Virus record (IMG/VR): IMGVR_UViG_3300043137_000327
Coordinates: 1 to 64,000 of that record
Strand: one strand, 5' to 3'
Source: a virus
DNA length: 64,000 nt
The position numbers and the translations under genes were made by a program. Positions 1 to 64,000 of the stretch are shown piece after piece (positions within the stretch are counted from its first letter, which is position 1; the number at the start of each line of letters is the position of its first letter). The notes below the pieces were generated by a model, which was not told where the DNA came from, searched no databases, and was given only the letters and a program-made list of their open reading frames with translations.

Positions 1-74
1 TGGTAATTAGCTCATTTGGTTAGAGCATCTCGCTGATACCGAGAAGGTGGCAGGTTCGAATCCCGCATTACCAA
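1..74 (+). tRNA. tRNA-Ile (anticodon GAT)
   Basis: Hand-folded cloverleaf: acceptor tggtaat/attacca (7 bp), D-stem gctc/gagc, anticodon stem tctcg/cgaga with loop ctGATac, T-arm gcagg-TTCGAAT-cccgc, discriminator A. Confidence 0.6.
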
Positions 75-165
75 CAAATAAGGTAATAGTTCCCAGAGTT
101 GATGTGGCCACATCCGGACTCAAAAAAAGTAAAGTTACAGATGGATGCGTAACGCCTTATTAATT

Positions 166-236
166 ACGGGTATGGTGCAATGGTAGCATACGGGTCTCCA
201 AAACCTTTGATGGAAGTTCGAATCTTTCTATCCGTG
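166..236 (+). tRNA. tRNA-Trp (anticodon CCA)
   Basis: Acceptor acgggta/tatccgt, D-stem gtgc/gcat, anticodon stem cgggt/acctt with loop ctCCAaa, T-arm ggaag-TTCGAAT-ctttc. Confidence 0.55.
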
Positions 237-241
237 CTAAT

Positions 242-313
242 AGTTCTATGGTGTAACGGATAGCACCCTTCACTACGGATGAAGAAGTTTGGGTTCGAAT
301 CCTAATAGAACTA
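242..313 (+). tRNA. tRNA-Arg (anticodon ACG)
   Basis: Acceptor agttcta/tagaact, anticodon stem cttca/tgaag with loop ctACGga, T-arm ttggg-TTCGAAT-cctaa. Confidence 0.55.
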
Positions 314-319
314 CATAAT

Positions 320-389
320 GGTCAGTTTGGTCGTGGAGGCCGGTGGGTCTGCAAAACTTACGGAGTTGGTTCGATTCCAACATTGACCT
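320..389 (+). tRNA. tRNA-Cys (anticodon GCA)
   Basis: Acceptor ggtcagt/attgacc (one GU), anticodon stem tgggt/actta (two GU, or 6-bp extended) with loop ctGCAaa, T-arm gttgg-TTCGATT-ccaac. D-arm is short/atypical. Confidence 0.45.
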
Positions 390-456
390 CAACCGGTGAA
401 GGATATTGGATATATCGCCCGACGTGGAGTTGGGAAAGTGGTTCGATTCCACAAAC

Positions 457-526
457 TGCATGGCTTAGTGGAAAAGAGTTATCTCTCATAAGGATGACCA
501 AATGAGTTCGAACCTCATACATGCAA
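457..526 (+). tRNA. tRNA-Met/Ile2 (anticodon CAT). D-arm atypical and boundaries uncertain
   Basis: Anticodon stem tatct/ggatg with loop ctCATaa, T-arm atgag-TTCGAAC-ctcat, acceptor tgcatgg/acatgca (6 of 7 pairs). The D-region is shorter than canonical. Confidence 0.4.
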
Positions 527-594
527 CAATGTATATTATACTATACAAAAACCTGGTATTTAGGGGTAAATGTATAATATATTATACGAAATAT

Positions 595-668
595 GGTGTT
601 TATAGTGTTAATGGTTAGCACGTCAGTTTGTGGTACTGATAGTATGGGTTCGAATCCCATTAATCACC
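595..668 (+). tRNA. tRNA-His (anticodon GTG) with G-1
   Basis: Anticodon stem tcagt/actga (perfect) with loop ttGTGgt, T-arm atggg-TTCGAAT-cccat, acceptor gtgttta/taatcac, plus an extra 5' G (595) pairing with discriminator C668 as expected for tRNA-His. Confidence 0.6.
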
Positions 669-673
669 CCAAT

Positions 674-759
674 AGAGAGTTACCCAAGTTGGTGAAGGGG
701 CCTGTTTGCTAAACAGGTAGGATGTTAAAGTCGCAAGGGTTCGAGCCCCTTACTCTCTA
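674..759 (+). tRNA. tRNA-Ser (anticodon GCT), class II
   Basis: Acceptor agagagt/actctct (perfect), anticodon stem cctgt/acagg with loop ttGCTaa, long variable arm (about 19 nt), T-arm aaggg-TTCGAGC-ccctt. Confidence 0.6.
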
Positions 760-768
760 CTTAAAATT

Positions 769-843
769 GCCCGTATGGCGGAATTGGAATACGCAGTGGC
801 TTTAGACACCACACAATTGAAGGTTCGAGTCCTTCTATGGGTA
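769..843 (+). tRNA. tRNA with anticodon TAG (Leu-decoding) but a class-I short variable arm. The anticodon loop could also be read as 9 nt
   Basis: Acceptor gcccgta/tatgggt (all paired, 2 GU), D-stem gcg/cgc, anticodon stem gtggc/accac (C-A mismatch at loop end) with loop ttTAGac, 6-nt variable region, T-arm gaagg-TTCGAGT-ccttc, discriminator A. Confidence 0.4.
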
Positions 844-1310
844 CAAAATTTATAACTATGGTTTACAAAAAACTAACAGGTGAAAGTGTAGAATTGGAAG
901 AATATATTACAAATTATATAGATATGTATGATGATGTTGATATACTTATTGGATGTGATTCACAAAATCGTGCTGATAAAACGACATACGCCGTAGTAGT
1001 TGCTTTGTATCATAGAGGTAAAGGAGCACACGTATTATTCAGAAGATGGCAAACTAAAAAAGAATGGACTCGTTCTACTCGTTTGTTAAATGAAGTATGG
1101 TACGCTATTGAAACGGCAGAGATGATGAAGGAAGCAGGTATTCCGAAACCTCGTTGGATTGATGTGGATTTGAACCCAGACCCTAGATATAAATCTAACG
1201 AAGTATTCAGACAGGCGGTTGGTATGGTTGAAGGTATGGGATATGAAGTTAGATATAAAACATTAGGTCCAATCGCAACATATGCGGCTGACCATTTAGT
1301 AAAAATGTAA
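837..1310 (+). CDS. hypothetical protein, possibly RNase H-like (YkuK/DUF458-like)
   Basis: 157-aa ORF. The segment ILIGCDSQNRADKTTYAVVVALYHRGKGAHVLF resembles the GTDSQ core of the DUF458 RNase H-fold family. The start overlaps the 3' end of the preceding tRNA by a few nt. Confidence 0.35.
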   Translation: MGTKFITMVYKKLTGESVELEEYITNYIDMYDDVDILIGCDSQNRADKTTYAVVVALYHRGKGAHVLFRRWQTKKEWTRSTRLLNEVWYAIETAEMMKEAGIPKPRWIDVDLNPDPRYKSNEVFRQAVGMVEGMGYEVRYKTLGPIATYAADHLVKM

Positions 1311-1387
1311 AAAAATATTAGGAAATTTGAAAAACTTTCTGTATATTTGTATAAGTTCTTTGATAGATAGGTATTTAAAAAGCAAAC

Positions 1388-1461
1388 GCTCCGTTCGTCT
1401 AATTGGTTAGGACACTCCCCTTTCACGGGAGAGCTTACGGGTTCGAGCCCCGTACGGAGTA
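1388..1461 (+). tRNA. tRNA-Glu (anticodon TTC)
   Basis: Acceptor gctccgt/acggagt (G1-U72), D-stem gtct/ggac, anticodon stem ctccc/gggag with loop ctTTCac, T-arm acggg-TTCGAGC-cccgt. Confidence 0.55.
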
Positions 1462-1559
1462 CAAAAGATTAATGTAAATCGCCTATGTGGGTGAAACTAA
1501 TTCCTCGTTTGGGGAAAAGAAGATGTGATTTCTTTAATAGGTGTAGTTAATCTTTAATT

Positions 1560-1632
1560 GCCTCCGTAGCTCATTTGGTAGAGCAGCTGATTTGTAATCA
1601 GCAGGTGGTTGGTTCGAGCCCGACCGGAGGCT
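1560..1632 (+). tRNA. tRNA-Thr (anticodon TGT)
   Basis: Acceptor gcctccg/cggaggc (perfect), D-arm tagctcatttggtagagca, anticodon stem gctga/tcagc with loop ttTGTaa, T-arm gttgg-TTCGAGC-ccgac. Confidence 0.65.
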
Positions 1633-1636
1633 CAAT

Positions 1637-1710
1637 GGGATGTTAGTAGAGTTGGTTACAATGTCGCCCTGTCACGGCGAAGGTCACGGGTTCGAGTCCC
1701 GTACATCCCG
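1637..1710 (+). tRNA. tRNA-Asp (anticodon GTC)
   Basis: Acceptor gggatgt/acatccc (perfect), anticodon stem tcgcc/ggcga with loop ctGTCac, T-arm acggg-TTCGAGT-cccgt, discriminator G. Confidence 0.6.
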
Positions 1711-1715
1711 CATAT

Positions 1716-1789
<74 letters not shown>

Positions 1790-1807
1790 CTAACAAAAGA
1801 AAAGCGT

Positions 1808-2245
1808 ATGAGCATATTAATCAGAACTTTATTTTGTATCTTTGTAATGATGCCAGCAAGTGTTAGTAAATTTGATGGTAGAAAGTTTGAGGTTGAAAAG
1901 GAAAAAGAGGAAGTTGTTGTAAAGAAACAAAATGCACTTATAGTAACGGCAACAACCTATACTGTAAGTGAATCAGAAACCGATAGTTCACCAACCATAA
2001 CGGCTAGTGGATTTAGGTTAAGTAAAACAAATCCTAAAAAGCACAGGGTAATAGCTGTGAGTAGAGATTTAAAAAAGAAACTTAGATTTGGAGATAAGGT
2101 AAGAGTTACCGGAATTGGAAAACTAAGTGGTGTATATGTAGTTAGAGATTTGATGCATAGTAGGTGGAGAAAGAAAATTGATATTTTAATCAATCCGAAA
2201 GATAAACAAACTAAGTTTCATAAAGTTAAACTTTACATATTATAA
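1808..2245 (+). CDS. 3D-domain protein (MltA-like cell-wall-binding/hydrolase-associated domain) with N-terminal signal/TM segment
   Basis: 145-aa ORF with a hydrophobic N-terminus. ATTYTVSESETDSSPTITASGFRL...HRVIAVSRDL...FGDKVRV...GVYVVRDLMHSRWRKKIDIL matches the 3D (Asp-rich) domain pattern ATAYT..G.TASG...IAVDP...G.Y.A.DTG..IDI. Confidence 0.5.
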   Translation: MSILIRTLFCIFVMMPASVSKFDGRKFEVEKEKEEVVVKKQNALIVTATTYTVSESETDSSPTITASGFRLSKTNPKKHRVIAVSRDLKKKLRFGDKVRVTGIGKLSGVYVVRDLMHSRWRKKIDILINPKDKQTKFHKVKLYIL

Positions 2246-2248
2246 GTT

Positions 2249-2333
2249 GCCTCGGTGGTGTAATGGTAGCCACGAAGGACTTAAAATCCTTTGAACCGAA
2301 AGGTTCGTGCCAGTTCGAGTCTGGCCCGAGGTA
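2249..2333 (+). tRNA. tRNA-Leu (anticodon TAA), class II
   Basis: Acceptor gcctcgg/ccgaggt, anticodon stem aagga/tcctt with loop ctTAAaa, long variable arm tgaaccgaaaggttcg, T-arm gccag-TTCGAGT-ctggc, discriminator A. Confidence 0.6.
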
Positions 2334-2445
2334 CAATGTAATGATTCGAAAGAATAGCGGAACAGATGCTAAGAATGAAATGGAAACTTTTGAAACTCGT
2401 ACAAAGGAGTGGATTCGAAACAAACCGCACAGACATTACATTAAT

Positions 2446-2519
2446 GGGGATATAGCTCAGTTGGCTAGAGCATCTGCCTTGCACGTAGAGGGTCGTGGGT
2501 TCGAATCCCTCTATCTCCA
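2446..2519 (+). tRNA. tRNA-Ala (anticodon TGC)
   Basis: Acceptor ggggata/tatctcc with a G3-U70 pair (the Ala identity element), D-arm tagctcagttggctagagc, anticodon stem tctgc/gtaga with loop ctTGCac, T-arm gtggg-TTCGAAT-ccctc. Confidence 0.65.
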
Positions 2520-2571
2520 CTATCGTTGAAATAAACGATATTAGATTTTATCGTTAGATTAAACGATAATT

Positions 2572-2648
2572 GGACTTGTAGCTCAGTCGGTTAGAGCGCC
2601 GCACTCATAATGCGTAGGTCATAGGTTCGAGCCCTATCTGGTCCACCA
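2572..2648 (+). tRNA. tRNA-Met/Ile2 (anticodon CAT) with encoded 3' CCA
   Basis: Acceptor ggacttg/ctggtcc (one T-T mismatch), D-arm tagctcagtcggttagagc, anticodon stem ccgca/tgcgt with loop ctCATaa, T-arm atagg-TTCGAGC-cctat, discriminator A followed by CCA. Confidence 0.55.
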
Positions 2649-2706
2649 TAGTTAGAATAGTTTATCTTTTTTAAGTATTCTAATATTTATATAAAAGAAA
2701 AAAACT

Positions 2707-3108
2707 ATGAAAGGTAATTGTATAAATTGTGACAAAGAGTTTGATTATATGCCATCTCAAAAAAATGGTAAGTATTGTTCAAACAAATGTCAGGGTGAGT
2801 ACTCTGTAAAACAAAGATTTGTAAAGGGTAGTGTTTGGCATCATAATATGGCAATCTATCTTAAACGAATTAGAGGAAATAAATGTGAGGATTGTGGAAT
2901 CACAGAGTGGTTGGGACATGAAATTAGTATGCATGTAGACCATATTGATGGTGATAGAACAAATAATACTTATGATAATTTAAGAATACTTTGTCCTAAT
3001 TGCCATTCACAAACTCCAACATTCGCTAGTAGAAATGTTTCAGCCGAAGGTAAAAAGAAAATGGCTGAATCCGCTAGAAAGAATGGTAGGGGTCACAAGC
3101 GAAAGTAG
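2707..3108 (+). CDS. HNH homing-type endonuclease
   Basis: 133-aa ORF. Cys-rich N-terminus (CINCDKEF...CSNKC) and the HNH core HVDHIDGDRTNNTYDNLRILCPNCHS. Embedded in the tRNA array. The stop overlaps the 5' end of tRNA-Gly. Confidence 0.8.
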   Translation: MKGNCINCDKEFDYMPSQKNGKYCSNKCQGEYSVKQRFVKGSVWHHNMAIYLKRIRGNKCEDCGITEWLGHEISMHVDHIDGDRTNNTYDNLRILCPNCHSQTPTFASRNVSAEGKKKMAESARKNGRGHKRK

Positions 3109-3171
3109 CTCATTTGGTAGAGCATCACCTTGCCAAGGTGAGGGTAGCCGGTTCGAGCCCGGTCTTTCGCT
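3099..3171 (+). tRNA. tRNA-Gly (anticodon GCC)
   Basis: Acceptor gcgaaag/ctttcgc (perfect), D-arm tagctcatttggtagagc, anticodon stem tcacc/ggtga with loop ttGCCaa, T-arm gccgg-TTCGAGC-ccggt. Confidence 0.65.
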
Positions 3172-3227
3172 CAAATGGGCTTTAGTGGGAAGCCGCAAGA
3201 ACGATAGATGTTGTTCATCCACTAAAT

Positions 3228-3299
3228 GCGAGTATAGCACAATGGTTAGTGTTCCGGCCTTCCAAGTCGGAGATTTCGGTTCGAGTCCGAATACTCGCT
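3228..3299 (+). tRNA. tRNA-Gly (anticodon TCC)
   Basis: Acceptor gcgagta/tactcgc (perfect), D-stem gcac/gtgt, anticodon stem ccggc/gtcgg with loop ctTCCaa, T-arm ttcgg-TTCGAGT-ccgaa. Confidence 0.65.
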
Positions 3300-3380
3300 C
3301 AACTCAAGTACCCATACCGCCAACGATGGGCTAAGTTAGATACAATTCCGTATTGCGGGGAGTAGAATGCTTGAGAATTT

Positions 3381-3451
3381 TGCCTGATGGTGTAGCGGTA
3401 GCACAACTGTTTTTGGTGCAGTTAGGGTAGGTTCGAATCCTGCTCGGGTAA
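3381..3451 (+). tRNA. tRNA-Gln (anticodon TTG)
   Basis: Acceptor tgcctga/tcgggta (U1-A72 as in bacterial tRNA-Gln, two GU), D-stem gtgt/gcac, anticodon stem actgt/gcagt with loop ttTTGgt, T-arm gtagg-TTCGAAT-cctgc. Confidence 0.5.
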
Positions 3452-3461
3452 CAACAAAAAA

Positions 3462-3494
3462 CCTCACAATTATTTGGCAATGTGGGGTTTTTTT
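3462..3494 (+). terminator. Rho-independent terminator hairpin (cctcaca/tgtgggg + T7) closing the tRNA array
   Basis: 7-bp stem with an 11-nt loop followed by TTTTTTT. The loop and T-run overlap the -33/-7 elements of the next promoter. Confidence 0.6.
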
Positions 3495-3504
3495 CGTATA
3501 TTTA
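3473..3504 (+). promoter_or_regulatory. Bacteroidetes-type promoter, class A (TTTGGCAAT...TTTCGTATATTTA)
   Basis: TTTG at 3473-3476 and TAnnTTTA at 3497-3504 with about 20-bp spacing. Member of the repeated about 30-bp promoter family. Confidence 0.55.
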
Positions 3505-3522
3505 CGGAGTAAAATGTAAGTT

Positions 3523-4179
3523 ATGATAAACAATTTAAAGTTAATAAAGCCGTTACTAAACTTCGAAACGAAGGGTGACTTCTATATGCTATATGTTTTT
3601 AAACGTAAGAAGGACCAGCCTGAAGGTGAAAGGGATAATCATCAATCGGTAAGAACTATTAAAACTTATTGTATTGAGAGTATTGACCATTTAGAACGTA
3701 GATGGGATGAAGTAATTCAGATGTGTGAGATGTTTAAAGCAAGAGCATATATACACATTCAGAAACAAAATCATTTTGATGTAAGTTTGAATATGATGGT
3801 TACTCTCGCACAACGAATACAAGATGGTAACACAAATCAAAAAGGTTTATTCGATTCAGTAGTTGGTCAAATCAAAACGCAAGAGAAGAGATGGATTATT
3901 GATGTAGATGATATAAAAGATGCAAGTCCAATTATGATGGCGTATATTGATAATGAATGTAAACCATACGGTTCTAAAATTGAATCAATAATTCCAACAA
4001 AAAGTGGTCATCATTTGATTACTAAGAAATTTGATGTAATGGAATTTAAAAAAAAATATCCAAACATCGATATTCAGAAAAAGAATCCAACATTATTATA
4101 TTATCCAAATTCATTGGATTTAGAAAATAATAATTTGGAAACTATTAAAAAATTAAGAGATACTTTAAAAGAAGAATAA
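3523..4179 (+). CDS. hypothetical protein (first gene of the RNA-repair operon)
   Basis: 218-aa ORF immediately downstream of a class A promoter. No motif recognised confidently. Confidence 0.5.
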   Translation: MINNLKLIKPLLNFETKGDFYMLYVFKRKKDQPEGERDNHQSVRTIKTYCIESIDHLERRWDEVIQMCEMFKARAYIHIQKQNHFDVSLNMMVTLAQRIQDGNTNQKGLFDSVVGQIKTQEKRWIIDVDDIKDASPIMMAYIDNECKPYGSKIESIIPTKSGHHLITKKFDVMEFKKKYPNIDIQKKNPTLLYYPNSLDLENNNLETIKKLRDTLKEE

Positions 4180-4742
4180 TGAAAGTAATATTTTTAGACC
4201 ACGATGGTGTTATATGTTTATCCACAGAGTGGGGAGGTAGATTTAAGAAACAAAGAGAAGCAGGACGTAAACTAAGTCAATCAGTTGGTTCATTGCCAGT
4301 TCTTTCTCGATTTGATAATTTTAATAAGAAAGCAATCAATATACTAAATGAAATATTGGAAGAAACTAACGCTGAAATTGTTATCTCATCTGATTGGAAA
4401 CGATGGGCAAGTGTTGAGGAGATGGGTGAATATTATGAATCACAGGGAATCAAAAAGAAACCAATCGCCTTTACGAAAAACTTAGGTGATTGTGATGTAC
4501 CCGAAAACTTCATATGGTCACGACAATGGGATTTAGAACAATCTCGCTCATTGGAGATACTTCAATATCTTAGAGATAACAATGATATAACACATTGGGT
4601 TTCTATTGATGATTTGGATATGGGTAAGAATGGTGAGGATTGGAAAAACTGGGGGTTAGATAACTTCGTATTAACGCCTAAAAGTAGAGAAGGTATTAAA
4701 CAAAGTGGAATAAAAGAAAAGATTATAGAATTCTTAAAATAA
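4179..4742 (+). CDS. HAD-superfamily phosphatase (Pnkp 3'-phosphatase-like)
   Basis: 187-aa ORF. N-terminal HAD motif I FLDHDGVI (DxDG). Sits beside the kinase and ligase genes. Start overlaps the previous stop. Confidence 0.5.
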   Translation: MKVIFLDHDGVICLSTEWGGRFKKQREAGRKLSQSVGSLPVLSRFDNFNKKAINILNEILEETNAEIVISSDWKRWASVEEMGEYYESQGIKKKPIAFTKNLGDCDVPENFIWSRQWDLEQSRSLEILQYLRDNNDITHWVSIDDLDMGKNGEDWKNWGLDNFVLTPKSREGIKQSGIKEKIIEFLK

Positions 4743-4747
4743 GAGTT

Positions 4748-5401
4748 ATGAAAATAGTATTAGAAAAAGGACAGAAGTTATGGTTTACAAGTGATACACA
4801 CTACAACCATGCTAATATTTGTTCCGCTACAACAAAGTGGACAGACCCGGTGACTTGTAGAGAATTCAAAACATTAGAACATATGAACGCTCACCTCGTT
4901 GGTAACATCAACGAAATGGTCGGACAGGATGATATTCTATTTCACTTAGGTGATTGGAGTTTTGGTGGATTTGAAAGTATCGAACAATTCAGAAATCAAA
5001 TTGTTTGTAAAAACATTCACATCATTACAGGCAACCACGACCATCACATTGAAAACAACAGAGAAGGTTGTCAATCGCTTTTTGCTTCGGTAAACAAATA
5101 CCTAAACTTAAATGTGAAATTTCCAAATGGAAGTGGTGGATATGATGATATACGATTTGCTCTAATGCACTTTCCAATAGCAAGTTGGGATAATATGGCG
5201 AGAGGCGCTATCCATTTGCATGGGCACGTTCACTTTGAACCTAGGTTACGAATTGGTGCTGGAAAAATGATGGATGTGGGTGTGGATGGAAACGGATTGT
5301 ACCCAATTCAAATGAGTGAAGTATTGAGATTAATGAGAAACCAACCAATCAAAAGTATGTTCATATTTGACCATCACGAGATTGTGGAGAATTATAAGTA
5401 A
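4748..5401 (+). CDS. calcineurin-like metallophosphoesterase
   Basis: 217-aa ORF with the motifs FTSDTHYNH, LFHLGDWSFGG, ITGNHDHH and HLHGHVHF (metallophosphoesterase signature blocks). Confidence 0.7.
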   Translation: MKIVLEKGQKLWFTSDTHYNHANICSATTKWTDPVTCREFKTLEHMNAHLVGNINEMVGQDDILFHLGDWSFGGFESIEQFRNQIVCKNIHIITGNHDHHIENNREGCQSLFASVNKYLNLNVKFPNGSGGYDDIRFALMHFPIASWDNMARGAIHLHGHVHFEPRLRIGAGKMMDVGVDGNGLYPIQMSEVLRLMRNQPIKSMFIFDHHEIVENYK

Positions 5402-5402
5402 A

Positions 5403-5585
5403 ATGAAAAAGTGGATTTGTAAAATAATAGGTCACAAATACTCATATAATTTTGGGTGGATGCCCAATAAGTGTATATGTAATAGGTGTGGTATGAAATG
5501 GAAAAGCATTAGTAACCCATATTACATACCGGGTGAATCAAATCCATTAATAACCGATATGCATATTTGGATAGAAGATAAATAA
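5403..5585 (+). CDS. small Cys-rich (putative zinc-ribbon) protein
   Basis: 60-aa ORF MKKWICKIIGHKY...CICNRCGMKW starting at the ATG just after the previous stop. The ORF-track start at 5367 overlaps the upstream gene. Confidence 0.35.
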   Translation: MKKWICKIIGHKYSYNFGWMPNKCICNRCGMKWKSISNPYYIPGESNPLITDMHIWIEDK

Positions 5586-5591
5586 TAAATT

Positions 5592-6008
5592 ATGATACCA
5601 AAAATATTAACATTAGTAAGAGGGTTGCCAGGAAGTGGTAAAACGACATTCGCAAATACTATCACAAATGAATTTTCAGTATGTGAAGCTGATAAGTTTT
5701 TCTATGATAAGGAGGGAAACTATAACTTTGATAGTAATAAATTAACTGCTGCACATAAATGGTGTAGAGATGAGGTAGAAATGCGAATGAAAGATAATCA
5801 ACTTAATGAACAATTCTATCCGCATATTGTAGTATCCAATACATTCACCAAACGATGGGAAATGGATACATATTTTGGATTAGCAAAGCAATATGGATAT
5901 AGAGTTCATTCAATCATTGTTGAAAATAGACACGATGGTGATAATGTACATAATGTGCCAGAAGAAAAAATAAAACAAATGGCTAATAGATTTGAAATTC
6001 AATTATAA
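5592..6008 (+). CDS. pnk: polynucleotide 5'-kinase (T4 Pnk kinase-domain-like P-loop kinase)
   Basis: 138-aa ORF. Walker A [35 protein letters not shown] parallels T4 Pnkp [39 protein letters not shown] parallels T4 VPIDVLRSMYKSM. Confidence 0.75.
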   Translation: [138 protein letters not shown]

Positions 6009-6013
6009 AAGAA

Positions 6014-7159
6014 ATGGAAAATAATAATTCAGTTTGCTATGTAGCAACAATTAATGAAATCAAACCAATTGAAGGAGCTGATAACATTGAGTTAGCAGTA
6101 GTTGGTGGTTGGAATTGTATCACTAAAAAAGGTGAGCAAAAAATAGGTGATGAAGTTATCATCGCTACAACCGATGCCGTAATTCCGGAATCATTATCGG
6201 ATGAGATGGGAGTTACTAGCTATCTTCGTAAAGGTGGTAGAGTTAGGACTGTGAAATTAAGAGGTGTATATTCAGAATGTTTAATCATTCCAAATAAATT
6301 CTTACATGGTAGAAGTACTATCGGAGATTGGGATTTGAAAGAAGGTAGTGATTGTATGCATATTTTTGGTATTGTTAAATTTGAACCACCCGTAAAAATG
6401 GTTCAATTGGCAAGTGGTAAGAAAATCAGATACCAAGATAATCCAAACTTTCACGTATATTATAAGTTTCCAAACTTAAAGAATGTACCTGGAATGTTTA
6501 CTGAAGAAGATACGGTTGAAATCACTCGTAAAATTCACGGAACAAATGCCAGATATGGTATTGTTAGGAAACTTAAATTATCAGTTTGGCATAATATTAA
6601 GAAGTTCTTTGGATTTGGTAACAAATGGGATGAGTTCGAATTCGTAGTTGGTTCGCATAATGTTGAGAAAGGTTCAGATTCTAATGGATTCTACGATACA
6701 AACGTATGGTATGAAATCGATAAGAAATATGGTATCAAACAAAAGTTATGGGATTATGTTAAGAATGAAGATATGGATGTAGTTATCGGAGATGGTATCA
6801 CTTTATATGGTGAGATTTACGGAGCTGGAATCCAAAAGGGATACGATTATGGGTTGAGTGAGATTGAGTTCGTAGGATTCGATGTAAAGGAGGATGGTGA
6901 GTATTTAGACCCAATCAACTCTAAACTTTTAATCAAAGATATTTTGGAATTACCATATGTAGAGATTTTACACTTTGGTAGGTGGTCACAAGAAGTACAA
7001 GATAAGTATGTATTCAATAATTTCATTGAAGGTACTAAAGTGCCGGAGGAGGGTATTGTAATCAAACACCAATCTAAAGGTAGAGAGAAGATAGCAAAGG
7101 TAATAAATCCTGATTATTTAATTTTCGCTGAAAAACACAATGTTGGCGATTCTCATTAA
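6014..7159 (+). CDS. rnl: RNA ligase (T4 Rnl2-like nucleotidyltransferase) with N-terminal tRNA-binding OB-fold domain
   Basis: 381-aa ORF. N-terminus VATINEIKPIEGADNIELAVVGGWNCITKKGEQKIGDEVII resembles the Myf/EMAP-type tRNA-binding domain. Ligase motif I RKIHGTN (K-x-H-G), motif IIIa YGEIYGAGIQKG (T4 Rnl2 FGEFAGPGIQKN), motif IV PEEGIVIKH. Confidence 0.75.
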   Translation: MENNNSVCYVATINEIKPIEGADNIELAVVGGWNCITKKGEQKIGDEVIIATTDAVIPESLSDEMGVTSYLRKGGRVRTVKLRGVYSECLIIPNKFLHGRSTIGDWDLKEGSDCMHIFGIVKFEPPVKMVQLASGKKIRYQDNPNFHVYYKFPNLKNVPGMFTEEDTVEITRKIHGTNARYGIVRKLKLSVWHNIKKFFGFGNKWDEFEFVVGSHNVEKGSDSNGFYDTNVWYEIDKKYGIKQKLWDYVKNEDMDVVIGDGITLYGEIYGAGIQKGYDYGLSEIEFVGFDVKEDGEYLDPINSKLLIKDILELPYVEILHFGRWSQEVQDKYVFNNFIEGTKVPEEGIVIKHQSKGREKIAKVINPDYLIFAEKHNVGDSH

Positions 7160-7165
7160 AATAAA

Positions 7166-7197
7166 TTTGGAAAATCCAAATTAATATAGTATATTTG
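7166..7197 (+). promoter_or_regulatory. Bacteroidetes-type promoter, class B (AATTTGGAAAA...TATATTTG)
   Basis: TTTG 7166-7169 and TATATTTG 7190-7197, spacing 20. This places the first ORF-track ATG (7195) inside the promoter. Confidence 0.5.
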
Positions 7198-7224
7198 AAA
7201 AACAAAACGATAAAACTTAAAGAT

Positions 7225-7653
7225 ATGAACGTAAAGCAGGCCTTAAAGGCAAAAAACAAATTGGTTGCAGATTTGAAAGCTCAATATGAGATTTTGAAAA
7301 AGTATAATTCAATAGAAGAAGGAAATCCTCGTAGATATTCAATGGCAGAAGCATTGGATAAGGTTACTGAATTGACAAATGAGTTGGTTCAATTGAAAGC
7401 CGAATTGCATAGAGCAAACCAACCGGTGTATGATAAAATCTTCGCATTGGCTGAATTGAAAGGTTTGGTAAAGGAATTAAAGAAAGTTCCAACGGATGAA
7501 GGAAAGCAAGACTCCCGATATGGAAGTGTTGTTTCAGTAAAAGAAGTAGAATTATCAATTGTAGATATCCAAAAAAAAGTGGATATTCTAAATGTAAAAA
7601 TTGAGCAGTTGCAAGATGAATTGGATGTTCATAACGCAACAACTCAAATCTAA
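7225..7653 (+). CDS. hypothetical coiled-coil protein
   Basis: ORF 7195..7653 trimmed to the ATG at 7225 (MNVKQ...) because 7195 lies in the -7 element. Heptad-rich K/E/L sequence. Confidence 0.45.
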   Translation: MNVKQALKAKNKLVADLKAQYEILKKYNSIEEGNPRRYSMAEALDKVTELTNELVQLKAELHRANQPVYDKIFALAELKGLVKELKKVPTDEGKQDSRYGSVVSVKEVELSIVDIQKKVDILNVKIEQLQDELDVHNATTQI

Positions 7654-7836
7654 AAATATTGAGTGAGTGGGGTTTGAAACCATTTATTTAGTTTATTCTT
7701 ACAATTCTACTATGACACCAAATAGCGGATGAACGAATAAGATAATGAATAATTAACAAACTTCAAAAATATTAGGGTCTCTTGTCGCGTGATATCAATA
7801 AATTCAAACCTCGCTGAACCTGGATAACCTTTATAT

Positions 7837-8118
7837 TTGGAATCATTCCCCATAAACTCATTTTTATTAAAAGTAAAATTAAAAGTTATGTTTTGGACTT
7901 ATTACGCAATTTGCGTTATCTATTGTTTCTATCAACTATTCACAAAATATCAAAATAGATATAATGAAGGTATGATTGGATTATCACCTGGCTTAGATTC
8001 TATTATGGTGGTGATGATGGCTTGGGTATTAGCGCCTATCGATGTATCCCTAACTTGGATTCGTTGGTATAAAGAAGCTGAAGAAGCTCGTAGAAGAAAT
8101 GATAAAAAAATATTATAA
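7837..8118 (+). CDS. hypothetical membrane protein
   Basis: 93-aa ORF with two hydrophobic segments. Confidence 0.4.
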   Translation: MESFPINSFLLKVKLKVMFWTYYAICVIYCFYQLFTKYQNRYNEGMIGLSPGLDSIMVVMMAWVLAPIDVSLTWIRWYKEAEEARRRNDKKIL

Positions 8119-8142
8119 TATATACATATAGTTGTATATAAC

Positions 8143-8228
8143 GGAAGGATGGCAGAGTTGGTCTATCGCGCTTGACTTGAAATCAAGTGTACTGAAAGGT
8201 ACCGTGGGTTCGAATCCTACTCCTTCCG
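8143..8228 (+). tRNA. tRNA-Ser (anticodon TGA), class II
   Basis: Acceptor ggaagga/tccttcc (perfect), anticodon stem cttga/tcaag with loop ctTGAaa, long variable arm, T-arm gtggg-TTCGAAT-cctac, discriminator G. Confidence 0.6.
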
Positions 8229-8434
8229 CAAAAATAAATTGTAGTGTGTTGGAAAATGATTTGTACGTGTGCAAATCTGGCAGACAAGCCCTCCTGTCTC
8301 GGGGGTGATGAGTACGAAATAGGTTAGTAATATGGGGTAGACCACCAAGCCGGCCGGCGGATGTTACTAACTGAATCGCATCGTGGATGGTTCGAATCCT
8401 CCCATTACAGCTAAATCTTTATCTTATCATCATT

Positions 8435-8644
8435 ATGGGACGCCGCTCACCGAATAGCCGGAAATCTTTAGTAGCTGTATTTATAGCTAATATTTTAACT
8501 AAATCAATTTTTAATAAGAAAAAAAAATATCCTACTTACAATAAAGTAGATACTTTTCTAAATTGGGAAGAAGATGCTCATAAACGAGCGGCAGCAGGTA
8601 GAGATGGATGGGATGAAGATTGGTATCCACATGAAACGTTATAA
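8435..8644 (+). CDS. hypothetical protein
   Basis: ORF 8387..8644 trimmed to the internal ATG 8435, because the 5' part overlaps a T-arm-like RNA motif (ggttcgaatcc at 8389-8399). Confidence 0.25.
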   Translation: MGRRSPNSRKSLVAVFIANILTKSIFNKKKKYPTYNKVDTFLNWEEDAHKRAAAGRDGWDEDWYPHETL

Positions 8645-8653
8645 ATATAATAT

Positions 8654-8833
8654 ATGGAAGTTGAACAATTTACAATCATTAAAAACTTATTGGAAGAGAT
8701 TAGAGATGCTATAAAAGAGCAACAATCCAATCAGCAACCAACGACTAAGATTACAGTGGTTGGTAATAAACCACAAACTAATTCACCAATTAAAGCAAAA
8801 GGATTCAATCCAACTGAAGATTTTGAGTTTTAA
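8654..8833 (+). CDS. hypothetical small protein (59 aa)
   Basis: Unannotated short ORF MEVEQFTIIKNLLEEIRDAIKEQQ... filling the gap between 8644 and 8863. Confidence 0.3.
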   Translation: MEVEQFTIIKNLLEEIRDAIKEQQSNQQPTTKITVVGNKPQTNSPIKAKGFNPTEDFEF

Positions 8834-8862
8834 TTTATATTTATACCAAAGATAATATACAA

Positions 8863-9612
8863 ATGATAAAAGCAGGAAGATACGATTTAAACGAAGCATC
8901 GTTAGGTAGAATATATCAGCACGTTGTTTCTAATCCTAAAATGAAAAATTGGGGAGTCGTAACAGCAAGTAGAGGTGAATTAACATCTGCTGAAAATAAG
9001 CAACGAAACAAAGAATTAGAAGCTGATTTGCGTAAAATGGGATATGGATTTGTTCACGTAGATGGTATGTGGCAAGAATGTAGAAAGCCTGATACCGAAT
9101 ATAAGGATTGTCCGGATGATATGAAAGTTCCAACGCAAGAGAAATCGTTATTCATACCTAATATATCAAAAGAAGATGTTCAATCATTGGGTAAGAAGTA
9201 TGAGCAAGATAGTGTATTATTTGCAGATGAAGAAACTAAAGCAAAAGGTGAGGCAACATTCATCGATTCAAAATCAGGTGAAGCATTTAATATTGGAAAG
9301 TTCTCACCTGGAAAAGTAGCACAAGGATATAGTAAATTGAAAGGTGGGCAAGTATTTACATTTGAACCAAAAGATGAACCACAAAAAGTTGATGAACCAA
9401 AAGTTCAAACAAAAGCTGAGCCGGGTTCTCAAAAGATGGTAGCAAATCCGACACAATTGAAATCACTTTTACCAAAAGGTATAGCTGATAAGATGGTTAA
9501 GAACCCTGAAACGGGCAAAATGATTAAAGTAAAATCCGCTTTGAAGTATGATAAAGAATCGCCAGTATATAAAGCAACTGTTGCTATGGTTAAACAGGCT
9601 TCAAAAAAGTAG
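8863..9612 (+). CDS. hypothetical protein with Lys-rich C-terminus
   Basis: 249-aa ORF followed by a terminator. Confidence 0.5.
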   Translation: MIKAGRYDLNEASLGRIYQHVVSNPKMKNWGVVTASRGELTSAENKQRNKELEADLRKMGYGFVHVDGMWQECRKPDTEYKDCPDDMKVPTQEKSLFIPNISKEDVQSLGKKYEQDSVLFADEETKAKGEATFIDSKSGEAFNIGKFSPGKVAQGYSKLKGGQVFTFEPKDEPQKVDEPKVQTKAEPGSQKMVANPTQLKSLLPKGIADKMVKNPETGKMIKVKSALKYDKESPVYKATVAMVKQASKK

Positions 9613-9637
9613 TATTTCATAACTAATTGATAATCAA

Positions 9638-9664
9638 AGACTTACATATGTAGGTCTTTTTTTA
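9638..9664 (+). terminator. Rho-independent terminator (agacttac-atat-gtaggtct + T7)
   Basis: 8-bp stem (one GU), a 4-nt loop, then TTTTTTT at 9657-9663. Confidence 0.7.
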
Positions 9665-9712
9665 TGCCTAATGTGTTGATAATCAATACATTAAAAAATA
9701 TTTTAATAAATG

Positions 9713-9744
9713 TTTGGCAATACCGATTATTTTTCGTATATTGT
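9713..9744 (+). promoter_or_regulatory. Bacteroidetes-type promoter, class A
   Basis: TTTGGCAATACCGATTATTTTTCGTATATTGT. TTTG 9713-9716, TATATTGT 9737-9744. Confidence 0.6.
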
Positions 9745-9771
9745 ATAACAATTGAGAGTTAAACTATAAAA

Positions 9772-11946
9772 ATGAGTAATATGAGTTATCTATCCAAATT
9801 TAGTTCCAACAAAAAATCTAAAGTATCATCCGCATCATCCTTTTGGGCTGATGAATGGAGTAACTATGATGACGAAATGTTTACCGAATCTTACTATGAT
9901 GCTGAAACGGATTCATTTCAAACAAAAAAGTTATCATCTTCACAATCATCGACTGTGGAAATGTTAAGGTTATCGGCTCACCGAAGAGCAATTGGTAACT
10001 TTGTTAATATCTTAACCAACAAAAATATCCCTGTTAAGTTTTACAAAAAAGGTGATTCTTATACTGATGGTAAATCGGTAGTATTATCAGCCGAAGTTAA
10101 GCCAGAGAAATTTGATGTGGCGGTTGGATTAGCATTGCACGAAGCATCTCACATTAATTTAACAAATTTCGATACCTTTAGTAATTATTCAGTTCCTCAA
10201 AGTTTGAGAGAATTGTTTGAAGTAAAGGGAGTTTACAATGGGGAGGTTTGGCAGTTAATTAAGAACCTTACCAATTGGATTGAAGATAGACGTATTGACC
10301 AATACATCTTCAATACTTGTCCAGGTTATAGAGATTACTATCGTGCTTTATACGATGAATACTTTAATGATAAAGTAATTGATAAGGGTATTGTTTCCGA
10401 TGAATTTACTGATGAAACAATTGATTCATATATGTTCCGTGTTATCAATCTTACAAACCCTAACACTGTTTTAAACAAACTTAAAGGTTTGGCTAAGATT
10501 TATTCATTGGTTGAACTTAAAAACATTAGTAGATTAAAATCAACTTATGATAGTTTATTGGTAGCTGAGCAAATCGCTGAAATCATTGGTTTAGCAATTG
10601 ACCCGCTTCCACAATCACAACCAAAACCACAAGATGGTGGACAAGGTGAGCAAGATAAAGATGGTGAACCACAACAAACCGAAGGTAGTGGTGGTGAAGG
10701 TGGTGAAAGTGAGCAAAATGAGATTGACAATGATGCTTCAGATGATGAACAATCTCCTTCAACAGGCGGTGGTTCTATGAAAAATCAACCAAATATGAAT
10801 GGTAGTGAATCGGATGAAGATAGTAATTCTGAAGCTGATGGTGATAAAGATGATGCCAATGGTAAAGCTAAAGAAACATTATCTGATAATGTTAAGAAGC
10901 AACTTGACAAAAAGATTCAGAATCAGAAAGACTTTATCAATAACCAAATCAAAAAGAAAGCAATTACTAAGAAAGATAATCAGTTGCTTGATTCTGTTGA
11001 AAAAAGTGGTACTGAAATGGTTAGTGTGGGTGGAGAAGTTCAAACTAATGGTGTGTTCCTTAAAGGTACACAATGTATTGTATCAAAACGTATGACCGAA
11101 GAGTTGATGAAAGATTACGCTTTCCCATTCGCTGATTGGAGTACATATGGTGGCGAAGGTAAGTTCTACTCATACAATGAGGCAACTTTAAGAAAGGGTA
11201 TTCAATTGGGTACGTTGTTAGGTAAACGTTTGGCAATTCGTAGTGAAGAGCGTGTTACTGATAATCCCCGCCAAAAGAGTGGTAAGATTGACCGTAGATT
11301 GATTGCCGGACTTGGTTATGATTATGTAAATGTATTCAGTACTAAGGATGTAGATAAATTTAAGAAAGCTAACTTACATATCAGTTTAGATGGTAGTGGT
11401 TCTATGAGTGGTGGTACTTGGGATAAGGCACTTACAACTACAATCGCTATTTGTAAAGCAGCATCGATGGTTTCTAACTTAGATGTTCAGGTTACAATTA
11501 GAGGTATATGGGGTACGAAAGCTTACATCTGCCAGGCATATGATAGTAGAGTTGATAAGTTTGATAAAGTGAAACGTTTGTTCCCTGCACTTAGAGCTAA
11601 TGGTACAACGCCTGAAGGTTTATGTTACGAAGCAACTATGAAATACTTTGTTCCTACTACCAAAGATGTGGATTCATACTTCTTAAACATATGTGATGGT
11701 GAGCCAAACTTTAGTGAAGATGGTACTAACTATTATGGTGATGTTGCCGTACTACATACTCGTAAGATGGTTAAGAAAATTAAAGAGCAGGGTGTTAGAG
11801 TGATGGCTTATTTCGTATCTGATTACGACTCCGACTCATCAAAACGTAAATTCAAAACGATGTATGGTGAAGATAGCCGTTTTATTAACATTAACGATAT
11901 CATGCCAATCACTAAGACTTTGAATGAATTATTCCTTACTAAGTAG
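9772..11946 (+). CDS. VWA-domain protein, CobT-like (acidic central low-complexity region plus C-terminal von Willebrand A / MIDAS)
   Basis: 724-aa ORF. Asp/Glu/Gly/Ser-rich segment (about aa 280-370). MIDAS motif DGSGSMSGGTWDKALTTT (DxSxS). Immediately upstream of a MoxR-type AAA+ ATPase. Confidence 0.6.
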   Translation: MSNMSYLSKFSSNKKSKVSSASSFWADEWSNYDDEMFTESYYDAETDSFQTKKLSSSQSSTVEMLRLSAHRRAIGNFVNILTNKNIPVKFYKKGDSYTDGKSVVLSAEVKPEKFDVAVGLALHEASHINLTNFDTFSNYSVPQSLRELFEVKGVYNGEVWQLIKNLTNWIEDRRIDQYIFNTCPGYRDYYRALYDEYFNDKVIDKGIVSDEFTDETIDSYMFRVINLTNPNTVLNKLKGLAKIYSLVELKNISRLKSTYDSLLVAEQIAEIIGLAIDPLPQSQPKPQDGGQGEQDKDGEPQQTEGSGGEGGESEQNEIDNDASDDEQSPSTGGGSMKNQPNMNGSESDEDSNSEADGDKDDANGKAKETLSDNVKKQLDKKIQNQKDFINNQIKKKAITKKDNQLLDSVEKSGTEMVSVGGEVQTNGVFLKGTQCIVSKRMTEELMKDYAFPFADWSTYGGEGKFYSYNEATLRKGIQLGTLLGKRLAIRSEERVTDNPRQKSGKIDRRLIAGLGYDYVNVFSTKDVDKFKKANLHISLDGSGSMSGGTWDKALTTTIAICKAASMVSNLDVQVTIRGIWGTKAYICQAYDSRVDKFDKVKRLFPALRANGTTPEGLCYEATMKYFVPTTKDVDSYFLNICDGEPNFSEDGTNYYGDVAVLHTRKMVKKIKEQGVRVMAYFVSDYDSDSSKRKFKTMYGEDSRFININDIMPITKTLNELFLTK

Positions 11947-11953
11947 TAAAAAA

Positions 11954-11999
11954 CAATGGGTTCATAACGTGTTGATAATCAATAAGTTATGACCCATTG
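11954..11999 (+). repeat. long imperfect hairpin (caatgggttcataac / gttatgacccattg) enclosing the GTGTTGATAATCAAT motif
   Basis: About 14-bp inverted repeat directly after the CobT-like stop. There is no T-run, so it is probably a structured or regulatory element rather than a classical terminator. Confidence 0.45.
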
Positions 12000-12156
12000 A
12001 TTATCAATGAGTTACACATCTAAACTATACTAATATGAAGAATGGAATACTGACCTTATTGGGTAATTATAATCGATTCCTGCCGGGTTTATGTGAGAAT
12101 TTGACCCCTTATTTATGGTATATTTCTGAAATATTTTTAAAATAATTGATAATATA

Positions 12157-12188
12157 TTTGGCAATACCGATTATATTTCGTATATTTA
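12157..12188 (+). promoter_or_regulatory. Bacteroidetes-type promoter, class A
   Basis: TTTGGCAATACCGATTATATTTCGTATATTTA. TTTG 12157-12160, TATATTTA 12181-12188. Confidence 0.6.
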
Positions 12189-12238
12189 CTATGTAATAAC
12201 AATGAGAGTTATTATTAATCCTTTAAAAAAATAGAGTT

Positions 12239-13462
12239 ATGAGAAATTCAAAAAAAGAAGTGTTAGTAGGTTACACTAATGAAATCTACAAAGTTGAGAA
12301 TGTTGGTAATCGTTTTAACTTAGTTAATACGGCCGGTGAAGTAGAAACCGATTCTACAATCGTTTCATCTTTCCTTAGAAAGAAAGCAAACAAAAGTGGT
12401 TCAGCTATCCGTTCCCACATCAATAAAAACGGACAGAAATCGTTTCGTATGGTTGATATGAATCAATATACGGAAATGTTGGTTAAACCAATCAACACCG
12501 CAATCGCTGAGACTGTGGTTGAAAATCCAACCGACCATACGGCAGTTATCGATTTTATCCACAAAGATGGTATCTCCCTTAAACCTAAGAATCTTATTAT
12601 GACTGAATTGAAGTGGAAATACTTACTTCGTTCAGCAGTTAGAGCAAAAAATATTATGATGACTGGACCTGCAGGTAGTGGTAAAACTATGGCAGCTAAA
12701 GCATTAGTTGAAGCTCTTAATCGCCCGTTCTTCTACTTTAACTTAGGAGCAACGCAAGACCCCAGAGCATCACTTATTGGTAATACTCACTTCAGTAAAG
12801 CTGATGGTACTTACTTCAACGAATCAGCATTCGTTAAAGCTATTAAGACTCCGTATTCAGTTATCTTATTGGATGAGTTATCCCGTTCACATCCCGAAGC
12901 ATGGAATATCTTAATGACTGTGTTAGACCAAACCCAACGTTACTTACGTTTGGATGAGGCTGTTGATTCACCAATCGTTAAAGTAGCCGAAGGTGTTACC
13001 TTTATCGCTACCGCTAACATCGGTAATGAATTTACATCGACACGTGTTCTTGACCGTGCATTGGTTGACCGTTTCGTAACGATTGAGGTTGATGTGTTGA
13101 ACGCTGAGCAAGAGCTTGAATTACTTACTATGTTGTATCCCGATACAAACGCTGAGGACTTAAGAGCAATTGCCGAAATCACTCATCACACTCGTGAGCA
13201 AATCAAATCCGATGTGGGTAAAATTAGCACAGCAGTATCGACTCGTACTTCGGTAGAGATGGCTGGATTGATTTACGATGGGTTCAACTTAATCGAAGCA
13301 GCTGAAGTTGCTATCTTCCCAATGTATTCGCAAGATGGTGGTATGGATTCAGAACGTACTTACATCAAACAATTAGTTCAAAAGTATGTAAGAGCTGAAG
13401 ATAATTCAGGCTTATATGATAACGTTGTGGAAGAACCACAAAAGGATGAAATTGTTTGGTAA
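12239..13462 (+). CDS. MoxR-family AAA+ ATPase, CobS-like
   Basis: 407-aa ORF. Walker A MMTGPAGSGKTMAAKAL, Walker B ILLDELSRSHPEAWN, sensor region ATANIGNEF. Partner of the upstream VWA protein. Confidence 0.7.
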   Translation: MRNSKKEVLVGYTNEIYKVENVGNRFNLVNTAGEVETDSTIVSSFLRKKANKSGSAIRSHINKNGQKSFRMVDMNQYTEMLVKPINTAIAETVVENPTDHTAVIDFIHKDGISLKPKNLIMTELKWKYLLRSAVRAKNIMMTGPAGSGKTMAAKALVEALNRPFFYFNLGATQDPRASLIGNTHFSKADGTYFNESAFVKAIKTPYSVILLDELSRSHPEAWNILMTVLDQTQRYLRLDEAVDSPIVKVAEGVTFIATANIGNEFTSTRVLDRALVDRFVTIEVDVLNAEQELELLTMLYPDTNAEDLRAIAEITHHTREQIKSDVGKISTAVSTRTSVEMAGLIYDGFNLIEAAEVAIFPMYSQDGGMDSERTYIKQLVQKYVRAEDNSGLYDNVVEEPQKDEIVW

Positions 13463-13519
13463 AAATATAAGGGGTGGTATTACTCATAACTCATACTCAT
13501 AACTCTCCCACCCCGGTTG

Positions 13520-13556
13520 CATAGACCCCACTTTTAGTGGGGTTCTATGTTTTTTT
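13520..13556 (+). terminator. Rho-independent terminator (catagaccccac / gtggggttctatg + T7), second of a tandem pair
   Basis: 12-13-bp stem followed by TTTTTTT. Preceded by a weaker hairpin, gggtgg...ccaccc (13470-13514), whose loop carries ctcataa/ctcatac mini-repeats. Confidence 0.75.
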
Positions 13557-13593
13557 GAGTATAAAAATTTAATAACATTTAAAAATATAAATT

Positions 13594-13836
13594 ATGCCGT
13601 ATTTTGAAACAAACCCAGATGAAATTGAAGTTGATGTTAATGACTTTTTATCAGCATGTTCGAATAGTGAAATTAAAGATTTAGTTCAAGCCCTTAAAGA
13701 AGATGGGCATTTAGATGAGAGTGATGATGCTAACGATTTTGATATCTCTGTTCGTAAATTATTAGGTAATAGTTGGAGATTATCCAAAGAAGATGAGCAA
13801 ACAATTTTAAACATAACCAAAAAAATTATACTATAA
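13594..13836 (+). CDS. hypothetical acidic protein
   Basis: 80-aa ORF. Confidence 0.4.
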   Translation: MPYFETNPDEIEVDVNDFLSACSNSEIKDLVQALKEDGHLDESDDANDFDISVRKLLGNSWRLSKEDEQTILNITKKIIL

Positions 13837-14000
13837 TGGCACAACTAAAAGAATCAAAAACGAATTGGCATTTTCGAATTAGTGTAGTTAAATCTGCATT
13901 ACGAATTTGCGCTGGTATTGCATTATGTAAATCCGATATTTGGGTAGCAGGTGTGTTATTCATTGTAGCTGAAATATTGGGAATTGTTGAAGAACTTTAA
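13836..14000 (+). CDS. small membrane protein (54 aa, one TM helix)
   Basis: Unannotated ORF MAQLKESKTNWHFRISVVKSALRICAGIALCKSDIWVAGVLFIVAEILGIVEEL. Its ATG overlaps the previous stop (ATAATG). Confidence 0.35.
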   Translation: MAQLKESKTNWHFRISVVKSALRICAGIALCKSDIWVAGVLFIVAEILGIVEEL

Positions 14001-14089
14001 ACTCATAAATTATGATGCATAGTAGTCAAATTCCTATGGAAGTTATCGTAGGAATGCCAAACGGATTAGAATTATTCTATTTAAATTAA

Positions 14090-14120
14090 TTGGTAAATTA
14101 AAAATAAATTCGTATATTTG
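14090..14120 (+). promoter_or_regulatory. Bacteroidetes-type promoter (TTGG...TATATTTG) giving a near-leaderless transcript
   Basis: TTGG 14090-14093, TATATTTG 14113-14120. The ATG at 14125 is only about 5 nt downstream. Confidence 0.45.
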
Positions 14121-14124
14121 AATT

Positions 14125-14403
14125 ATGGAAAAAATTAAACAATACAAAAAACAAATCGTTACCTTTATTACAATATTTTTATTGGCAACGTATGGTATAT
14201 TCCCAGCATTAACAGCCGCTAATACCTTGCTAAATATATTAGGAGGTATAGGAGCATTATTATTTTTATTATGGGGAGGATTATCTCTATATGATTATGT
14301 TAAGAGTTCAAATGGAAATCCATATCCATCGCAGGTGGATGAAACTATAACAGAATCTCCAATTGTAAAACCAAAACGTAAGTACACTAAAAAAACAAAG
14401 TAA
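14125..14403 (+). CDS. hypothetical membrane protein
   Basis: 92-aa ORF with two predicted TM helices and a basic C-terminus. Confidence 0.45.
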   Translation: MEKIKQYKKQIVTFITIFLLATYGIFPALTAANTLLNILGGIGALLFLLWGGLSLYDYVKSSNGNPYPSQVDETITESPIVKPKRKYTKKTK

Positions 14404-14404
14404 T

Positions 14405-15328
14405 ATGGCGTATGATATGCAAGATGTTTGGGCACAAAGACAGGCTGAAATCGAAAGAGAACGAGAACAATTAAAAGTAGAACAACAATTAAAAATTAAA
14501 CAAATGATTAAGAAAATTTTAGTAGGTATTGGAGCATTTATCGGATTAGTAGTATTATTTAATTCGTGTGAAAGAATTGATGCAGGACACGTTGGTGTTA
14601 AGGTCAATCAGTATGGTGATAATAAAGGTGTAGATGATGTAGTAGCAGTTACAGGTATGGTATTTTATAATCCACTTACAACTGCCATTTATGAGTTCCC
14701 TACATTTATTCAACATAAGGAATACAAAGGAGAGAATTCATTCATCGTAAATAGTAAGGATGGTTCGGAATTTAATGTATCACCTATTATGAACTATTCA
14801 GTACAAAGGGATAAAGTACCGGCAATCTTTAGTAAGTATCGTAGACCTTTGGAAGATATCGAAGAAGGATTCTTAAAGACCGCAGTGTATGATGCATTCA
14901 GATTAGCAACTAACAAATATACGGCTGATGAATTGATTAGTAATAGAGCAGTATTTGAAATCGAAGTTCGTAGATTATTAGATGGGCAGTTATTAAAGGA
15001 GGGATTTGTAATCAATCAGTTCACATCGAATTTGATTTACCCTGAAACCTTTAAGAAATCTATTGAGGCTAAGAACAACGCAGTTCAGGCAGCATTGAGA
15101 GCAGAGAACGAAGTTAAAACGGCTGAAGCACAAGCGAAGATTAAAGTAGCAACCGCAGAAGGTAATGCACAGGCGATGTTAACATCAGCAAAAGCTGAAG
15201 CTGAATCAAATAGAATGAAGCAACAAACCCTAACACCATTGTTATTACAATTGGAGTACATCAACAAATGGGATGGTAAGTTGCCAGTTTATGGTGAAGT
15301 ACCACAAATGTTTAAGAACATTAAATAA
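14405..15328 (+). CDS. SPFH/band-7 (prohibitin/HflK-like) membrane protein
   Basis: 307-aa ORF with an N-terminal TM helix. The C-terminal Ala/Glu-rich coiled segment AALRAENEVKTAEAQAKIKVATAEGNAQAMLTSAKAEAESNRMKQ is typical of SPFH-domain proteins. Confidence 0.65.
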   Translation: MAYDMQDVWAQRQAEIEREREQLKVEQQLKIKQMIKKILVGIGAFIGLVVLFNSCERIDAGHVGVKVNQYGDNKGVDDVVAVTGMVFYNPLTTAIYEFPTFIQHKEYKGENSFIVNSKDGSEFNVSPIMNYSVQRDKVPAIFSKYRRPLEDIEEGFLKTAVYDAFRLATNKYTADELISNRAVFEIEVRRLLDGQLLKEGFVINQFTSNLIYPETFKKSIEAKNNAVQAALRAENEVKTAEAQAKIKVATAEGNAQAMLTSAKAEAESNRMKQQTLTPLLLQLEYINKWDGKLPVYGEVPQMFKNIK

Positions 15329-15371
15329 GATAGTTTGGAATGGAGTAGGGGTTCGATTCCCCTACTATCTT
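15327..15371 (+). ncRNA. tRNA-like acceptor/T-arm minihelix (no D or anticodon arms)
   Basis: aagata...tatctt outer stem enclosing gtagggg-TTCGATT-cccctac (7-bp stem, canonical T-loop). Starts at the SPFH stop codon. Confidence 0.4.
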
Positions 15372-15394
15372 CAATAACATAAAATTTAAAACAA

Positions 15395-15655
15395 ATGAAA
15401 ACATTTAAAGACTTAGAGTTCAAAGAGTTGGATTCGTTCTATAACGGAGTTCAATGTATTGTTAATTTCGAAAATGGATATGGTGCATCTATTGTGAAGC
15501 ATGATTATTCATATGGAGGTAAGGATGGATTATATGAATTAGCAGTATTGAAATCCGATGGAATTACATACGATACGCCGATTACGGATGATGTATTAGG
15601 GTATCTATCACCCAATGAAGTAACTGAAGTTTTAATCAAAATACAACAATTATAA
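15395..15655 (+). CDS. hypothetical protein
   Basis: 86-aa ORF. Confidence 0.4.
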   Translation: MKTFKDLEFKELDSFYNGVQCIVNFENGYGASIVKHDYSYGGKDGLYELAVLKSDGITYDTPITDDVLGYLSPNEVTEVLIKIQQL

Positions 15656-15656
15656 T

Positions 15657-15830
15657 ATGAAAAAATTTAGCATAAGTGAAATTCTTATAGTAGCAGTTTG
15701 TGTAGTGTGTATATTCGTAAGTGAATATATCTACTTAGTTCAGAATAACGTATTAAAGGCAATTTTTATTGGATTATGGCCTCCAACAATATTGGGATTA
15801 ATTAATTTTATTAACATTAAAAGAAAGTAA
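15657..15830 (+). CDS. small membrane protein (57 aa)
   Basis: Unannotated ORF MKKFSISEILIVAVCVVCIFVSEYIYLVQNNVLKAIFIGLWPPTILGLINFINIKRK between two called ORFs. Confidence 0.35.
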   Translation: MKKFSISEILIVAVCVVCIFVSEYIYLVQNNVLKAIFIGLWPPTILGLINFINIKRK

Positions 15831-15832
15831 AA

Positions 15833-16204
15833 ATGGAAAATTTAGATATAATAATTCTAACAACCATCGTTTCAACTTTGTTTATCGTATTTGGTATTCT
15901 GATGTATAAAGAGTTTTCTAATATGGAAAAAAATGGTTACCAGCACGACCCAAACGCTAAGAAGTATGGCAGAGATGCATTATTTGTTGTAATGCAACGT
16001 TTATTTGATGGTGAAACAGTTCCTAAAAAGGAAAAGAAAGCTGTATATCAAGCAATGTTTAGAACAATTGCGGATATGGAATCTGATGGTGTATATTTTG
16101 ATGATGATATTAAGCGAATGATAATTGAAAAGAAGGAAGAATTATATTGTGAATATAGTGGATTACCATCTGTAAAAGCATACGAAATAGAAGTAAAAGT
16201 TTAG
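15833..16204 (+). CDS. hypothetical protein with N-terminal TM helix
   Basis: 123-aa ORF. Confidence 0.4.
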   Translation: MENLDIIILTTIVSTLFIVFGILMYKEFSNMEKNGYQHDPNAKKYGRDALFVVMQRLFDGETVPKKEKKAVYQAMFRTIADMESDGVYFDDDIKRMIIEKKEELYCEYSGLPSVKAYEIEVKV

Positions 16205-16208
16205 TTAT

Positions 16209-16508
16209 ATGAAAAAATTTATCAATCCATTACTAAGATTGGGTACTGCAATTGCATTGTTAAGTGTAATCTATATGCAGAATAATGAAATTAAAGAGTT
16301 GAAAGAAAAAGCACCTGCGATGCGAGGGAACATTCAAACTATACAAACTATCGATTCATTGGAAACGATGATTGATTCAGTTAGTGCTGAAAATTTACCA
16401 CTACAAATACAATTAGGTAGATATGAAATTGCTTTGGAATTATTAAAAGAAAAAAATAAAAAAGCAGCTGAAGAATTTGAATTAATACTCACAACTCAAA
16501 CTGAATAA
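16209..16508 (+). CDS. hypothetical protein with N-terminal signal/TM
   Basis: 99-aa ORF. Confidence 0.4.
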   Translation: MKKFINPLLRLGTAIALLSVIYMQNNEIKELKEKAPAMRGNIQTIQTIDSLETMIDSVSAENLPLQIQLGRYEIALELLKEKNKKAAEEFELILTTQTE

Positions 16509-16509
16509 T

Positions 16510-17055
16510 ATGAAAAATAAATCATATGATAAATTGATACTTATGGCAATTTATATTTTGTTATTAGCATGTATCACATTTTTTTCATCATGTAGTAAAG
16601 AAGATATATTTCCAAACAATAGTATTGAAATGAATATCGATACCCGTTTACCAATTGATGTGAATGGGTATTCTCATTTTAAGTTGTATTCAACTACAAC
16701 TCAAAACATCCATACAATATCAGGCTCAATTAGAATAAATGGAAGAGTGCCAGATAATCCAAGAGAGAAAGTGGAATGGGAAAGCTCTCATTATTGGACA
16801 CTGAAGCAAGGTGAGTCCATTGGTACAATATATCGTAGGACGTGGCGAGGATTGGGATGGCAAATCGTAGATAGTATTAAGGTAGTTAATCTTAAATCTG
16901 CGCAAGTACCAACTATCAACCCTATATGTTACAATTCGGCAGATGGTAGTATCAATACAGTAATAGCTCCGATGTATAATATGAAAGGGGATACGTTAAC
17001 TATTGTAGCTAAATCAAATAGATTGGCAAAAATAGTTAAAATAATACTTGATTAA
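16510..17055 (+). CDS. putative lipoprotein
   Basis: 181-aa ORF with a signal peptide and lipobox-like FFSSCSK. Confidence 0.45.
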   Translation: MKNKSYDKLILMAIYILLLACITFFSSCSKEDIFPNNSIEMNIDTRLPIDVNGYSHFKLYSTTTQNIHTISGSIRINGRVPDNPREKVEWESSHYWTLKQGESIGTIYRRTWRGLGWQIVDSIKVVNLKSAQVPTINPICYNSADGSINTVIAPMYNMKGDTLTIVAKSNRLAKIVKIILD

Positions 17056-17078
17056 TTCAAATATTTTTTGTATATTGT
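17047..17078 (+). promoter_or_regulatory. Bacteroidetes-type promoter (TTG...TATATTGT)
   Basis: TTG 17048-17050, TATATTGT 17071-17078, spacing 20. Confidence 0.4.
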
Positions 17079-17101
17079 GTAACAATTAAAACTTAAACGA
17101 T

Positions 17102-17470
17102 ATGATAAAAGCACTGAAACGAAAACTTTTTCCTCCTTACAAAATGAATGAGAAGGAACAACTTACATACGATGTTATTCAAATGTTGTGTGAGCAACCG
17201 GATACTGATTTAAAAATCGCACCTCTTACTGGCAGATACTTTATGGTCAATAAGCGTTTATCATATTGGGCAAAGGTGGAAGATTTTAGTATATCGATTA
17301 CCAATCATAAATTTACATTAACTAATACAATCAATTCGGAATACCAAAAAAAGCTAGTTGAAATGGTAAACCTATTTATTGAAGCCGATAGAAATGAGTT
17401 TGAAGAAACTATATTTCAAAATGAGGTTGAACTATTGGAGAATATTATTAGTAACATTAAAAATAAATAA
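17102..17470 (+). CDS. hypothetical protein
   Basis: 122-aa ORF. Confidence 0.45.
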   Translation: MIKALKRKLFPPYKMNEKEQLTYDVIQMLCEQPDTDLKIAPLTGRYFMVNKRLSYWAKVEDFSISITNHKFTLTNTINSEYQKKLVEMVNLFIEADRNEFEETIFQNEVELLENIISNIKNK

Positions 17471-17473
17471 GTT

Positions 17474-17737
17474 ATGGGAAAAATGAAAGAGTTATTTATG
17501 GAATATCAACAACATATGACTGGAAGTAATTCTGATATGGTTGATGATGAGTATCAATTTCAACAATGGTGTGAACAAAAAGCCAATGAAGAGATAGAAT
17601 TTTGGAATCAAATTAAAAATGGTTCAATAATTCCAGATGAATTATTTTATGATGATGAGTACCATAATTCCACATATCATCCAACCAAAGAAGAAGAGGA
17701 TGAGGCATTTAAATTGTTTAACGAACAAAAATCGTAA
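17474..17737 (+). CDS. hypothetical acidic protein
   Basis: 87-aa ORF. Confidence 0.4.
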   Translation: MGKMKELFMEYQQHMTGSNSDMVDDEYQFQQWCEQKANEEIEFWNQIKNGSIIPDELFYDDEYHNSTYHPTKEEEDEAFKLFNEQKS

Positions 17738-17780
17738 AGTGGATATATTAACCGAAATAATAGAAACGGCTGATAATATA

Positions 17781-18077
17781 ATGTATGAATTGGAGTCAAA
17801 TGGATTCTATGAGCAATATATATTCTGTGACATATTCAAACTTAGAAGAGAATTAGAAATACAAATGCAACGTAATTGGGAACAATTAAATGATATCCAT
17901 TTATTGGATGAACAATTTGCAGAAATAGTTGAAAGACTTACAACCGAAGGTATTCATAAAACGTTTGGTGAAATGGTAATGGATGGAACTATTATAATGA
18001 ATTCAGTTAACGCTGATGGAGAACTTCTTTATAAATTAAACCCTGAAATTGATATAGATGATTTACAATCCGAATAA
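17781..18077 (+). CDS. hypothetical protein
   Basis: ORF 17637..18077 trimmed to the ATG at 17781 to avoid a 100-nt overlap with the upstream gene. Confidence 0.35.
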   Translation: MYELESNGFYEQYIFCDIFKLRRELEIQMQRNWEQLNDIHLLDEQFAEIVERLTTEGIHKTFGEMVMDGTIIMNSVNADGELLYKLNPEIDIDDLQSE

Positions 18078-18390
18078 CGAATTAACCGATGAGCAAATGG
18101 CTAAATTAAGTGAAGCTGATTTCTTTGAATACTTAGATAGCAAAGCGGCTTACTTAAAACAATTCACCACACCCATCGGTCAATATCACGCAAAGCAATT
18201 CGCCGCAATGACAAAAGGTGAAGCATTAACAACTGAAGAGCTAAAGAGAGCTAAAGAATTGGGTAAGGTTGGTGATGATGAGAGAGCCCGTAAGATAGCT
18301 GAAGCAGCGGAAAGAAAGGGTGGAGACCCGAAGTTCAAAGATGATGGTATCGTAAATATTAAAACAAACCGAACGCAATGGTTCGATTAA
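18058..18390 (+). CDS. hypothetical protein
   Basis: 110-aa ORF. Confidence 0.4.
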   Translation: MIYNPNNELTDEQMAKLSEADFFEYLDSKAAYLKQFTTPIGQYHAKQFAAMTKGEALTTEELKRAKELGKVGDDERARKIAEAAERKGGDPKFKDDGIVNIKTNRTQWFD

Positions 18391-18400
18391 ACCAAATAAT

Positions 18401-18757
18401 ATGAATTTAGATTTTAAGAAGCCAACAATAATTACGGCACAGCAATATGGTACAAAAGTATCAGTTGAATTAGACCATAGTGATACCGATATCGATGAAT
18501 TAATGGAAGCATTCCACACATTGGTAGTTGGATTAGGGTATCACGAATCTGGTTGGAGAGAATGGATTGCTGAAAGAGCATATGAATACAAAGAAGAGGA
18601 GATGGAAAATGCAATAGATAGGGGTTTATATGAACCATCACCTGAATTGAGAAGAGCAGCTGAAGAGTATGTTAATGTGTTGCAAGAATTACAAGAACAG
18701 CAAATCAATGAAGAGGAATTTGATGATTATGGTAGTAGAAAAAATAAAAAGAAATAA
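18401..18757 (+). CDS. hypothetical acidic protein
   Basis: 118-aa ORF. Confidence 0.4.
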   Translation: MNLDFKKPTIITAQQYGTKVSVELDHSDTDIDELMEAFHTLVVGLGYHESGWREWIAERAYEYKEEEMENAIDRGLYEPSPELRRAAEEYVNVLQELQEQQINEEEFDDYGSRKNKKK

Positions 18758-18987
18758 TGGGATTTAATCAATGTTATCTTAAAAGTGTTGAAGATTTAAA
18801 TGAGGAGTTGAATAAAAATGGATTAGAGGAATTTGTAAAACGTTATCAAAAATACGATTCTTTAACTGGCTCATCCGAATCATTTGAATTTTTAGAAGTA
18901 AAAATAATGGAATATGAGTTACATAAAACAAAAGAGTATGAGAATATTAAAAACAATAATATTAATCTTATCAATAGCTTTAATTAG
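18757..18987 (+). CDS. hypothetical protein
   Basis: 76-aa ORF. Confidence 0.3.
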   Translation: MGFNQCYLKSVEDLNEELNKNGLEEFVKRYQKYDSLTGSSESFEFLEVKIMEYELHKTKEYENIKNNNINLINSFN

Positions 18988-20059
18988 CTGTCAGAAAGAA
19001 GATGTATTACCATTAGCACCTACAACCGAAACCAAACCGGTAGCTAAAGAAGATTTACCTCAATGGTTGAATATACCAAATGGATTTGCTTCGTTTGTGC
19101 AATTCGATTTCAATAATGATAAAGTTGATGATGTAGTTATGTTCGATGGGTACGATGTAAATGTAGCATATACTTGGCCAGGACCAACATTTTATATTGG
19201 AAATCCATTAACAAAAACCAATTTACCAATAGATAATAAAAAAATATTTGGTAGTAAACTGATAGCTGCAGATTTCGATGGGGATGGATATAAAGATATT
19301 TTCGTTCAATCAGGAATGGACCCGTCTGGAACTGATTGGAGTACTTGTTGGTATTGCGACCCTATATTACCCAATAACATTATGTTTAACGATGGTGGTA
19401 AATCATTTAAAGTAAAGGAGTTAAGTGATTGGAAAGGAATTTGGAGAACCGCATCCGCTGGCGATATCGATAAAGATGGTGATGTTGATTTACTAATATT
19501 TAGTACACATCATGCAAAAGGATTATCTAATAAGTTATTAATAAATGATGGTAAAGGAAATTTTACTGTACGAAAAAGTGATATAGACTCAATTGAATGG
19601 GCTGATGTAACTGAATTAATTGATGTAAATAATGATGGCTATTTGGATTTGGTTATTAACGATGTTATTAATAATCCGACTTACACAAACCGATTCAGAA
19701 TTTTGTGGGGCGATGGTGCAAATTTTACACAATCTAATTCAATTCGTATAGATGTAGCAAAATCTGCTACTATATCGGAAGTAGATGTGTATGATTTTGA
19801 TAAAGATGGATTTAAAGAACTTATAATAGCTACAAACTCGTCAGATGGAAAATGGAAGCTAAATATGTTTAAGACCATTAATAATGTTACTTATGTTGAA
19901 AATACAAATGATATCATCGATAATACATCCAATAGTATAGCATATAATGATATGATAAATATAGCTGATATAGATGGTAATGGTAAAGTGGATGTATTCG
20001 TAAATAATAAATCTCTAAATATCAGATGGGAATTTGATAAAATATTAAATCGTAAATAA
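18938..20059 (+). CDS. lipoprotein with FG-GAP/VCBS-type repeats (beta-propeller-like)
   Basis: Signal peptide and lipobox ILSIALISCQKE. Repeated motifs DFDGDGYKDIF, DIDKDGDVDLLIF, DVNNDGYLDLVIN, YDFDKDGFKELIIA and DIDGNGKVDVFVN. Confidence 0.55.
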   Translation: MRILKTIILILSIALISCQKEDVLPLAPTTETKPVAKEDLPQWLNIPNGFASFVQFDFNNDKVDDVVMFDGYDVNVAYTWPGPTFYIGNPLTKTNLPIDNKKIFGSKLIAADFDGDGYKDIFVQSGMDPSGTDWSTCWYCDPILPNNIMFNDGGKSFKVKELSDWKGIWRTASAGDIDKDGDVDLLIFSTHHAKGLSNKLLINDGKGNFTVRKSDIDSIEWADVTELIDVNNDGYLDLVINDVINNPTYTNRFRILWGDGANFTQSNSIRIDVAKSATISEVDVYDFDKDGFKELIIATNSSDGKWKLNMFKTINNVTYVENTNDIIDNTSNSIAYNDMINIADIDGNGKVDVFVNNKSLNIRWEFDKILNRK

Positions 20060-20109
20060 ATTAGGATACTCCAATTTTTTTTACTATCTTTACATAAATC
20101 TTAAAACTT

Positions 20110-20601
20110 ATGGCGTACAATAAATTCAGATGGTGGACTAAAGGTAGACCAAATAAGCCACTTAAAGCAGATGCTCCACTCTTATTAAAAATCCGTAATG
20201 GTGACTTTGATTATTCTTATATGTTTAGTGAAGCTATACAAGTTAGAGAAACTGCCAAGAAAGCCGGTGAGGATGCTTATAAGAATTATGGGGGTACGGA
20301 TGAGCAAAATCGTATTGAGGCTTCTTTGGAAGCTGGTAGGATGAAGCGAATTAAAGCTCTTAAATTAGAAATAGAAGCCGATAAAAATGAGAAATCTATT
20401 TTATGGAAACTTCGTAAGGAACTTACATTGGAATTCGGTAAGGATTTATGGGATAAAGCTATGGAAAGGCAAAGAGGTAAGGGTACATTAGAAGATTTAT
20501 ATTTATGGTATAAGAAGCAAGTTAAGGAAGGTACTACCAAATCGGAAATAGATATTCAATTCAGACGTTCGAATACTAAAGGACTTGAATACTTATTATA
20601 G
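20110..20601 (+). CDS. hypothetical protein
   Basis: 163-aa ORF. Confidence 0.45.
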   Translation: MAYNKFRWWTKGRPNKPLKADAPLLLKIRNGDFDYSYMFSEAIQVRETAKKAGEDAYKNYGGTDEQNRIEASLEAGRMKRIKALKLEIEADKNEKSILWKLRKELTLEFGKDLWDKAMERQRGKGTLEDLYLWYKKQVKEGTTKSEIDIQFRRSNTKGLEYLL

Positions 20602-20644
20602 GTGGTTATATATTGTTTAATTAAACTTAATAAAATGGACGAAG

Positions 20645-20884
20645 GTGATAGTAAAAACAATCAAACAGCTGAAAAGCAGGAAAAACAGATTGATGCTATA
20701 CAAAGATATGGCACTGATGCTGGCTCTATTCTTCAATCCATTTGGCTTCGATGCCGTACAATATTCCCTATTGCTACTGACAGGAAGTTTATGGAAAGCG
20801 AACTTCGTTTTGTATTGTATAGCGGGATTGTTTTTTGGACTTTATATATGGTTTACGAAGCGATTAAATAAAATAGAAAAATAG
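20645..20884 (+). CDS. hypothetical membrane protein (the alternative frame 20602..20871 is equally possible)
   Basis: 79-aa ORF with two hydrophobic helices. It overlaps a competing ORF in another frame and the choice cannot be settled by eye. Confidence 0.3.
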   Translation: MIVKTIKQLKSRKNRLMLYKDMALMLALFFNPFGFDAVQYSLLLLTGSLWKANFVLYCIAGLFFGLYIWFTKRLNKIEK

Positions 20885-20889
20885 TTTTT

Positions 20890-21216
20890 ATGTATAAAAA
20901 TCTTATAATCAAAACAAATGAATATTTTGAAGCAATATCCTCAAAGGATTTAGCTACATTATCCGAAATGTATTCTGATAGGATTTCATTGGTAGATTGG
21001 AATGGTAGTTGGTTTAAGCCGAATAATGTATTAGATGCTAATAAACAACTTTTTGAAAATGATTTCGAAATAAAAGTTTTAGATATCGTTCAATCCGATA
21101 CCAAAACATTTAATACCATAGTAATTAAAATTGATGGTGAAATTATAGAAATAATGGATGTAATTGAATTTGATGATGATTTCAGAATTATATCTATAAA
21201 AGCATATAAGGGATGA
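20890..21216 (+). CDS. hypothetical protein
   Basis: 108-aa ORF. Confidence 0.4.
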   Translation: MYKNLIIKTNEYFEAISSKDLATLSEMYSDRISLVDWNGSWFKPNNVLDANKQLFENDFEIKVLDIVQSDTKTFNTIVIKIDGEIIEIMDVIEFDDDFRIISIKAYKG

Positions 21217-21569
21217 TAAAGCCAATGCTATTACATATCGATATTGGAAATCAATCGTTGGTTAGTTGGGCTAGTGCTAACAAATACATAATACATTCGG
21301 AACTAATTAGGTATTGTGAAAAATTGATTTTAGGTGAATTTGATATGATTGAAGCTATTATGATTTCAAATTTGGCAGATAATGTAGTATTTATGGTTAG
21401 TGAGAAAAATGTATCCGATACATTAGATAAAGCTATGAGTTATTTCTTAGAAATAGAAGAGTATGAACAATGTAGCAAAATTCGTGATTTACTAATACTT
21501 ATTTCAAATAGAAACCAAAGTATTAAAAAAGATGGAAGAGCAATTAAAAAAACTAATTTACAAAATTAA
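21213..21569 (+). CDS. hypothetical protein
   Basis: 118-aa ORF. Confidence 0.4.
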   Translation: MIKPMLLHIDIGNQSLVSWASANKYIIHSELIRYCEKLILGEFDMIEAIMISNLADNVVFMVSEKNVSDTLDKAMSYFLEIEEYEQCSKIRDLLILISNRNQSIKKDGRAIKKTNLQN

Positions 21570-21708
21570 AGATTCGTTAAAGCAAATTGATTTGGATGGA
21601 ACAACGCATCCTTTGTTAGATGATATCTACGATTATTGTGAAGAGATGGATGATATTATTTATTCCCAAGAAGATGATGGAATAAGTATATCCGATTATA
21701 TGGATTAA
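21532..21708 (+). CDS. hypothetical small acidic protein (58 aa)
   Basis: Unannotated ORF MEEQLKKLIYKIKDSLKQIDLDG... filling the gap before 21718. It overlaps the previous ORF's end by 38 nt. Confidence 0.25.
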   Translation: MEEQLKKLIYKIKDSLKQIDLDGTTHPLLDDIYDYCEEMDDIIYSQEDDGISISDYMD

Positions 21709-21717
21709 ATAAAACAA

Positions 21718-22059
21718 ATGAATAAGTTATTTTTGGGATTTGTCTATGGATTCATAGCACAAGTATTGACTTTTTTGCAGCTGCAAGGAAATATTAAATA
21801 CAATTGGTATCATAAATATCCAATAGTATTGTTGGCAATGGCTGTACCCATTAGCTGGTTATACATAAAATCGGTAGAACAATTCGTACACACATTTAAT
21901 GGTGATATCTGGCCATCCCGTCTTATTGGATTTGGGATTGGCATAATTGTGTTTGCTCTAATGAGCTTCTTTTTATTTAATGAATCAATCAACCTAAAAA
22001 CATTCATTTGTCTAATTTTGGCTTGTGGAATTTTAGGAATACAATTATTTTGGAAATGA
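21718..22059 (+). CDS. hypothetical membrane protein
   Basis: 113-aa ORF with four hydrophobic segments. Confidence 0.45.
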   Translation: MNKLFLGFVYGFIAQVLTFLQLQGNIKYNWYHKYPIVLLAMAVPISWLYIKSVEQFVHTFNGDIWPSRLIGFGIGIIVFALMSFFLFNESINLKTFICLILACGILGIQLFWK

Positions 22060-22265
22060 GAAAAGTAGATTTAGTAAACGTGGGAGATGAATTGTATGAA
22101 ATCGTAAAGAGATATCCTATGAATAGATTCTCCATCAGTCTTAGTGGAGAAAATGCAGAAATCATTAAAAAATGGGTTGGCTCTGAAAAAATACTAATAG
22201 CGAAACAAACGGGTGAATATTTGTTTGTAAACTTAATAGAAAATGCCAAATTGGTTGATGAATAA
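22056..22265 (+). CDS. hypothetical protein (not GroES-like)
   Basis: ORF trimmed to the ATG at 22056, which forms an ATGA overlap with the upstream stop. The sequence does not resemble a co-chaperonin. Confidence 0.35.
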   Translation: MRKVDLVNVGDELYEIVKRYPMNRFSISLSGENAEIIKKWVGSEKILIAKQTGEYLFVNLIENAKLVDE

Positions 22266-22278
22266 AATGTTATTATAA

Positions 22279-22310
22279 TTTGGTAATTATAAATAATTTT
22301 CATATATTTG
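22279..22310 (+). promoter_or_regulatory. Bacteroidetes-type promoter upstream of groEL
   Basis: TTTG 22279-22282, TATATTTG 22303-22310, spacing 20. Confidence 0.5.
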
Positions 22311-22345
22311 TAACAATAAACGAAATAAAACAAAAATTAAATTAA

Positions 22346-23980
<1,635 letters not shown>

Positions 23981-24004
23981 TCACATTAAGATATATTGTA
24001 ATAT

Positions 24005-24028
24005 AAGGGGGGAATTTCCCCCCTTTTT
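24005..24028 (+). terminator. Rho-independent terminator (gggggg-aattt-cccccc + T5)
   Basis: Perfect 6-bp GC stem and T-run directly after groEL. It abuts the next promoter. Confidence 0.8.
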
Positions 24029-24029
24029 A

Positions 24030-24061
24030 TTTGGCAATATCGAATATTTTTCGTATATTTG
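24030..24061 (+). promoter_or_regulatory. Bacteroidetes-type promoter, class A, giving a leaderless mRNA
   Basis: TTTGGCAATATCGAATATTTTTCGTATATTTG. TATATTTG ends at 24061 and the ATG is at 24067. Confidence 0.55.
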
Positions 24062-24066
24062 TGTAT

Positions 24067-24300
24067 ATGAAATCAGAAAACCTAAAAAGAGAAATTAACG
24101 AAGGACATTATTTAGAATTAATGGATAGGTTATATGTGTTAGCATCCACATTACACGACCATTGTTTAGAACATCCATTAGCTGAATACGATGAAGAAAT
24201 TTACACATCCATAGAAACAGCTATTGAAGCAACCTATGATGCATATCAATTGGTAGGAAGTAAAGAATTTGAAAATGAAGATGAGAATAACGCACATTAG
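24067..24300 (+). CDS. hypothetical protein
   Basis: ORF 24031..24300 trimmed to the ATG at 24067 because 24031-24061 is the promoter. Confidence 0.4.
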   Translation: MKSENLKREINEGHYLELMDRLYVLASTLHDHCLEHPLAEYDEEIYTSIETAIEATYDAYQLVGSKEFENEDENNAH

Positions 24301-25057
24301 TGATACACATAATAAGCACAACCAACTCAATGGTTTATTGCCAGGCGGTGATTTGCTTATTCATAGTGGTGATATATCTTCATTGGGTAGGAAGAGAGAA
24401 GTTGAATCATTCATCAAATGGTTTAATGATATCGATAACTACACTCATAAAGTATTCATAGCAGGTAATCACGATATGTCTTTTGATTCTGAACAATTAA
24501 TGCAGACTAAAATTGATTACTTTGATGGTAAACGTTCTGTATGGGATACCGAAGGTAATGAGCACATTCCATCCGAAGGTAAGCCAGATTGGTTAAAGGA
24601 ATTATTAGGGATTCACTTACGCCCAAATGTTTCATATTTAGAAAATTCAGATATAACAATTGATGGGTTGAAAGTATGGGGTTCACCAATCACACCATCA
24701 TTTGGATATGGTTGGGCGTTCAACAAAGATAGGGGATATGATATAAACGAAGTATGGAATCTTATTCCAGATGATACTAAGATTGTTATTACTCACGGAC
24801 CTATTCATAGCTATTGTGATAGAACTGATAGAGGTGGATTGAATGTTGGATGCGAACAACTATACCATAAATTGAATGAAGTTAAACCTCAATTACATTT
24901 TTCAGGCCACATTCACGAGGCATATGGATATAGGAATACTAAATGGGGATACGCATTTAATGGATGTAATTGCGATTTGAGTTATTTGGTAAATAACAAA
25001 CCAATGACTTTTGATTATGATTTTGTAAAAAACGATATAGTAGAATTTTTAATGTAA
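24269..25057 (+). CDS. calcineurin-like metallophosphoesterase (true start probably the ATG at 24281)
   Basis: Motifs ITHISDTHNKHN, LLIHSGDISSLGR, FIAGNHDMSF, ITHGPIH and FSGHIHEAYG. Confidence 0.65.
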   Translation: MKMKMRITHISDTHNKHNQLNGLLPGGDLLIHSGDISSLGRKREVESFIKWFNDIDNYTHKVFIAGNHDMSFDSEQLMQTKIDYFDGKRSVWDTEGNEHIPSEGKPDWLKELLGIHLRPNVSYLENSDITIDGLKVWGSPITPSFGYGWAFNKDRGYDINEVWNLIPDDTKIVITHGPIHSYCDRTDRGGLNVGCEQLYHKLNEVKPQLHFSGHIHEAYGYRNTKWGYAFNGCNCDLSYLVNNKPMTFDYDFVKNDIVEFLM

Positions 25058-25350
25058 TGAAAAAAATAATGATAGTGCTAATGTTATTGGGAGTGATAGC
25101 ATTGGAAGCAAAGCCAAAGTATAGAATAGAAACTTGGGTTTACAATGGCGAAAGATATTATCAACCACAGCAAAGAGTGTGGTATAAAACTAATTATTTT
25201 TATTTACCATTTAAAATATGGAAAGCCGGACAATATCCATTAAAGAGTAAAAATGAAGCTGAGTGGATTATTCAAAATTGGGAAAATGAATACCAAGCAA
25301 AAAGAGATTATAAACATTCTCAATTTATAGAAATAGATGAAAAAAGATAA
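25057..25350 (+). CDS. hypothetical secreted protein (signal peptide)
   Basis: 97-aa ORF with a hydrophobic N-terminal leader. Confidence 0.4.
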   Translation: MKKIMIVLMLLGVIALEAKPKYRIETWVYNGERYYQPQQRVWYKTNYFYLPFKIWKAGQYPLKSKNEAEWIIQNWENEYQAKRDYKHSQFIEIDEKR

Positions 25351-25816
25351 AATATATTTGTATTTGGATGATGTTCGAATACCAACAGAAGGAAAGTGGG
25401 AAGTGGTTAAAAATTATGATGAGTTTGTAGCTCACATTAATTTGAATGGATTGGAAAACTATGAACTTATTTCATTAGACCACGATTTAGGAGAAGCTGC
25501 TATGATTGAATATTATAGTAATGTTAAGCCAAATTATGAATTAGATTATAAAAGGATTGATGAAAAGACTGGTATGGATTGTGCAAGATTTTTAGTTGCA
25601 GAAGCTATGAATAAGAAGATACAATTACCAACGGTATATGTTCATTCCGCTAATCCAATTGGTTCGGCTAATATGATGGGATATATTAACAACTATTTCA
25701 GAAATAATAAATTGCCAGAAACGTGTACGAAAGTAAATATAGAGCACACTTATACTGAATTTTTATCTGAAGAGGAAAGGAATAGCCGATATAATATTAT
25801 GAAACAATATAAATAA
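25337..25816 (+). CDS. hypothetical protein
   Basis: 159-aa ORF. Confidence 0.45.
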   Translation: MKKDKIYLYLDDVRIPTEGKWEVVKNYDEFVAHINLNGLENYELISLDHDLGEAAMIEYYSNVKPNYELDYKRIDEKTGMDCARFLVAEAMNKKIQLPTVYVHSANPIGSANMMGYINNYFRNNKLPETCTKVNIEHTYTEFLSEEERNSRYNIMKQYK

Positions 25817-25822
25817 TAAGTT

Positions 25823-25975
25823 ATGGGTACATTAAATATACTCGCGATAGTAATAGTGGTATTTATGTGTTGGCTTTGTTTTGAAGCATGGAGAGCTCCA
25901 TTGATGCGAGAAAATGAAGATGGTAGTTGGACAACTATTAAACCACAAAGAAAACTTTTTAAAAAAAGAAAATAA
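25823..25975 (+). CDS. small membrane protein (50 aa)
   Basis: Unannotated ORF MGTLNILAIVIVVFMCWLCFEAW.... Its stop overlaps the next ATG (TAATATG). Confidence 0.3.
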   Translation: MGTLNILAIVIVVFMCWLCFEAWRAPLMRENEDGSWTTIKPQRKLFKKRK

Positions 25976-25976
25976 T

Positions 25977-26606
25977 ATGAAAGTACAATTTAAAGATACA
26001 TTTTTTGAAAGTGTAGAAAAGTTAGTTTGGTATGATACTAAACTATGGCGAGTATGGGAAGTTATTAGATATGGTATCCCACGATTTGTTGGAAACATTT
26101 GGAAATTCCGTAAGGAATTATATAGCCATCGTTGGTATGATTATCGATATTCATTGGAACTATTACATCGCTCACTAACAATTATGGAAGCAAAGTTATC
26201 AGTAGATGGATTTGAGGTAAGCGAAAGCAGGGATAAAAAAACTGCTAAAATGCGTAGAGCAATTCAATTATTAGATAATCGTTTAAATGATAATTACATT
26301 GACCAAGCCGAAAAGGAATTAGGTGAATTGATTATGAAATCATTTGAATTCGAACCTACGGATGATGGATTATACACATTAAAGGATAATGAAACTAAAA
26401 AAGAAAAACAACATAATTCCAAAGTATTCAAATTAGCACAAAATATTGATGAGAAAGAGTGGAAAGAACTTTGGAAAATATTTGAAGGACAGAATATAAA
26501 CGAATATAAAAAATTATCAAAATCATTAACGCCAGAAGAACATAAACGAAGGAATATATGGAACGAATGGTTTGATGGTACTGATATGAGGGGTTGGTGG
26601 GATTAA
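25977..26606 (+). CDS. hypothetical protein
   Basis: ORF 25914..26606 trimmed to the ATG at 25977 (MKVQFKD...). Confidence 0.4.
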   Translation: MKVQFKDTFFESVEKLVWYDTKLWRVWEVIRYGIPRFVGNIWKFRKELYSHRWYDYRYSLELLHRSLTIMEAKLSVDGFEVSESRDKKTAKMRRAIQLLDNRLNDNYIDQAEKELGELIMKSFEFEPTDDGLYTLKDNETKKEKQHNSKVFKLAQNIDEKEWKELWKIFEGQNINEYKKLSKSLTPEEHKRRNIWNEWFDGTDMRGWWD

Positions 26607-26620
26607 AAGCACGCCAATAA

Positions 26621-26652
26621 TTTGGAAAATTGAAAAAGTTTTAGTAAATTTA
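26621..26652 (+). promoter_or_regulatory. Bacteroidetes-type promoter, class B
   Basis: TTTG 26621-26624, TAAATTTA 26645-26652. Followed by a rare canonical SD, AAAGGAGG, at 26672-26679. Confidence 0.4.
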
Positions 26653-26685
26653 CAATATAACAAACAAAAAAGAAAGGAGGACACG

Positions 26686-26862
26686 ATGGCTTTATTTAAA
26701 GAACTTACAGAGTTAAAAGAAAAATTAAAGTATTACGAAAATATGACACCTGTAAATAATATGGGTAAGTGGAGTAGAAGTGTTGCCATTGAAAGTTATA
26801 CTAAAAAGATTTCTAAATTAGAAAACGAAATTAAAAAATTAAAAGAAAATGGCAAAAAGTAA
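26686..26862 (+). CDS. hypothetical small coiled-coil protein (58 aa)
   Basis: Unannotated ORF MALFKELTELKEKLKYYENMTP... preceded by AAAGGAGG 7 nt upstream. Confidence 0.4.
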   Translation: MALFKELTELKEKLKYYENMTPVNNMGKWSRSVAIESYTKKISKLENEIKKLKENGKK

Positions 26863-27085
26863 AAAGTCAAATGCGAAAGCACATAAATTGAAAGCAAATA
26901 CCAAATGGTTCGTATCTAATAACAAAGCACAAAAGAATGTGGATGTTATTAATATAATTCCATTTTTAAAAGTATGGTATAGTAAACGATATTTTTTAGA
27001 AACGGGATTATTTACTCCCGCATTTGGAATAGCAGTTAGCTTCTTAAAATGGAATTATTACTTTACGATTCAGAAAGCATATTAG
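26849..27085 (+). CDS. hypothetical basic/membrane protein
   Basis: 78-aa ORF. Confidence 0.3.
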   Translation: MAKSKKSNAKAHKLKANTKWFVSNNKAQKNVDVINIIPFLKVWYSKRYFLETGLFTPAFGIAVSFLKWNYYFTIQKAY

Positions 27086-27086
27086 T

Positions 27087-27596
27087 ATGAAAATCAGCGG
27101 TTGGGAAAAGCTACATGGCATAACGTATAAAGGATATTCTATAATCAATCCAATACATAATGCAATACATACACAATACATAGCTGATGTTTTGGATATA
27201 CAATCGCATCGTAAAATAGAATTGAAATTGGATACCGATGCCGGGTTTCAAAATGACCCATATGTTCTAACAATACGTGATAGATTGAATAATGTAGTAG
27301 TTAAACGAATGGTGGATTTTGAAATGTTAAAACGTATTTCTAGCTTCAGAATGATATATGAATATTGTATTGATGATTATATAAGGGAAGTTGAAAAGAC
27401 TTGGACAGGAAGTGCTACAATTACATCTACACCAATTTCACATTCAATTGTGAGTAATGTAACTAAAAGAATAAATGGCGGACTTACCCAATTTGATACG
27501 GATTATGGTACAATGTCTTTACCAACTTTTGATGACTTCGCAAAAATGAGGGGTAGTACTTCAGCTAGACAATTTACACAAACATTAATAAATTAA
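27087..27596 (+). CDS. hypothetical protein
   Basis: 169-aa ORF. Confidence 0.45.
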   Translation: MKISGWEKLHGITYKGYSIINPIHNAIHTQYIADVLDIQSHRKIELKLDTDAGFQNDPYVLTIRDRLNNVVVKRMVDFEMLKRISSFRMIYEYCIDDYIREVEKTWTGSATITSTPISHSIVSNVTKRINGGLTQFDTDYGTMSLPTFDDFAKMRGSTSARQFTQTLIN

Positions 27597-27607
27597 ATAA
27601 ATAAGTT

Positions 27608-27880
27608 ATGGAATTACAAATTACAAAAGATGAGTTAGTAGAAAAGTTACAAAATGAAGCAGTGAGTGTAACATTTACAAAAGCTGATGGTAGTGACCGT
27701 ACAATGTTATGTACAAAGATGGTGAGTAAAATCCCCGAAGCACAACATCCGAAAACGGAAAAAGTTGCTAAGTTGGATGAAAACGGAAACGTAATAGAAA
27801 CCGATTTAATTACGGTATTTGATTTAGAAAAGGAAGGGTGGAGAAGTTTCAATTTCAGTAAAGTAAAAGCTATTCAATAG
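27608..27880 (+). CDS. hypothetical protein
   Basis: 90-aa ORF. Confidence 0.4.
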   Translation: MELQITKDELVEKLQNEAVSVTFTKADGSDRTMLCTKMVSKIPEAQHPKTEKVAKLDENGNVIETDLITVFDLEKEGWRSFNFSKVKAIQ

Positions 27881-28345
27881 ATGGAAACAAAAGATGAATT
27901 GGATGGATATCATTGGCAAGATGTACTTTGGCAAACTATGAATGCCATGCGTTCTACAAATGCTACAATTGATTCTTTGTACGATGATTTGGATGCTCAA
28001 ATGGCTAAGATGAATGGAATTAAACCAATTCATTTTAAGAATCCCGAAAAGCTGAATGGTCCGATGCATATGCGAGGAGAAGTTTATGAAATTACTTTCT
28101 TTGGTAGAAGCCTATCTTTAAAAGAAGATAATTGGACTTGGCAAATAAAGCAAATGAAAGATGGCGTACCATATGGATTTGAGCACACATTATCTATTTT
28201 GAAATATCCACAAAGAGAAGGATATGCTACAATGATTAAAAACTCATATGGTGAATCTACAAAGAGTGAGGTAATTTTGAATAGTTTATATAGTATGCAC
28301 TTTATAGCTCAACAATTGGGGTCATTAACCGAATTACCTTTTTAA
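27881..28345 (+). CDS. hypothetical protein
   Basis: 154-aa ORF. Confidence 0.45.
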   Translation: METKDELDGYHWQDVLWQTMNAMRSTNATIDSLYDDLDAQMAKMNGIKPIHFKNPEKLNGPMHMRGEVYEITFFGRSLSLKEDNWTWQIKQMKDGVPYGFEHTLSILKYPQREGYATMIKNSYGESTKSEVILNSLYSMHFIAQQLGSLTELPF

Positions 28346-28364
28346 TAAAACTTTAAAATAAGGT

Positions 28365-28619
28365 ATGATAACACAAATTTGGAAATATAGATTGCGAGAG
28401 CAAGGTATTGAAATACCAATGGATGCTAAAGTATTATCAGTTCAGCTGCAGGATGACATACCACATATATGGGCTATGGTTAATCCACATAGGGAGCGAG
28501 AACTTAGAAACTTTGTAATTATTGGAACGGGTCAAAGTTTTGATGATACTAATATGAAATATATCGGAACGTATCAACACAATCCATTCGTTTGGCACTT
28601 ATTTGAAATAGTAAAATAA
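28365..28619 (+). CDS. hypothetical protein
   Basis: 84-aa ORF. Confidence 0.4.
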   Translation: MITQIWKYRLREQGIEIPMDAKVLSVQLQDDIPHIWAMVNPHRERELRNFVIIGTGQSFDDTNMKYIGTYQHNPFVWHLFEIVK

Positions 28620-28624
28620 ATTAT

Positions 28625-29098
28625 ATGTCACATATACCAACGCCACCACCAATGACATTGACACAAAGGTTACAAACATTAGCAACAACTATGAATGGAG
28701 TTGGAGTTGTAAATATAGCACAACCAAATTCAAATGTTGCTCAACAAATAAAAGATGTAGCGGAGCAGCAGGCTCGTATGGTATTGGATGAATGGTTAAA
28801 AAATAACAAAGGATTATTTCAGCAGGATACTAACAAATTGAAAATTCGAAATATTCATAAACTAATCGGAATGGCATACGATGAACGATTGAGTGTAATC
28901 GGAGTTTTAGAGGAGGACAAATATTATGAATTCAGTTTGAATAGTGATAAATTAAATACGGCTGAAACTATCTTATTGTATAGAAGGCAAACCGATAGTG
29001 GACACTACATAATGGAATATAAAACAAAAACATTATGGTTAACTAAGTGGGAAATTGATATGCCCGAAAAACTTATAATTTGTATGCAAACAATTTAA
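28625..29098 (+). CDS. hypothetical protein
   Basis: 157-aa ORF. Confidence 0.45.
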   Translation: MSHIPTPPPMTLTQRLQTLATTMNGVGVVNIAQPNSNVAQQIKDVAEQQARMVLDEWLKNNKGLFQQDTNKLKIRNIHKLIGMAYDERLSVIGVLEEDKYYEFSLNSDKLNTAETILLYRRQTDSGHYIMEYKTKTLWLTKWEIDMPEKLIICMQTI

Positions 29099-29102
29099 TA
29101 AA

Positions 29103-29312
29103 ATGGAAAATAAAAAAATTACATTTAGAATACCTGGAGTTAATTTATTAATTGGATTGGTAACGGCAATGATTGGTCACAATATTCATAGTAGTACTTT
29201 TTGGTCAATTATGGATTTCATCTTTTGGCCATTAGCTTGGATTAAATGGTTTATCTTTCAAGAAGTAAATCTTACAATTATCAAATCAGCATTTGACTGG
29301 TTTTTAAAATAA
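29103..29312 (+). CDS. hypothetical membrane protein
   Basis: 69-aa ORF with two TM helices. Confidence 0.4.
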   Translation: MENKKITFRIPGVNLLIGLVTAMIGHNIHSSTFWSIMDFIFWPLAWIKWFIFQEVNLTIIKSAFDWFLK

Positions 29313-29316
29313 TATT

Positions 29317-29637
29317 ATGAGTATAACAATTTCAAACGATGATACATCTAAACTAACTATGAAGGGTAGCGGAAAACTGATTATCAAAACTGCTATGGAA
29401 TTAGTTGGTTCAAAAACGGAATTGCCAATATCAATAGAAGCTGATTTTACAAATATACCAACTGAATTACATTATTTGTATTATCAAATGTTAGTATCAC
29501 AATATGATACACGCCAAATGGTGCATAGTAGTTTGTATGATAAAGAAGAGCCATATCCAATGACAATAGAAGAAAAACAAAAGGAGTGGCATTGGAATAG
29601 ATTAACAAAATTAGTTTTGAAAGCAATAGGAAAATAA
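29317..29637 (+). CDS. hypothetical protein
   Basis: 106-aa ORF. Confidence 0.4.
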   Translation: MSITISNDDTSKLTMKGSGKLIIKTAMELVGSKTELPISIEADFTNIPTELHYLYYQMLVSQYDTRQMVHSSLYDKEEPYPMTIEEKQKEWHWNRLTKLVLKAIGK

Positions 29638-29638
29638 T

Positions 29639-29833
29639 ATGAAAGATGAAAGATTAGAAACCTTATCGGAAATGGTTCGTAGAGGTAGACCCGTTTCAGT
29701 AGATGAAGCATTTGAAGTTATTCAATATCAAGAAAAGTTAAAAGAGGAACGAAAAGCACACATGGGATGGTTGGATATGCTATTCAATTCGACGCCTATT
29801 GGCCAATTAATAAATCTTTTTAAAAACAAATAA
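29639..29833 (+). CDS. hypothetical protein
   Basis: 64-aa ORF. Confidence 0.35.
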   Translation: MKDERLETLSEMVRRGRPVSVDEAFEVIQYQEKLKEERKAHMGWLDMLFNSTPIGQLINLFKNK

Positions 29834-29921
29834 GATATGTTAGTAGGGGTATTTGATTTAATTTGGTTAATAATAGAAGCAACTTCAAAGTTACTAATAA
29901 AACTATTCAAAAAGAAATAAG

Positions 29922-30251
29922 ATGAAAGGATATTATGTAATATATGAGTGTTCAAAAAACCAATGGTTAGCGGAAGGGCTTGGTTGGTTAAACGATAGGG
30001 ATTATTATCCACAAACAATTGGAACGAAGCACGCAATTCAAATAAGCCAAAGTTATAACTACAATCCAAACTTACCGCAAGTGGAGGTTATAGATACACA
30101 AACTGCGAATGTATTAATGGATGGTGGGGATAGGATTAATCCCAATAGGATAAAACTATTTGATACGATGAATGAAGCCGAAGTGTTTCTTTTAAAAACA
30201 TTGGCATCGGATAATGGTGAATTTTATTCAATAAGAAAAATATACTCTTAA
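29922..30251 (+). CDS. hypothetical protein
   Basis: 109-aa ORF. Confidence 0.4.
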   Translation: MKGYYVIYECSKNQWLAEGLGWLNDRDYYPQTIGTKHAIQISQSYNYNPNLPQVEVIDTQTANVLMDGGDRINPNRIKLFDTMNEAEVFLLKTLASDNGEFYSIRKIYS

Positions 30252-30252
30252 T

Positions 30253-30531
30253 ATGGTACAAAAATACACAAAGAAGCCCGTAGTAATAGAGGCAATCCAA
30301 TACAAAGGATATATGACCGATGAAGTAAAGAATTTCATAGGCGATAGTTTAATATCAGAAAACCGATGGGGTGATGAAGGTGGACCAGTTGGTTACTTTA
30401 TTAAAACATTGGAAGGGACATCGTATATGTTAGATAGAAACGATTATATAATCAAAGGAGTGAAAGGAGAATTTTATCCGTGTAAGCCTGATATTTTTGA
30501 AATGACTTATAATAAAACCTTTATCAAATAA
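30253..30531 (+). CDS. hypothetical protein
   Basis: 92-aa ORF. Confidence 0.4.
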   Translation: MVQKYTKKPVVIEAIQYKGYMTDEVKNFIGDSLISENRWGDEGGPVGYFIKTLEGTSYMLDRNDYIIKGVKGEFYPCKPDIFEMTYNKTFIK

Positions 30532-30532
30532 T

Positions 30533-30775
30533 ATGGACAAGCAAGAAAGAACTTTAATAGCAGTATTAGGATGTATAGCATTCGGACTAATATTCAGTTT
30601 ACTATATGGAATAGCAAACGAACTGCATGATATCAGAATGGAATTATTTAATATCAAAACAAAGCATCACGTTATTGTAGAGTATCAATACAAAGGAATA
30701 GCAAAGGATACAATAGTAGTGTATAAAGAAAGAACAATTGTTAAGCATATGAAAGCACCACTAAAAGAATTCTAA
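30533..30775 (+). CDS. hypothetical membrane protein
   Basis: 80-aa ORF with an N-terminal TM helix. Confidence 0.4.
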   Translation: MDKQERTLIAVLGCIAFGLIFSLLYGIANELHDIRMELFNIKTKHHVIVEYQYKGIAKDTIVVYKERTIVKHMKAPLKEF

Positions 30776-30776
30776 T

Positions 30777-31001
30777 ATGAATATTAAAAAGAATGCAATA
30801 GGGTTTAAAAGAATAACACGCACTACATACATAACAAAGGGATGGCGTAGCGTAAGTGGATATAAGACGAGAGGATTTCGAAATAGAGTTAGGTTAGTAA
30901 ATAGAAGTAGAACATACATTGCAAATCCCAAAATAACCCAACATGTGAAACGAAACCGAATACACAAAATGGTTGTAAAGAGTAAACGAATTACATTATG
31001 A
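30777..31001 (+). CDS. hypothetical highly basic protein (possible nucleic-acid binding)
   Basis: 74-aa ORF rich in R/K. Confidence 0.35.
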   Translation: MNIKKNAIGFKRITRTTYITKGWRSVSGYKTRGFRNRVRLVNRSRTYIANPKITQHVKRNRIHKMVVKSKRITL

Positions 31002-31393
31002 ATAGAGAGGAGCACTTAATGAAAACATTTCCTTTAGAAGATGGGACTACCTATATTCAGAACTTAGATAAAAGTTTCAGATATTGCCAAAGCCAGATAG
31101 AAGATAATGGTAAGTGTAAAGAGCAATGTGAACATTGTAAAGAATATTATGCACCATTGGAAAACGAACCGAAAGGGGCGGGGGCTGGGGGAGAAGTCGA
31201 AAAGGGAAATTTTATTGATAGTGCGTCTTTGGAGTTGGGAGAGTCTTTGGAGCTAAGAGAGTCCTTAGAGTTGGGAGAGTCCGTTGAGCAGAGTGATGTG
31301 GATAGTAGTGGGGATAAATTGAATAAGATATACGAGAAGTTGGATAGGGATTATATGTACAATTGGATTAGAAATCATAAAAATCGAAAATGA
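30998..31393 (+). CDS. hypothetical protein with SLELGE/SLELRE tandem repeats
   Basis: 131-aa ORF. The coding sequence contains four tandem 18-bp units (31228-31300). Confidence 0.4.
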   Translation: MNREEHLMKTFPLEDGTTYIQNLDKSFRYCQSQIEDNGKCKEQCEHCKEYYAPLENEPKGAGAGGEVEKGNFIDSASLELGESLELRESLELGESVEQSDVDSSGDKLNKIYEKLDRDYMYNWIRNHKNRK

Positions 31394-31429
31394 TAATATA
31401 TAATTAAAAGGATTAATTAAAAATAGTTT

Positions 31430-31567
31430 ATGAAAACGAATTTCAAAGAAAAATTAGGTTATTGGGCAGAAACGTTACTTATGTTCGGTGGATTGATGAT
31501 AGGCATCGCAATGGTATGTGGTGGGTTCTATATGATATATACCATTTTCAAAGCCATATTCAACTAA
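31430..31567 (+). CDS. small membrane protein (45 aa)
   Basis: Unannotated ORF MKTNFKEKLGYWAETLLMFGGLMIGIAMVCGGFYMIYTIFKAIFN. Confidence 0.3.
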   Translation: MKTNFKEKLGYWAETLLMFGGLMIGIAMVCGGFYMIYTIFKAIFN

Positions 31568-31585
31568 TCAAATACAACAAACGAA

Positions 31586-31816
31586 ATGGATAAGGTAGTA
31601 CAAAGGATATTGGAATTGAAAAAAGAAATCCAAACTCCTAACATCAAATTGGCAATTCAAAAGTTGCAACAATCCCTATGTGAATCAAATACAAAGATTA
31701 GCGCATCGGAAAAGAAGGATAAAAATAATTTAGCTAATATTGACATTGAGAATGATATCAGTAAAGTAAAAGATGAAGATATAGAAGCATTCCTTTTTAA
31801 TAGGTATAATAGATAA
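31586..31816 (+). CDS. hypothetical protein
   Basis: 76-aa ORF. Confidence 0.35.
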   Translation: MDKVVQRILELKKEIQTPNIKLAIQKLQQSLCESNTKISASEKKDKNNLANIDIENDISKVKDEDIEAFLFNRYNR

Positions 31817-31820
31817 GAGT

Positions 31821-32180
31821 ATGAATAACACAGCCATAGTATGGATGATAGTAACGCTAGTATGGATAGTATCCCTATATAAGATAGTAGGTATCCATAA
31901 GATAGTAAACGTATTAACTATGTTTAAAACAAAAGCGTATTGGAATCCCTTATACAATAAGATAGAGGCGATAAGCTGGATTAGTAAGATAGGAATCATA
32001 GTACCGGGCTTAGTATGGGGAAAAGAAATTTGGTACTTACACATCGTAACCCTGATATCGAGCTCCTTACTGATATGGGTAAAGGCTGAGAAAGGATTAC
32101 CTACGTTAATAGTATTCAATACGATATGGATAGGGATAAGCAGTTGGGTATTGGTTAAGAATATCTTATTACATTTATAA
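31821..32180 (+). CDS. hypothetical integral membrane protein
   Basis: 119-aa ORF with four hydrophobic helices (W-rich). Confidence 0.45.
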   Translation: MNNTAIVWMIVTLVWIVSLYKIVGIHKIVNVLTMFKTKAYWNPLYNKIEAISWISKIGIIVPGLVWGKEIWYLHIVTLISSSLLIWVKAEKGLPTLIVFNTIWIGISSWVLVKNILLHL

Positions 32181-32558
32181 GGAGTATAAACAATAATAGA
32201 TAAGGGATAGTGAGTAGAAGATTAGGGAATAGAAGGGATTGGATTGAATTGGGTTTAAGCGTATTAATGATGGGTAGTGTAGTATTTGTATTCCTTAATG
32301 GATTGGTACACATAATCAATTGGATATGGGGTATCTAAGAGCATAGCAGTGTATATCAGCTGATGCAGTATCAAAATATAATCATAAGAGTAAATTAGTG
32401 GTAAAAAGTGGGGATTTGTGTTAAAGTGTGTGAGGGAATCCAAAGATGTCAAAATATATATGTACATACTAACACACTACAATAAAATCATAACACTATA
32501 TTAGAGTGTTAAAAAGAATCAGTATATCCCACCCTTTTGCGTTCTTAGCAAAAAAAAA

Positions 32559-32757
32559 TTATCCACAGCCATTTTCACATTTGTTAGTAACTTTATTTGG
32601 TTACAAAAGTAAATCGGGTATACAAATGTACCGCTCCGAAAGCGTGGAGGCGTCTACATTCTGCTTCGGTCGTGCGCCGCACAGACACCGCACTGCAAAG
32701 GATTGCATCGGAATACTGAATAAAAATCAAAATTGTTAATAAAAAAAGTTATCCACA
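32559..32757 (+). promoter_or_regulatory. pair of perfect DnaA-box 9-mers (TTATCCACA at 32559-32567 and 32749-32757) bracketing a GC-rich structured island. Candidate replication origin or ncRNA locus
   Basis: Two identical 9/9 matches to the DnaA-box consensus, with similar flanks (AAAAAATTATCCACAGCC and AAAAAGTTATCCACACCCC), in the same orientation, inside an 830-bp non-coding stretch. Confidence 0.35.
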
Positions 32758-32761
32758 CCCC

Positions 32762-32792
32762 TTGGATATATGGACTTTTTTTCGTATCTTTA
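32762..32792 (+). promoter_or_regulatory. Bacteroidetes-type promoter with conserved +1 block (TCGTATCTTTATAGGGTGG)
   Basis: TTGG 32762-32765, TATCTTTA 32785-32792. The same TCGTATCTTTnnAGGGTGG block recurs at 49340-49360. It leads into about 220 nt with no ORF. Confidence 0.4.
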
Positions 32793-33012
32793 TAGGGTGG
32801 AAGGGCGGGAGTAGAGAAGCTGAGAGCTCTGCTAACTGATTGATTCTCAATGGCTCTGGCTAACTCGTTGGTTTCCAATAAAAAATATTTCACATTTCCA
32901 AAAAATAAATGATAAATAATTAGGCTATTACGGCAGAATTGTCTATCTTTATTATATAAAGGGAGAGAGAGTAAAAGACCTCCCATCACTTAAAATCTAA
33001 AATATAAACGAT

Positions 33013-33348
33013 ATGAGTTACACTTCAATGAATTACGAAAGGTTTGGTTTGTACAAAAACATTCCAGCTACTAAACAGCCTGTTAAGAAGGCAGGTTTAC
33101 CTACTATTACTTTTACTGATATGTTTGGTAGAAACTTCTTTTTTCCTTATCGTACTAAAAAACAACGTTCCGAAATTTCAGACATTTTGAGGTTGTTAAA
33201 GGCTGAGAATAATCAATTGAATCGTATTCTTTCCGACTATTCAGTTAAGATGGGTAAGTATGTGAATGAGAGCAAGTTGAGAGCTGAATTAAAAACAGCG
33301 TTTGGTTTTTCAAAATCGAATATCGACTCAATCTTATCTATCCACTAA
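33013..33348 (+). CDS. hypothetical protein
   Basis: 111-aa ORF. Confidence 0.45.
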   Translation: MSYTSMNYERFGLYKNIPATKQPVKKAGLPTITFTDMFGRNFFFPYRTKKQRSEISDILRLLKAENNQLNRILSDYSVKMGKYVNESKLRAELKTAFGFSKSNIDSILSIH

Positions 33349-33362
33349 TCAAAACTAATACT

Positions 33363-33563
33363 ATGAAAAATTATCAAATCATTCTTACGGCTTTTGCTTC
33401 GTTCTTTGTGGCCATTAACATCTTAAATGGTACGGCCCAACAATATGTACATTTCGCAGGTGAACTTAATGAATTGGGATGTGCAGTTATCGCTTTAACG
33501 ATGGGTGTGTTATCTACCTATTGTATTGATTGGAAATCATTTTTTAACTTTTTAAATAAATAA
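33363..33563 (+). CDS. hypothetical membrane protein
   Basis: 66-aa ORF with two TM helices. Confidence 0.35.
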   Translation: MKNYQIILTAFASFFVAINILNGTAQQYVHFAGELNELGCAVIALTMGVLSTYCIDWKSFFNFLNK

Positions 33564-33566
33564 GAT

Positions 33567-33920
33567 ATGAGCAGTTATAGTAGATTCGACAGACACACAC
33601 ATATGAGTTCAGAAACACGTAGAGAGATTTTGGATATCATTATGGAAATTGGCTATGGTGAAGGTACGTTTATGTTAACCAATAGTTTATATGGTTTATA
33701 CGATGGGTATCTATACGATGAAATGATTAGTTACGCTGATGAGGTTACGATGAGTAATGATTTGTACCGTAGAATTCTAAAGATATTCAGCATCGCTTGT
33801 AAGTATCCTAAACATAGTCGATACGATGCACCGGTTGAAGTGAGTGATGAGGTTGAGGTGATTGAGTATAGAGAGGGTATGGGAGTGGCAGAAGGAAAAC
33901 AATATTTAGCAACTATATAA
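33567..33920 (+). CDS. hypothetical protein
   Basis: 117-aa ORF. Confidence 0.4.
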   Translation: MSSYSRFDRHTHMSSETRREILDIIMEIGYGEGTFMLTNSLYGLYDGYLYDEMISYADEVTMSNDLYRRILKIFSIACKYPKHSRYDAPVEVSDEVEVIEYREGMGVAEGKQYLATI

Positions 33921-33931
33921 ATTAATCAGTT

Positions 33932-34132
33932 ATGAGTACTATGAAATTAAAAGAGTTTATGTTTACGTTTGAAGGTGGTGGATGGAATACCGTTTGGGCT
34001 AAGACACGTAAGGGAGCAGTTAAGGCTGCACTGAAAGAGTATAAGGATTCACCTACATTAAATCCTATTCCATCTTCAGTACACCAAGCAACTGAAGCAG
34101 GTTTGAAATCGGCATTATCATTATTCTATTAA
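33932..34132 (+). CDS. hypothetical protein
   Basis: 66-aa ORF. Confidence 0.35.
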   Translation: MSTMKLKEFMFTFEGGGWNTVWAKTRKGAVKAALKEYKDSPTLNPIPSSVHQATEAGLKSALSLFY

Positions 34133-34145
34133 AAATCAATTAGTT

Positions 34146-34445
34146 ATGAGTAAGAAAATCACACAAGAATCAGTTCAGGCATTTATAGATTGTAGACCCT
34201 TTAAGAAATCTAATATGGAAGTAGTAAGGGAAGGCACCATATACTATCTAAAGCTATTCGGAAATAAGATAGCAGCTATCGAAGCAGATGGTCGTATGTG
34301 GGTATCCAACGCTGGATGGAAAACTAAGACTACAAAGGAGAGGTTAAATGGATTGCCAGGCGTAAGTGTTAACCAAAAGGATTGGGGATGGTATCTGAAT
34401 GGGATGCCTTGGGATGGTAAACCCATCTTTATCACCAAATTCTAA
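34146..34445 (+). CDS. hypothetical protein
   Basis: 99-aa ORF. Confidence 0.4.
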   Translation: MSKKITQESVQAFIDCRPFKKSNMEVVREGTIYYLKLFGNKIAAIEADGRMWVSNAGWKTKTTKERLNGLPGVSVNQKDWGWYLNGMPWDGKPIFITKF

Positions 34446-34496
34446 TCCATTGATTATCAACACGTTAGAAAAACTTTAAAAATAATCACTCAAATG

Positions 34497-34528
34497 TTTG
34501 GCAATACCGAATTTATTTCGTATATTTA
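34497..34528 (+). promoter_or_regulatory. Bacteroidetes-type promoter, class A
   Basis: TTTGGCAATACCGAATTTATTTCGTATATTTA. Preceded at 34446-34460 by the inverted GTGTTGATAATCAAT motif. Confidence 0.6.
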
Positions 34529-34536
34529 CTAAGTAA

Positions 34537-34917
34537 ATGAGAGACAATAAAACAATTAATATGAGTTATACTATTCCACGCGGTTACACTATTACCCCAA
34601 AAGTGAAGTTCTTACGAACTAAGGAAGGCAAGAAACGTACACAATTAGTAGAGTTAACCCACAAACGTAAGGGTATCGCTAAACTATTCGGTAACGAAGA
34701 GTACGCCATTAAGTACATCCAATCATTGGAAATCAATAAGGTAACATCCAACGCCTTAGCCGGTAAGGGAGCACCATCCATTGGTAAACACGCAATACTA
34801 TTAGCCGGCAAAGATGCAGTAGCTGATAAAGAGCTAAATGGTATATACGATGATATGACTAATGAGGAGGCGACTCAATTGAACAATCCCTTTTACCAAC
34901 CCTTAAAATTAATCTAA
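34537..34917 (+). CDS. hypothetical protein (start may be the ATG at 34561)
   Basis: 126-aa ORF directly downstream of a class A promoter. Confidence 0.45.
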   Translation: MRDNKTINMSYTIPRGYTITPKVKFLRTKEGKKRTQLVELTHKRKGIAKLFGNEEYAIKYIQSLEINKVTSNALAGKGAPSIGKHAILLAGKDAVADKELNGIYDDMTNEEATQLNNPFYQPLKLI

Positions 34918-34918
34918 T

Positions 34919-35212
34919 ATGAAGTACGAAGAATACACAATTGAGCTAACAGAAACTAACCAACTTAAAGCATATCCAACCGCAGTTGCTAAATCAAATG
35001 GAGGATACGACCGTAATATACCACTTAGTGAATATGTGACTGAAGTATATATCGAACAATGTATTCAGAATGGTTTAAATATAAGTGAGCGTGGTTCGTA
35101 TATAACCCTAGCTAAAGATGGTAAGGCTATCCTAACAATCAATGATAATATTGAGTTGGCCATCGATGCAATGAAATTCAGATTACCAATCACCGTACAA
35201 TATAAAGCATAA
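34919..35212 (+). CDS. hypothetical protein
   Basis: 97-aa ORF. Confidence 0.4.
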   Translation: MKYEEYTIELTETNQLKAYPTAVAKSNGGYDRNIPLSEYVTEVYIEQCIQNGLNISERGSYITLAKDGKAILTINDNIELAIDAMKFRLPITVQYKA

Positions 35213-35215
35213 TCT

Positions 35216-35428
35216 ATGACGTATAATGAATACAATGGCTGGACCAATTGGGATACGTGGAATGCGTATAACTGGCTAAGTGAATCTGAAGGGGTGTGGA
35301 AATCAGCATGTAGGACTACCGGTCCTGCTGAACTAAGGGATTTATTCGGTGATTATATCCAATCGCACGATGAAATCGACTTAGATGAGGTTAATTGGGA
35401 TGAACTATATGAAAGTTTATCAGATTAA
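35216..35428 (+). CDS. hypothetical acidic Trp-rich protein
   Basis: 70-aa ORF. Confidence 0.35.
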   Translation: MTYNEYNGWTNWDTWNAYNWLSESEGVWKSACRTTGPAELRDLFGDYIQSHDEIDLDEVNWDELYESLSD

Positions 35429-35429
35429 A

Positions 35430-35461
35430 TTTGGCAATATGGAATTTATTTCGTATCTTTA
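35430..35461 (+). promoter_or_regulatory. Bacteroidetes-type promoter, class A
   Basis: TTTGGCAATATGGAATTTATTTCGTATCTTTA. Confidence 0.55.
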
Positions 35462-35524
35462 TATAAATCAAAGAGGTGAAGTTGGGGACCTGTATTAAAC
35501 ACCCAATGGATTAAATCGATTAAA

Positions 35525-35761
35525 ATGGCTAACAAAGCAAACAACAAAAAGGCAGCAAGCAAGGTAACATCTAAGGTTACAAGTAAGAACCGTAAAGCAC
35601 CTAAGAAGGTAGCAACTACTTACGAAACACCAGTAGCTAACATCCAAAAGATTACATACGCATCAGGCCGTGTATCTTATAGAGTTAGAGTAGCAGGTGA
35701 ATCTCAATCTACAACTTCTTTAAAGAAGGCTCGTGAGATTAAGAGAGAATTGTTCGCCTAA
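35525..35761 (+). CDS. small basic protein (possible histone-like DNA-binding protein)
   Basis: 78-aa ORF with a K/A/S-rich N-terminus (KVTSKVTSKNRKAPKK). Followed by the GC hairpin gggaccgg...ccggtccc (35775-35808). Confidence 0.4.
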   Translation: MANKANNKKAASKVTSKVTSKNRKAPKKVATTYETPVANIQKITYASGRVSYRVRVAGESQSTTSLKKAREIKRELFA

Positions 35762-35855
35762 CATATCTTAGGAAGGGACCGGTGGTGGATACCTATATAG
35801 CCGGTCCCATCCTTACTAATTTTTAAACTATTAATTAAATATAAAACAAAGCAAG

Positions 35856-36047
35856 ATGAAAAAAGTATTATTCGCAGCAGTAGTTGCATTAACATTGGGA
35901 TTGACAGCATGTGGTAACGGAGCATCTAAGACCGAAACCGCAACCGATTCAACGGCAATAGATACGACAGCAGTAACAGCAGTAGATACAACTACGGCTC
36001 AGATTACGGCAGATACCGCATCTACATTTACTAAGGAAGTAAAATAG
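35856..36047 (+). CDS. small Thr-rich lipoprotein
   Basis: 63-aa ORF with a signal peptide and lipobox LTACG, then T/A/D-rich repeats. Confidence 0.45.
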   Translation: MKKVLFAAVVALTLGLTACGNGASKTETATDSTAIDTTAVTAVDTTTAQITADTASTFTKEVK

Positions 36048-36073
36048 TAAAGAGGGGGCATCCCCCCCTATAA

Positions 36074-36144
36074 GCGGTGGAAGTGTAATGGTTGCACACC
36101 TGGCGTCCAGCTAGGAGGAGGTGGTTCGAATCCACACCGCCGCT
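36074..36144 (+). tRNA. atypical tRNA-like gene (TCC/Gly-like anticodon loop cgTCCag with G instead of U at position 33). Possible pseudo-tRNA
   Basis: Acceptor gcggtgg/ccgccgc, D-stem gtgt/gcac, anticodon stem cctgg/ctagg, T-arm ggtgg-TTCGAAT-ccaca. Flanked by GC hairpin 36052-36069 upstream and terminator 36215-36244 downstream. Confidence 0.4.
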
Positions 36145-36214
36145 CAACGCAATTCGGTATATTTGGTTATTCTCTGATTGATTGATTTACATTTACACAA
36201 AGCGTTACATTAGA

Positions 36215-36244
36215 AGATGGTCACACCGAATGACCATCTTTTTT
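36215..36244 (+). terminator. Rho-independent terminator (agatggtca / tgaccatct + T-run)
   Basis: 9-bp perfect stem, 7-nt loop, TTTTTT. Confidence 0.7.
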
Positions 36245-36264
36245 ATTTTAAAACTGACAAACAT

Positions 36265-36669
36265 ATGACATATACATTGGTTAGCAAGATACCAACCCGT
36301 AAAGAGGTGCTTAGAATAGGTAGGGCAGCTGAACGATGGTGTAGGGATAATATGGGTATCAATAAGAGAAAGAAGTTTGACCCAACTATAACATATTACA
36401 AATCACTACCTACTGATAGGTGTATGGGTGAGTACAGGCATTGGGATAACGAAATCATTGTGTATTACAATAACACTCCCAATATCAAAGCACTTATACA
36501 AACAATCATACACGAATGGCAACATCAGTTACAGCCAATGAGTAAGTATGATGCTATGTTAGATGAGGTGGGATACGAAGAACATCCCTTAGAGATAGCT
36601 GCGGAGGCGGCAGAGAGAAAGCATTATAAACGCCTATGGCAGGCAATCAAACCTAAATTAAATAAATAA
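36265..36669 (+). CDS. putative zinc metallopeptidase (HExxH)
   Basis: ORF trimmed to the ATG at 36265 because 36217 lies in the terminator stem. Contains IIHEWQHQLQ (HExxH). Confidence 0.4.
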   Translation: MTYTLVSKIPTRKEVLRIGRAAERWCRDNMGINKRKKFDPTITYYKSLPTDRCMGEYRHWDNEIIVYYNNTPNIKALIQTIIHEWQHQLQPMSKYDAMLDEVGYEEHPLEIAAEAAERKHYKRLWQAIKPKLNK

Positions 36670-36672
36670 GAT

Positions 36673-36882
36673 ATGAATGAAGCAATTGTAGTATTAGAGA
36701 AAGCGGAGGCGGTGTTAATGAAACGTATCCGTGCAATGAGAGATGGTAGCCCGAAATGGAGTGCCAGTGCCCGCCTGAATGAGATACGTTCGGCATTGAA
36801 ATTGATTAAAACATATGAGTTGGAGGGTGATATGATTATCGCAGAATCCCTAATGTTAAATCCACCCATTGCACAGGCGTAG
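36673..36882 (+). CDS. hypothetical protein
   Basis: 69-aa ORF. Confidence 0.35.
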   Translation: MNEAIVVLEKAEAVLMKRIRAMRDGSPKWSASARLNEIRSALKLIKTYELEGDMIIAESLMLNPPIAQA

Positions 36883-37183
36883 TACAATTGTAAATAACAT
36901 TTGTAAACAAAACGATTCGGACACTAATAAAAATAAAATCAGCAAGTATATGAATAATACCCATAGTATAGTAAAGGCATATAGTAGTATAGAGAACATA
37001 CATAGTATAGAGGAACAAAGGAATAAGACAATGGCAGACCCTAAGTATATACAATGGTGTAAAGATATGAAAGTATCCCAACTCTATACGAGTAGAGAAC
37101 TTATACACAATGCTAATAGGCTGATGAAGCAGTACACCCATAAGATAGGAGTAGAATAGTATAGATAGTAAATAGTAAAGGAA

Positions 37184-37217
37184 GGTCACATTCGTAATTG
37201 AGTGTGGCCTTTTTTTT
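37184..37217 (+). terminator. Rho-independent terminator (ggtcaca / tgtggcc + T8)
   Basis: 7-bp stem (one GU), 12-nt loop, TTTTTTTT. Confidence 0.8.
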
Positions 37218-37286
37218 ATGCTCACTCGTTAGACCCCCCCCCCAACTGAATATCACGTAAAGCCAAAAAGCAGAGTTGTGCTCACG

Positions 37287-37324
37287 CCGGGTCGGGTACG
37301 CTTAAATACCGAGCCCGGTTTTTT
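37287..37324 (+). terminator. GC-rich hairpin plus T6 (ccgggtcgggta / taccgagcccgg)
   Basis: Interrupted 12-nt inverted repeat followed by TTTTTT. It lies 43 nt after a C10 homopolymer. Confidence 0.55.
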
Positions 37325-37408
37325 CGCTGTAGAAACCCTTTTTGATACATATGTGTGATACACATACCCCATTAAACCCCCTCTGAACACTTTTTATTTT
37401 ATTGAGGA

Positions 37409-37705
37409 TTGATATTTATATACATAAAGAATGATATTATGTTGAGACAAACTGATTACATTAAGATGGCAGATGATTACTCTACATCAATAGGGATGGC
37501 AACTTACATTAATTTTGAATCTAAGGATGATATGATTAAGAAACGTAAGGGAGAAGAGGCAACAATCAATGAGATAATAGCAATTTCGATAGAAAATGGT
37601 ATATATCAGCAACTAATAAGAAAGGTATTCGAATTACAAAAGAAACGTAGTAAATCTATAAAGGATTCTACCATATATAAAAAGGCTTTCCAACTATGCA
37701 ACTAA
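37409..37705 (+). CDS. hypothetical protein
   Basis: 98-aa ORF. Confidence 0.35.
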   Translation: MIFIYIKNDIMLRQTDYIKMADDYSTSIGMATYINFESKDDMIKKRKGEEATINEIIAISIENGIYQQLIRKVFELQKKRSKSIKDSTIYKKAFQLCN

Positions 37706-38727
37706 CACCACAACAAAACCCACAAAGGTACTCTTCGAAGGATGGGGTATATACTATATCAGCACAATCAGAAGCGGTTGGAAATGCTACTATAAAGCCT
37801 TTGGTAATAGAGAAGGTATCGGATAAGGTTATTGAATTGAAATCGGATTTGGATATATCGATTAAGGGAGTGATAGTATGGATTGAAGATTTAAATGTAT
37901 GGATGACATCGCCAAACTTAGTAAAGGATTTGGAAGATTCGGTTTCGATTAACCCCCACTATACCTATGAGGAGTTTACATCCGTATTAGGAGCAAAGAT
38001 GGGTAAATCAATTCCTATCTTAAAGATTAATCTATCTACTATAAGGGAATCCATACTAAAAGAAAAGGTAAAGGGTTCATTCGCCGGAGTTAAATCCGTT
38101 GATTGGGCATTAGGAGATGGTGATGTGATAGAAGGATTAATAGAGCAGATAAATTGGACTTTGACCGCTAACTCTAATAAACCAAAGGATTCCTATTCTA
38201 TTTTTGATTTAAACCTCTTAGGTGATTATTCAGTAAACGCATTACAAATAACCCCCTTAGATGAGAACGCAAGAATCAATGAAGAGGTTCTGGCATCCAA
38301 CTTAAAGTTAATCAACGATAGGTTAGTTCAGTTAAGAAGGGATTTTAATTCTATTAAGGAAACGTTCTACTTTGGAAACTCAACTGCTTTATCTTCTACT
38401 AAGTATAATGTATTGGCTTCGGTAGAGGATGGTGATGATTTCTCCGTACAAGTCGTTACTAAGGATTCTAAGATGGTATCCAAATCGGATTTACCTTCTA
38501 CACAACTATCGGATGTTCAATCCAAAGCCGTTGGGGAAGTAAAGGATTCCGTTACACAAACCTCAACTACATTAGAAGAGAAGATATCCCAAAACGGAGC
38601 TACTATAAAGGCCGCACAACAGGGTGATGCAAACGCACAAGCGGCATTGGATACACAAATTAGAGAATCGCAATCTACGATACAATCCCTAATCCAAAAG
38701 TTAAGGGCTAATAAATTAGAAGTATAA
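37696..38727 (+). CDS. hypothetical protein (possibly structural)
   Basis: 343-aa ORF with a Ser/Thr/Gln-rich C-terminal half. Confidence 0.5.
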   Translation: MQLTPQQNPQRYSSKDGVYTISAQSEAVGNATIKPLVIEKVSDKVIELKSDLDISIKGVIVWIEDLNVWMTSPNLVKDLEDSVSINPHYTYEEFTSVLGAKMGKSIPILKINLSTIRESILKEKVKGSFAGVKSVDWALGDGDVIEGLIEQINWTLTANSNKPKDSYSIFDLNLLGDYSVNALQITPLDENARINEEVLASNLKLINDRLVQLRRDFNSIKETFYFGNSTALSSTKYNVLASVEDGDDFSVQVVTKDSKMVSKSDLPSTQLSDVQSKAVGEVKDSVTQTSTTLEEKISQNGATIKAAQQGDANAQAALDTQIRESQSTIQSLIQKLRANKLEV

Positions 38728-38738
38728 TATATTTCATA

Positions 38739-39506
38739 ATGAAACGTTACATTTTCAAATCCGGCTTAGATATCGTTGCTCCACTCAAATGTGGAACTCG
38801 TTGGTTAGAGGGTTTAGATGTCGAAAATCGTATCGATACTTATTCATTTGGCATAGAGGATTTAAAAGAAAACATACATAGTGGAACTACTTTCATATGG
38901 AGAGGAGTAAGGGAACATTTTCTTTCCGCAATAGAAACCGATTATCATATCGAACCTGATAGAACGGATATATGGGAAAGTATATTATATTATCAAAAGT
39001 ATGGCGGACATTGGTATCCCTACTTATATAAGAAATTATACCCTATATGGAAAAAAACTCGTTTCCGATTTTGGAAATTAAGAGCCCTTTCCGAATTGAA
39101 TGAGGTAGCATCCGTAATACCCTACCATTTTAAAAAATATCACTTCATTGTACCCAAAGGATTTAGTACTGCTGAGGAAGCTCTAAATTCTCTATCATCC
39201 AAACATACCACTCGATTGGAAAGATTGATTGGTGACGAAGAGAAGTGGCTTCAATTAATGGTTGAGCCTCAATATAGTGAGAGAAGTTGGGAAGATTATT
39301 CGGATTTGGAAGATTCTCGTTTGAAAATGTTGGGTGAGGTAATGAATTTAAAAGCGGAAATTGAATTGAATGATAGAACATATCTTAATAGTTTAGAATC
39401 ACAAAGAATACAAATAAGAGAATTAGAGAAATCGAATTATAAATTACAAGCTAAGTTAGATTATACCGAAAATCTATTAGGTGGAAAACTTAATAAACTA
39501 ATTTAA
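38739..39506 (+). CDS. hypothetical protein, weakly sulfotransferase-like
   Basis: 255-aa ORF. N-terminal PLKCGTRWLEG resembles the PAPS 5'-PSB loop PKxGTTW. Ends with KLI. Confidence 0.3.
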   Translation: MKRYIFKSGLDIVAPLKCGTRWLEGLDVENRIDTYSFGIEDLKENIHSGTTFIWRGVREHFLSAIETDYHIEPDRTDIWESILYYQKYGGHWYPYLYKKLYPIWKKTRFRFWKLRALSELNEVASVIPYHFKKYHFIVPKGFSTAEEALNSLSSKHTTRLERLIGDEEKWLQLMVEPQYSERSWEDYSDLEDSRLKMLGEVMNLKAEIELNDRTYLNSLESQRIQIRELEKSNYKLQAKLDYTENLLGGKLNKLI

Positions 39507-39591
39507 ACAACTATCAATAGAGATAAGAAAAATTTCTTTTTGACGGAGCGACGTTCTCCCCCAACCCCCTTCCCCCTAAAATTAATATGAT

Positions 39592-40224
39592 ATGAGAAAG
39601 ATTTGGTACTTTGGTGATTCAAATACGGAAACATTTAATCCCAAATATATGTGGGTTAAGGAGTATATAGATTGGAAAGGTTATATCCCTAAACATTGGA
39701 CAGAGATTGTGGCTGAACGTATGGGATTAGTATCTCACAATTTAGGAGAAAGTGGATGTGATAACTATACTATATTCGATACATTAATAAATAACTTAGA
39801 TAGTATTTCAGATAACGATATTGTGGTGATTGGGTGGACTATACCAATTAGAGGTAGGATTGCCAATTTGGATATAAACGAATGGATTACGATAGTTCCA
39901 CACGGAGAACCAAATTTAAAATGTATATCCAATAATTCAATATGGGAATTAGTATCATTAAGAGATTCAGAATTATACATCGATGAAGTATTGGGTTGGC
40001 AAAAGCTGATTAGAAGAGCACTATCCAATAATAAGGTAGTATTCTGGTCTTACTTCGGAGAATTTTCAAATAAAGGTATAGTGGATTATAAATATTGGTT
40101 AGGTAAAACTGATATCCTTTCTATAAAAAGTGAAACTAAGGGATTTGTTCCCAATAGTCATTTTGGCGAAATGGGTAATGTGGTGATATCGGATGTTATT
40201 TTTAATGAAATTAATAAGGATTAA
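39592..40224 (+). CDS. putative SGNH/GDSL-family hydrolase
   Basis: 210-aa ORF with an N-terminal WYFGDSNTETF block (GDS(N) motif). Confidence 0.35.
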   Translation: MRKIWYFGDSNTETFNPKYMWVKEYIDWKGYIPKHWTEIVAERMGLVSHNLGESGCDNYTIFDTLINNLDSISDNDIVVIGWTIPIRGRIANLDINEWITIVPHGEPNLKCISNNSIWELVSLRDSELYIDEVLGWQKLIRRALSNNKVVFWSYFGEFSNKGIVDYKYWLGKTDILSIKSETKGFVPNSHFGEMGNVVISDVIFNEINKD

Positions 40225-40225
40225 A

Positions 40226-40257
40226 TTTGGAAATGTAAATAATTATTCTTATATTGT
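40226..40257 (+). promoter_or_regulatory. Bacteroidetes-type promoter, class B, giving a leaderless transcript
   Basis: TTTG 40226-40229, TATATTGT 40250-40257. ATG at 40263. Confidence 0.45.
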
Positions 40258-40262
40258 AAGTT

Positions 40263-40565
40263 ATGAATGTTAGTGTTTTGAATAAGTTAGAAAAAGGTTG
40301 GATATCATTGGATTGGTCTATATACTTAGTCAGAATGAATCTAACTTCAAAGCAATTATCTGAATTAGTTGATAAGTTGGATAATTGGAAATCTAATAAA
40401 TCTTGCAAAAGTATAATATTAGTAAAGTATAAAGTATTACCGGCGTATATTATATTAAATCGAATCGACTTTAAAAAATTAGGGAAGTATTTGATGGATA
40501 CAATGGTAAAGAGAGAAATGTATGAAGAATGCGCTCGTTTACAATTAATGATGGATAAATTATGA
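40263..40565 (+). CDS. hypothetical protein
   Basis: 100-aa ORF. Confidence 0.4.
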   Translation: MNVSVLNKLEKGWISLDWSIYLVRMNLTSKQLSELVDKLDNWKSNKSCKSIILVKYKVLPAYIILNRIDFKKLGKYLMDTMVKREMYEECARLQLMMDKL

Positions 40566-41803
40566 AAAATGTTGTTATAGTTGGCGGAGGTACAGCCGGT
40601 TGGTTAACCGCCTTAGTAGTAAATAAATTTTGGAAAGATACTAATGTTACTCTAATAGAGAGTTCTAAGATTGGTGTATTGGGAGCGGGTGAGGGTGGTA
40701 CTCCCAACTTTGGAAGAATGTTGAGTCTATTGGATATAAATCATAAAGAATTTTTTGAAAAAACAAATTCAACTGTAAAAGGTGGAATACATTTATTTAA
40801 TTGGACGGGTAATAATGAATTATCCAAACATTTATTTGTTGGAGAAGAGCCAAATAGATTTACCAAAAACTATGCATATCATTTTGATGCAAGGTTGGTA
40901 GCTGAATACTTTAAGAACGTTTCTATTAGTAGAGGAGTTAATTGGATTGATGGTGAAGTTGATACAATTAACAATATTGAAGATACAATTAAATCCATTT
41001 CGTTAAAAGATAATACTGTAATTGATTTGGATTTTATATTTGATTGTAGCGGATTCAGACGTATATTAATCGATGGTGTACATTCCGATGAATGGGTTGG
41101 ATATGAAAAATATCTAATGATGAATAAAGCATTCACATTCTTTTTACCACAATTCGATAAAAATATTGGCTATTCAAACACATATACTCATATGGTTTCG
41201 ATGAATTGTGGTTGGATGTTCCAAATACCATTACAACATAGATGGGGATGTGGATATGTTCATAATGATAATTATATCACAATAGATGAGGCTAAGAAAG
41301 AAGTGGAAAATTATTTAGGATATGAGGTAACTATACAAAAAACATTTGATTTTAAACCTGGTACCCACAAAAGAAGTTGGATTGGTAATTCAATATCAAT
41401 TGGATTATCTTATGGATTTATAGAACCATTAGAAGCAACTTCATTAATGTCTACCATTATGCAACTAAAAAGATTGATTGATATAGATTTTAATGAAGAA
41501 GCTAAAGATAGGTACAATGATTGGTGTTATCAAATAAATGAACAAAATTTAAACTTTATAAGATACCACTATCTATGCGAAAGAGATGATACTGATTTTT
41601 GGAAAGATTGTACATCCATGCCGTTGCCTGATAAATTGTATAAAATCTTAGATAAGAATAATTCGTTAATTCCAAAAAGTGATTCACAATTGTTGGATAT
41701 GTTGGAGTTGAAGGAATCTTCTGTCAATGAATTAACATTTTGTGTAAATAACTATTCTACAATTTTTATGAAAAATAAAAAACATAAAAACAAACTAATA
41801 TAA
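40562..41803 (+). CDS. flavin-dependent halogenase (tryptophan-halogenase family)
   Basis: 413-aa ORF. FAD-binding VIVGGGTAGWLTA and halogenase-type CGWMFQIPL (the GWxWxIP motif). Ends with KLI. Confidence 0.55.
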   Translation: MKNVVIVGGGTAGWLTALVVNKFWKDTNVTLIESSKIGVLGAGEGGTPNFGRMLSLLDINHKEFFEKTNSTVKGGIHLFNWTGNNELSKHLFVGEEPNRFTKNYAYHFDARLVAEYFKNVSISRGVNWIDGEVDTINNIEDTIKSISLKDNTVIDLDFIFDCSGFRRILIDGVHSDEWVGYEKYLMMNKAFTFFLPQFDKNIGYSNTYTHMVSMNCGWMFQIPLQHRWGCGYVHNDNYITIDEAKKEVENYLGYEVTIQKTFDFKPGTHKRSWIGNSISIGLSYGFIEPLEATSLMSTIMQLKRLIDIDFNEEAKDRYNDWCYQINEQNLNFIRYHYLCERDDTDFWKDCTSMPLPDKLYKILDKNNSLIPKSDSQLLDMLELKESSVNELTFCVNNYSTIFMKNKKHKNKLI

Positions 41804-41804
41804 T

Positions 41805-42443
41805 ATGGAAAAAATAGTATTCGATGATGATACCTTTATTTGGAAAACAAAATTAAATCTTACCTCATTTAAAGATGAAATATTAGGTTTATGTAATGAG
41901 GTAGTTAATAGTTCCGATGAATTTAATTTTGATGCATTTCCTTATTCCAGAATACAAGATGATGTAAATTTCTTAGGTAATATTGTTATTAAAACTAAAT
42001 TAGATGAAATTGCTCAATTATCTATAAACTATTGCAAACAAATACATGATGATAAAGGTATAGATATTAATATGGTAGAAACCGATGCATGGGTTAATAT
42101 CGTAAGAGCTGATAATCCAGTGCAACCAAATTTTAAAGAAGGACATGAGAAATACCATATACATACTGAAATAAACAAAGCTAATAAAGCATTTGTACCA
42201 TCTTACACTTATGTATATTATGTTCAAATGCCTGATAATATAACAGGCGATGATGCGGTTTTATATTTTAAAAGTAAAAATGGTAATGAGTATTCGGTTT
42301 TACCAAATGAAGATGAATTAATAATTATGGAAGCAGATGTTCCACATGCACCAAATTCTTCACCAAATTCTACTAAAGATAGAATTGTATTTGCAGGAAA
42401 TGTTGGATTTAATTACATTAAAAAAGAAAAATCTCTAATATAA
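41805..42443 (+). CDS. hypothetical protein (possible cupin/dioxygenase)
   Basis: 212-aa ORF with HEKYHIHTE...VPHAP His clusters. Ends with SLI. Confidence 0.3.
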   Translation: MEKIVFDDDTFIWKTKLNLTSFKDEILGLCNEVVNSSDEFNFDAFPYSRIQDDVNFLGNIVIKTKLDEIAQLSINYCKQIHDDKGIDINMVETDAWVNIVRADNPVQPNFKEGHEKYHIHTEINKANKAFVPSYTYVYYVQMPDNITGDDAVLYFKSKNGNEYSVLPNEDELIIMEADVPHAPNSSPNSTKDRIVFAGNVGFNYIKKEKSLI

Positions 42444-42450
42444 TAATAAT

Positions 42451-43020
42451 ATGTTTATAAAGTATTTTGAAAATTTTTTAACAAAAGATGAATGTAATTC
42501 TATAATAGATATGGGTGAATCTATTGAATTAATGGAAATGAAGTCATCATATATAGTTAATGGTAAATTGGTTGGAGAAAATGTAAAATGGGATGGTAAT
42601 AAAAGAGTAGGAGGATATTTTATTAATGAATTATTAGAAACACAATTAATCAAAGAAGTATCTAAAAAAATAATTAATCTTTCAAATGAGTTAAATCCCT
42701 TTAATGGTGTAACTTATACATCTATTCCAAAATATTCGTTTAATAGATATGGTGTAGGTGATTTTTTAGATTGGCATTCGGATAGTCACGAAATATTGAA
42801 TGGTGCAACTATAACCTATGTTATCCAACTCAATGATGAATATGATGGTGGTAATGTAAAATATATAATAAATGATGTTGAGTATTCGGTTAATAAAAAG
42901 CAAGGTAGTATTTTTGTATTTGATTCAAATATAACACATTCAGTAGATACAGTATTGAGTGGTGTACGATACTCGATAAATGTTTGGCCATCCAAAATAG
43001 TTAAAAAATCTTTAATATAA
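42451..43020 (+). CDS. 2OG-Fe(II) oxygenase (prolyl-hydroxylase-like)
   Basis: 189-aa ORF. HxD...H...R triad DWHSDSH ... ITHSVDTV ... RYSINVW. Ends with SLI. Confidence 0.5.
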   Translation: MFIKYFENFLTKDECNSIIDMGESIELMEMKSSYIVNGKLVGENVKWDGNKRVGGYFINELLETQLIKEVSKKIINLSNELNPFNGVTYTSIPKYSFNRYGVGDFLDWHSDSHEILNGATITYVIQLNDEYDGGNVKYIINDVEYSVNKKQGSIFVFDSNITHSVDTVLSGVRYSINVWPSKIVKKSLI

Positions 43021-43778
43021 TGTTAGTAGATAATAAATTTATATATCTAAGCCTACCAAGATGCGCATCGACTGCATTTCATTATTCTTGTATTGTATCC
43101 GATTTAAATGTTAAAACCTACACCAATACGTTGATACCACTAAATGATAATGTTGATTTTAAATCGATTGATAAATCTAATTTAATGAATCACATTTATC
43201 ATGGACATGAATCGATTATTGATTTACAATCTAAATTTGGCATAAATTATCCCGTAATCGCGGTAAAGAGGGATAGGCATGAAAGATTTTATTCACTATA
43301 TAAACATATTTTGTTTGATTTAAAAAGAAGCGGCTATCCTAAAATTTATGATGCATTTTCTAAACTTACATTGGATGAGTTATTTTTTTTTACTAAAAAT
43401 GATATAATTAATAAAAAGCAAAGATGGGATGTAATATGTAGATATTTAATTGATTTGAAATTAATAGATAAAAAAGTAGATATTATAAATTGGGAGCAAA
43501 CTATATTTGGATATGCTATAAATATGATTGATATATTACTGACACCTATATCATATTGGACAAATAATGATTCAAATATTATTTGGTTCGATTTTACTAA
43601 AATGAATGAGTTAGAAAGTTGGGTTTCCGAAAAAGTAAATAAACCTTTTAAATTAGAATCAGCAAATTCTAGTAAACATATTGAATGTAATGTTATATTG
43701 GATGATGTATTTATAAACAAATACAATGATATCTATGATTATTACGATTTACCAAAATCAATTAATACCTTAATATAA
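43020..43778 (+). CDS. hypothetical protein, weakly sulfotransferase-like
   Basis: 252-aa ORF. N-terminal LSLPRCASTAFHYS resembles the PRSGST sulfotransferase P-loop. Ends with TLI. Confidence 0.3.
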   Translation: MLVDNKFIYLSLPRCASTAFHYSCIVSDLNVKTYTNTLIPLNDNVDFKSIDKSNLMNHIYHGHESIIDLQSKFGINYPVIAVKRDRHERFYSLYKHILFDLKRSGYPKIYDAFSKLTLDELFFFTKNDIINKKQRWDVICRYLIDLKLIDKKVDIINWEQTIFGYAINMIDILLTPISYWTNNDSNIIWFDFTKMNELESWVSEKVNKPFKLESANSSKHIECNVILDDVFINKYNDIYDYYDLPKSINTLI

Positions 43779-43780
43779 TA

Positions 43781-44068
43781 ATGATTAACTATAAAGAAAT
43801 ATTTGAAGCGTGGAAGATATCGTTTAAACCCACACCTAAGCAAGAAGAATTAGCTATAAAACGATTAAAGGTTTGTTTGGGATGTAATTATAGGCAAGAA
43901 ATATTAAAAGGAGTAAACTGGTCGGCAATATGTGGTGATTGTGGTTGCCCATTGAACAAAAAAGTATTTTCACCTATGTTCAATCCATGTACTCAAAAAA
44001 AATGGAAAGATGTAGATTCATTATATATGGATATTGTAAATGATAAAGATAATAAAACGATTATTTAA
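43781..44068 (+). CDS. Cys-rich zinc-ribbon-like protein
   Basis: 95-aa ORF with CLGCNYRQ...CGDCGCPLN...C. Confidence 0.4.
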   Translation: MINYKEIFEAWKISFKPTPKQEELAIKRLKVCLGCNYRQEILKGVNWSAICGDCGCPLNKKVFSPMFNPCTQKKWKDVDSLYMDIVNDKDNKTII

Positions 44069-44116
44069 ATAGTCATATATTTATAAGTGTAAAAAATAAA
44101 TAAATAAAAAATTCAT

Positions 44117-45607
44117 ATGAAAGCAACCATTATAGGTAGTGATTTATTGCAAAAAGGAAATGATGTACAATTTTTGGAAATAAACACAAATACGACCATT
44201 TATAATAGTGGAGCCGAAATGTTAGATTATACCGCATTATTTGAAATGTTGGTATCTAATAATATATCGGAGTTTCACTTTATTTGGACAGAAGTAACAG
44301 CATATACTCCATTAGAAGAGTCCTTCCGATTTAAGGAATTATTGGAAGAAAAATGTATTGAAAACGATATATCTTTTACAGATTACGTTGTTCCAATGAA
44401 TTCTATAACTGTGCCTTTTATAGAAGATGCCTCTCATAAATTTATTCTAAGACAGTCATATGATACAACTGCACTAATAGATGAAACATATTGTGCTGAT
44501 AAATTTGAGTTTTTTAATTTAATGAGTGGTTCTCAATATACTCCATCTACATATTTTAGTGGTAGTACATTACAATTAAATGAATTTAATAGTTTAGATA
44601 CATCCAATCCAAATGTACCAAATACGTTAATCAAAGCTAAATCGCCAACATATGATTTAGATATGTATCCTGCGTTATACACACTTAGTGATATTTCGGA
44701 GTTAACGGATTTAAAAAATGAATTGGGTTCTGATTATTTAGTACAGGAATTTATTTATTCAGACGATAACATTGTAGATGATAGATATTCAATCATTCGT
44801 AGTATAGATATTATATATGGTTCAGAGTTAGATGTTATAAACTTAGGAGGATATAAGCAGAGTACAATAATTCCAATGAATTTTACTGAAGATGAGTTTG
44901 TATCTGGCACAAAGAGATTAAATCAAAAAAGTAGAATAAAGTATATATCTAAACCGATTAGTCGATTTATGGGAGTAGATTATCATACTGATGATGATTC
45001 TGTTATTTTGGATTATACAGGTTCATTGGTAGATGTTGATACCATACAATTGGGAGATTATATAAAATCGGTAAACTTCCAAGATATACACGGAAATAAT
45101 GCAGCTGCATTAGACCAAACTCTTTTAGAAACATATGGTTGGGAAGCTACTTTACCGGAAATAAATGAAACACTAACGCCCGAATCATCTAGTTTAGTAA
45201 ATGTAGTTTCGGCATCTGTTGATACCATCTACATACGAATTACATTAGAAGATGGTAAAAGTTGGGTAGATTCACCTTCTTGTACATATTTCATAGAAGA
45301 AAATGATTCAACTAAGACCCGTTTTGAAAAAGTAAATAATATGGTAGTAGGTGATAAATTGGTTGTAACGGATTCATTGACAAACGAATTAACTACAATA
45401 GTAATTACATCATTGGAAATGGAACATGCACAAAAAACCATTTATAATTTAGATTTCGAACCATCGGATTTATTCTTAGTAGATGTAGGTGATGGATTAT
45501 TTAGTGTGATGCACAACTCGTGTTGGTGTCCTTGGAACTATTGTGGGTATTTTTGTAACTACTACGGATGCCCAACCTGCGGTGGTGGTGGTTTTGAAAA
45601 AGTATAA
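44117..45607 (+). CDS. hypothetical protein with Cys-rich C-terminal tail
   Basis: 496-aa ORF. The last 35 aa are HNSCWCPWNYCGYFCNYYGCPTCGGGGFEKV. Confidence 0.5.
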   Translation: MKATIIGSDLLQKGNDVQFLEINTNTTIYNSGAEMLDYTALFEMLVSNNISEFHFIWTEVTAYTPLEESFRFKELLEEKCIENDISFTDYVVPMNSITVPFIEDASHKFILRQSYDTTALIDETYCADKFEFFNLMSGSQYTPSTYFSGSTLQLNEFNSLDTSNPNVPNTLIKAKSPTYDLDMYPALYTLSDISELTDLKNELGSDYLVQEFIYSDDNIVDDRYSIIRSIDIIYGSELDVINLGGYKQSTIIPMNFTEDEFVSGTKRLNQKSRIKYISKPISRFMGVDYHTDDDSVILDYTGSLVDVDTIQLGDYIKSVNFQDIHGNNAAALDQTLLETYGWEATLPEINETLTPESSSLVNVVSASVDTIYIRITLEDGKSWVDSPSCTYFIEENDSTKTRFEKVNNMVVGDKLVVTDSLTNELTTIVITSLEMEHAQKTIYNLDFEPSDLFLVDVGDGLFSVMHNSCWCPWNYCGYFCNYYGCPTCGGGGFEKV

Positions 45608-45632
45608 TTAAAAATAATTAAAAATATATAAA

Positions 45633-45773
45633 ATGGCAAATAACCTTAGAGTACATAGACCAGCATCAGTAATTAAAGCAAACATTACTCCAATTTCAAA
45701 TGAATTGAAATCAAAAGTATCAGTAGCATTTAGTGAAATTGTAAGCAAAATTAAAGCTAAACATTTGAATTAA
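45633..45773 (+). CDS. small protein (46 aa)
   Basis: Unannotated ORF MANNLRVHRPASVIKANITPISNELKSKVSVAFSEIVSKIKAKHLN. Its stop overlaps the next ATG (TAATG). Confidence 0.3.
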   Translation: MANNLRVHRPASVIKANITPISNELKSKVSVAFSEIVSKIKAKHLN

Positions 45774-46468
45774 TGGCATCATCCAGATTACATCAATTAA
45801 TGATAGTTGATAGTATCGTGGGTGATGAAATTGGAAATATATTATTATCAAAAATAGAAATAGATTATGGTAATGATATTAAAAAACATAGTGATTTTAC
45901 ATTAAGAAATATTGTTCACGATGTTTCCAATTACATCGAAATAGTATTAAATTCCGATTGGAATATTTTAAATAAAATTACCATACAAGAGATACAACAA
46001 CTATGGGATGAATATATTACAAATTATCGTAATAATTATTCATCCCATAATTATATCGAAACTAATACAATTTTATTAGATAGTAGAGTTGATGGTATTG
46101 GATATTATTGGGTTGATTTAAATACTCGTTATTCAATTGAAATGATTGTCAGAATGGAAAATTGTGGTAGATGTAATTATGGTAATACTTTAATAGAATT
46201 ACGAGAAACCACAAAAGATTCAAGTAAATCCCACGTCGTTATTGTATATAATATAGCATCCGGTTTAATAAGACAAATCAAAGGTAAAAACGATATAATA
46301 CCATCCAAAGAATATTGGGATGAAATATTTAATTTCTATATGAATAGTCCATATTATATAGCTGGGCACGAATATACACAAAAAGAAGGGTTAGATTTTA
46401 AACCTGAAATGTTTAGTAAAGAGAAATATCAATTAGTTAAATCTAAAATTATAAATAAAATATTTTAA
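45773..46468 (+). CDS. hypothetical protein
   Basis: 231-aa ORF. Confidence 0.45.
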   Translation: MASSRLHQLMIVDSIVGDEIGNILLSKIEIDYGNDIKKHSDFTLRNIVHDVSNYIEIVLNSDWNILNKITIQEIQQLWDEYITNYRNNYSSHNYIETNTILLDSRVDGIGYYWVDLNTRYSIEMIVRMENCGRCNYGNTLIELRETTKDSSKSHVVIVYNIASGLIRQIKGKNDIIPSKEYWDEIFNFYMNSPYYIAGHEYTQKEGLDFKPEMFSKEKYQLVKSKIINKIF

Positions 46469-46483
46469 AAATAACTAGATATT

Positions 46484-47050
46484 ATGAATTATACTATAAA
46501 CAATAATTTTTGTGATAAAACTGAAGCTAATTCTATAATTGATTTTTGTATCAAATATGGCGAACCCTTTTCATATCAACCAAACGAAGTCTGGGATTGT
46601 AGAAGAATATATGATGAATCATTTAAAACAAAAATATTAAATAAATTAATCAATTATTACAAAAATGGTGAATTCAAATTATGGTTTGATTATAATCATT
46701 TTAATGTAAAAAATTTTAATATTAGTTTAACTTCGTATTATGATGGTAGATTTTTAAACTTACATAAAGATAAAGTAAGTGAGCTAACTACTGTTATAGT
46801 TTTATCAGATGGGTTTGATGGTGGTCAATTTGCAATATCTGATAATATTAATCCATCTATTAATTTTGAAAACTTAAATGGTATTAAGACCTTCGATTTA
46901 AAATTGGGAGATTCCATATCTTTCAATGGCTCCAACGTATATCACGGAGTTTTACCGGTGACTAAAAATATACGATATGCATTAAATATTTGGATGACAG
47001 AATCAGACTACGATTATCCACCAACTAAAATTAATAAAACATTGATATGA
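46484..47050 (+). CDS. 2OG-Fe(II) oxygenase (prolyl-hydroxylase-like)
   Basis: 188-aa ORF. LHKDKVSE ... VYHGVLPV ... RYALNIW (HxD...H...R). Ends with TLI. Confidence 0.55.
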   Translation: MNYTINNNFCDKTEANSIIDFCIKYGEPFSYQPNEVWDCRRIYDESFKTKILNKLINYYKNGEFKLWFDYNHFNVKNFNISLTSYYDGRFLNLHKDKVSELTTVIVLSDGFDGGQFAISDNINPSINFENLNGIKTFDLKLGDSISFNGSNVYHGVLPVTKNIRYALNIWMTESDYDYPPTKINKTLI

Positions 47051-47694
47051 GAGTTGCAATATTGACAAGCGCAAGAAGTGGCTCTACTAGCTTATATCAT
47101 CTAATAGAAGCTCATCTAAACAAAAAAAATCACATTTGTATATCAGAACCATTTAACAATTATTGGAGAGAAAAGATAAATATACAAACGTATGATATAG
47201 ATTTTTTTGAAAATAAAGAAGATGTTTTTATTAAAACATTTGTTAGTAAATCTCAAAAGCCAAATAGTTTGTTAGATAATGAAGATGGATATTGGAATTG
47301 GTTTTTTAATTACTTTGAAAAAGTAATTTTATTAGATAGATTGGATAAGGATTTACAAAGTGAAAGTCTAGCATATCATATGAAAAAAGATGATATTCAT
47401 AGTTGGCAGAAAAAGCAAATTTATGATTTATCAATAACTACATCGGAAGAAATACAAAATAGTAAAAATATACTATTAAATGAATCCAATATGATGCACG
47501 AATTTTCTAAAAAAGGCTACCCCTTATATTATTTTGAAGATATTTTTATCAAAAAAGATAAAGGTAAAATCATTGATATTTTTAAATATTTGGATATAAA
47601 TTTGAACGAATCGATATATAATGATTATGTATATTCGGATGCGTGTAAAATTAGATTGAATATTGGAGAAACTAAATTTAAAAGTATAATATAG
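47047..47694 (+). CDS. sulfotransferase-like protein
   Basis: 215-aa ORF. N-terminal ILTSARSGSTSLYHLI (the RSGST 5'-PSB loop of Stf0-type sulfotransferases). ATGA overlap with the upstream gene. Confidence 0.4.
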   Translation: MRVAILTSARSGSTSLYHLIEAHLNKKNHICISEPFNNYWREKINIQTYDIDFFENKEDVFIKTFVSKSQKPNSLLDNEDGYWNWFFNYFEKVILLDRLDKDLQSESLAYHMKKDDIHSWQKKQIYDLSITTSEEIQNSKNILLNESNMMHEFSKKGYPLYYFEDIFIKKDKGKIIDIFKYLDINLNESIYNDYVYSDACKIRLNIGETKFKSII

Positions 47695-47711
47695 AAATCT
47701 AATATATTATA

Positions 47712-47743
47712 TTTGGTATTGTCACAAATTTTTACTATATTTG
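47712..47743 (+). promoter_or_regulatory. Bacteroidetes-type promoter, class B, giving a leaderless mRNA
   Basis: TTTG 47712-47715, TATATTTG 47736-47743. ATG at 47749. Confidence 0.45.
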
Positions 47744-47748
47744 TGACT

Positions 47749-48072
47749 ATGATAATAGTACCCGAAACACCCATAACAGACATTAGTTTCCAAAAATGGA
47801 ACAATTGTATTAGAATTGATTTAAAAGATGAAGAATTGGATGAATCATTCCACTACTATGTAATCCCATTATTAAATGTAAGCCAAGAAGAATTAGAAGA
47901 ATCACTCGATAGTATTCCCGCATTGTGGTCATCCGAATCAAATGAGTTCGAATCTGAAGAGGGAGTTACCCTATATACTATGCGTTTATTCGATGAAGAT
48001 ATGCCAGAATTGACTACTGAAGAGGAGGTTGAAATACTTTATAAAATTTTAACAAAAAAAGACCTCTATTAA
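47749..48072 (+). CDS. hypothetical acidic protein
   Basis: The ORF-track start (TTG at 47713) lies in the promoter. Trimmed to the ATG at 47749. Confidence 0.4.
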   Translation: MIIVPETPITDISFQKWNNCIRIDLKDEELDESFHYYVIPLLNVSQEELEESLDSIPALWSSESNEFESEEGVTLYTMRLFDEDMPELTTEEEVEILYKILTKKDLY

Positions 48073-48104
48073 TTTGGAAATTTGAAAAAAATTTTGTATA
48101 TTTG
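48073..48104 (+). promoter_or_regulatory. Bacteroidetes-type promoter, class B
   Basis: TTTG 48073-48076, TATATTTG 48097-48104. About 75-nt leader before the HD gene. Confidence 0.45.
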
Positions 48105-48182
48105 AGGTATCTTTTTATTATTACTATAAAGCAGACAGCACATAAGCACTAAAAGATTAAATAAAACTTAAATAAATAAAAA

Positions 48183-48830
48183 ATGAAACAAAAGACAGAA
48201 AAAGAACTGAAAGATAATTACGAGAGGTTTATTGCTATTATCAAAAAGTATTTTACAGGAGACAGATTAGAAAAACTTCTTTTTATGTATTCTGAAAATG
48301 AGTTAGGAGTAAATCTTGCAATAGCACCAGCAAGTGGTAATGTAGGTTATCATAATTGCTATACAGGTGGATACATTGACCATATTTTTAATGTTTGTAA
48401 AAACTCTCTTAGAGTAAAAGAATTATTTATTAGTTTAGGAGGTAAAGTAGATTTTACAGATGAAGAATTAATATTTTGTGCATTACATCACGATTTAGGT
48501 AAATTAGGTTCTAAAGGTAAACCATATTATATAATAAATCCATCAGATTGGCACGTTAAGAATCAGGGTAAAGTATTTACACCAAACCCAGAATTATCAC
48601 ATATGACTCATACTGATAGAACTATGTTTTTATTACAGCAATATAATATTCAGGTTACCGAAGCAGAATATTTTGGTATGAAATTAACCGATGGGTTATA
48701 TGATGAAGATAATGCCAAATATTTAAAAGTATTTGATATCAGTAAGAGAATGAAATACAAAATTCCTTATATCATGCATTGGGCAGACCATATGAGTACC
48801 GTTATAGAATCGCAAGATAATGATTTATAA
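48183..48830 (+). CDS. HD-domain phosphohydrolase
   Basis: 215-aa ORF with GYIDHIFNV (H) and CALHHDLGKLG (HD). Confidence 0.5.
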   Translation: MKQKTEKELKDNYERFIAIIKKYFTGDRLEKLLFMYSENELGVNLAIAPASGNVGYHNCYTGGYIDHIFNVCKNSLRVKELFISLGGKVDFTDEELIFCALHHDLGKLGSKGKPYYIINPSDWHVKNQGKVFTPNPELSHMTHTDRTMFLLQQYNIQVTEAEYFGMKLTDGLYDEDNAKYLKVFDISKRMKYKIPYIMHWADHMSTVIESQDNDL

Positions 48831-48856
48831 TGACAATTTGTCAAAATATATTTAAA

Positions 48857-48885
48857 AAGTATGACTAATCGTCATACTTTTTTTA
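48857..48885 (+). terminator. Rho-independent terminator (aagtatgac / gtcatactt + T7)
   Basis: 9-bp perfect stem, 5-nt loop, T-run. Confidence 0.8.
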
Positions 48886-48941
48886 TTGGTATAAAAGTTG
48901 TAATATATAACTTATATTTTTTAAACTAAAACAAAACTATT

Positions 48942-49328
48942 ATGCATTCAACGAATTTAAATCACTTAATTGACAGGTTATTCGATACTCAATTACCTTC
49001 AACGTATTCATCTACAAAATATACATCAACTATTACGGATTACGATGTAAAGCAATCGGAAGATGGTAAACAACAATTAACATTAAGCGTTTTAGGACAC
49101 GATGTTAAGAATATCAAATTAGATGTTACCGAAGATACGGTAACAATTAAAGCAAAAAAAGAAGAAGGAAGCTCTACGTTAGTTGAAGATATCGATGCTA
49201 CATTTAGTGTAGGTAAAGATTACGATGGAACTAAAACTGAAGCTAAATTTTCCAATGGGTTACTTATTTTAACAATTGATAAGAAAGAAGAAAGGAAGAG
49301 TAAATCTATCCAAATTAAAGTTGGATAA
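48942..49328 (+). CDS. small heat-shock protein (Hsp20/alpha-crystallin domain)
   Basis: 128-aa ORF. ...LTLSVLGHDVKNIKLDVTEDTVTIKAKK...EAKFSNGLLILTIDKK matches the ACD beta-sandwich pattern (...LPG...I.V...L.I...F.LP...A...NGVL.I..PK). Confidence 0.55.
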   Translation: MHSTNLNHLIDRLFDTQLPSTYSSTKYTSTITDYDVKQSEDGKQQLTLSVLGHDVKNIKLDVTEDTVTIKAKKEEGSSTLVEDIDATFSVGKDYDGTKTEAKFSNGLLILTIDKKEERKSKSIQIKVG

Positions 49329-49384
49329 TTCGATTTTTTATCGTATCTTTGAAGGGTGGTAGCGTGTAGTTATCACCTTTTTTT
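49321..49384 (+). promoter_or_regulatory. promoter (TTGG...TATCTTTG) immediately followed by a hairpin + T-run. Either the terminator for the Hsp20 gene or an attenuator
   Basis: TTGG 49321-49324, TATCTTTG 49344-49351, conserved AGGGTGG at +1, then stem agggtgg/tcacctt and TTTTTTT (49353-49384). Confidence 0.4.
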
Positions 49385-49404
49385 ATTTAAAAATACTTAT
49401 TAGT

Positions 49405-49581
49405 ATGATATACAACGAGAAAATACAAATGTTATTAGAATCTTTAGATGGAAAATTAAGGATTTTACAAAACGGAATTACGGGTGCACAACACATGTCA
49501 CCATCTGAAGCTCACACTACATTAGAAGATGCTAGAAAGATAGTGGAACGTATCTCCGAATTGACGAGAATAAATAGATAA
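49405..49581 (+). CDS. hypothetical small protein (58 aa)
   Basis: Unannotated ORF MIYNEKIQMLLESLDGKLRILQNGITGAQHMSPSEAHTTLEDARKIVERISELTRINR. Its stop abuts the next ATG. Confidence 0.35.
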   Translation: MIYNEKIQMLLESLDGKLRILQNGITGAQHMSPSEAHTTLEDARKIVERISELTRINR

Positions 49582-49582
49582 T

Positions 49583-50674
49583 ATGAATTGGCTTAAATTT
49601 TTAGTCGGATTATCTGCACTAATTATCGCCGGATGTGCAGCATATTTCTCCGTAACAGGCTTAGGCGTTCTATTCGCAGGCGCATCTATATCTGTAATGG
49701 TGATGGCTAGTTCTTTGGAATTGGCTAAATTAGTTGCGGCAACATATCTTAAACAAAAATGGGATGAATTGCAGGGATTTAACAAATGGTATTTAACTAT
49801 TTCAGTTGGAGTACTTATGTTAATTACTTCGGCAGGAATTTTTGGGTATCTATCAAATGCTTTCCAAGCACAATCTCTTCAATTACAACAAGTAGATAGA
49901 GAAATAGCCGTTCATCAAACAAAAATTGAGCAAAATACGGCTCAAATTACCCAACTTTCTACTCAAATTACCGAATTCAACGCCAATCAGGGTAAAATAT
50001 TAGATGGTGGCAAGGTAAACTCTCGTCTTATTCGTTCAATCGATAATAGAGATAAGCAAATTGCCAAAATTAATGATAAAATTTCCAATTTACAAACTGA
50101 AAATGCTCAGGAAACCGAAAAAATCAATCAAATTAAGATTTCTAATTTAGATTTAGAAAAAGAAGTTGGTGGATTCCGTTTTGTTGCCGAAGCATTTGGT
50201 ATGGAATTGAAAAATGTTGTAAAATTCTTCATATTTTTGATTGTAATCGTATTTGACCCGTTAGCAGTAGCGTTAATTATCGCTTTTAATGGTTTAGTTT
50301 CAGATAAAAAGAAACAACAAAGAGAGATTTTAACCGAAATGATGGAAAATGATGAAAAATTAGGTTTATACGAGGTATATGGTGATACCAAAGAAGATAT
50401 AGTGGAAAATATTCCACAAAATATTGAAGATAATGGAAAAAATTTACCAATTGAAGAAGAAAATGAAATTATAGTGGAAAATACTCCACAAGAAGAAGAA
50501 TCTATCCCTACTCTAAAATGGGAAGAATTTATGCATCCCGAATACCCTTGGGATAATAAAAAACTTTGGATTAATAACCCAAAAGCGGTTCAATATTGGT
50601 TAAACACCAAAGGAGGTTCGGTTCGTGAACTCAACAAAATCAAAAACGATACGGACAACATAAAAACATATTAA
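49583..50674 (+). CDS. membrane-anchored coiled-coil protein
   Basis: 363-aa ORF with two N-terminal TM helices, a Q/I-rich coiled coil, a third TM helix and an acidic C-terminus. Confidence 0.5.
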   Translation: MNWLKFLVGLSALIIAGCAAYFSVTGLGVLFAGASISVMVMASSLELAKLVAATYLKQKWDELQGFNKWYLTISVGVLMLITSAGIFGYLSNAFQAQSLQLQQVDREIAVHQTKIEQNTAQITQLSTQITEFNANQGKILDGGKVNSRLIRSIDNRDKQIAKINDKISNLQTENAQETEKINQIKISNLDLEKEVGGFRFVAEAFGMELKNVVKFFIFLIVIVFDPLAVALIIAFNGLVSDKKKQQREILTEMMENDEKLGLYEVYGDTKEDIVENIPQNIEDNGKNLPIEEENEIIVENTPQEEESIPTLKWEEFMHPEYPWDNKKLWINNPKAVQYWLNTKGGSVRELNKIKNDTDNIKTY

Positions 50675-50678
50675 AATA

Positions 50679-50710
50679 TTTGGTTTTTTCATAATTTTTG
50701 TTTATATTTG
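50679..50710 (+). promoter_or_regulatory. Bacteroidetes-type promoter upstream of uvdE
   Basis: TTTG 50679-50682, TATATTTG 50703-50710. Confidence 0.45.
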
Positions 50711-50735
50711 TTAAATAACATTTAAACTTTAAAAT

Positions 50736-51683
50736 ATGAATTTAGGTTACGCTTGTATTAATATGTCAATGGGTAAAAAAGTTACCACAAATCGTACTAT
50801 GGTTAAACGCACTTTCAATGAGAAGGGTTTGGATTATGTATCCGAACTTGCATTACTCAACGCAAAGGATGTTATCCGAATATTAGAATGGAATAGATTA
50901 AATAATATATATTTCTTTCGATTATCATCTGCTCTTATTCCTTGGGGCGATAATATTGATATTACTCAATTAAAAGATTACAACGCAATTAAATTCGAAT
51001 TGAAGAAAGCCGGTGATTACGCTAAACTTCATAATATTCGTATTACATCACATCCCGGCCCATTCAACGTATTAGTTTCACCAAGCGAATCGGTAGTTCT
51101 TAAAACTATCGCTGATTTAGAATTGCATGGTAAAGTGTTTGATATGATGGGATTATCTCAAACTCCATACAATAAGATTAATATCCATTGTAATGGTGTT
51201 TACGGAGATAAAAAATCTGCATTGGATAGATTCATCAAAAACTTCCAAAGACTCTCTAAATCGGTTCAAAATCGATTAACAATAGAGAATGATGATAAAG
51301 CATCTATGTACTCTGTTAAGGATTTAATGTATGTACATAATGCAATTGGTATTCCTATTGTATTCGATTATCATCACCACACATTTTGTACAGGCGATTT
51401 AACCGAACAACAGGCATTAGCACTCGCAGTATCGACTTGGCCTAAAGATATTACGCCGGTAGTACATTATTCGGAATCGAAAGCATTGCACGAAAATAAC
51501 GCAAAAGAAAAACCACAAGCTCACTCATTATACATTAATTCACTTCCTAATACATACGGATTGAATGTAGATATAATGGTTGAAGCCAAAGCTAAAGAAT
51601 TAGCTATATTACCTTATTTAAAAAACAAAATCAATGAAAAGAAAGTACGCAATGTTCATCGGGAGATGGCAGAATTGGCATAG
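50736..51683 (+). CDS. uvsE: UV DNA damage endonuclease (UvdE/UvsE)
   Basis: 315-aa ORF with strong block similarity to UvsE: RLSSALIPW (RFSSSIVP), ITSHPGPFNVL (TSFHPNQF), INIHCNGVYGDK (INIHIGGAYGNK), TIENDDKASMYS (TLENDDKTYT), VFDYHHH (VFDFHHF), DIMVEAKAKE (DFMIEAKQKD). Confidence 0.85.
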   Translation: MNLGYACINMSMGKKVTTNRTMVKRTFNEKGLDYVSELALLNAKDVIRILEWNRLNNIYFFRLSSALIPWGDNIDITQLKDYNAIKFELKKAGDYAKLHNIRITSHPGPFNVLVSPSESVVLKTIADLELHGKVFDMMGLSQTPYNKINIHCNGVYGDKKSALDRFIKNFQRLSKSVQNRLTIENDDKASMYSVKDLMYVHNAIGIPIVFDYHHHTFCTGDLTEQQALALAVSTWPKDITPVVHYSESKALHENNAKEKPQAHSLYINSLPNTYGLNVDIMVEAKAKELAILPYLKNKINEKKVRNVHREMAELA

Positions 51684-52014
51684 TGGACATGAATGGTTAA
51701 TTAACCAACAATTGGAAAAAGGAAATGATGTTTGGGTAGCAATTAGAGATGTACCTGAAGATGAGAATAATCCAAAATCAGCACATAAAGTTATGTTAGA
51801 TTTAATGGAAGAACCATTTTTCCAAAATAACTTTGATAAGATTTTATTATCAATTATTCCCGATATCGAATCGGTAAACTATGGTAGAGGTGTAGGTTAT
51901 GATGTAATCTATCACGAACCACCAACTGAAATTGCTACAATTAGTGGAACTGCTATTAGAACGGGCCATATGAAATCGGATGGAACTATCACTTATGATA
52001 AAAGCAAAGGATAA
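51652..52014 (+). CDS. HxGH cytidylyltransferase-fold nucleotidyltransferase (NMN adenylyltransferase-like)
   Basis: Motif MFIGRWQNWHSGHEWLI matches the (F/Y)xGRFQPxHxGH signature of NadM/NMNAT-type enzymes. It overlaps the 3' end of uvdE in another frame. Confidence 0.45.
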   Translation: MFIGRWQNWHSGHEWLINQQLEKGNDVWVAIRDVPEDENNPKSAHKVMLDLMEEPFFQNNFDKILLSIIPDIESVNYGRGVGYDVIYHEPPTEIATISGTAIRTGHMKSDGTITYDKSKG

Positions 52015-52265
52015 TGGTAGTAGAACGTAAAAGACACATAGCTAAAACCATTTCATATCGTATTGTAAGTACCTTAATTGGATTCTTATTAATGTGGTTA
52101 ATTAGTGGTTCAGTTAAAGTTGGAGCCGCTTTTGGGATAGCAGAATTAGTTTACAAACCCATCCAATATTATCTTCACGAAAGAGTATGGTATAAATGGA
52201 TTAAATATGGATTAAAAATCGAACAAAATGGAAAATCAGCAAGGAAAAACAAACAAACAAATTAA
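52014..52265 (+). CDS. hypothetical membrane protein
   Basis: 83-aa ORF. Confidence 0.4.
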   Translation: MVVERKRHIAKTISYRIVSTLIGFLLMWLISGSVKVGAAFGIAELVYKPIQYYLHERVWYKWIKYGLKIEQNGKSARKNKQTN

Positions 52266-52344
52266 ATATTCAGAAGATGTATCATTTTACTCTTTAATAG
52301 GATTGGTGATAACATTATTGATTACAATATTAATAAAATAAAAT

Positions 52345-52980
52345 ATGAAACTAATCGTTGACAAACAAAAAAATGGATTAACTAACCCTGAATTTACAAA
52401 ATACTTAAAAAATCGAGTAGAAAAATCCGAATTAACTCAATTTGAGGCAGATATACTAAGAGATACCCTATTTGCCGCATTAAAGGGAATGGGTGGCGTT
52501 GGATTATCTGCAAACCAAATTGGAGTTAATAAAAGAGCTTGTGTTATTAAATTTAATGATACTGAATTATTTTTATTAAATCCAATCATAACAGAGCGTT
52601 CTAAAGATGGATTCATATTCTATGAAGGATGTCTTTCAATTCCCGATTCAATAAAAAAGCCAATAAGAACAATTCGTTCCAACTATGTTGTAGTTCAAAC
52701 TGATAATTTAGGTGAACTTAGATTTGAGATTAATCCAGAGGAAGATAGAGTAGGAGATGCGGTATCTGAAGATACTATGAAAACAGTTATCGTTCAGCAT
52801 GAAATTGACCACTTAGATGGAATCACAATTAAAGATAGAGTCTATTCAACAACTGTTGTTAAAAAGCAAGAGTATGGTAGAAATGATAAAGTTATAATGA
52901 AATCGCCAGATGGGGAACTAATTGAGGTCAAAGTTAAAAAAGCAAACAATTATTTTTTACAAGGATACGAAATAGTATAA
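52345..52980 (+). CDS. def: peptide deformylase
   Basis: 211-aa ORF with all three PDF motifs: GVGLSANQIG, EGCLSIPD and VQHEIDHLDG. Confidence 0.85.
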   Translation: MKLIVDKQKNGLTNPEFTKYLKNRVEKSELTQFEADILRDTLFAALKGMGGVGLSANQIGVNKRACVIKFNDTELFLLNPIITERSKDGFIFYEGCLSIPDSIKKPIRTIRSNYVVVQTDNLGELRFEINPEEDRVGDAVSEDTMKTVIVQHEIDHLDGITIKDRVYSTTVVKKQEYGRNDKVIMKSPDGELIEVKVKKANNYFLQGYEIV

Positions 52981-52981
52981 T

Positions 52982-53224
52982 ATGGAAATAGTAATAATTT
53001 TTTTAGTTGTGTTATTATGTGCAGCTGGATATACAATATTTAATATTCTAAATAAATTGGAAAAATATGAAGATTTTTTAGAAGAGGAATTACAAAGAAA
53101 CGAAGCATTGCTGGAAGCATTAAGAGAAATTGATTCTCGTGAAATGTTTGAGAAGGATGATGAAGTAGGTTCTATATTTTATCAAATAAAAGAAACTATC
53201 GAAAGATTCAAACAATTTAATTAA
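52982..53224 (+). CDS. hypothetical protein with N-terminal TM helix
   Basis: 80-aa ORF. Confidence 0.4.
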   Translation: MEIVIIFLVVLLCAAGYTIFNILNKLEKYEDFLEEELQRNEALLEALREIDSREMFEKDDEVGSIFYQIKETIERFKQFN

Positions 53225-53226
53225 AA

Positions 53227-53916
53227 ATGCCAAGAAAAGCCAAAAGTAAACAATACTTCACAAAAGATACCGAAGATGCAATTGTAGAGTACAACTCAAC
53301 AGAAGACCAACGTATTAAAGACAAAATTTATAAAGATAGAATTAAACCTGCGTTTGACAAACTTGCAGAAATAGTTTATAATAAATGGAAATTTACATAT
53401 TTCGATGATGACCCACAAGATGTAATGTGTGAGGTTGTTGCATTTATGATTGAAAAAATTCATATGTATAAAGCCGGAAAAGGTAAAGCATTTAGTTATT
53501 TCACCATTGTAGCCCGAAACTATCTTATTTTAAACAATAATTCAAATTATAAGAGATATAAAAATACCGATGTAATGTCGTCTTTGCCAGATAATTGGGA
53601 TACCGAAAACAATTGGGCAGAGGAAGTTCGTAATGATGAATATAGAACATTCAATGATAGAATGTTATTGTATTGGGATACACATTTGGAAAACTATTTT
53701 CAAAAGAAAAGAGATATTCAGATAGCAGATGCGGTATTGGAATTATTTAGAAGAGCAAATTATATCGAAAGTTTCAACAAAAAATCATTATATCTACTTA
53801 TTAGAGAAATGACAGGTTACCCAACTCATTATATAACAAAGGTTGTTAATAAAATGAAAGAAAAACAAATGGCTCTTTATAATGAATTTGATAAAGTGGG
53901 TGACATAAAAATTTAA
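53227..53916 (+). CDS. hypothetical protein, possibly a phage sigma-factor-like transcription regulator
   Basis: 229-aa ORF. The segment AFSYFTIVARNYLI loosely resembles sigma-70 region 2.x (FSTYA.WWIR). Located just before the structural gene block, which lacks TTTG/TAnnTTTG promoters. Confidence 0.25.
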   Translation: MPRKAKSKQYFTKDTEDAIVEYNSTEDQRIKDKIYKDRIKPAFDKLAEIVYNKWKFTYFDDDPQDVMCEVVAFMIEKIHMYKAGKGKAFSYFTIVARNYLILNNNSNYKRYKNTDVMSSLPDNWDTENNWAEEVRNDEYRTFNDRMLLYWDTHLENYFQKKRDIQIADAVLELFRRANYIESFNKKSLYLLIREMTGYPTHYITKVVNKMKEKQMALYNEFDKVGDIKI

Positions 53917-53920
53917 TATT

Positions 53921-55615
53921 ATGATATCATTAGGTATTTCCGCATTTTACCACGATTCTGCGGTATGTTTATTTGAAGATGGGAAAGTTATATCGGCAAT
54001 AGAAGAAGAGAAGTTATCAGGCATAAAGCATGATAACTCTTTTCCATTACAAGCGATAAAATGGGTTTTGAGTAACTCTAATAAAACTATATCAGATGTA
54101 GATACTATATGCTGGTATGAAGAACCAAGTTTAAAATACGATAGAGTAAAGAATACTTTAGGTAAGTATTGGTGGAAGAATAGAAAGACTTGGAAAAAAT
54201 TCAAAGAAGAATTCGAATCAACCGAAGGTAATTTAAAAGATTATTTATCTAAGACAATAAATTTTAATGGTAATATACAATATGTAAAACATCATTATTC
54301 TCATTTAGCTTTTTCATATTACACTTCTCCATTTCACGACGCAGTTGGTATATCAATAGATGGTGTGGGTGAATGGGATACTGCATTAGCAGTTAGATGT
54401 AAAGATAATACATTTGAAGAAATAAATTCAATGAAATTTCCAAACTCATTGGGATTAGTATATTCTACAATTACTGCGTATTTAGGATTCAAACCAAACA
54501 ATGGTGAGTACAAAGTAATGGGGTTAGCACCATATGGCGACCCATCAAGATATAAACATATTTTTGATAAAATATTTAGATTCAATAAAAAAGGAGTAAT
54601 AGAAATAAATCAAAAGTATTTTACTTGGCAATATTCTAATACCGATATGTACACATATGATTTAGTAAAATTAATTGGTATAGAACCAAGAGAAGCTGAA
54701 TCAAATATAGAACAGCATCATATGGATTTAGCCGCATCTTTACAAAAGTGGTATGAAAGTTGTTTTTATTTCTTTGTTAATAATTGTATGCAAAATGCCG
54801 ACACTGCTAATTTAGTATTGGGTGGTGGTTCTGCTTATAATGGTACTGCTAATGGTAAAATAAAAAAACATACAGCCGTTACGGAGTTATGGATTCCATT
54901 TGCACCATCTGATGCCGGTTCGGCAATTGGAGCATGCTTATATCATTGGCATAACATATTGGGTAACCCTAAAGTAATAGGAGGTGATAATATTTCTCCA
55001 TATTTAGGACCTGAATGGGATAATAAAGAATTGATGGAAATCATATTAAAAGAACGAAAGAGTAATGTTACTAAATATGATAGTATTAAAATGCTTTGTA
55101 AGGATGTAGCAAACCTTATAAACGAAGGTAATATTATTGGTTGGTTTCAGGGCAGAACTGAATTTGGTGCAAGAGCATTGGGTAATCGTTCTATATTAGG
55201 TAATCCACATCTTTCAGATATTAGAGATAGAATTAATAAGGTTGTCAAAAAAAGAGAAATGTTTAGACCATTTGCTCCATCGGTAACATTTGAAGATTAT
55301 GATAAGTATTTTTCATCGGAAGGTGAAGTACCATATATGAATCAAGTTGTTAAAGTGACCGAATATAAATCAATTCCATCGGTAACTCACGTTGATAAAT
55401 CAGCAAGAATACAAACCGTTAGAAAAGAGATGAATCCTTTATATTACGACTTATTAAAAGAATTTGAAAAAGTGAGTGGTACACCAATACTTTTAAATAC
55501 TTCATTTAATTTAAGAGGACACACAATGACAAATGACCCTAAAAAAGCAATTTGGACTTTTTATAATTGTGACATGGATTATTTGGTATTGGGTAATTAT
55601 TTGATAAGTAAATAA
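53921..55615 (+). CDS. carbamoyltransferase (NodU/CmcH/TobZ family)
   Basis: 564-aa ORF. The N-terminus MISLGISAFYHDSAVCLFEDGKVISAIEEEKLSGIKHD closely parallels the family N-terminus (ILGI..HDSAA.L..DG.IVAA.EEER..R.KHD). The length is typical of the family. Confidence 0.75.
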   Translation: MISLGISAFYHDSAVCLFEDGKVISAIEEEKLSGIKHDNSFPLQAIKWVLSNSNKTISDVDTICWYEEPSLKYDRVKNTLGKYWWKNRKTWKKFKEEFESTEGNLKDYLSKTINFNGNIQYVKHHYSHLAFSYYTSPFHDAVGISIDGVGEWDTALAVRCKDNTFEEINSMKFPNSLGLVYSTITAYLGFKPNNGEYKVMGLAPYGDPSRYKHIFDKIFRFNKKGVIEINQKYFTWQYSNTDMYTYDLVKLIGIEPREAESNIEQHHMDLAASLQKWYESCFYFFVNNCMQNADTANLVLGGGSAYNGTANGKIKKHTAVTELWIPFAPSDAGSAIGACLYHWHNILGNPKVIGGDNISPYLGPEWDNKELMEIILKERKSNVTKYDSIKMLCKDVANLINEGNIIGWFQGRTEFGARALGNRSILGNPHLSDIRDRINKVVKKREMFRPFAPSVTFEDYDKYFSSEGEVPYMNQVVKVTEYKSIPSVTHVDKSARIQTVRKEMNPLYYDLLKEFEKVSGTPILLNTSFNLRGHTMTNDPKKAIWTFYNCDMDYLVLGNYLISK

Positions 55616-55638
55616 TTATTAGTATATAAACAAACAAT

Positions 55639-56043
55639 ATGAGCGCAGAATTTAAATTATTTGATGGTAAAAACTTATCATCATTATTCAAAGATATATA
55701 CGATAATCAGCAAGTAAAAAAGAAGAACATTTCTGAAATGATTGAATCTCTTCGTAAATTGATTAAGAATGTTGGTGAAGCAACTGTTCTTGCTCCAATT
55801 ATACGAGATTTGATTGATACATCAGTTAAAAATGATGACCATTTAATTAAACTTGCAACAATTGCACAAAGATTGGCATCTGCTGAAGCTAAGGGTATTG
55901 GCGAAGATGGCTGGTTAAGTGAAAGTGAAAAGAGTCAATTATTAACTGATTTAGAAGATACAGTTAATGAACTTGATAAAAAGAACGAAGAGAAAATAGT
56001 TGATATTCAAATAGAATTAGATGAATTAAAATCTAAAATATAA
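55639..56043 (+). CDS. hypothetical coiled-coil protein
   Basis: 134-aa ORF. Confidence 0.45.
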   Translation: MSAEFKLFDGKNLSSLFKDIYDNQQVKKKNISEMIESLRKLIKNVGEATVLAPIIRDLIDTSVKNDDHLIKLATIAQRLASAEAKGIGEDGWLSESEKSQLLTDLEDTVNELDKKNEEKIVDIQIELDELKSKI

Positions 56044-57275
56044 TGGATAATATAAAATCGTATTTAGTAACAGTAGATAAAGTATTTCCGATAGATGTTG
56101 AATTTAATCCACATGAATCCGGCGAAGATGCTGATTTTATATCCGTCTATAATAAAAACAAAGATTTTTCTGATAAAGATGCTAGACTATATGGTGCTAT
56201 AACATTTATATATCCGGATATGACTACTGAATATTATGCGTATCCATTCGATAAGAATAATTTTACAATGCCAATTAAAGGAGAAACTGTATTGGTGTTA
56301 GAAATAGATAAATCTAATATATTTTGGTTACCATATTCGGTAACACCATATTCTAATTATAGAAGAGATTATGTTACATACAAACAATTAAGTCCTACCG
56401 ATAATACAAAACCACAATCTTCAAATGAAGGTGGTAAAACTCTTAGAGAAACTAAGGATTCGGGAGGAACAACAAATGCACCCAATGTAGATACATCCAA
56501 ATCGAATTATAAAGTAAATGAAAAAATAAAATTCTTAAAACCAAAGCAAGGAGATACAATCATTTCTGGTAGAGTTGGTAATACATTGCGTTTTAGTGAA
56601 TTTCATTTAACCGAAGATGGTAAGACTTCATCTCCATCTATATTCATTCGCAACAAACAAAACCCAGAATTGGATTCCAAAAAAATCGGTGAGTTAGTAG
56701 AAGAAGATATCAACAAAGATGGTACATCTATTTATATAACTTCAAATAAAGTTAAAGTTCCATTTAACGAAGAGGTTAAGAAAGAAAAGAAAGCATTTAA
56801 AGATTATCCAAATTCTAAAGATTTAAGTGGAGACCAATTATTTGTAAATTCCGATAGAATCATATTATCAGCAAAAGCAAAAGAATTTATTATTTTTGGT
56901 AAAGGTAATACAGGTATAATAACCGATGGACAATATTCAGTAGATGCCGAAAAGGATATCCATTTACATACGAATAAAAATATAACTATTCAATCCGCTG
57001 GCTCAAATCAAATATTTTTAAATTCAGAAAATGGTAAAATATTTTTAGGTAAAAATAAAGGAGAAGGTGCAGCTGGAGCAGATGTACAAAAAATGGTATT
57101 AGGTGGTGAGTTAGTTAAATTAATGGGAGAACTCATAGATGAAATAACAAAGCAAATATATGCAACGCCAGTTGGACCAACTGCAGCCGGGCCTGTAAAT
57201 GTTGCGGCATTTAAAGCAATAAAGGGAAAGCTAAATACACTATTATCTGCTAAAAATTATTTAAGTAAATCATAA
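56043..57275 (+). CDS. putative virion/baseplate structural protein
   Basis: 410-aa ORF, first of a run of large co-directional genes ending in clear baseplate genes. Gly-rich C-terminal ...ATPVGPTAAGPVNVAA. Confidence 0.4.
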   Translation: MDNIKSYLVTVDKVFPIDVEFNPHESGEDADFISVYNKNKDFSDKDARLYGAITFIYPDMTTEYYAYPFDKNNFTMPIKGETVLVLEIDKSNIFWLPYSVTPYSNYRRDYVTYKQLSPTDNTKPQSSNEGGKTLRETKDSGGTTNAPNVDTSKSNYKVNEKIKFLKPKQGDTIISGRVGNTLRFSEFHLTEDGKTSSPSIFIRNKQNPELDSKKIGELVEEDINKDGTSIYITSNKVKVPFNEEVKKEKKAFKDYPNSKDLSGDQLFVNSDRIILSAKAKEFIIFGKGNTGIITDGQYSVDAEKDIHLHTNKNITIQSAGSNQIFLNSENGKIFLGKNKGEGAAGADVQKMVLGGELVKLMGELIDEITKQIYATPVGPTAAGPVNVAAFKAIKGKLNTLLSAKNYLSKS

Positions 57276-58507
57276 TGTCTTGGACACTATTCAAAGTAAA
57301 TGTTTTAAAGTCTATGGTATCCTTTCAATTTTCAAAGGATATGGATTCATTTGCTGATTTCTATGCAAACGAATATGATAGATGTATAAAAAGAGGCGGT
57401 GATATGATATATGGTGTTCCTGTTATGAATGGGAATGTTAGTGGTATGGCTGACGTGATTAAGAGAGCACTAAAGAAAGGACAAGATTCGGATGGTGAGA
57501 ACTTCAATATATTACAAGAAATATATCCCGCTGCGTTTGATGCATATTGGTTGGGAGCAGAAATGGCTCCAATTCCAAATCCATTATTAAAACCATTAGG
57601 TTGGCAATCAACTCCACCTGCACCCGGTGCAATTATGAATATTGGACCAAATCCGATAATGTTAGCATCATCTGCGGCATTACATAAAGCCGAAGTAGAA
57701 GCTACAAAAGCATTGGAAGATAAGTTGAAATCGGTAACAATTAATATACCACCATTTGGTGAATTGAATGTTTATGAAACAATTCAAAAGATATTAAAAA
57801 AAGAACCCATTGATTCAAATATAATAAAACACCCAGCTATAAAAGCCGGAAAAAATATAATACAAAGAGTAAAAGAAGCAAAAAAGAAGAAACCATCAAT
57901 CGGTTCTCAATTGAAAAAAGCTATTAAGTTTCCATTTCCAGAATTACCAAAGAAAAAGGAAATCATAGAAAAAGCTAAACAAAAGTTATTAGATACTGCG
58001 GTAGAAGAGCTGAAGAAGCAATTAATAGATGTAATAGAAGAAACTATACTTTCTCCAATTACATCAGCAATACAATTAGCGGTTTCGATATCAAATAGCA
58101 TACCATCACCAAAACCAACTCCAGCTCAAATTAAAAAGTTTGTAAAGGATACAATAGATGGTGTTGTGCCTGATATAGATTTACCTGACATTTCTATACC
58201 AAAGATACCTACAAAGGAGGAATTTAAGAAAATGGTAGATGATGCTATACCAACTAAAGAAGAATTATTGGTAATGGCGTATGATTTAATTAAGGATAAA
58301 ATACCACAAATTCCTAATATATTTTTCATACCACCAACAATTAAATTTAGTTTTCAAACAAATATAATGCTTAATCCATTTGTTAATGTAGCTAAAACAC
58401 ATTTGATGGGAGTTAGTGGAATAATGTCTGTTATGGCACAATACCCACCACCTGCACCACCTGCGCCAGCTATACTAAATTGGACTGGTTATAAAATCAT
58501 AGGTTAA
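57275..58507 (+). CDS. putative virion structural protein (Pro-rich C-terminus)
   Basis: 410-aa ORF with ATGA overlap with the upstream gene. C-terminal QYPPPAPPAPAILNW. Confidence 0.4.
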   Translation: MSWTLFKVNVLKSMVSFQFSKDMDSFADFYANEYDRCIKRGGDMIYGVPVMNGNVSGMADVIKRALKKGQDSDGENFNILQEIYPAAFDAYWLGAEMAPIPNPLLKPLGWQSTPPAPGAIMNIGPNPIMLASSAALHKAEVEATKALEDKLKSVTINIPPFGELNVYETIQKILKKEPIDSNIIKHPAIKAGKNIIQRVKEAKKKKPSIGSQLKKAIKFPFPELPKKKEIIEKAKQKLLDTAVEELKKQLIDVIEETILSPITSAIQLAVSISNSIPSPKPTPAQIKKFVKDTIDGVVPDIDLPDISIPKIPTKEEFKKMVDDAIPTKEELLVMAYDLIKDKIPQIPNIFFIPPTIKFSFQTNIMLNPFVNVAKTHLMGVSGIMSVMAQYPPPAPPAPAILNWTGYKIIG

Positions 58508-58564
58508 TACATTAGTATTAAATTTATTCTTTCAATATTTATTATAAACATACACACAATTATT

Positions 58565-59071
58565 ATGGATTCAAAATTATTAGTAGGTCTAATTAAGGAA
58601 GTTGTTAAAAACGAAGTTAAACAACAAGTTAAAGAAGAATTGGCTAAATTAATTAAATCTGGTGCAATTACATTGAACTCACAAAGAAAAACAACATCTC
58701 CAACATTAAGAGAAATGGCGGAGGTAAATACTACTGCTCCTGTCAGAAAGCAACCAGTATCAGTACAACAAAGAACACAACAACCTCAAAGGGAATTTTC
58801 AAAAGACCCTATGATTAATGAGATTTTAAACATGACTCAACCATTTACATCGGAACAACGTAAGGAAGGTGCTCAAGCGATTGGAAGTGTATTGGATATG
58901 ATTAAGCCTGAATTGAGAGTTGATGAAAGCGAATGGGAAACTATGGATTTTAGAGATGTAAATGTACCAGCCGGTACACCAACTTTTGAATCAACGGGCG
59001 ATGGATTACAAGATGCTACAATAAAAGCATTGACAAGAGATTATTCAGAATTAGTAAAGAGATTTAAATAA
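58565..59071 (+). CDS. hypothetical protein (structural module)
   Basis: 168-aa ORF. Its stop overlaps the start of the gp25-like gene. Confidence 0.4.
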   Translation: MDSKLLVGLIKEVVKNEVKQQVKEELAKLIKSGAITLNSQRKTTSPTLREMAEVNTTAPVRKQPVSVQQRTQQPQREFSKDPMINEILNMTQPFTSEQRKEGAQAIGSVLDMIKPELRVDESEWETMDFRDVNVPAGTPTFESTGDGLQDATIKALTRDYSELVKRFK

Positions 59072-59502
59072 TGGCAATAGAGCTTGGTAAAGTTAATGTA
59101 ACCGATTTGGTTGATAACAACTATAAGGTATTGGGGATTGGGATAAATAGAAGTTCCGATTCGAATGGTATCTTTGCGGTAAACTATACTACCTTAGCTC
59201 AAGCTAAAGATAATTTAATCAATTTAATATTGACTAAAAAAGGAGAGAGATTGATGCAACCTGAATTTGGTTGTGATGTTTGGAAAGTGTTATTTGAACC
59301 AATGATGGATATTGAAATGGCATTGGAAAACTCAATAACAAGCGCAGTTTCTATTTGGTTACCATATTTAAATATCAATGAAATAATATTCGATTACGAT
59401 GATAATGATACCGATAATAATCGTATAGCATTGGATATAAAATTTTCATTGGCATCTAATCCTAATTTAATGGAATCGGTACAAATAAATGTAAATAATT
59501 AA
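59071..59502 (+). CDS. baseplate wedge protein, T4 gp25 / P2 gpW family
   Basis: 143 aa. NLINLILTKKGERLMQPEFGCDVWKVLFEPM aligns with T4 gp25 SLLGIITTRKGSRPFDPEFGCDLSDQLFENM (shared PEFGCD core). Confidence 0.8.
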   Translation: MAIELGKVNVTDLVDNNYKVLGIGINRSSDSNGIFAVNYTTLAQAKDNLINLILTKKGERLMQPEFGCDVWKVLFEPMMDIEMALENSITSAVSIWLPYLNINEIIFDYDDNDTDNNRIALDIKFSLASNPNLMESVQINVNN

Positions 59503-59504
59503 TA

Positions 59505-61523
59505 ATGGCAATAAACCCTATTAAAAAAACTTTTGGAACTAATAGAACTTTAAACTATTTGGGTAAGGATTTTGATTCTTTCAAAAAAAATCTTATCGAT
59601 TATACTAAAACGTATTTTCCAAATGCATATTCTGATTTTAATGAATCATCTCCAGGTATGGTATTCATTGAACAGGCAGCAGCATTGGGAGATGTTCTTG
59701 CATTTTATCAGGATACTCAATTAAAAGAATCAATGTTGGCACATGCTACCGAACGTAAAAACGTTTTAGCATTAGCACAATCTATGGGGTATAAACCAAA
59801 AATTACATCTCCAGCCATTACAACGGTAACCATATATCAATTAGTTCCATCAAAAGGAGCACCTAATTATGAGCCGGATTCATCATATTATCTTAAAATA
59901 AAAGATGGTATGGAAATTGAATCATCTACAAATAGTTCGATAACATTTATAACAATTTCTGGAGTAGACTTTGCAAATGAAACAGATAGAGATATAGATG
60001 TATATGAGAGAGATACAAATGGTGTACCATTACAATATTTAATTAGTAAAAAAACAAAAGCCATTTCGGCAAGAGAAGTAACAACCACTCTTTCATTTGG
60101 TTCATATGAAGAATATCCTGTTACGAATTTGGATGATACGGATATTATACAAATAACAAATGTAACATCAACCGATGGTACAAAGTGGTATGAAGTTCCG
60201 TATTTAGGACAAGAAACTGTATTTGTAGAGCAACCCAATACTGATGCAAATGGTGGCGATTTAAACAATTCAGTATCAGTTCCATATATTTTAGAAGTTA
60301 AAAAAGTACCACATAGATTTTCTACAAAAGTAAATTCCGATAACACTATTTCATTACAATTTGGTAGTGGTGATGTTACTATGGATGATGAAACCATTTT
60401 GCCAAATCCTAAAAATGTAGGATTAGGATTAGCCAATTCCATAAATAGATTAAACCAAGGAATAGATGCATCTAACTTTTTAAAAACTAATACATTTGGA
60501 GTAGTACCAACTAACACAAATCTAATTGTAAAATATTTAGTGGGTGGTGGAGTAGCATCTAATGTAAACCAAGGTGATTTGGTTTCAATTCGTAAAATAG
60601 AATTTGAAGAAGATTTACTATCATTTAATACCGATGATGAACGTAATCTTTATAATACAATAAAAGGAACTGTTGCCGTTGAAAATTTAGAAGCAGCTGT
60701 TGGTGGAAGAGGTGCTGAATCGGTTGAAGAAATCAGACAAAATGCCTTAGCAATGTTTGGTTCTCAAAATAGAGCAGTAACTAAGCAAGATTATATGGTA
60801 CGAGCATTATCTATGTCAGAACGATATGGTAGTGTTGCCAAAGTATATGTTTCTCCCGATGGAGAAATTGATAATAATTCTCCTGCATCTATATTGGCTT
60901 CTCCAAATAATATTTCAGAATTTGTTGGAATAGTTGAAGGATTGAAAGATAAATCTAAATCAGAAATACAAACTGAATTAGTAAAATATTTAACACAAAA
61001 GAAAACAGCTATTGCTGAAGTAAACAACCCATTTGCAATCAATATGTATGTATTGGGATACGATGGTAATAAAAAATTAACTCAACTTAATGAAGCAATT
61101 AAGCAAAATCTAAAAACTTATTTAGGAGAGTATCGAATGATGACTGATGCAGTTAATCTAATCGATGGTTTCATTGTAAATATAGGATTAGATTTTGAAA
61201 TTATATGTTATTCTAATTATAACAAAAGAGAAGTAGTTACTAATTGTTTATCACAATTGCAAGATTATTTTAATATAGATAATTGGACATTTAATAAGCC
61301 AATAAACATTTCAGAAATAGAATTGATATTAGCAAATGTGGATGGGGTAATGAGTGTACCATCTATTAAAATAACTAATCTATGTGGAGATGCTGGAAAC
61401 TATTCTCCTAATAGATATAATATAGAACAAGCAACAAAAGGAAAGATTGTCTACCCTTCCTTAGACCCTTGTATCTTTGAAGTAAAATATCCTAACAAAG
61501 ACATAAAAGGAAGAGCTTTATAA
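59505..61523 (+). CDS. putative baseplate wedge protein (gp6/J-like), assigned by synteny
   Basis: 672-aa ORF directly after the gp25/W homolog, as in P2 (W-J) and Mu. The size is similar to T4 gp6. No motif verified. Confidence 0.4.
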   Translation: MAINPIKKTFGTNRTLNYLGKDFDSFKKNLIDYTKTYFPNAYSDFNESSPGMVFIEQAAALGDVLAFYQDTQLKESMLAHATERKNVLALAQSMGYKPKITSPAITTVTIYQLVPSKGAPNYEPDSSYYLKIKDGMEIESSTNSSITFITISGVDFANETDRDIDVYERDTNGVPLQYLISKKTKAISAREVTTTLSFGSYEEYPVTNLDDTDIIQITNVTSTDGTKWYEVPYLGQETVFVEQPNTDANGGDLNNSVSVPYILEVKKVPHRFSTKVNSDNTISLQFGSGDVTMDDETILPNPKNVGLGLANSINRLNQGIDASNFLKTNTFGVVPTNTNLIVKYLVGGGVASNVNQGDLVSIRKIEFEEDLLSFNTDDERNLYNTIKGTVAVENLEAAVGGRGAESVEEIRQNALAMFGSQNRAVTKQDYMVRALSMSERYGSVAKVYVSPDGEIDNNSPASILASPNNISEFVGIVEGLKDKSKSEIQTELVKYLTQKKTAIAEVNNPFAINMYVLGYDGNKKLTQLNEAIKQNLKTYLGEYRMMTDAVNLIDGFIVNIGLDFEIICYSNYNKREVVTNCLSQLQDYFNIDNWTFNKPINISEIELILANVDGVMSVPSIKITNLCGDAGNYSPNRYNIEQATKGKIVYPSLDPCIFEVKYPNKDIKGRAL

Positions 61524-61524
61524 T

Positions 61525-62589
61525 ATGCATAAATTTTTCACATCATCGTATGATAGTAGTATCTACCTACAACAACCCGAACAAAACGCTGGTAGGGATG
61601 AAATATTGGAGGTTGGTAAACTTTATTATGGGTCTAACAAAGATATAGCTAGAACTCTAATAAAATTTAATGTAGCCAATATGGTAATACCATCTGGCTC
61701 TATTGTTTATTTAAATCTAAAATCATCTCAAGCGGAAGAAATACCATTGGAATATACAATCCATGCTAATGCCATTTCTCAAAGTTGGACGATGGGGACG
61801 GGTACTAAATTTGATAATATAACATCCGATGGAGTTAGTTGGAAATATAGAAATGGATTAGATAGTTGGCAAGATAATACAATAGGAGGTACAGCAGTAT
61901 ATACGGCCGGAACTACCGGCTCTGCAAATGCAGAAGGTGGTACATGGTACACTGCTTCACAATCATCACAATCTTATAATTACGAAGATGCTGATATCCG
62001 AATGGATGTAACGAATATTGTTAATTTATGGTTAAGTGGTTCTATACCAAATAACGGATTTATTGTACATCATAGTTTAGAAAATGAAGAAAACGCATTA
62101 GATTATGGTGTATTGAAATTCTTTTCTAAAGAAACTAATACAATATATGAACCAAAATTAGAAGTAGTTTGGAATGATAGTTTATTTTCAACGGGAAGTT
62201 TAACACCAACAACGGGTTCAGCAGAAGAAGGATATAAAGTAGTTTTAACTAATTTAAAATCAAAGTATCCTGCAAATGAAACTATAAAAGTAAGAGTGAA
62301 GGCTAGAGATATGTATCCATTGAAATCATTTGGTACAACGTTTGAATACGACCATATTAAATACTTACCATCGGGGTCATCTTACTATCAATTAGAAGAT
62401 TATAAAACCGGAGAAGTAATATATCCATTTGGCGAATATACAAAAATAAGTTGTGATTCAACATCAAATTATTTCAATATGAGTTTAAACTCATTACCGA
62501 TTAATAGAACTTACAAATTAAAAATTAAAATTATCGAAAATAGTATTGCAACTATCATAGATGATAAATTAATTTTTGAAATAGAATAA
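61525..62589 (+). CDS. putative baseplate/tail-fibre-associated protein (gpI position)
   Basis: 354-aa ORF downstream of the J-like gene. Gly/Thr/Ser-rich. Confidence 0.35.
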   Translation: MHKFFTSSYDSSIYLQQPEQNAGRDEILEVGKLYYGSNKDIARTLIKFNVANMVIPSGSIVYLNLKSSQAEEIPLEYTIHANAISQSWTMGTGTKFDNITSDGVSWKYRNGLDSWQDNTIGGTAVYTAGTTGSANAEGGTWYTASQSSQSYNYEDADIRMDVTNIVNLWLSGSIPNNGFIVHHSLENEENALDYGVLKFFSKETNTIYEPKLEVVWNDSLFSTGSLTPTTGSAEEGYKVVLTNLKSKYPANETIKVRVKARDMYPLKSFGTTFEYDHIKYLPSGSSYYQLEDYKTGEVIYPFGEYTKISCDSTSNYFNMSLNSLPINRTYKLKIKIIENSIATIIDDKLIFEIE

Positions 62590-62590
62590 A

Positions 62591-63730
62591 ATGACAACAT
62601 TAGAGGCGATTGCACAAAAATTAGAAGAAAAGAGAAAATCGGATTTAGAATCAATATTATCTATATCCGGCTCTCAAGCTATTGCCAAAAATGAGTACGG
62701 GGTTACGGTGGTTAATGATAATAATATAGCATCATCTTTATTATTTAAAGAATTGGTTAAACCAAAATATGATGAAACGGAATTATTAAAAGCCATCGAT
62801 GTAAATGTAAAAGAGCTTAAACCTGATATTCCTACTCCAAATTTAAATTTAGTTCCTAAACCATTATACGATGAGGAAGTACTTCAAAATGAAGATTTAA
62901 GAAAGCAAGTAGCCGATTTAAATACGGAAGTATCTAACTTAAATGTAACTATATCAGATTTAGAATCGCAAGTTCAATCTGAAATAAATAATAGATTATC
63001 AATTGAACAAACTAATGATGCATTAGTAAATCAATTGAATACATTGGTACAAACTATTGATGATTTTGCTTTACAGATACAAAATTCACTACAAAAATCC
63101 GTAGAGGAAGGTATTCTTAGAGCTTCATTACAATCACAAAATACCGGGTTTAAAGCACAAATACAGGCATTAATTAAACAAATAGATTCATTGAACTCTA
63201 TCATAGAAGGATTACAATCTCAATTGGGAGCAGTTCAAAATCAGCAAGCTATTGTACAAGGAACGCAATCACAAGCTATGGCAGCTGGTGCGGATGTTGT
63301 AAATGATGTAGCTATTGTCAAATTGGAACAAAAGGAAGATGCAAACGCATTAGATTTATGGGCTAGATTTAGTGCAAAGGGCGATAATCAATGGAAAAAT
63401 GGAAAAGGTTTATCAATAACCAATAATGATAAACAGCCAATATCTGTATCAATCACAACCAAAAATCCAAATAATAGAGAATTTTACAAAATACCTACAA
63501 AGAGTTTTAATATTGAAGCCGGTGGACAGAAAGATGTGGAGTTTACATTAAACTTTGATGCAGTTGGCGATTTGGATTCTTATAAAAAAGGTGGCTGGTT
63601 CAATGGTTCAAGTCATTCAAAAGAATATAAAGATGGTTCGTTGAAAGTAACAATAACACGTTCCGATGGAACTGCTAAATCAAAAGAATATACCGCAGGT
63701 TTTGGAAAATATCACCCAGATTCATACTAA
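62591..63730 (+). CDS. putative tail fibre/coiled-coil structural protein
   Basis: 379-aa ORF. Central Q/L/I-rich coiled coil followed by a beta-rich C-terminal domain. Confidence 0.35.
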   Translation: MTTLEAIAQKLEEKRKSDLESILSISGSQAIAKNEYGVTVVNDNNIASSLLFKELVKPKYDETELLKAIDVNVKELKPDIPTPNLNLVPKPLYDEEVLQNEDLRKQVADLNTEVSNLNVTISDLESQVQSEINNRLSIEQTNDALVNQLNTLVQTIDDFALQIQNSLQKSVEEGILRASLQSQNTGFKAQIQALIKQIDSLNSIIEGLQSQLGAVQNQQAIVQGTQSQAMAAGADVVNDVAIVKLEQKEDANALDLWARFSAKGDNQWKNGKGLSITNNDKQPISVSITTKNPNNREFYKIPTKSFNIEAGGQKDVEFTLNFDAVGDLDSYKKGGWFNGSSHSKEYKDGSLKVTITRSDGTAKSKEYTAGFGKYHPDSY

Positions 63731-63736
63731 TAAATT

Positions 63737-64000
63737 ATGAGTATTAAAAAATATACAAACTTCGAATCAATTGATGTATTAGCATCAAATCAAGGGGAGT
63801 TCTTGCAAGAAAACGATAAATTTATAGTTAATCAAAATCAAATAGAAGATACTGATTTTGGTGATTGTAGACATGATGTGATGGAAGTATCGGTTTACGA
63901 TATCAATAACAATCTATTACCTCAAAAGAGTGGTAACAATGTTGCTTATATTAAAACGGGCGATATTAAAAACTATATGTACAACCTTACTAATAAAGGT
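63737..64000 (+). CDS. hypothetical protein (5' partial, continues beyond the window)
   Basis: ATG at 63737. The reading frame stays open to the end of the window. Confidence 0.4.
   Translation, partial: MSIKKYTNFESIDVLASNQGEFLQENDKFIVNQNQIEDTDFGDCRHDVMEVSVYDINNNLLPQKSGNNVAYIKTGDIKNYMYNLTNKG

Follow-up and report, generated by a model that had tools for sequence, protein, structure and literature searches.

In animal mitochondria, cleavage leaves messages ending in U or UA, and polyadenylation completes the UAA stop codon. In the mascRNA/MALAT1 and MEN-beta systems, a tRNA-like fold ends a longer transcript; RNase P and RNase Z cleave it, and CCA is added. For plant mitochondria, a study of t-elements describes tRNA-like structures between coding regions as RNase P and RNase Z sites that make mRNA ends (PMC1920247). 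A staphylococcal non-proteogenic tRNA-Gly(UCC) keeps its GlyRS determinants and has a sixth anticodon-stem pair, a 5-base loop and a weak interaction with EF-Tu (PMC7826273). In the contest over host defences that cleave tRNAs, the tRNA genes of phages have come to be regarded as weapons. Phage tRNAs whose anticodon loops are altered escape anticodon nucleases, in a study that makes no mention of position 33, tRNA-Gly or tRNA-Asp (PMC10264068).

We analysed a 64,000-nt stretch of viral DNA from IMG/VR (the window). Its source is an uncultured jumbo phage from freshwater samples with a large tRNA array, whose host is probably a member of the Bacteroidota. Genomes of this lineage carry about 25 tRNA genes and an RNA-repair cassette, and some relatives encode real tmRNAs; ARAGORN found no tmRNA in the window. 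A megablast search with positions 1-4000 returned single tRNAs only and no close cultured relative. For the window 20 tRNA genes are listed, counting a sub-threshold tRNA(CAT) and a Gly-like gene; 18 of them have N73-C74 followed by A or T and not by CCA. They include a canonical tRNA-Asp at 1637-1711 and a canonical tRNA-Gly at 3228-3300. Among the 47 distinct window ORFs scanned, none encodes an RNase P, an RNase Z or a CCA-adding enzyme.

The initial annotation pointed to T-loop signatures in hairpins outside complete tRNAs. The motif GGTTCRAWTCC has 13 matches in the window versus 0.17 expected from shuffles, so the T-loop hairpins are not chance occurrences, and the signature is present, far above chance, at each place where it had been reported. 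An independent scan for T-arm hairpins returned 437-453 and 15347-15363 as the matches outside tRNAs, and two weak matches, at 21084 and 43974, that fit the approximately 1.5 expected by chance. We lean towards the view that the T-loop copies outside ordinary tRNAs belong to four separate, selectively maintained tRNA-derived elements: a stop-codon mini-tRNA, a giant tRNA-Asp look-alike, an acceptor-less body and a G33 tRNA-Gly. The data show that a widespread uncultured jumbo phage lineage keeps at least four distinct tRNA derivatives beyond its ordinary tRNAs. The term minihelix used in the initial annotation holds for 15327-15372 alone, the other two hairpins being T arms of larger RNAs.

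The comparison with related genomes that had been suggested found all four elements conserved, in structure and in context. The families recur in related viral or metagenome contigs; three of them covary strongly, and the family of 391-456 does so weakly. It is unlikely that the homologues are assembly duplicates of one genome, because they comprise 53 (giant RNA), approximately 28 (391-456), 22 (minihelix) and 12 (G33 tRNA) distinct sequences from different samples. A 7-bp closing acceptor stem is present in 8240-8411, 15327-15372 and 36074-36145 and absent from 391-456 (about 28 variants). The CCA-less N73-C74 trailer is common to the minihelix, the giant RNA, the G33 tRNA and the real tRNAs of the phage. 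Run locally, as the initial annotation had advised, the Rfam tRNA model gave 38.5 bits at 36074-36145. RF00005, with a gathering score of 29 bits, gave no match for 391-456, 8240-8411 or 15327-15372; 36074-36144 exceeded that score (38.5 bits). The minihelix, the giant RNA and 391-456 match no Rfam 15 family beyond a T-arm fragment, and the literature searched gave no description of the four elements.

The first element follows tRNA-Cys.

320-390, + strand, tRNA-Cys(GCA) (ARAGORN; Rfam 31.8 bits)
391-456, + strand, acceptor-less tRNA-like body, fused 3' of tRNA-Cys
402-406 with 412-416, its D-arm-like hairpin, loop TGGAT
418-422 with 430-434, its second hairpin, loop CGTGGAG
438-441 with 449-452, its T arm, loop TTCGATT
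457-526, + strand, tRNA(CAT), called tRNA-Met in the initial annotation (Rfam 24.4 bits; gathering score 29)

The hairpin gtgg-TTCGATT-ccac lies at 438-452, between tRNA-Cys and the sub-threshold tRNA(CAT), as had been described, and has no acceptor stem. ARAGORN does not call tRNA(CAT) 457-526 in the window; copies 84-100% identical to it occur in 9 related loci, and in L081, L090 and L093 the array place right behind tRNA-Cys is taken by a tRNA-Met(cat) that ARAGORN does call. The body always begins in the 3' trailer of tRNA-Cys (U73-C74-A75...). All of its approximately 28 distinct homologues stand directly after tRNA-Cys, and the downstream tRNA varies. Paired cells amount to 91.6%, versus 29-57% in slid controls, and only two pairs have changed on both sides. 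Between the window and the related locus L088 the body is 86% identical, tRNA-Cys is by eye clearly more divergent, and the flanking tRNA(CAT) finds no match. Some close relatives (L097, L094, L101 and L089) lack 391-456 and others have a truncated form, so the element is dispensable. Its second-hairpin loop varies (CGUGGAG, CGUAGAG, CAUUAAG, CUUUAG and others). With the Rfam tRNA model there is no match to the body, of which the T arm alone scores, and a + strand sequence that could pair with its conserved 5' tail as a trans or distant acceptor strand is absent from the window. A 4-bp closing helix seen in the single-sequence fold is not conserved in L088 or in the short forms. We also rejected the body as a missing tRNA-Pro(UGG): its "anticodon" varies, and relatives have a normal tRNA-Pro upstream of tRNA-Ile, a place that lies off the left edge of the window. 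Normal tRNA processing would release 391-456 from between tRNA-Cys and the next tRNA.

The second element lies at the end of a protein gene.

14405-15328, + strand, SPFH/Band 7 gene (ORF list; Pfam Band_7, E=4.8e-21)
15327-15372, + strand, stand-alone acceptor/T-arm minihelix (model R1, 68.2 bits)
15327, A(-1) of the minihelix
15328-15334 with 15364-15370, acceptor stem
15335-15346, linker with TTGGAA
15347-15351 with 15359-15363, T stem
15352-15358, T loop
15371 and 15372, U73 and C74

The Pfam match bears out the SPFH identity given to this gene, and a minihelix is indeed present at its stop; the register is a 7-bp acceptor (8 bp counting A-1:U73) with a 5-bp T stem, not the 6 + 7 bp first proposed. 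The last A of the stop codon TAA (15326-15328) is position +1 of the minihelix. The acceptor stacks on the T arm (12-bp stack), the short linker keeps a D-loop-like GG, and there is no anticodon arm. A pattern search of IMG/VR that left the acceptor unconstrained gave 48 matches, 37 of them with 6-7 of 7 acceptor pairs. Among 22 distinct relatives, 98.3% of cells are paired versus 52-69% when slid, a percentage inflated by the choice of alignment members with at least 6 of 7 acceptor pairs, which does not inflate the stem diversity. Both sides have changed in 8 of 13 pairs (22 distinct sequences), the T stem being largely fixed by the search pattern so that only its outer pair was free to covary. 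Acceptor stems from different gene contexts are unrelated yet still complementary (AGATAGT, ATCATAT, ACTCAGT, AGCGTGA, ACTGTGT, GGTTAGT). Across the family A-1:U73, C74, the T-loop sequence and the GG-containing linker are invariant, and the 7+5 bp geometry is kept.

A long same-strand ORF ends exactly at -2..+1 in the SPFH, head-protein (L113), HNH (L117), L126 and L148 contexts; in five gene contexts or more, the minihelix thus starts on the final base of a UAA or UAG stop codon. In most contexts a further ORF begins 3-37 nt 3' of the minihelix, and the element is always co-oriented with the flanking genes; major head protein genes precede it in two other phage groups. With model R1 there is no further copy in the window, and none in 686 kb of related loci. 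A search of 185,579 cellular genomes found essentially no minihelix: of its 58 matches, 55 were variable arms of true tRNA-Ser/Leu-type genes, and the exceptions are three short contigs that we read as phage-derived. A Bacteroidetes-type promoter before L109-type minihelices was dropped, the motif being imperfect and not conserved.

These comparative data suggest that the minihelix is most likely a tRNA-like punctuation or end-processing signal. It has the structural prerequisites of t-element or mascRNA-type signals, namely the 12-bp acceptor/T stack, the T loop, the GG linker and the CCA-less N73-C74 trailer. The role of mRNA end-processing signal, which the initial annotation had offered for such hairpins in general, fits 15327-15372 only, through co-orientation, stop-codon overlap, terminators at the same place in relatives, head-protein genes and the N73-C74 trailer. 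In the mechanism that we propose, host tRNA-maturation enzymes would recognise the minihelix as a pre-tRNA: RNase P would act at its 5' side, and RNase Z or exonucleases together with the CCA-adding enzyme at U73/C74. Such processing might cut the polycistronic mRNA or give the mRNA a stable tRNA-like end, and it would fall where related phages place an ordinary terminator. RNase P cleavage at the canonical site would strip the stop codon from the upstream gene, which needs further explanation.

The minihelix could instead be a plain stable hairpin for termination or for blocking exonucleases, its tRNA likeness being historical and no tRNA enzyme acting on it. Across 55 distinct SPFH downstream contexts, a minihelix occurs in 8 and a hairpin followed by a T-run in 20, at the same position, and the place after major head protein genes also suits such a hairpin. 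Single-sequence folding z-scores are modest (-0.8 to -2.4), and 8 of the 22 minihelices fold most stably into one long, extended T hairpin, which is 0.7-4.7 kcal/mol lower in energy than their acceptor/T-arm stack. Relatives with a true hairpin and T-run terminator at this position have no minihelix, however, and the minihelix has no T-run after it, its trailer being TCAATAACATAAAA. The G+C-rich hairpin and T run of an intrinsic terminator are thus not found, the element being followed by TCAATAACATAAAATTT. Since the next same-strand gene of the window begins only 23 nt downstream, full termination would silence it. A plain hairpin would need neither the invariant T loop, the GG linker and the 7+5 bp geometry, nor A-1:U73 and C74. 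We regard this alternative as distinctly unlikely and retain the punctuation or end-processing signal as the preferred reading.

The third element is much larger.

8143-8229, + strand, tRNA-Ser(UGA) (ARAGORN), directly preceding the giant RNA here and in many relatives
8240-8411, + strand, giant tRNA-Asp-like RNA, 171 nt to G73
8240-8246 with 8403-8409, its 7-bp acceptor, followed by U8 G9 and then a 3-bp D stem
8258-8277, optional hairpin inside the D loop
8289-8305, anticodon-like arm, loop CUGUCUC, with GUC at 8296-8298
8307-8382, Y-shaped variable arm of approximately 78 nt
8385-8402, T arm with a bulged U
8410 and 8411, G73 and C74

The hairpin ggatggTTCGAATCC at 8385-8399 does follow tRNA-Ser(UGA); the statement that it lacks a full cloverleaf was wrong, as it forms the T arm within a cloverleaf of 171 nt (8240-8410). 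The family (150-178 nt) comprises 70 IMG/VR loci with 53 distinct sequences. RNAalifold supports 41 pairs with compensatory changes in 21, and the D stem covaries. Covariance model R2 gives 166.9 bits on the giant RNA, and its best non-self match is the window's own tRNA-Asp (27.5 bits); no Rfam model matches, and blastn found nothing in 50,697 phage records. The strong AspRS determinants are G73, G34, U35, C36 and C38 (PMC9976931). An alignment of 34 giant RNAs shows no change in any of the five, the loop counts covering all 53 sequences; G2:C71 is invariant as well, and 1:72 is U:A, not the bacterial G:C. The loops (CUGUCUC, UCGUCUC, CAGUCCC, CCGUCUC) have U, C or A at position 33 and U or C at 37. 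A decoder's 7-nt loop with U33 and a purine at 37 is found neither in the giant RNA nor in the G33 family or the minihelix. Judged on these features, 8240-8411 is best described as a giant tRNA-Asp derivative.

The GUC could owe its invariance to an internal loop-loop contact with the GAC of the arm, which is invariant too, and not to AspRS recognition. As for a tmRNA, position 3:70 is U:A and by eye no reading frame is kept. An in-frame TAA/TGA at GTAATA looked conserved and suggested a mini-tmRNA, a candidate that we rejected on the earlier in-frame stops in L151 and L178; the A/G change at GTAATA is explained by a G:U pair in the giant RNA stem. A hammerhead-like CUGAUGAG...GAAA in the window copy is not conserved in relatives, and a pseudoknot AGACA/UGUCU has no support in L085-type sequences.

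The fourth element is an atypical tRNA-like gene with G33, whose loop and G33 are as the initial annotation described them.

36074-36145, + strand, tRNA-Gly(UCC)-like gene (ARAGORN tRNA-Gly(tcc); Rfam tRNA 38.5 bits in a local search)
36104-36110, its loop CGUCCAG, with G33 at 36105 and the anticodon at 36106-36108

In 12 distinct members, 98% of cells are paired and both sides have changed in 11 of 21 pairs, and the loop is invariably CGUCCAG. GlyRS determinants are G1-C72, C2-G71, U73, C35 and C36 (PMC9976931, PMC7826273); they are invariant in 12/12 members, and G3:C70 is present in 11/12. C32:G38 can pair, closing the loop to the five bases GUCCA, and the EF-Tu-contact pairs 49:65, 50:64 and 51:63 are rich in G:U. 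The best explanation of these features would be a tRNA-Gly(UCC) paralogue that keeps the GlyRS determinants.

We infer that 8240-8411, 36074-36145 and 391-456 are non-decoding tRNA mimics, chargeable or bindable and poor substrates of the ribosome. One possible use would be as decoys or sponges for tRNA-targeting defence nucleases or for AspRS/GlyRS, acting outside translation and shielding the real tRNAs, a role that would concern mainly these three. A full RNA-repair cassette (HAD_SAK_2, metallophosphatase, P-loop kinase and RNA ligase) lies at 4179-7159, inside the tRNA array, and a protein with a cyclic-phosphate-processing domain is encoded at 25337-25816; together they suggest that anticodon nucleases exert pressure on the phage. 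Changes in the anticodon loop are a known means by which phage tRNAs withstand defences of this kind (PMC10264068, PMC11464382, PMC11555353). The loss of decoding features (U33, R37, a 7-nt open loop) beside retained synthetase determinants also suits a decoy, as does the acceptor-less 391-456, which cannot be charged. However, a varying hairpin loop, as in 391-456, would be odd in a decoy for a nuclease that reads sequence, neither G73 nor a conserved 78-nt arm would be required of a decoy, and no defence system or target was identified. We therefore hold a decoy role to be possible but unlikely.

The four elements might also be non-functional debris, either tRNA pseudogenes and fragments left by recombination and homing endonucleases or att-site-like 3' fragments. 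An HNH endonuclease and other inserted ORFs do break up the array, 391-456 is present, truncated or absent among close relatives, and prokaryotic genomes commonly contain fragments of tRNA genes (PMC9897764). Against this stand compensatory changes in three families and tens of distinct variants of each, and 391-456, the fourth, is conserved above its neighbouring tRNAs. The same observations, with the recurrence of all four in many related contigs, speak against the remnants of tRNA turnover that had been proposed initially. An att remnant would consist of the 3' tRNA part only, identical to the host and under no selection for pairing; in the minihelix the 5' and 3' strands of the acceptor covary, and closely related phages have different acceptors at one and the same locus, which could not all match a single host tRNA. 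Covariation already largely refutes an origin as debris, which we consider extremely improbable.

A wider scheme would join mitochondrion-style punctuation to charged Asp-like and G33 RNAs kept off the ribosome, in a phage set of non-translational tRNA derivatives. RNase P would cut inside the UAA of the SPFH gene (elsewhere of a head-protein gene), leaving an mRNA with U or UA at its end; A-tailing would then rebuild the stop codon, or the tmRNA that relatives of this phage encode would deal with the shortened message. The giant RNA and the G33 tRNA would be charged by AspRS and GlyRS and become amino-acid donors or traps for enzymes or nucleases. As a whole, this scheme strikes us as a long shot. 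If the minihelix is processed, it would be a tRNA-punctuation-like mRNA signal in a bacterial virus, of which we know no earlier case, and a compact, portable RNA-processing tag. Aspartylation of the giant RNA would extend the range of synthetase substrate shapes.

Compared with mitochondrial t-elements and punctuation, the minihelix is alike in placing an acceptor/T-arm structure between coding regions, starting on the last base of UAA or UAG. It differs in belonging to a bacteriophage, with one copy per genome rather than genome-wide use; there is no sequence relationship, and processing here is putative. The mascRNA and MEN-beta RNAs are eukaryotic nuclear RNAs with a fuller cloverleaf than the minihelix, and with the Rfam mascRNA-menRNA model the minihelix gives no match and the G33 tRNA a score of only 15.1 bits. 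T4 species 1 and 2 (rnaC, rnaD), small stable RNAs whose function is not known, are encoded immediately 3' of a phage tRNA gene, as 8240-8411 is after tRNA-Ser and 391-456 after tRNA-Cys, and rnaC has a T-arm-like hairpin, CCGGGTTCGAATCCCGG, near its 3' end. However, they have no architecture in common with the giant RNA and are not obviously tRNA-Asp-like; model R2 matches neither rnaC nor rnaD, and we rejected homology on this result. The Rfam YrlA model gave weak matches inside ordinary tRNAs only. The giant RNA resembles the tRNA-like domain of tmRNA in its ends-formed acceptor, T arm, D-loop-like GG strand and long structured insertion, but it has no G3:U70, no pseudoknots and, by eye, no conserved tag frame (in-frame stops in L151 and L178), and Rfam tmRNA models match a 15-17-nt T arm only.

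Like the staphylococcal isoacceptors, the G33 family has UCC, the same Gly determinants, a possible C32:G38 pair that would leave GUCCA, and G:U-rich pairs at the EF-Tu contact. Unlike them, it keeps G18G19 and a normal T loop, and G33 is not described there; no Fem-type transferase was identified in the window. Escape tRNAs still decode; the elements described here are without U33, without an acceptor stem or without any anticodon arm. What they have in common with escape tRNAs is that both are phage-encoded variants, in genomes exposed to tRNA-targeting defence, whose anticodon loop departs from the host norm (PMC10264068).

The T-loop motif GGTTCRAWTCC occurs 13 times in the window, against 0.17 expected. 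A motif search placed the following occurrences outside standard tRNAs or in an atypical tRNA-like gene:

T-loop motifs away from standard tRNA genes
440-450, outside standard tRNAs, in an acceptor-less tRNA body (391-456)
8389-8399, outside standard tRNAs, in a giant tRNA-Asp-like RNA (8240-8411)
15350-15360, outside standard tRNAs, in an acceptor/T-arm minihelix (15327-15372)
36123-36133, in an atypical tRNA-Gly-like gene with G33 (36074-36145)

A hairpin-aware scan of the window agreed with this search and added two weak matches at chance level. The coordinates that the initial annotation had assigned to these sites, which it read as orphan T-arm hairpins and tRNA-like minihelices, were accurate to 1-3 bases. 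Comparison with Rfam divided the elements: 36074-36144 matched the tRNA model, only the T arm of 391-456 was recognised, and 8240-8411 and 15327-15372 matched no Rfam family. All four element types occur together on single contigs, such as IMGVR_UViG_3300043410_001471 and 3300046787_000353. The style of the phage's own tRNAs, including the CCA-less trailer, recurs in the minihelix, the giant RNA and the G33 tRNA. In 18 of the 20 window tRNA genes (counting a sub-threshold tRNA(CAT) and the Gly-like gene), N73-C74 is followed by A or T, mostly as CAA, and not by CCA (e.g. 75-77, 390-392, 1711-1713); the exceptions, with CC after N73, are tRNA-Met at 2572 and tRNA-His. Several of these tRNAs begin with an A1:U72 or U1:A72 pair. 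Membership of the families described below came from exact-pattern scans, which biases the T stem and core, and the E-values of the covariance models of the minihelix and the giant RNA are rough.

The minihelix overlaps the stop codon of the SPFH gene (Band_7; TAA at 15326-15328), whose last base is helix position +1:

Minihelix
15327-15372, A-AGATAGT-TTGGAATGGAGT-AGGGG-TTCGATT-CCCCT-ACTATCT-T-C

Among 80 SPFH-homologue loci, it was found at the same site in 8 distinct contexts with compensatory changes (GATAGT/ACTATC to GATAAT/GTTATC; AATAGT/CTATT; TAGGGG/CCCCTA to CAGGGG/CCCCTG); of the downstream contexts without it, 20 carry a hairpin followed by a T-run and 27 carry neither. An IMG/VR scan that fixed nothing beyond the linker TTGGAA and the T arm returned 48 loci; 37 had 6-7 of 7 acceptor pairs, and the remainder were variable arms of true tRNAs. 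In an alignment of 22 distinct minihelices, acceptor stems differ wholly between gene contexts while complementarity is kept, and 8 of 13 pairs are altered on both sides. Paired cells amount to 98.3%, against 52-69% in slid controls, a percentage inflated by the choice of members with at least 6 of 7 acceptor pairs, which does not affect stem diversity. A-1:U73, C74, the linker GG and the T loop are constant. The acceptor/T-arm structure first proposed at this site is confirmed. Thermodynamic support is moderate: the lowest-energy fold contains the acceptor stem in 14 of the 22, and in the other members the minihelix fold lies 0.7-4.7 kcal/mol away. With the minihelix covariance model, the window yields a single copy (68.2 bits; next match 17.5); 686 kb of related loci yield none.

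In the SPFH context and at loci L113, L117, L126 and L148, a long same-strand ORF ends exactly at -2 to +1, and in the AGCGTGA group the upstream same-strand ORF ends at -13/-14; the following ORF mostly begins 3-37 nt downstream. Among the genes on the 5' side are those for major head proteins (L120 group, L113), for an HNH endonuclease and for a second type of SPFH protein. Base -2 is mostly U. For RNase P, RNase Z and the CCA-adding enzyme, the smallest substrate is a 12-bp acceptor/T stack capped by a T loop. The minihelix is best read as a tRNA-like punctuation or end-forming signal, because it combines this stack and T loop with a GG linker and the CCA-less trailer of phage tRNAs, and because it is placed where relatives carry terminators and after head-protein genes, where phages need stable 3' ends. 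The GG linker could imitate the D-loop/T-loop elbow, and the U at -2 would be the base favoured by RNase P 5' of the helix if A-1:U73 counts as the first pair. A difficulty for this reading is that cleavage by RNase P at the 5' side would destroy the stop codon of the upstream gene.

The hairpin at 8386-8402, initially taken as an orphan, is in fact the T arm of the cloverleaf-type RNA at 8240-8411, as RNAalifold and the covariance model indicate. The region 3' of tRNA-Ser(UGA) is conserved among relatives, and a core-pattern scan gave 70 IMG/VR loci, whose sequences, 149-178 nt long, comprise 53 distinct variants. RNAalifold on 34 sequences yielded 41 pairs, 21 with compensatory changes, forming a 7-bp acceptor stem, a 5-bp hairpin with a 7-nt loop, a long Y-shaped arm and a T arm. 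A 3-bp D stem missed by RNAalifold also covaries (10:25 GC 29, UA 12, AU 7; 11:24 UA 46, CG 6), with a D loop of 9-36 nt that optionally holds a hairpin. The model scores this RNA at 166.9 bits. Next best is the window's tRNA-Asp (27.5 bits), whose acceptor stem, D-loop GG, anticodon arm (CUGUCAC versus CUGUCUC) and T arm align with the model, the 78-nt arm of the giant RNA falling in the variable region. The strong aspartate determinants are G73, G34, U35, C36 and C38 (PMC9976931); all five are invariant in the family, as is G2:C71. The family departs at 1:72 (U:A), position 33 (U, C or A) and position 37 (a pyrimidine). Nothing matching was found in cultured phages, and T4 rnaC and rnaD do not match.

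Across 12 distinct relatives of the G33 gene, the CGUCCAG loop is constant and all stems covary (98% of cells paired; 11 of 21 pairs altered on both sides). The glycine determinants G1-C72, C2-G71, U73, C35 and C36 are invariant. A pair between C32 and G38, if formed, would reduce the loop to 5 bases. The EF-Tu contact pairs 49:65, 50:64 and 51:63 (PMC3239215) are G:U-rich in this family. In relatives the gene stands at the head of the tRNA array, in two copies in some; locus L102 has there a different atypical tRNA-like gene (1010-1082; tRNA-??? in ARAGORN) whose D arm is the same (GTGTAATGGTAGCAC), whereas its stem has 6 bp and its loop 8 nt (TGGTGACT). In the window, a G+C hairpin (GAGGGGGCATCCCCCCCT) lies just upstream (36050-36070) and a classic hairpin with T-run (GATGGTCACACCGAATGACCATCTTTTTT) downstream (36217-36247), and the gene may be a small transcription unit of its own apart from the main array. 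The Rfam tRNA model scored 36074-36144 at 38.5 bits in a 141-base search, and the gene is absent from the whole-window gathering-threshold list, presumably owing to speed filters. Caution is thus needed with atypical tRNAs, which long scans can miss.

The element at 391-456 has three hairpins in cloverleaf order (GATAT-TGGAT-ATATC; CCCGA-CGTGGAG-TTGGG; GTGG-TTCGATT-CCAC) and no acceptor stem. Viral and metagenome scans gave about 28 distinct variants, all beginning in the U73-C74 trailer of tRNA-Cys, and the 3' gene varies (several tRNA(CAT) types or tRNA-His). In some relatives the middle hairpin is truncated, and in others the element is missing. Paired cells reach 91.6%, against 29-57% when slid, with both-side changes in two pairs only; the middle loop is variable both in sequence and in length. 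The copies in the window and L088 share 86% identity; the adjoining tRNA-Cys is, by eye, clearly more divergent, and the adjacent tRNA(CAT) has no match in L088. Its second hairpin and T arm resemble by eye those of the G33 tRNA (CGUNNAG loop, GUGG-UUCGAWU-CCAC-A), and from this likeness a common origin appears possible.

The tRNA(CAT) at 457-526 (24.4 bits, under the Rfam threshold; missed by ARAGORN) shows a mismatch at G7:A66, and its D stem is 3 bp long. Nine relatives carry copies at 84-100% identity, and ARAGORN calls a tRNA-Met(cat) at the equal position, directly after tRNA-Cys, in L081, L090 and L093. The window gene could specify Met, or be an Ile2 tRNA modified with lysidine. The spacer between it and tRNA-His (527-595) holds an AT-rich near-palindrome twice (TGTATATTATAC... 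and TGTATAATATATTATAC) around CCTGGTATTTAGGGGTAAA; this arrangement, a possible promoter or regulatory site of the phage, is kept in L097, L098, L101 and L102 and missing from L096.

ARAGORN found 19 tRNA genes in the window (17 arrayed at 1-3452, one at 8143, one at 36074), and 18 pass the Rfam gathering score over the whole window. Two ORFs break the array, at 837-1310 (RNaseH-like DUF458, PF04308) and 2707-3108 (HNH endonuclease); a reverse-strand T-loop-like match within the first (1166-1176) looks like chance. The array also contains an RNA-repair set:

RNA-repair genes inside the tRNA array
4179-4742, HAD_SAK_2 ("Swiss Army Knife" RNA-repair HAD domain)
4748-5401, metallophosphatase
5592-6008, P-loop (AAA_33) kinase
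6014-7159, RNA ligase

Such a cassette may reflect conflict over the cleavage of tRNAs. A second metallophosphatase adjoins a cyclic-phosphate-processing receiver-domain protein at 24269-25816. A baseplate protein is also encoded, along with auxiliary genes unusual in a phage:

Auxiliary genes
22349-23980, GroEL
40562-41803, tryptophan-halogenase-like protein
50736-51683, UvdE UV endonuclease
52345-52980, peptide deformylase
53921-55615, Nol-like carbamoyltransferase

Megablast of 1-4000 revealed no near cultured phage, matching individual tRNAs only, and protein-guided searches found many IMG/VR contigs, 100-290 kb in length, that share the window's genes and have arrays of about 24 tRNAs. 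Some of these also carry a tmRNA (L087 193-566; L089 448-834; L090 455-810; L094 26-371), with tags GEYNYAIAA, GVNNYALAA or longer ones ending in YAVAA; the window begins within the array, and any copy of its own would lie beyond the left edge. The host is probably a member of the Bacteroidota, since the few minihelix copies in cellular assemblies sit on short contigs binned to that phylum, an indirect indication.

The data establish that the four elements exist and are conserved, and they define their structures and surroundings; the functions proposed for them are inferred. We propose that the giant RNA, the G33 tRNA and the 391-456 body are non-decoding mimics, which may serve as charged donors, traps or decoys, because features used by synthetases and tRNA-binding proteins are kept and those required by the ribosome are lost. 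One of the closest known kinds is the staphylococcal non-proteogenic tRNA-Gly, in which an anticodon stem of 6 bp closes a 5-base loop (PMC7826273). For each of the known families compared here, the three non-cloverleaf or giant elements fail the membership tests applied, and full-text searches on phage tRNA-like elements yielded no description of these elements; we therefore class them as new variants within tRNA-like/tRNA-derived RNA. Besides that tRNA-Gly, their closest kinds are plant mitochondrial t-elements and mitochondrial tRNA punctuation, mascRNA-type 3' elements, the tRNA-like domain of tmRNA, the T4 stable RNAs rnaC and rnaD, and anticodon-loop-variant phage tRNAs (PMC10264068).

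Follow-up and report, generated by a model that had tools for sequence, protein, structure and literature searches.

The locus lies in a 64,000-nt window of viral DNA (positions 1 to 64,000 of IMG/VR record IMGVR_UViG_3300043137_000327) and comprises five tightly packed, co-directional genes on the + strand, which span positions 3523-7159 and are spaced by -1, 5, 190 and 5 nt. They encode, in order, a protein with an archaeo-eukaryotic primase (AEP/PrimPol) fold (gene 1, 3523-4179), a standalone HAD phosphatase (4179-4742), a calcineurin-type metallophosphoesterase (4748-5401), a 138-aa P-loop kinase (5592-6008) and an RNA ligase (6014-7159). The coordinates are those given in the first-pass annotation, made from the sequence alone, which had also placed the genes behind a "class A promoter". 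A perfect copy of this promoter-like site (TTGGCA-17-TATATT, 3474-3502, + strand) is found just upstream of gene 1, preceded by a hairpin and T-run downstream of tRNA-Gln, while the next copy (7167-7195) follows immediately after the ligase, so that the operon is bracketed by two copies. The motif is genuinely recurrent: TTGGMA-N17-TATATT with at most one mismatch occurs 17 times in the window versus 4.15 expected, and none of 100 shuffles reached 17.

Upstream of the operon extends a tRNA array (1-3452, + strand). ARAGORN detected 19 tRNAs in the window, 17 of them in the array, and Rfam supports 18, in line with the approximately 19 counted before. Protein genes are interspersed in the array (Pfam/PHROG), namely those for an RNaseH_like protein (837-1310), a phrog_21574 member (1808-2245) and an HNH endonuclease (2707-3108). 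As a tRNA-Ser(tga) gene (8143-8229, + strand; ARAGORN, Rfam) sits downstream of the module, the latter is embedded in the tRNA region. On the source contig the array continues further upstream, where a tmRNA, extra tRNAs and a second kinase/HAD pair are also present. The 190-nt gap inside the operon holds a small Cys-rich ORF (5403-5585, + strand) with a borderline DUF1660 match (21.4 bits, at the cut-off); JGI did not call it, just 2 of 80 related loci contain it, and its membership in the module is doubtful.

Gene 1 had been described merely as hypothetical. We confidently assign its 218-aa standalone product to the AEP/primase-polymerase fold, as a putative nucleotidyltransferase that carries all three catalytic motifs (I, W124-IIDVD129; II, G162-H-H164; III, I182-D183) and the invariant residues R28, K30 and R74. 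The N-terminal MIxN..LIK is conserved in 61 diverse homologues, which indicates that the long start at 3523 is correct. Its family is large, primase-like and uncharacterised, with no model in Pfam, and the cultured-phage matches of the protein come from phages of Bacteroidota hosts, along with a few uncultured or metagenomic records.

The domain identities proposed earlier for the other four products held in profile searches, with RNA_ligase, Metallophos, HAD_SAK_2 and AAA_33 all scoring above their gathering thresholds. The HAD protein, described before by its DxDG motif, contains FLDHDGV (D8-x-D10) and matches PF18143 HAD_SAK_2 (80.5 bits, E=2e-22), the Swiss-Army-Knife (SAK) family, delimited by its association with RNA repair (PMC7824862, section 3.4.9); it may act as an RNA 3'-phosphatase. 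The metallophosphoesterase (PF00149, 22.9 bits against a cut-off of 21.5; phrog_547, E=6e-43; PDB aq_1665, E=1e-3) retains complete metal-binding motifs, i.e., D16xH18 (DTH), G67D68, G94NHD97 and H159xH161 (GHVH), and its gene shows 68% DNA identity to the phosphoesterase gene located after the tRNAs of Flavobacterium phage immuto. It is a candidate 2',3'-cyclic phosphodiesterase/phosphomonoesterase, which would share the end-healing work with the HAD.

As for the kinase, AAA_33 (48 bits, E=2e-12), phrog_2071 (4e-42) and phrog_505 "polynucleotide kinase" (1e-7) place it in the T4 Pnk/PSTK-like group. It possesses the P-loop GLPGSGKT (G11-T18) and invariant E32, D34, N83-T86 and E111-H114. The block similarity to the T4 Pnk kinase domain pointed out previously is weak but real: the single sequence, used without a profile, gave no match at all, while the family profile searched against the PDB placed T4 Pnk first among solved structures (E=2e-4, some 108 residues aligned), followed by PSTK (1e-3) and, at E 0.03-0.11, Pnkp1 and the kinase domain of Clostridium thermocellum Pnkp (CthPnkp). 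These relationships point to a polynucleotide 5'-kinase. Healing and sealing functions are thus split over separate polypeptides, as had been suggested, with the kinase, the two phosphoesterases and the ATP-dependent RNA ligase each predicted from a gene of its own.

The ligase gene codes for an N-terminal OB domain (6014-6403, + strand; PHA02142-OB, 54.8 bits, above its gathering score) and a nucleotidyltransferase domain (6461-7159, + strand; RNA_ligase PF09414, 54.1 bits, E=3e-14; TIGR02306; profile alignment to the corresponding domain of NgrRnl and to T4 Rnl2). Motifs I (K173-IHGTN), III (E267), IV (E346) and V (K359/K362) are present, of which K173, E267, E346 and K362 are invariant in 26 relatives. 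The protein ends 19 residues past motif V and therefore lacks a C-domain. By this layout, with an N-terminal OB and a C-terminal nucleotidyltransferase domain, it classifies as an Rnl5-type ligase (DraRnl/NgrRnl), and NgrRnl is its best solved relative. The first-pass annotation had read KIHGTN, GEIYGAGIQKG and EGIV as Rnl2 motifs. All three strings are there, and KIHGTN is motif I of T4 Rnl2; yet the likeness to Rnl2 is limited to motif I, and we rejected an Rnl2 assignment in favor of the Rnl5 architecture. From the Rnl5 ligases DraRnl (Deinococcus radiodurans DRB0094, TIGR02306) and NgrRnl (Naegleria gruberi, PDB 5COT) the phage protein differs in that it scores 95.3 bits against the TIGR02306 equivalog, below the cut-off of 151, and from NgrRnl also in that KIHGTN has His at the position of the metal-binding Asp172 and no basic residue matches Arg4.

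The OB domain had been regarded as an unusual addition that appears to tether the ligase to tRNA. Its Myf/EMAP tRNA-binding type of fold was rightly recognized, but the domain is the hallmark of Rnl5 ligases and universal among them, non-phage enzymes included (PMC4408790). In NgrRnl it touches the ATP gamma-phosphate and the metal, and is needed for adenylylation and not for step 3 of ligation (PMC7261155); here NgrRnl D53 and K121 are matched by D54 and K122. Hence its presence is no evidence for tRNA tethering. Moreover, Pfam tRNA_bind has no match in the ligase at E<=0.01, and the literature consulted contains no report of tRNA binding by any Rnl5 enzyme, so it seems improbable that this domain confers tRNA specificity.

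To evaluate the coherence of the module we compared the surroundings of ligase relatives (63-83% identity), which fall into 62 distinct architectures. Of these, 52 include the kinase, 45 the phosphoesterase and 40 the two together, although such counts overstate the support, as related loci are not phylogenetically independent. The kinase lies directly upstream of the ligase in 28, while the HAD occurs in 12, gene 1 in 17 and the complete five-gene set in 2 architectures. The kinase, ligase and phosphoesterase genes hence form a conserved core, to which the HAD and AEP genes are accessories. Gene order varies (e.g., g1-KIN-LIG-MPE), yet the same families keep together. tRNA genes are located within 8 kb of the ligase in 38 of the 62 architectures (at least five in 24) and absent from that range in 24; since they occur on either side of the ligase, the linkage seems to survive rearrangement.

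The scarcity of the HAD and gene 1 among these architectures would fit genes that are mere neighbors in an auxiliary-gene region. In that case the phosphoesterases might, for instance, break down defence signals made of cyclic nucleotides or derived from NAD, nucleotides might be the kinase substrate, and the roles of ligase and AEP protein might be unconnected. Phage calcineurin-type phosphodiesterases have indeed been proposed to counter nucleotide signals (PMC7824862, section 3.4.8), the region is mosaic, with the HNH endonuclease and other small genes, and the families can be found apart: rV5-like coliphages possess the kinase-phosphoesterase pair without an adjacent RNA ligase, and Pakpunavirus K8 an Rnl5-type ligase without kinase and phosphoesterase. 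Nevertheless, we judge such separate roles very unlikely, given that the genes are packed or overlapping behind one promoter-like site, that kinase and phosphoesterase stay with the ligase through changes of gene order, and that the joint activities would match exactly what is needed to ligate RNase-cut ends. Furthermore, an independent sample of 80 loci around distant gene-1 homologues returned the same three partners as the commonest neighbors: this phosphoesterase in 23, this ligase type in 20 and this kinase in 11 loci.

Next in frequency around gene-1 homologues were a CCA-adding-like PolyA_pol-head nucleotidyltransferase (11 loci, directly adjacent) and cREC (8 loci), and in Cellulophaga phage phi17:2 the homologue is positioned directly upstream of an annotated tRNA nucleotidyltransferase. 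No RNA-repair-type neighbor was seen in 26 of the 80 loci, and some neighborhoods include an ATP-dependent DNA ligase (11 loci), thymidylate synthases ThyA/ThyX, UDG, a 5'-3' exonuclease or a dNMP kinase. Gene 1 is probably part of the same system as its operon partners; the phage literature consulted mentions no standalone AEP-fold partner of RNA-repair sets.

The DNA-type neighbors agree with the main competing explanation, ribonucleotide-patch repair of nicks or gaps in DNA or RNA:DNA hybrids, as by LigD. The AEP enzyme, whose fold and intact motifs suit a ribonucleotide-adding polymerase, would extend a DNA 3' end or fill a gap, the kinase and phosphoesterases would clean 5'-OH and 3'-phosphate ends, and the ligase would close the 3'-ribo/5'-PO4 nick in phage DNA, e.g., during replication or when host nucleases attack. 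DNA breaks can be healed by a 5'-kinase and a 3'-phosphatase just as well, as T4 Pnkp and mammalian PNKP demonstrate. Rnl5 enzymes, annotated as "RNA ligase" in 451 phage records, require a duplex nick whose 3'-OH strand is RNA, and their physiological role is "uncharted" except for DraRnl, the only one with a known phenotype: its loss delays genome reassembly after irradiation, and it was proposed to act after a ribonucleotide-incorporating repair polymerase (PMC5397189). This phenotype points to ribo-patch repair of DNA, and tRNA is thus not established as the ligase substrate. In bacterial NHEJ, LigD likewise unites AEP nucleotidyltransferase, 3'-end-cleaning phosphoesterase and ligase functions, and its ligase is cited in PMC5397189 as favoring 3'-ribonucleotide nicks. 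It lacks a kinase, however, and acts together with Ku at DNA double-strand breaks by means of a ligase domain of the classical ATP-dependent DNA type; neither Ku nor a DNA-ligase domain is present within our operon. Against the ribo-patch explanation, which we consider unlikely, speak the RNA-repair-associated SAK family of the HAD, the RNA/tRNA kinases PSTK and Pnkp1 as the closest solved relatives of the kinase after T4 Pnk, the recurrent proximity of tRNAs and the mostly RNA-type partners of gene 1. Moreover, the ligase can do without gene 1, which is missing from 45 of its 62 neighborhoods.

Further genes of the window might contribute. A Band_7/SPFH protein (14405-15328, + strand), whose family recurs beside gene-1 homologues, is a possible accessory, while a second calcineurin phosphoesterase (24269-25057) and a cREC_REC cyclic-phosphate-processing protein (25337-25816), both on the + strand and flanking a 97-aa ORF, are possible additional end-healing genes (see PMC7824862 for the cREC domain). 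A WYL_2 protein is encoded at 27608-27880.

On balance, we favor, with somewhat better than even confidence, the view that the operon is a phage RNA heal-and-seal counter-defence module. Its transcription would be driven by the promoter-like site (3474-3502), and it would respond to host ribonucleases that attack translation, such as anticodon nucleases, and leave 2',3'-cyclic-phosphate and 5'-OH ends. The phosphoesterase and the SAK-type HAD would convert the 3' end into 3'-OH, and the Pnk-like kinase would phosphorylate the 5'-OH. The ligase, self-adenylylated at K173 with the aid of its OB domain, would then join the 3'-OH/5'-PO4 break, which may be nick-like in a folded tRNA, and the AEP-fold protein, in the nucleotidyltransferase slot usual in such systems, would add or fill in nucleotides where residues had been lost.

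T4 Pnkp and Rnl1 form a tRNA restriction-repair system that counters the PrrC anticodon nuclease, and the present module resembles it in the 5'-kinase, the DxD/HAD 3'-phosphatase, the ATP-dependent RNA ligase and the tRNA-encoding phage. In T4, however, kinase and phosphatase reside in one polypeptide, whereas here kinase and HAD are encoded separately, alongside an additional metallophosphoesterase and an AEP-fold gene. T4 repairs anticodon loops with Rnl1, which is not a nick-sealer and has a tRNA-specific C-domain, while our ligase represents a nick-sealing family with an N-terminal OB and, unlike DraRnl and NgrRnl, is embedded in an end-healing operon. The bacterial Pnkp/Hen1 system shares the three chemistries and the calcineurin-type 3'-end healer; yet CthPnkp unites its domains, the ligase being of the Rnl3/Rnl4 type, in one chain and is partnered by the methyltransferase Hen1. 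No methyltransferase was detected among the neighbors scanned here.

RNA heal-and-seal kits of this type are already known in phages. Jumbo phages have been described as backing their tRNAs with ATP-grasp RNA ligases, polynucleotide kinases, SAK HADs, occasional calcineurin-like phosphatases, cREC and nucleotidyltransferases against host attack on translation (Iyer et al., 2021, PMC7824862), and Cluster E mycobacteriophages combine RNA ligase, Pnk and tRNAs (PMC5511906). The counter-defence logic proposed there agrees with our reading of the operon, and the repertoires are alike in ligase, kinase, SAK HAD and calcineurin-like phosphatase. In the jumbo-phage survey, though, the ligases are mostly Rnl1 or Rnl2, the nucleotidyltransferases named are RlaP and CCA-adding enzymes, and AEPs appear for DNA priming only (PMC7824862). 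Phage RNA-repair repertoires are also treated by Burroughs and Aravind (2016), who, as cited in PMC5862659 and PMC8211822, described proteins with a predicted role in RNA repair that contain divergent AEP domains. By that description, those domains occur in multidomain proteins "primarily in kinetoplastids", in contrast to the standalone product of gene 1; in both cases a primase-polymerase fold would have been drawn into RNA repair together with ligases, kinases and phosphatases.

We found that the tRNA array at positions 1-3452 is followed by five co-directional ORFs on the plus strand, whose coordinates are exactly those of the first-pass annotation: gene 1 (3523-4179, 218 aa), gene 2 encoding a HAD protein (4179-4742), gene 3 encoding a phosphoesterase (4748-5401), gene 4 encoding a kinase (5592-6008, 138 aa) and gene 5 encoding a ligase (6014-7159). 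Genes 1 and 2 overlap by 1 nt, and the following junctions comprise gaps of 5, 190 and 5 nt. The sole sizeable gap holds a small Cys-rich ORF (5403-5585) with a borderline DUF1660 match; since it occurs in only two related loci and is missing from the JGI gene calls, it may be a spurious or mobile small gene. Gene 1 is preceded by a perfect copy of TTGGCA-N17-TATATT (3474-3502, plus strand), belonging to an extended promoter-like motif of roughly the form TTGGCAAT-N9-TTTCGTATATT. With 17 copies in the window versus 4.15 expected, a number reached by 0 of 100 shuffles, the "class A promoter" proposed initially proves to be a genuine recurrent element and probably represents a phage promoter class. 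Only this specific extended motif is enriched; a general sigma-70 scan of the window gave 17 sites versus 24.8 expected. The copies are found mostly on the plus strand (1319, 3474, 7167, 9714, 12158, 14090, 22280, 24031, 26622, 34498, 35431, 40227, 47713 and 48074), and several of those checked are positioned directly 5' of ORF starts. Another copy (7167-7195) lies directly 3' of the ligase gene and, given the tight junctions and the enriched motif copies on both sides, genes 1-5 look like one transcription unit. A scan downstream of the ligase gene found no intrinsic terminator.

As for the tRNAs, ARAGORN detected 19 in the window (17 at 1-3452 on the plus strand, one at 8143 and one at 36074), of which Rfam confirms 18, in agreement with the estimate of about 19. 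The ARAGORN-only case is a second tRNA-Gly(tcc) at 36074-36145, distant from the array; because it remains below the gathering score of the Rfam tRNA model, it may be a degenerate tRNA or tRNA-like element. A hairpin with the arms CCTCACA and TGTGGGG and a run of seven T's behind it (3459-3495) lies directly 3' of tRNA-Gln; it overlaps the promoter-like site preceding gene 1 at the -35 element and may serve as a terminator or processing signal closing the array. Three protein genes reside inside the array, encoding an RNaseH_like (PF04308) protein (837-1310), a phrog_21574 protein of unknown function (1808-2245) and an HNH endonuclease (2707-3108). Ten of 80 related loci retain the RNaseH_like gene on the upstream side of the module, which is why a role in tRNA processing or another RNA-directed function may be considered for its product. 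The window belongs to a JGI metagenome contig of 93 kb, and the contig stretch upstream of it (L002, 1-6415) carries eight further tRNAs, a tmRNA, a second P-loop kinase (243 aa, phrog_12810/phrog_2071/phrog_505-like) and a small HAD protein (127 aa, phrog_415 "polynucleotide kinase"). Kinase and phosphatase genes are thus present on both flanks of the tRNA region.

We consider it rather probable that the operon forms an RNA heal-and-seal unit, for which we infer all activities as well as the tRNA substrate. The phosphoesterase and the HAD protein would turn ends with a 2',3'-cyclic or 3'-phosphate into 3'-OH, the kinase would generate the 5'-phosphate, the ligase, of the Rnl5 type, would perform the sealing step, and the gene 1 product, with an archaeo-eukaryotic primase (AEP) fold, would occupy a nucleotidyltransferase slot. 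To view the module in a wider context, we used 80 IMG/VR loci, many of them on contigs of 230-290 kb, encoding ligase relatives of 63-83% identity, and collapsed them to 62 distinct architectures. The kinase gene is found in 52 of the 62, directly upstream of the ligase gene in 28, and the phosphoesterase gene in 45, both being present in 40. Gene 1 (17/62) and the HAD gene (12/62) are less frequent, and the complete five-gene set appears in two architectures. In 38 architectures one or more tRNAs are found no further than 8 kb from the ligase gene, and in 24 there are at least five; they occur on both of its sides. A g1-kinase-ligase-phosphoesterase order recurs as an alternative, with gene 1 only 32-38% identical. 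That the five genes are unrelated neighbours serving no single pathway is quite improbable in our view, as both the tight gene packing and this recurrent co-occurrence speak against it.

The end-healing enzymes were largely recognized as announced in the first-pass annotation. The gene 2 product matches PF18143 (HAD_SAK_2), described in Pfam as "HAD domain in Swiss Army Knife RNA repair proteins", over model positions 1-136 of 139 (E=2e-22, 80.5 bits, gathering score 27.5), and it has the DxD nucleophile of HAD motif I (D8-H-D10-G-V), which together bear out its description as a HAD phosphatase. A calcineurin-type metallophosphoesterase is likewise confirmed for gene 3 by a marginal pass of the Pfam Metallophos cut-off (22.9 versus 21.5 bits), a phrog_547 match (E=6e-43) and a complete, readable set of metal-binding motifs (D16-T-H18, G67-D68, G94-N-H-D97, G158-H-V-H161). 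Gene 3 shares 68% DNA identity with the phosphoesterase gene of Flavobacterium phage immuto, which is also located directly after tRNAs; it was the only gene matched in a DNA-level search of cultured phages, among which no close relative of the operon was found.

The gene 4 product matches AAA_33 (E=2e-12), phrog_2071 and phrog_505 "polynucleotide kinase" (1e-7), and its P-loop (G11-LPGSGKT18) and D34 are invariant in a profile of 16 relatives. When this profile was compared with the PDB, T4 Pnk (1ly1/1ltq) was the best match (E=2-3e-4 across some 108 residues); the tRNA-dependent kinase PSTK ranked next and the RNA-repair enzyme Pnkp1 after it. For the kinase and for the nucleotidyltransferase (NTase) domain of the ligase, the PDB comparison required such family profiles. 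Single-sequence searches were uninformative: gene 4 found no solved relative (best, a Schlafen P-loop, E=0.08), the HAD protein matched nothing, and the ligase NTase domain gave spurious repeated RecA matches. The "block similarity" to T4 Pnk claimed previously is therefore retained at the level of the profile, where T4 Pnk ranks first at E=2e-4, but it is weak, as the single sequence matches nothing. By its P-loop, catalytic-Asp spacing and weak profile similarity the protein falls within the T4-type Pnk clade. This kinase type occurs in 645 phage records and is widespread in cultured phages, including rV5-like, Pakpunavirus, Campylobacter and Vibrio phages. In Escherichia phage PMBT16 (L083, 5001-5973) the kinase gene overlaps a phosphoesterase gene, with tRNAs 3.5 kb away and without an adjacent RNA ligase gene; kinase and phosphoesterase may form a unit of their own.

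The gene 5 ligase comprises PF21189 (PHA02142 OB) and PF09414 (RNA_ligase) domains. Its best solved relative is the Naegleria gruberi RNA ligase (NgrRnl; E=4e-15 with the single sequence, 6.5e-22 with the profile). K173 (motif I), E267 (III), E346 (IV) and K362 (V) are invariant among 26 relatives, E267 and E346 aligning to NgrRnl, whose ligand set is K170, D172, E227, E312 and K326. One ligand differs, His175 of the motif I KIHGTN standing at the position of NgrRnl Asp172; we take this motif to be Rnl2-like, as in T4 Rnl2. D54 and K122, also invariant, correspond in the alignment to NgrRnl D53 and K121, the residues that engage the ATP gamma-phosphate and metal (PMC7261155), while a basic residue within the first 8 residues is absent from every gene 5 relative, leaving NgrRnl R4 without a counterpart. 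The NCBIfam model for DraRnl, TIGR02306 (RNA_lig_DRB0094), is matched over model positions 6-339 of 341 with 95.3 bits, below its equivalog cut-off of 151.15, and close relatives are labelled by JGI as "RNA ligase (TIGR02306 family)". The protein ends 19 residues past motif V, without a C-terminal appendage, and consequently shows the arrangement of an N-terminal OB and a C-terminal NTase domain with no C-domain that defines Rnl5 (PMC4408790, PMC7261155). Of the Rnl2-type assignment in the first-pass annotation, the Rnl2-like motif I holds, whereas the architecture is that of Rnl5 and the Rnl2-specific C-terminal domain is missing. We set aside membership of the Rnl2 family (T4 Rnl2, kinetoplastid RELs) on the same absence of a C-domain and on the profile scores, T4 Rnl2 being matched only at positions 260-324, around motif III, with E=7.6e-4 versus 6.5e-22 for NgrRnl. 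A classical ATP-dependent DNA ligase was also rejected, there being no DNA_ligase_A_M match and no C-terminal OB domain, the OB domain being N-terminal. The N-domain shares its three-dimensional fold with the tRNA_bind (Myf/EMAPII/CsaA/Trbp111) OB domain in a structure prediction of pLDDT 80 from a shallow alignment, so the Myf/EMAP-like description holds for the fold but not for the profile, since tRNA_bind (PF01588) gives no match at E<=0.01 and the region is assigned to PF21189. The OB domain as a tether of the ligase to tRNA, an attractive but unsupported idea, is unlikely in our view.

Gene 1, in turn, had been left as hypothetical, and profile searches return little for it: no Pfam or NCBIfam model matches, PHROG 14949 is of "unknown function", 61 family members gave only scattered chance matches to Pfam at E<=1, the family profile finds no sequence match in the PDB, and a BFVD structure search retrieves only "uncharacterized" phage proteins. 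Yet the label no longer fits, as the protein has the AEP/PrimPol catalytic-domain fold and the three AEP motifs. These are, in order, hhhDhD/E, sxH and hD/E (PMC5862659), corresponding here to WIIDVD, GxH and an acidic position 183. In an alignment of 61 diverse members R28, K30, R74, D127 and D129 are invariant; D127 and D129 belong to motif I (W124-I-I-D127-V-D129), motif II includes G162 (60/61) and H164 (59/61), and position 183 of motif III is D/E in 55 of 61, preceded by I/V/L. The family pools 6,578 clusters at 90% identity and 1,419 at 50%. We set a replicative primase role aside as less likely, since the 218-aa protein carries no domain of the helicase, zinc-binding or PriCT kind and RNA-repair types predominate among its neighbours. 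Domain fusions of homologues are uninformative (one with Pol_BBD, others without matches).

In cultured-phage records the gene 1 family is encoded by Bacteroidota-host phages, apart from a few uncultured or metagenomic records. Its homologue lies directly 5' of an annotated tRNA nucleotidyltransferase gene in Cellulophaga phage phi17:2, 1.5 kb from an RNA ligase gene in the crAss-like cr116_1, and, on one metagenomic contig, near genes for an Rnl5-type ligase, UDG and a 5'-3' exonuclease. We also clustered the neighbours of distant homologues in a separate sample of 80 gene 1 loci, found with a 10-sequence alignment subset. Most common are the phosphoesterase, the Rnl5-type ligase and the kinase (in 23, 20 and 11 loci, respectively), and a PolyA_pol-head (CCA-adding-like) nucleotidyltransferase gene directly adjoins the gene 1 homologue in 11 loci. 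Others include ATP-dependent DNA ligase (11), Band_7/SPFH (11+7), cREC (8), GIY-YIG and thymidylate synthases. Of the 80 loci, 54 have one or more neighbours of the RNA-repair type, and 31 have a strict one. The company of an AEP, an Rnl5 ligase and end-healing enzymes also fits ribonucleotide-patch DNA repair, the main rival reading. Rnl5 enzymes seal nicks in duplexes with a 3'-OH RNA strand, the sole known Rnl5 phenotype, that of the Deinococcus radiodurans ligase DraRnl, is in post-irradiation DNA repair, and in the view of the authors who described it a ribonucleotide-incorporating polymerase would act upstream (PMC5397189). We regard this explanation as unlikely for the operon, although less so than that of unrelated neighbours.

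Beyond the operon, the window encodes a Band_7/SPFH protein (14405-15328), a type among the commonest neighbours of gene 1 homologues (18/80 loci). A scaffold function in RNA repair has been proposed for SPFH modules. A further copy of the promoter motif precedes genes for a second calcineurin-like phosphoesterase (24269-25057), a cyclic-phosphate-processing receiver, cREC_REC (25337-25816), and a WYL_2 protein (27608-27880); cREC recurs beside gene 1 homologues of other phages, and the group points to another set, separate from the operon, for end healing or the sensing of cyclic phosphates. A MoxR-type AAA+ ATPase (12239-13462) adjoins a 724-aa protein (9772-11946) in which a DGSGSM (vWA MIDAS-like) motif is combined with an extended acidic stretch of low complexity, each gene with a promoter motif at its 5' side; the two look like a MoxR-vWA pair of unknown role. 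Auxiliary genes within 8863-9612, 22349-23980 and 40562-55615 (JGI Pfam) encode S-AdoMet-lyase-like, Cpn60/GroEL chaperonin, Trp-halogenase-like and HSP20 proteins, two 2OG-Fe(II) oxygenases, a UvdE endonuclease, a peptide deformylase and a carbamoyltransferase.

RNA repair encoded by phages is a known countermeasure against host nucleases that halt translation (PMC7824862, PMC5511906), hence the module as first described is a further example and no surprise. Its logic is already known, and Rnl5-type ligases are annotated in 451 phage records, next to the 645 with the kinase type. For a standalone AEP-fold partner in phage RNA-repair neighbourhoods, in turn, we found no description in the accessible literature. 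A jumbo-phage survey (PMC7824862) brings up AEPs solely in connection with DNA priming, and the RNA-repair AEP domains of Burroughs and Aravind, as far as relayed in PMC5862659 and PMC8211822, are in multidomain proteins, mainly of kinetoplastids. We tentatively propose that gene 1 represents an unrecognised, very abundant family of standalone AEP/PrimPol-fold NTases partnering Rnl5-type ligases and end-healing enzymes. Such a protein could possibly restore nucleotides lost from damaged tRNAs before sealing ("heal-fill-seal"), and its frequent direct adjacency to CCA-adding-like enzymes hints at rebuilding of tRNA 3' ends. It is also possible that it is the long-postulated ribonucleotide-incorporating polymerase creating 3'-ribo nicks for Rnl5 ligases. 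Either role, if true, would give a defined partner and pathway to the Rnl5 family, whose physiological function has been called "uncharted" (PMC5397189). The operon ties a large uncharacterised primase-polymerase-fold family to heal-and-seal systems and suggests a nucleotide-adding step; the strongly conserved kinase-ligase-phosphoesterase trio offers a tractable genetic context for the question of the natural Rnl5 substrate, and tRNA repair can be tested directly against ribonucleotide-patch DNA repair using five small proteins.

Compared with known systems, the operon is a compact, fully split module built on a ligase of the Rnl5-type nick-sealing family. T4 Pnkp unites the kinase and the HAD/DxD 3'-phosphatase in one polypeptide, whereas here the 138-aa kinase is standalone and the HAD gene lies two genes upstream. 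Bacterial Pnkp/Hen1 is a kinase-phosphoesterase-ligase fusion with the Hen1 methyltransferase as partner; here the genes are separate, and neither a scan of 10 proteins (837-7653) nor the JGI Pfam table within +/-10 kb yielded a methyltransferase domain. The set of AEP, Rnl5 ligase and end-healing enzymes in turn resembles LigD. Among phages, a similar repertoire is seen in PMC7824862, with tRNAs, ATP-grasp ligases, PNK, standalone SAK-HAD, occasional calcineurin-like phosphatases and cREC, and the interpretation of Cluster E mycobacteriophages in terms of tRNA repair (PMC5511906) is akin to the one we favour for the operon.

Follow-up and report, generated by a model that had tools for sequence, protein, structure and literature searches.

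The DNA analyzed here, a window of 64,000 nucleotides, derives from a T4-like jumbo myovirus that has not been cultured. The window includes 19 tRNA genes and encodes, among other proteins, an RNA ligase, a GroEL and a baseplate wedge protein, and the gene for a MoxR/CobS-like AAA+ protein adjoins that for a 724-amino-acid CobT-like protein. All genes of the window lie on the + strand, the G+C content is 32%, and the DNA outside open reading frames (ORFs) and tRNA genes amounts to 8.4% of the total. An Rfam scan of the window reported tRNAs exclusively, and the interval 31400-33100 gave no Rfam match of any kind. Megablast and tblastn searches found no close cultured relative among deposited phages, and the relatives used for comparison are 80 IMG/VR loci that were fetched via the CobS-like protein (54-88% identity; contigs up to 288 kb).

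Copies of the motif in the window

The initial annotation of this DNA had proposed that a 15-mer with a palindromic core recurs upstream of promoters and serves as an operator. The recurrence itself is confirmed. The exact 15-mer GTGTTGATAATCAAT is present in three copies, at 9673-9687 (+), 11969-11983 (+) and 34449-34463 (-), and when up to two mismatches are allowed there are four matches, compared to 0.52 expected from shuffled sequences, none of which reached four. The sites are therefore real, but the positions first assigned to them were off by one to nine bases (one to three for the three exact copies). Likewise, the inverted copy placed at 11995-12009 matches in its 11-bp core plus one base and not over the full 15-mer, as ATTGATTATCAATGA at 11996-12010 agrees with it at 12 of 15 positions, and the half-site AATTGATAATCAAAG does exist, at 9625-9639 rather than at 9634-9648. 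The palindromic core TTGATNATCAA (TTGAT.ATCAA) occurs exactly five times in the window (9627, 9676, 11972, 11997 and 34450), in each case within one of three intergenic gaps. A weight-matrix scan finds six sites of at least 14 bits where 0.4 are expected, namely the five core-bearing sites and a further one at 32833-32857, such that the window holds five strong dyad copies and one to three degenerate ones. A motif scan with a test for positional enrichment, as had been suggested for this sequence, thus places every copy in non-coding DNA, which is only 8.4% of the window.

On one strand, each exact 15-mer contains TTATCAACA (9674-9682, 11970-11978 and 34454-34462), which is one mismatch from a DnaA box. 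A DnaA-box reading of the 15-mers was dropped because the GTG flank that creates TTATCAACA is not general in the relatives. The number of DnaA boxes in the window is that expected by chance.

Two dyad sites (here and below given without strand) precede the gene for the CobT-like protein (9772-11946). Site 1, TAACTAATTGATAATCAAAGACTTA (9620-9644; 26.9 bits), begins 8 bp past the stop codon of the ORF at 8863-9612, and both of its halves match the pattern WATCAANNNNTTR; two relatives (L161 and L163) have the identical sequence ahead of cobT. The right half of site 1 extends into the 5′ arm of a hairpin with a T-run that resembles an intrinsic terminator (9636-9666, + strand; identified by terminator scan and folding) and that lies between sites 1 and 2. 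Site 2 (9669-9693; 22.4 bits) holds the 15-mer at 9673-9687, and a distance of 32 bp separates its center from the -33 TTTG of a downstream Bacteroidota-type promoter, TTTGGCAATACCGATTATTTTTCGTATATT, at 9713-9742 (+).

Sites 3 and 4 follow the cobT-like gene. Site 3 (11965-11989; 28.6 bits), which holds the 15-mer at 11969-11983, begins 19 bp past the cobT-like stop codon, a position that is kept in relatives down to 56% CobS identity, and it is abutted by site 4 (11990-12014; 30.4 bits), 25 bp away from center to center. The long hairpin noted at 11954-11999 holds up in silico (-23 kcal/mol, z = -4.7), with the first copy at its apex and its 3′ arm overlapped by the second. The promoter of the MoxR/CobS-like AAA+ gene (12239-13462) is at 12157-12186 (+), 143-168 bp from these sites. 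Because a 36-amino-acid ORF, MKNGILTLLGNYNRFLPGLCENLTPYLWYISEIFLK (12035-12145), intervenes, the sites at 11965-12014 are not directly beside the cobS promoter. This ORF is 47% identical in the closest relative (L119).

Site 5 (34443-34467; 26.8 bits) holds the minus-strand 15-mer at 34449-34463. The first three bases of the site, TAA, double as the stop codon of the ORF at 34146-34445, and 42 bp separate its center from the -33 TTTG of the downstream promoter TTTGGCAATACCGAATTTATTTCGTATATT at 34497-34526 (+), which precedes the ORF at 34537-34917. Nearby, between the ORFs at 33932-34132 and 34146-34445, there is a half-site, AATCAATTAGTTA (34122-34146; 11.4 bits), of which one half matches WATCAANNNNTTR.

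A degenerate dyad, TAACTGATTGATTCTCAATGGCTCT (32833-32857; 20.9 bits), and a weaker neighbor (32861-32885; 9.8 bits) reside in a long gap at 32440-33012. This gap of about 570 bp has a G+C content of 41%, compared to 32% for the window, and its sole ORF of at least 60 amino acids, a GTG-start frame at 32506-32739 (+), is suspected to be spurious. It also contains the promoter-like sequence TTTTTCGTATCTTTA and two perfect DnaA boxes, TTATCCACA, at 32559 and 32749, and may represent an origin region or the gene of a small RNA.

Conservation of the dyad and its spacing from promoters

In the relatives, the conserved unit extends to 25 bp, TAACT-NN-TTGA-(A/T-rich N3)-TCAA-NN-AGTTA, and the 15-mer is the center of this conserved dyad. 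The core occurs 35 times in 808 kb of related sequence, where about three matches are estimated by chance, and its locations, upstream of cobT and in the interval from cobT to cobS, are shared by the relatives. Applied to the window together with the 80 loci, the weight matrix identifies 116 sites, of which 109 are intergenic, even though 84% of this sequence consists of + strand ORFs. Both the conservation in related phages and the exclusion from coding sequence that had been anticipated are therefore borne out. Sites occur singly or in arrays of two to six, with center-to-center spacings that cluster at 25-28, 35-41 and 49-51 bp, and the arrays upstream of cobT and cobS persist despite a swapped gene order (L189 and L195). 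No conservation was found beyond the 25-mer, and for this reason we rejected a larger mobile element or MITE as its source. Immediately flanking the 25-mer there is a weak ttta...taaa preference in genomes that are AT-rich anyway.

Symmetry of this kind could reflect either base pairing within one strand or recognition by a dimeric protein. At the variable mirror positions of the dyad (4/22, 5/21, 6/20 and 7/19), Watson-Crick pairs are as frequent as expected from shuffled partner columns, G-T combinations do not exceed A-C combinations on the sense strand, and the lack of covariation was repeated on four data sets. Since the paired positions do not covary, we favor a protein site on double-stranded DNA over an RNA hairpin, and the pattern appears to be the signature of a dimeric protein that would read the duplex.

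Each of the three core-bearing gaps also contains a near-identical promoter, TTTGGCAATACCGA..TTTCGTATATT, of the Bacteroidota type, with TTTG at -33 and TAnnTT at -7. The distances from motif start to the downstream promoter TTTGG are 40, 86, 160, 188 and 48 bp for the five window copies, so that the location upstream of a promoter stands as first described, with a measured range of 40-188 bp in place of 40-180 bp. In the phage loci, site centers concentrate at distances of 20-100 bp ahead of the -33 element, and the interval from -60 to +20 contains none. Because sites are absent from the promoter core, promoter occlusion is not indicated. Distances of the promoter-proximal sites peak at 21, 32, 43 and 54 bp, and a Rayleigh test for a period of 10.5-11 bp yields p ~1e-5 for 78 cases and ~3e-3 for 54 non-redundant ones. 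This spacing suggests a face-of-helix dependence with a phase of about 10.5 bp, as a modest signal from cases that are mutually related. Sites are found at only three or four of the approximately 13 similar promoters in the window. Taken together, the dyad, its presence in relatives and the promoter distances bear out the original view of a dyad-symmetric, promoter-proximal site, presumably for a DNA-binding protein.

A separate conserved block, (A)ATGAGAG / ATTGAGAG, is located approximately 10-15 nucleotides downstream of the -7 element of the window promoters (9743-9771, 12187-12238 and 34527-34536) and of those in many relatives. It may function as a leader or as a signal for translation.

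Distribution beyond the phage lineage

A search of IMG/VR with the exact 15-mer gives at least 118 single matches, most of them due to chance, and we therefore used a strict dyad pattern, TAACTNNTTGATNATCAANNAGTTA, in which 20 bases are specified and for which few chance matches are estimated per collection. This pattern matches at least 120 IMG/VR stretches and at least 120 bacterial stretches. Among the 120 bacterial stretches listed, 108 are from Bacteroidota, six from Fibrobacter, three from the PVC group and three from other or unknown taxa, and none is from Proteobacteria, Firmicutes or Actinobacteria. Some of the bacterial matches come from genomes with 53-59% GC. No genes are common to the bacterial loci and the window, and no regulator gene recurs beside the bacterial sites among 426 flanking ORFs. 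A search of PLSDB returned weak chance matches exclusively. The site is thus not private to this phage lineage, as the same dyad is present in Bacteroidota chromosomes, Rep_3 replicons, crAssphage and Lak megaphages.

The contexts of these sites fall into a few kinds. First, in three plasmid-like Rep_3 replicons whose iterons are mutually unrelated, the site lies 10-12 bp from arrays of 21-22-bp iterons, and one of these replicons, a contig of 4.4 kb, has no further DNA-binding gene. Second, in several Bacteroidales metagenome-assembled genomes (MAGs; L324, L392, L393, L400 and L416) the site directly follows the mnmE stop codon, with a conserved GAACCACGCGTGGTTC palindrome and an HTH_17 gene downstream, suggesting that it marks the end of an integrated mobile element. 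In Emticicia and Spirosomataceae the site is beside tRNA 3′ ends, and in three Fibrobacter MAGs it is at a syntenic spot. Third, among deposited phages, 27 of the best 32 matches belong to crAssphage, crAss-like phages or Prevotella Lak megaphages. In crAssphage BK010471.1 (95.6-96.2 kb; L439), the dyad at L439 1060-1084 has two 34-nucleotide direct repeats (974-1007 and 1017-1050) on one side and a palindromic, AT-rich stretch on the other. It precedes the RepL-like gene gp88 by about 130 bp, and the layout looks like a replication origin. Finally, the Microscillaceae MAG Prado074 (JALONJ01..., within L320-L437) is the source of 40 of the first 120 bacterial matches. Its contigs contain 3-12 sites per 8 kb, roughly one per kb, including convergent gaps and some ORFs, and Prado074 is thus a genome with a highly iterated palindrome. 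An iteron-adjacent origin, element ends and phage early promoters are the classic contexts of integration host factor (IHF).

Candidate binding proteins

The sequence of the dyad resembles an IHF site as well. In an IHF site, WATCAA starts near the center and TTR follows 4 bp further 3′, and the protein intercalates two prolines at AA steps that are 9 bp apart in the middle of the site. Each half of the dyad, W-ATCAA-NNAG-TTA, reproduces the IHF consensus of E. coli, WATCAA-N4-TTR, and the two halves are mirror images about W. Positions 13-18 (W-A-T-C-A-A) each have a frequency of 0.98, which follows from the construction of the seed set, and they are kept in the weight-matrix matches; positions 23-25 (T, T and A) have frequencies of 0.79, 0.84 and 0.86 on both halves and form the TTR element 4 bp 3′ of WATCAA. 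With W13 at the center, the T8T9 and A17A18 steps are 9 bp apart and TTA occupies +10 to +12. In the window, all 11 non-coding matches to WATCAANNNNTTR fall within the dyads or the half-site at 34134. The dyad can accordingly be read as an IHF site made symmetric, and because the consensus is present on both halves it would suit a homodimer rather than an alpha/beta heterodimer. Moreover, it appears to fit a symmetric architectural site of the IHF/HU family better than any transcription-factor operator that we can name.

Because carriers are as varied as phages, plasmids and chromosomes, the binder is almost certainly host-coded or universal. Bacteroidetes possess one to three classical HU/IHF-like proteins, including BHFa, the host factor for the integration of CTnDOT. 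We therefore propose that the dyad is bound by an HU/IHF-family protein of the host and serves as an architectural element in front of early promoters, a proposal that we regard as evenly balanced between right and wrong. The most likely binder would be a homodimeric HU/IHF-family (DNABII) bending protein of Bacteroidota/FCB bacteria. Two halves that share the central W would be bound, with the TT/AA steps 9 bp apart as kink points for IHF-type proline arms. One to three copies, located 20-100 bp upstream of early promoters that would be used by the host sigma factor (those of the cobT-like gene, the cobS-like gene and ORF 34537), would each be sharply bent into an architectural upstream element. 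This bend would probably stimulate or tune promoter use, and it could possibly insulate the promoter from read-through or aid origin function. We infer the identity of the binder, the bending of the DNA and the direction of the effect on transcription; the motif itself is real and functional.

Several known systems are similar in part. IHF sites lie upstream of early phage promoters such as lambda pL and Mu Pe. The dyad shares with IHF sites the consensus, base for base in each half, a central W, TTR at +10 to +12, TT/AA steps 9 bp apart, and the same contexts (plasmid iterons, the ends of integrative elements and positions upstream of phage early promoters). It differs in that both halves carry the consensus as a perfect dyad, in an extra conserved AG before TTA, in its arrays at 25-50 bp spacing, and in its carriers, which are Bacteroidota/FCB rather than the Proteobacteria of IHF. 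TF1 of phage SPO1 is an HU/IHF-family protein with preferred sites in the early promoter regions of a large phage, and it is phage-coded and requires hydroxymethyluracil DNA. A review describes TF1 as an HU-like phage protein. In contrast to SPO1, no HU/IHF gene is present in this window and the dyad sites are common to the host.

As the main alternative, another host-encoded dimeric protein, outside the HU/IHF family, might recognize the dyad. This could be a MarR-type winged-helix or ribbon-helix-helix transcription factor that is conserved in Bacteroidota and exploited by phages and plasmids, and we consider such a binder rather unlikely. Dyad symmetry without covariation and the host-wide distribution of the motif would be expected for it also, and abutting sites at 25-28 bp suit contiguous dimers. 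The latter spacing bears on IHF-type binding as well, because an IHF U-turn has a footprint of about 35 bp and simultaneous occupancy of sites 25-28 bp apart is doubtful. Furthermore, the consensus of FabT, a MarR-family protein, ANTTTGATTATCAAATT, contains the identical 11-bp core, TTGATTATCAA, and a winged-helix dimer could therefore read the site. However, the FabT box of streptococci (ANT-TTGATTATCAA-ATT) does not match the dyad in flanks, taxon or genes; FabT is confined to Streptococcaceae and Enterococcaceae, where its box is at fatty-acid synthesis promoters. The conserved flanks of the dyad at +/-8 to +/-12 (AGTTA) correspond instead to the position of TTR in IHF sites. The contexts (iterons, element ends and the crAssphage rep region) are architectural rather than those of a regulon, one Microscillaceae MAG has approximately one site per kb, convergent gaps included, and no regulator gene recurs next to the sites.

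FabT is the one relevant result of literature string searches for the motif. FNR/CRP-family proteins use the box TTGAT-N4-ATCAA, in which the pentamer half-sites are the same but the spacer is 4 bp, compared to 1 bp in the dyad, and neither TTGAT-N2-ATCAA nor TTGATATCAA occurs in the window. The Fur box, FNR box, dif site, parS and C-boxes of restriction-modification systems were dropped because of mismatches in spacing or flanks.

We consider it highly unlikely that the site serves as the operator of a transcription factor or partition protein of the phage lineage itself, as the initial annotation had proposed. The dyad is indeed promoter-proximal and conserved in related phages, and two unrelated viral contigs (L208 and L270) carry the motif together with an HU/IHF-like protein gene of their own. 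However, unrelated phages, plasmids and chromosomes that have no genes in common with the window share the motif, and the 4.4-kb Rep_3 contig has it with no extra DNA-binding gene. The promoter core is never overlapped, such that an operator in the usual sense is not supported, and neither a helix-turn-helix nor an HU gene is present among the approximately 25 window proteins scanned. A partition-protein site likewise lacks support, as there is no ParB-like gene among these proteins. Phmmer searches with HupA, IhfA, IhfB and TF1 probes found no HU/IHF gene in the 64-kb window, and a Pfam scan of the proteins flanking the sites and of the small basic proteins encoded at 30777 and 35525, which had been put forward as binders, detected no DNA-binding domain. 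Given that they have no Pfam match and that the motif is host-wide, the latter two are unlikely to be the binders.

Two observations concern proteins of these kinds. The ORF at 35525-35761 encodes a 78-amino-acid basic protein with a lysine-rich N-terminus, whose C-terminal part, by eye, resembles a small beta-sheet-plus-helix DNA-binding module. In L208, positions 9968-11529 hold a tyrosine-recombinase-like gene immediately followed by the gene for a 173-amino-acid Bac_DNA_binding (HU/IHF) protein.

Some copies outside phages may also be hairpins or terminators, because the single-copy bacterial sites have complementary flanks in about 27% of cases, compared to 3% after shuffling, and are enriched for A/T runs. 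Pairing between the two sites of 49-51-bp pairs has p ~0.014, a weak result that is confounded by relatedness. For the phage copies, which exhibit no flank complementarity and no T-run enrichment, an RNA hairpin or terminator was rejected, and the sole terminator that the window contains, at 9636-9666, is a hairpin of its own. Two known arrangements are relevant here. In E. coli, RIB/RIP elements at the 3′ ends of operons hold an IHF site inside inverted REP units. Similarly, about a quarter of the single-copy bacterial sites form part of a longer inverted repeat that has A/T runs and is located downstream of a gene, but they do not have REP-like conserved flanks, and the phage copies have no outer inverted repeat. 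The PeSL cassettes of T4-type phages consist of an intergenic stem-loop and then an early promoter, at places where genes are gained or lost, recur in T4-like genomes and have a layout similar to that of the phage loci. Their stem-loops, which are not the same from one phage pair to another, are short terminator hairpins of the G/C type, whereas the dyad is a specific 25-mer kept across phyla without covariation and also outside phages.

The least probable reading, which we regard as very improbable indeed, is a function of the site as a hairpin of RNA or single-stranded DNA (for instance a terminator, an element for processing or stability, or a REP- or PeSL-like stem-loop cassette that also mediates recombination): the palindromes do fold well in silico, sites do directly follow stop codons, the flanks of single-copy bacterial sites are complementary with A/T runs, and stem-loop plus early-promoter cassettes are known in T4-type phages, but the phage copies have neither covariation, a bias of G-U over A-C, flank complementarity nor a T-run, the predicted stability varies widely, from -5.4 kcal/mol (34443) to -23 (11954), the sequence itself rather than just its pairing is kept across phyla, and the site also adjoins iterons.

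Returning to a host HU/IHF-family binder, we propose tentatively, judging the balance to tilt slightly against it, that a homodimeric IHF-like protein of Bacteroidota and neighboring FCB/PVC bacteria recognizes the dyad as a phylum-wide code that was previously undescribed, and that this code marks the origins of plasmids and crAssphage, the ends of integrative elements and the early promoters of unrelated phages. These phages would include T4-like jumbo phages, Crassvirales and Lak megaphages, and the code would extend to the iterated palindrome in at least one Microscillaceae genome.

For the window itself, the supposed operator would become a docking site for a host factor, with host HU/IHF-like proteins as the candidates in place of small basic phage proteins. 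The weight of the dyad is moderate for this window alone and greater as a Bacteroidota-wide element. If the proposal is true, it would define, in a form that can be tested, the sequence code of a nucleoid or architectural protein in Bacteroidota, a phylum for which such specificity is essentially unknown. It would also offer a cheap marker with which to predict where plasmids, integrative elements and phages of Bacteroidota, crAssphage and Lak megaphages included, have their replication origins, attachment regions and strong early promoters. Finally, it would explain how very different phages plug into one host factor.
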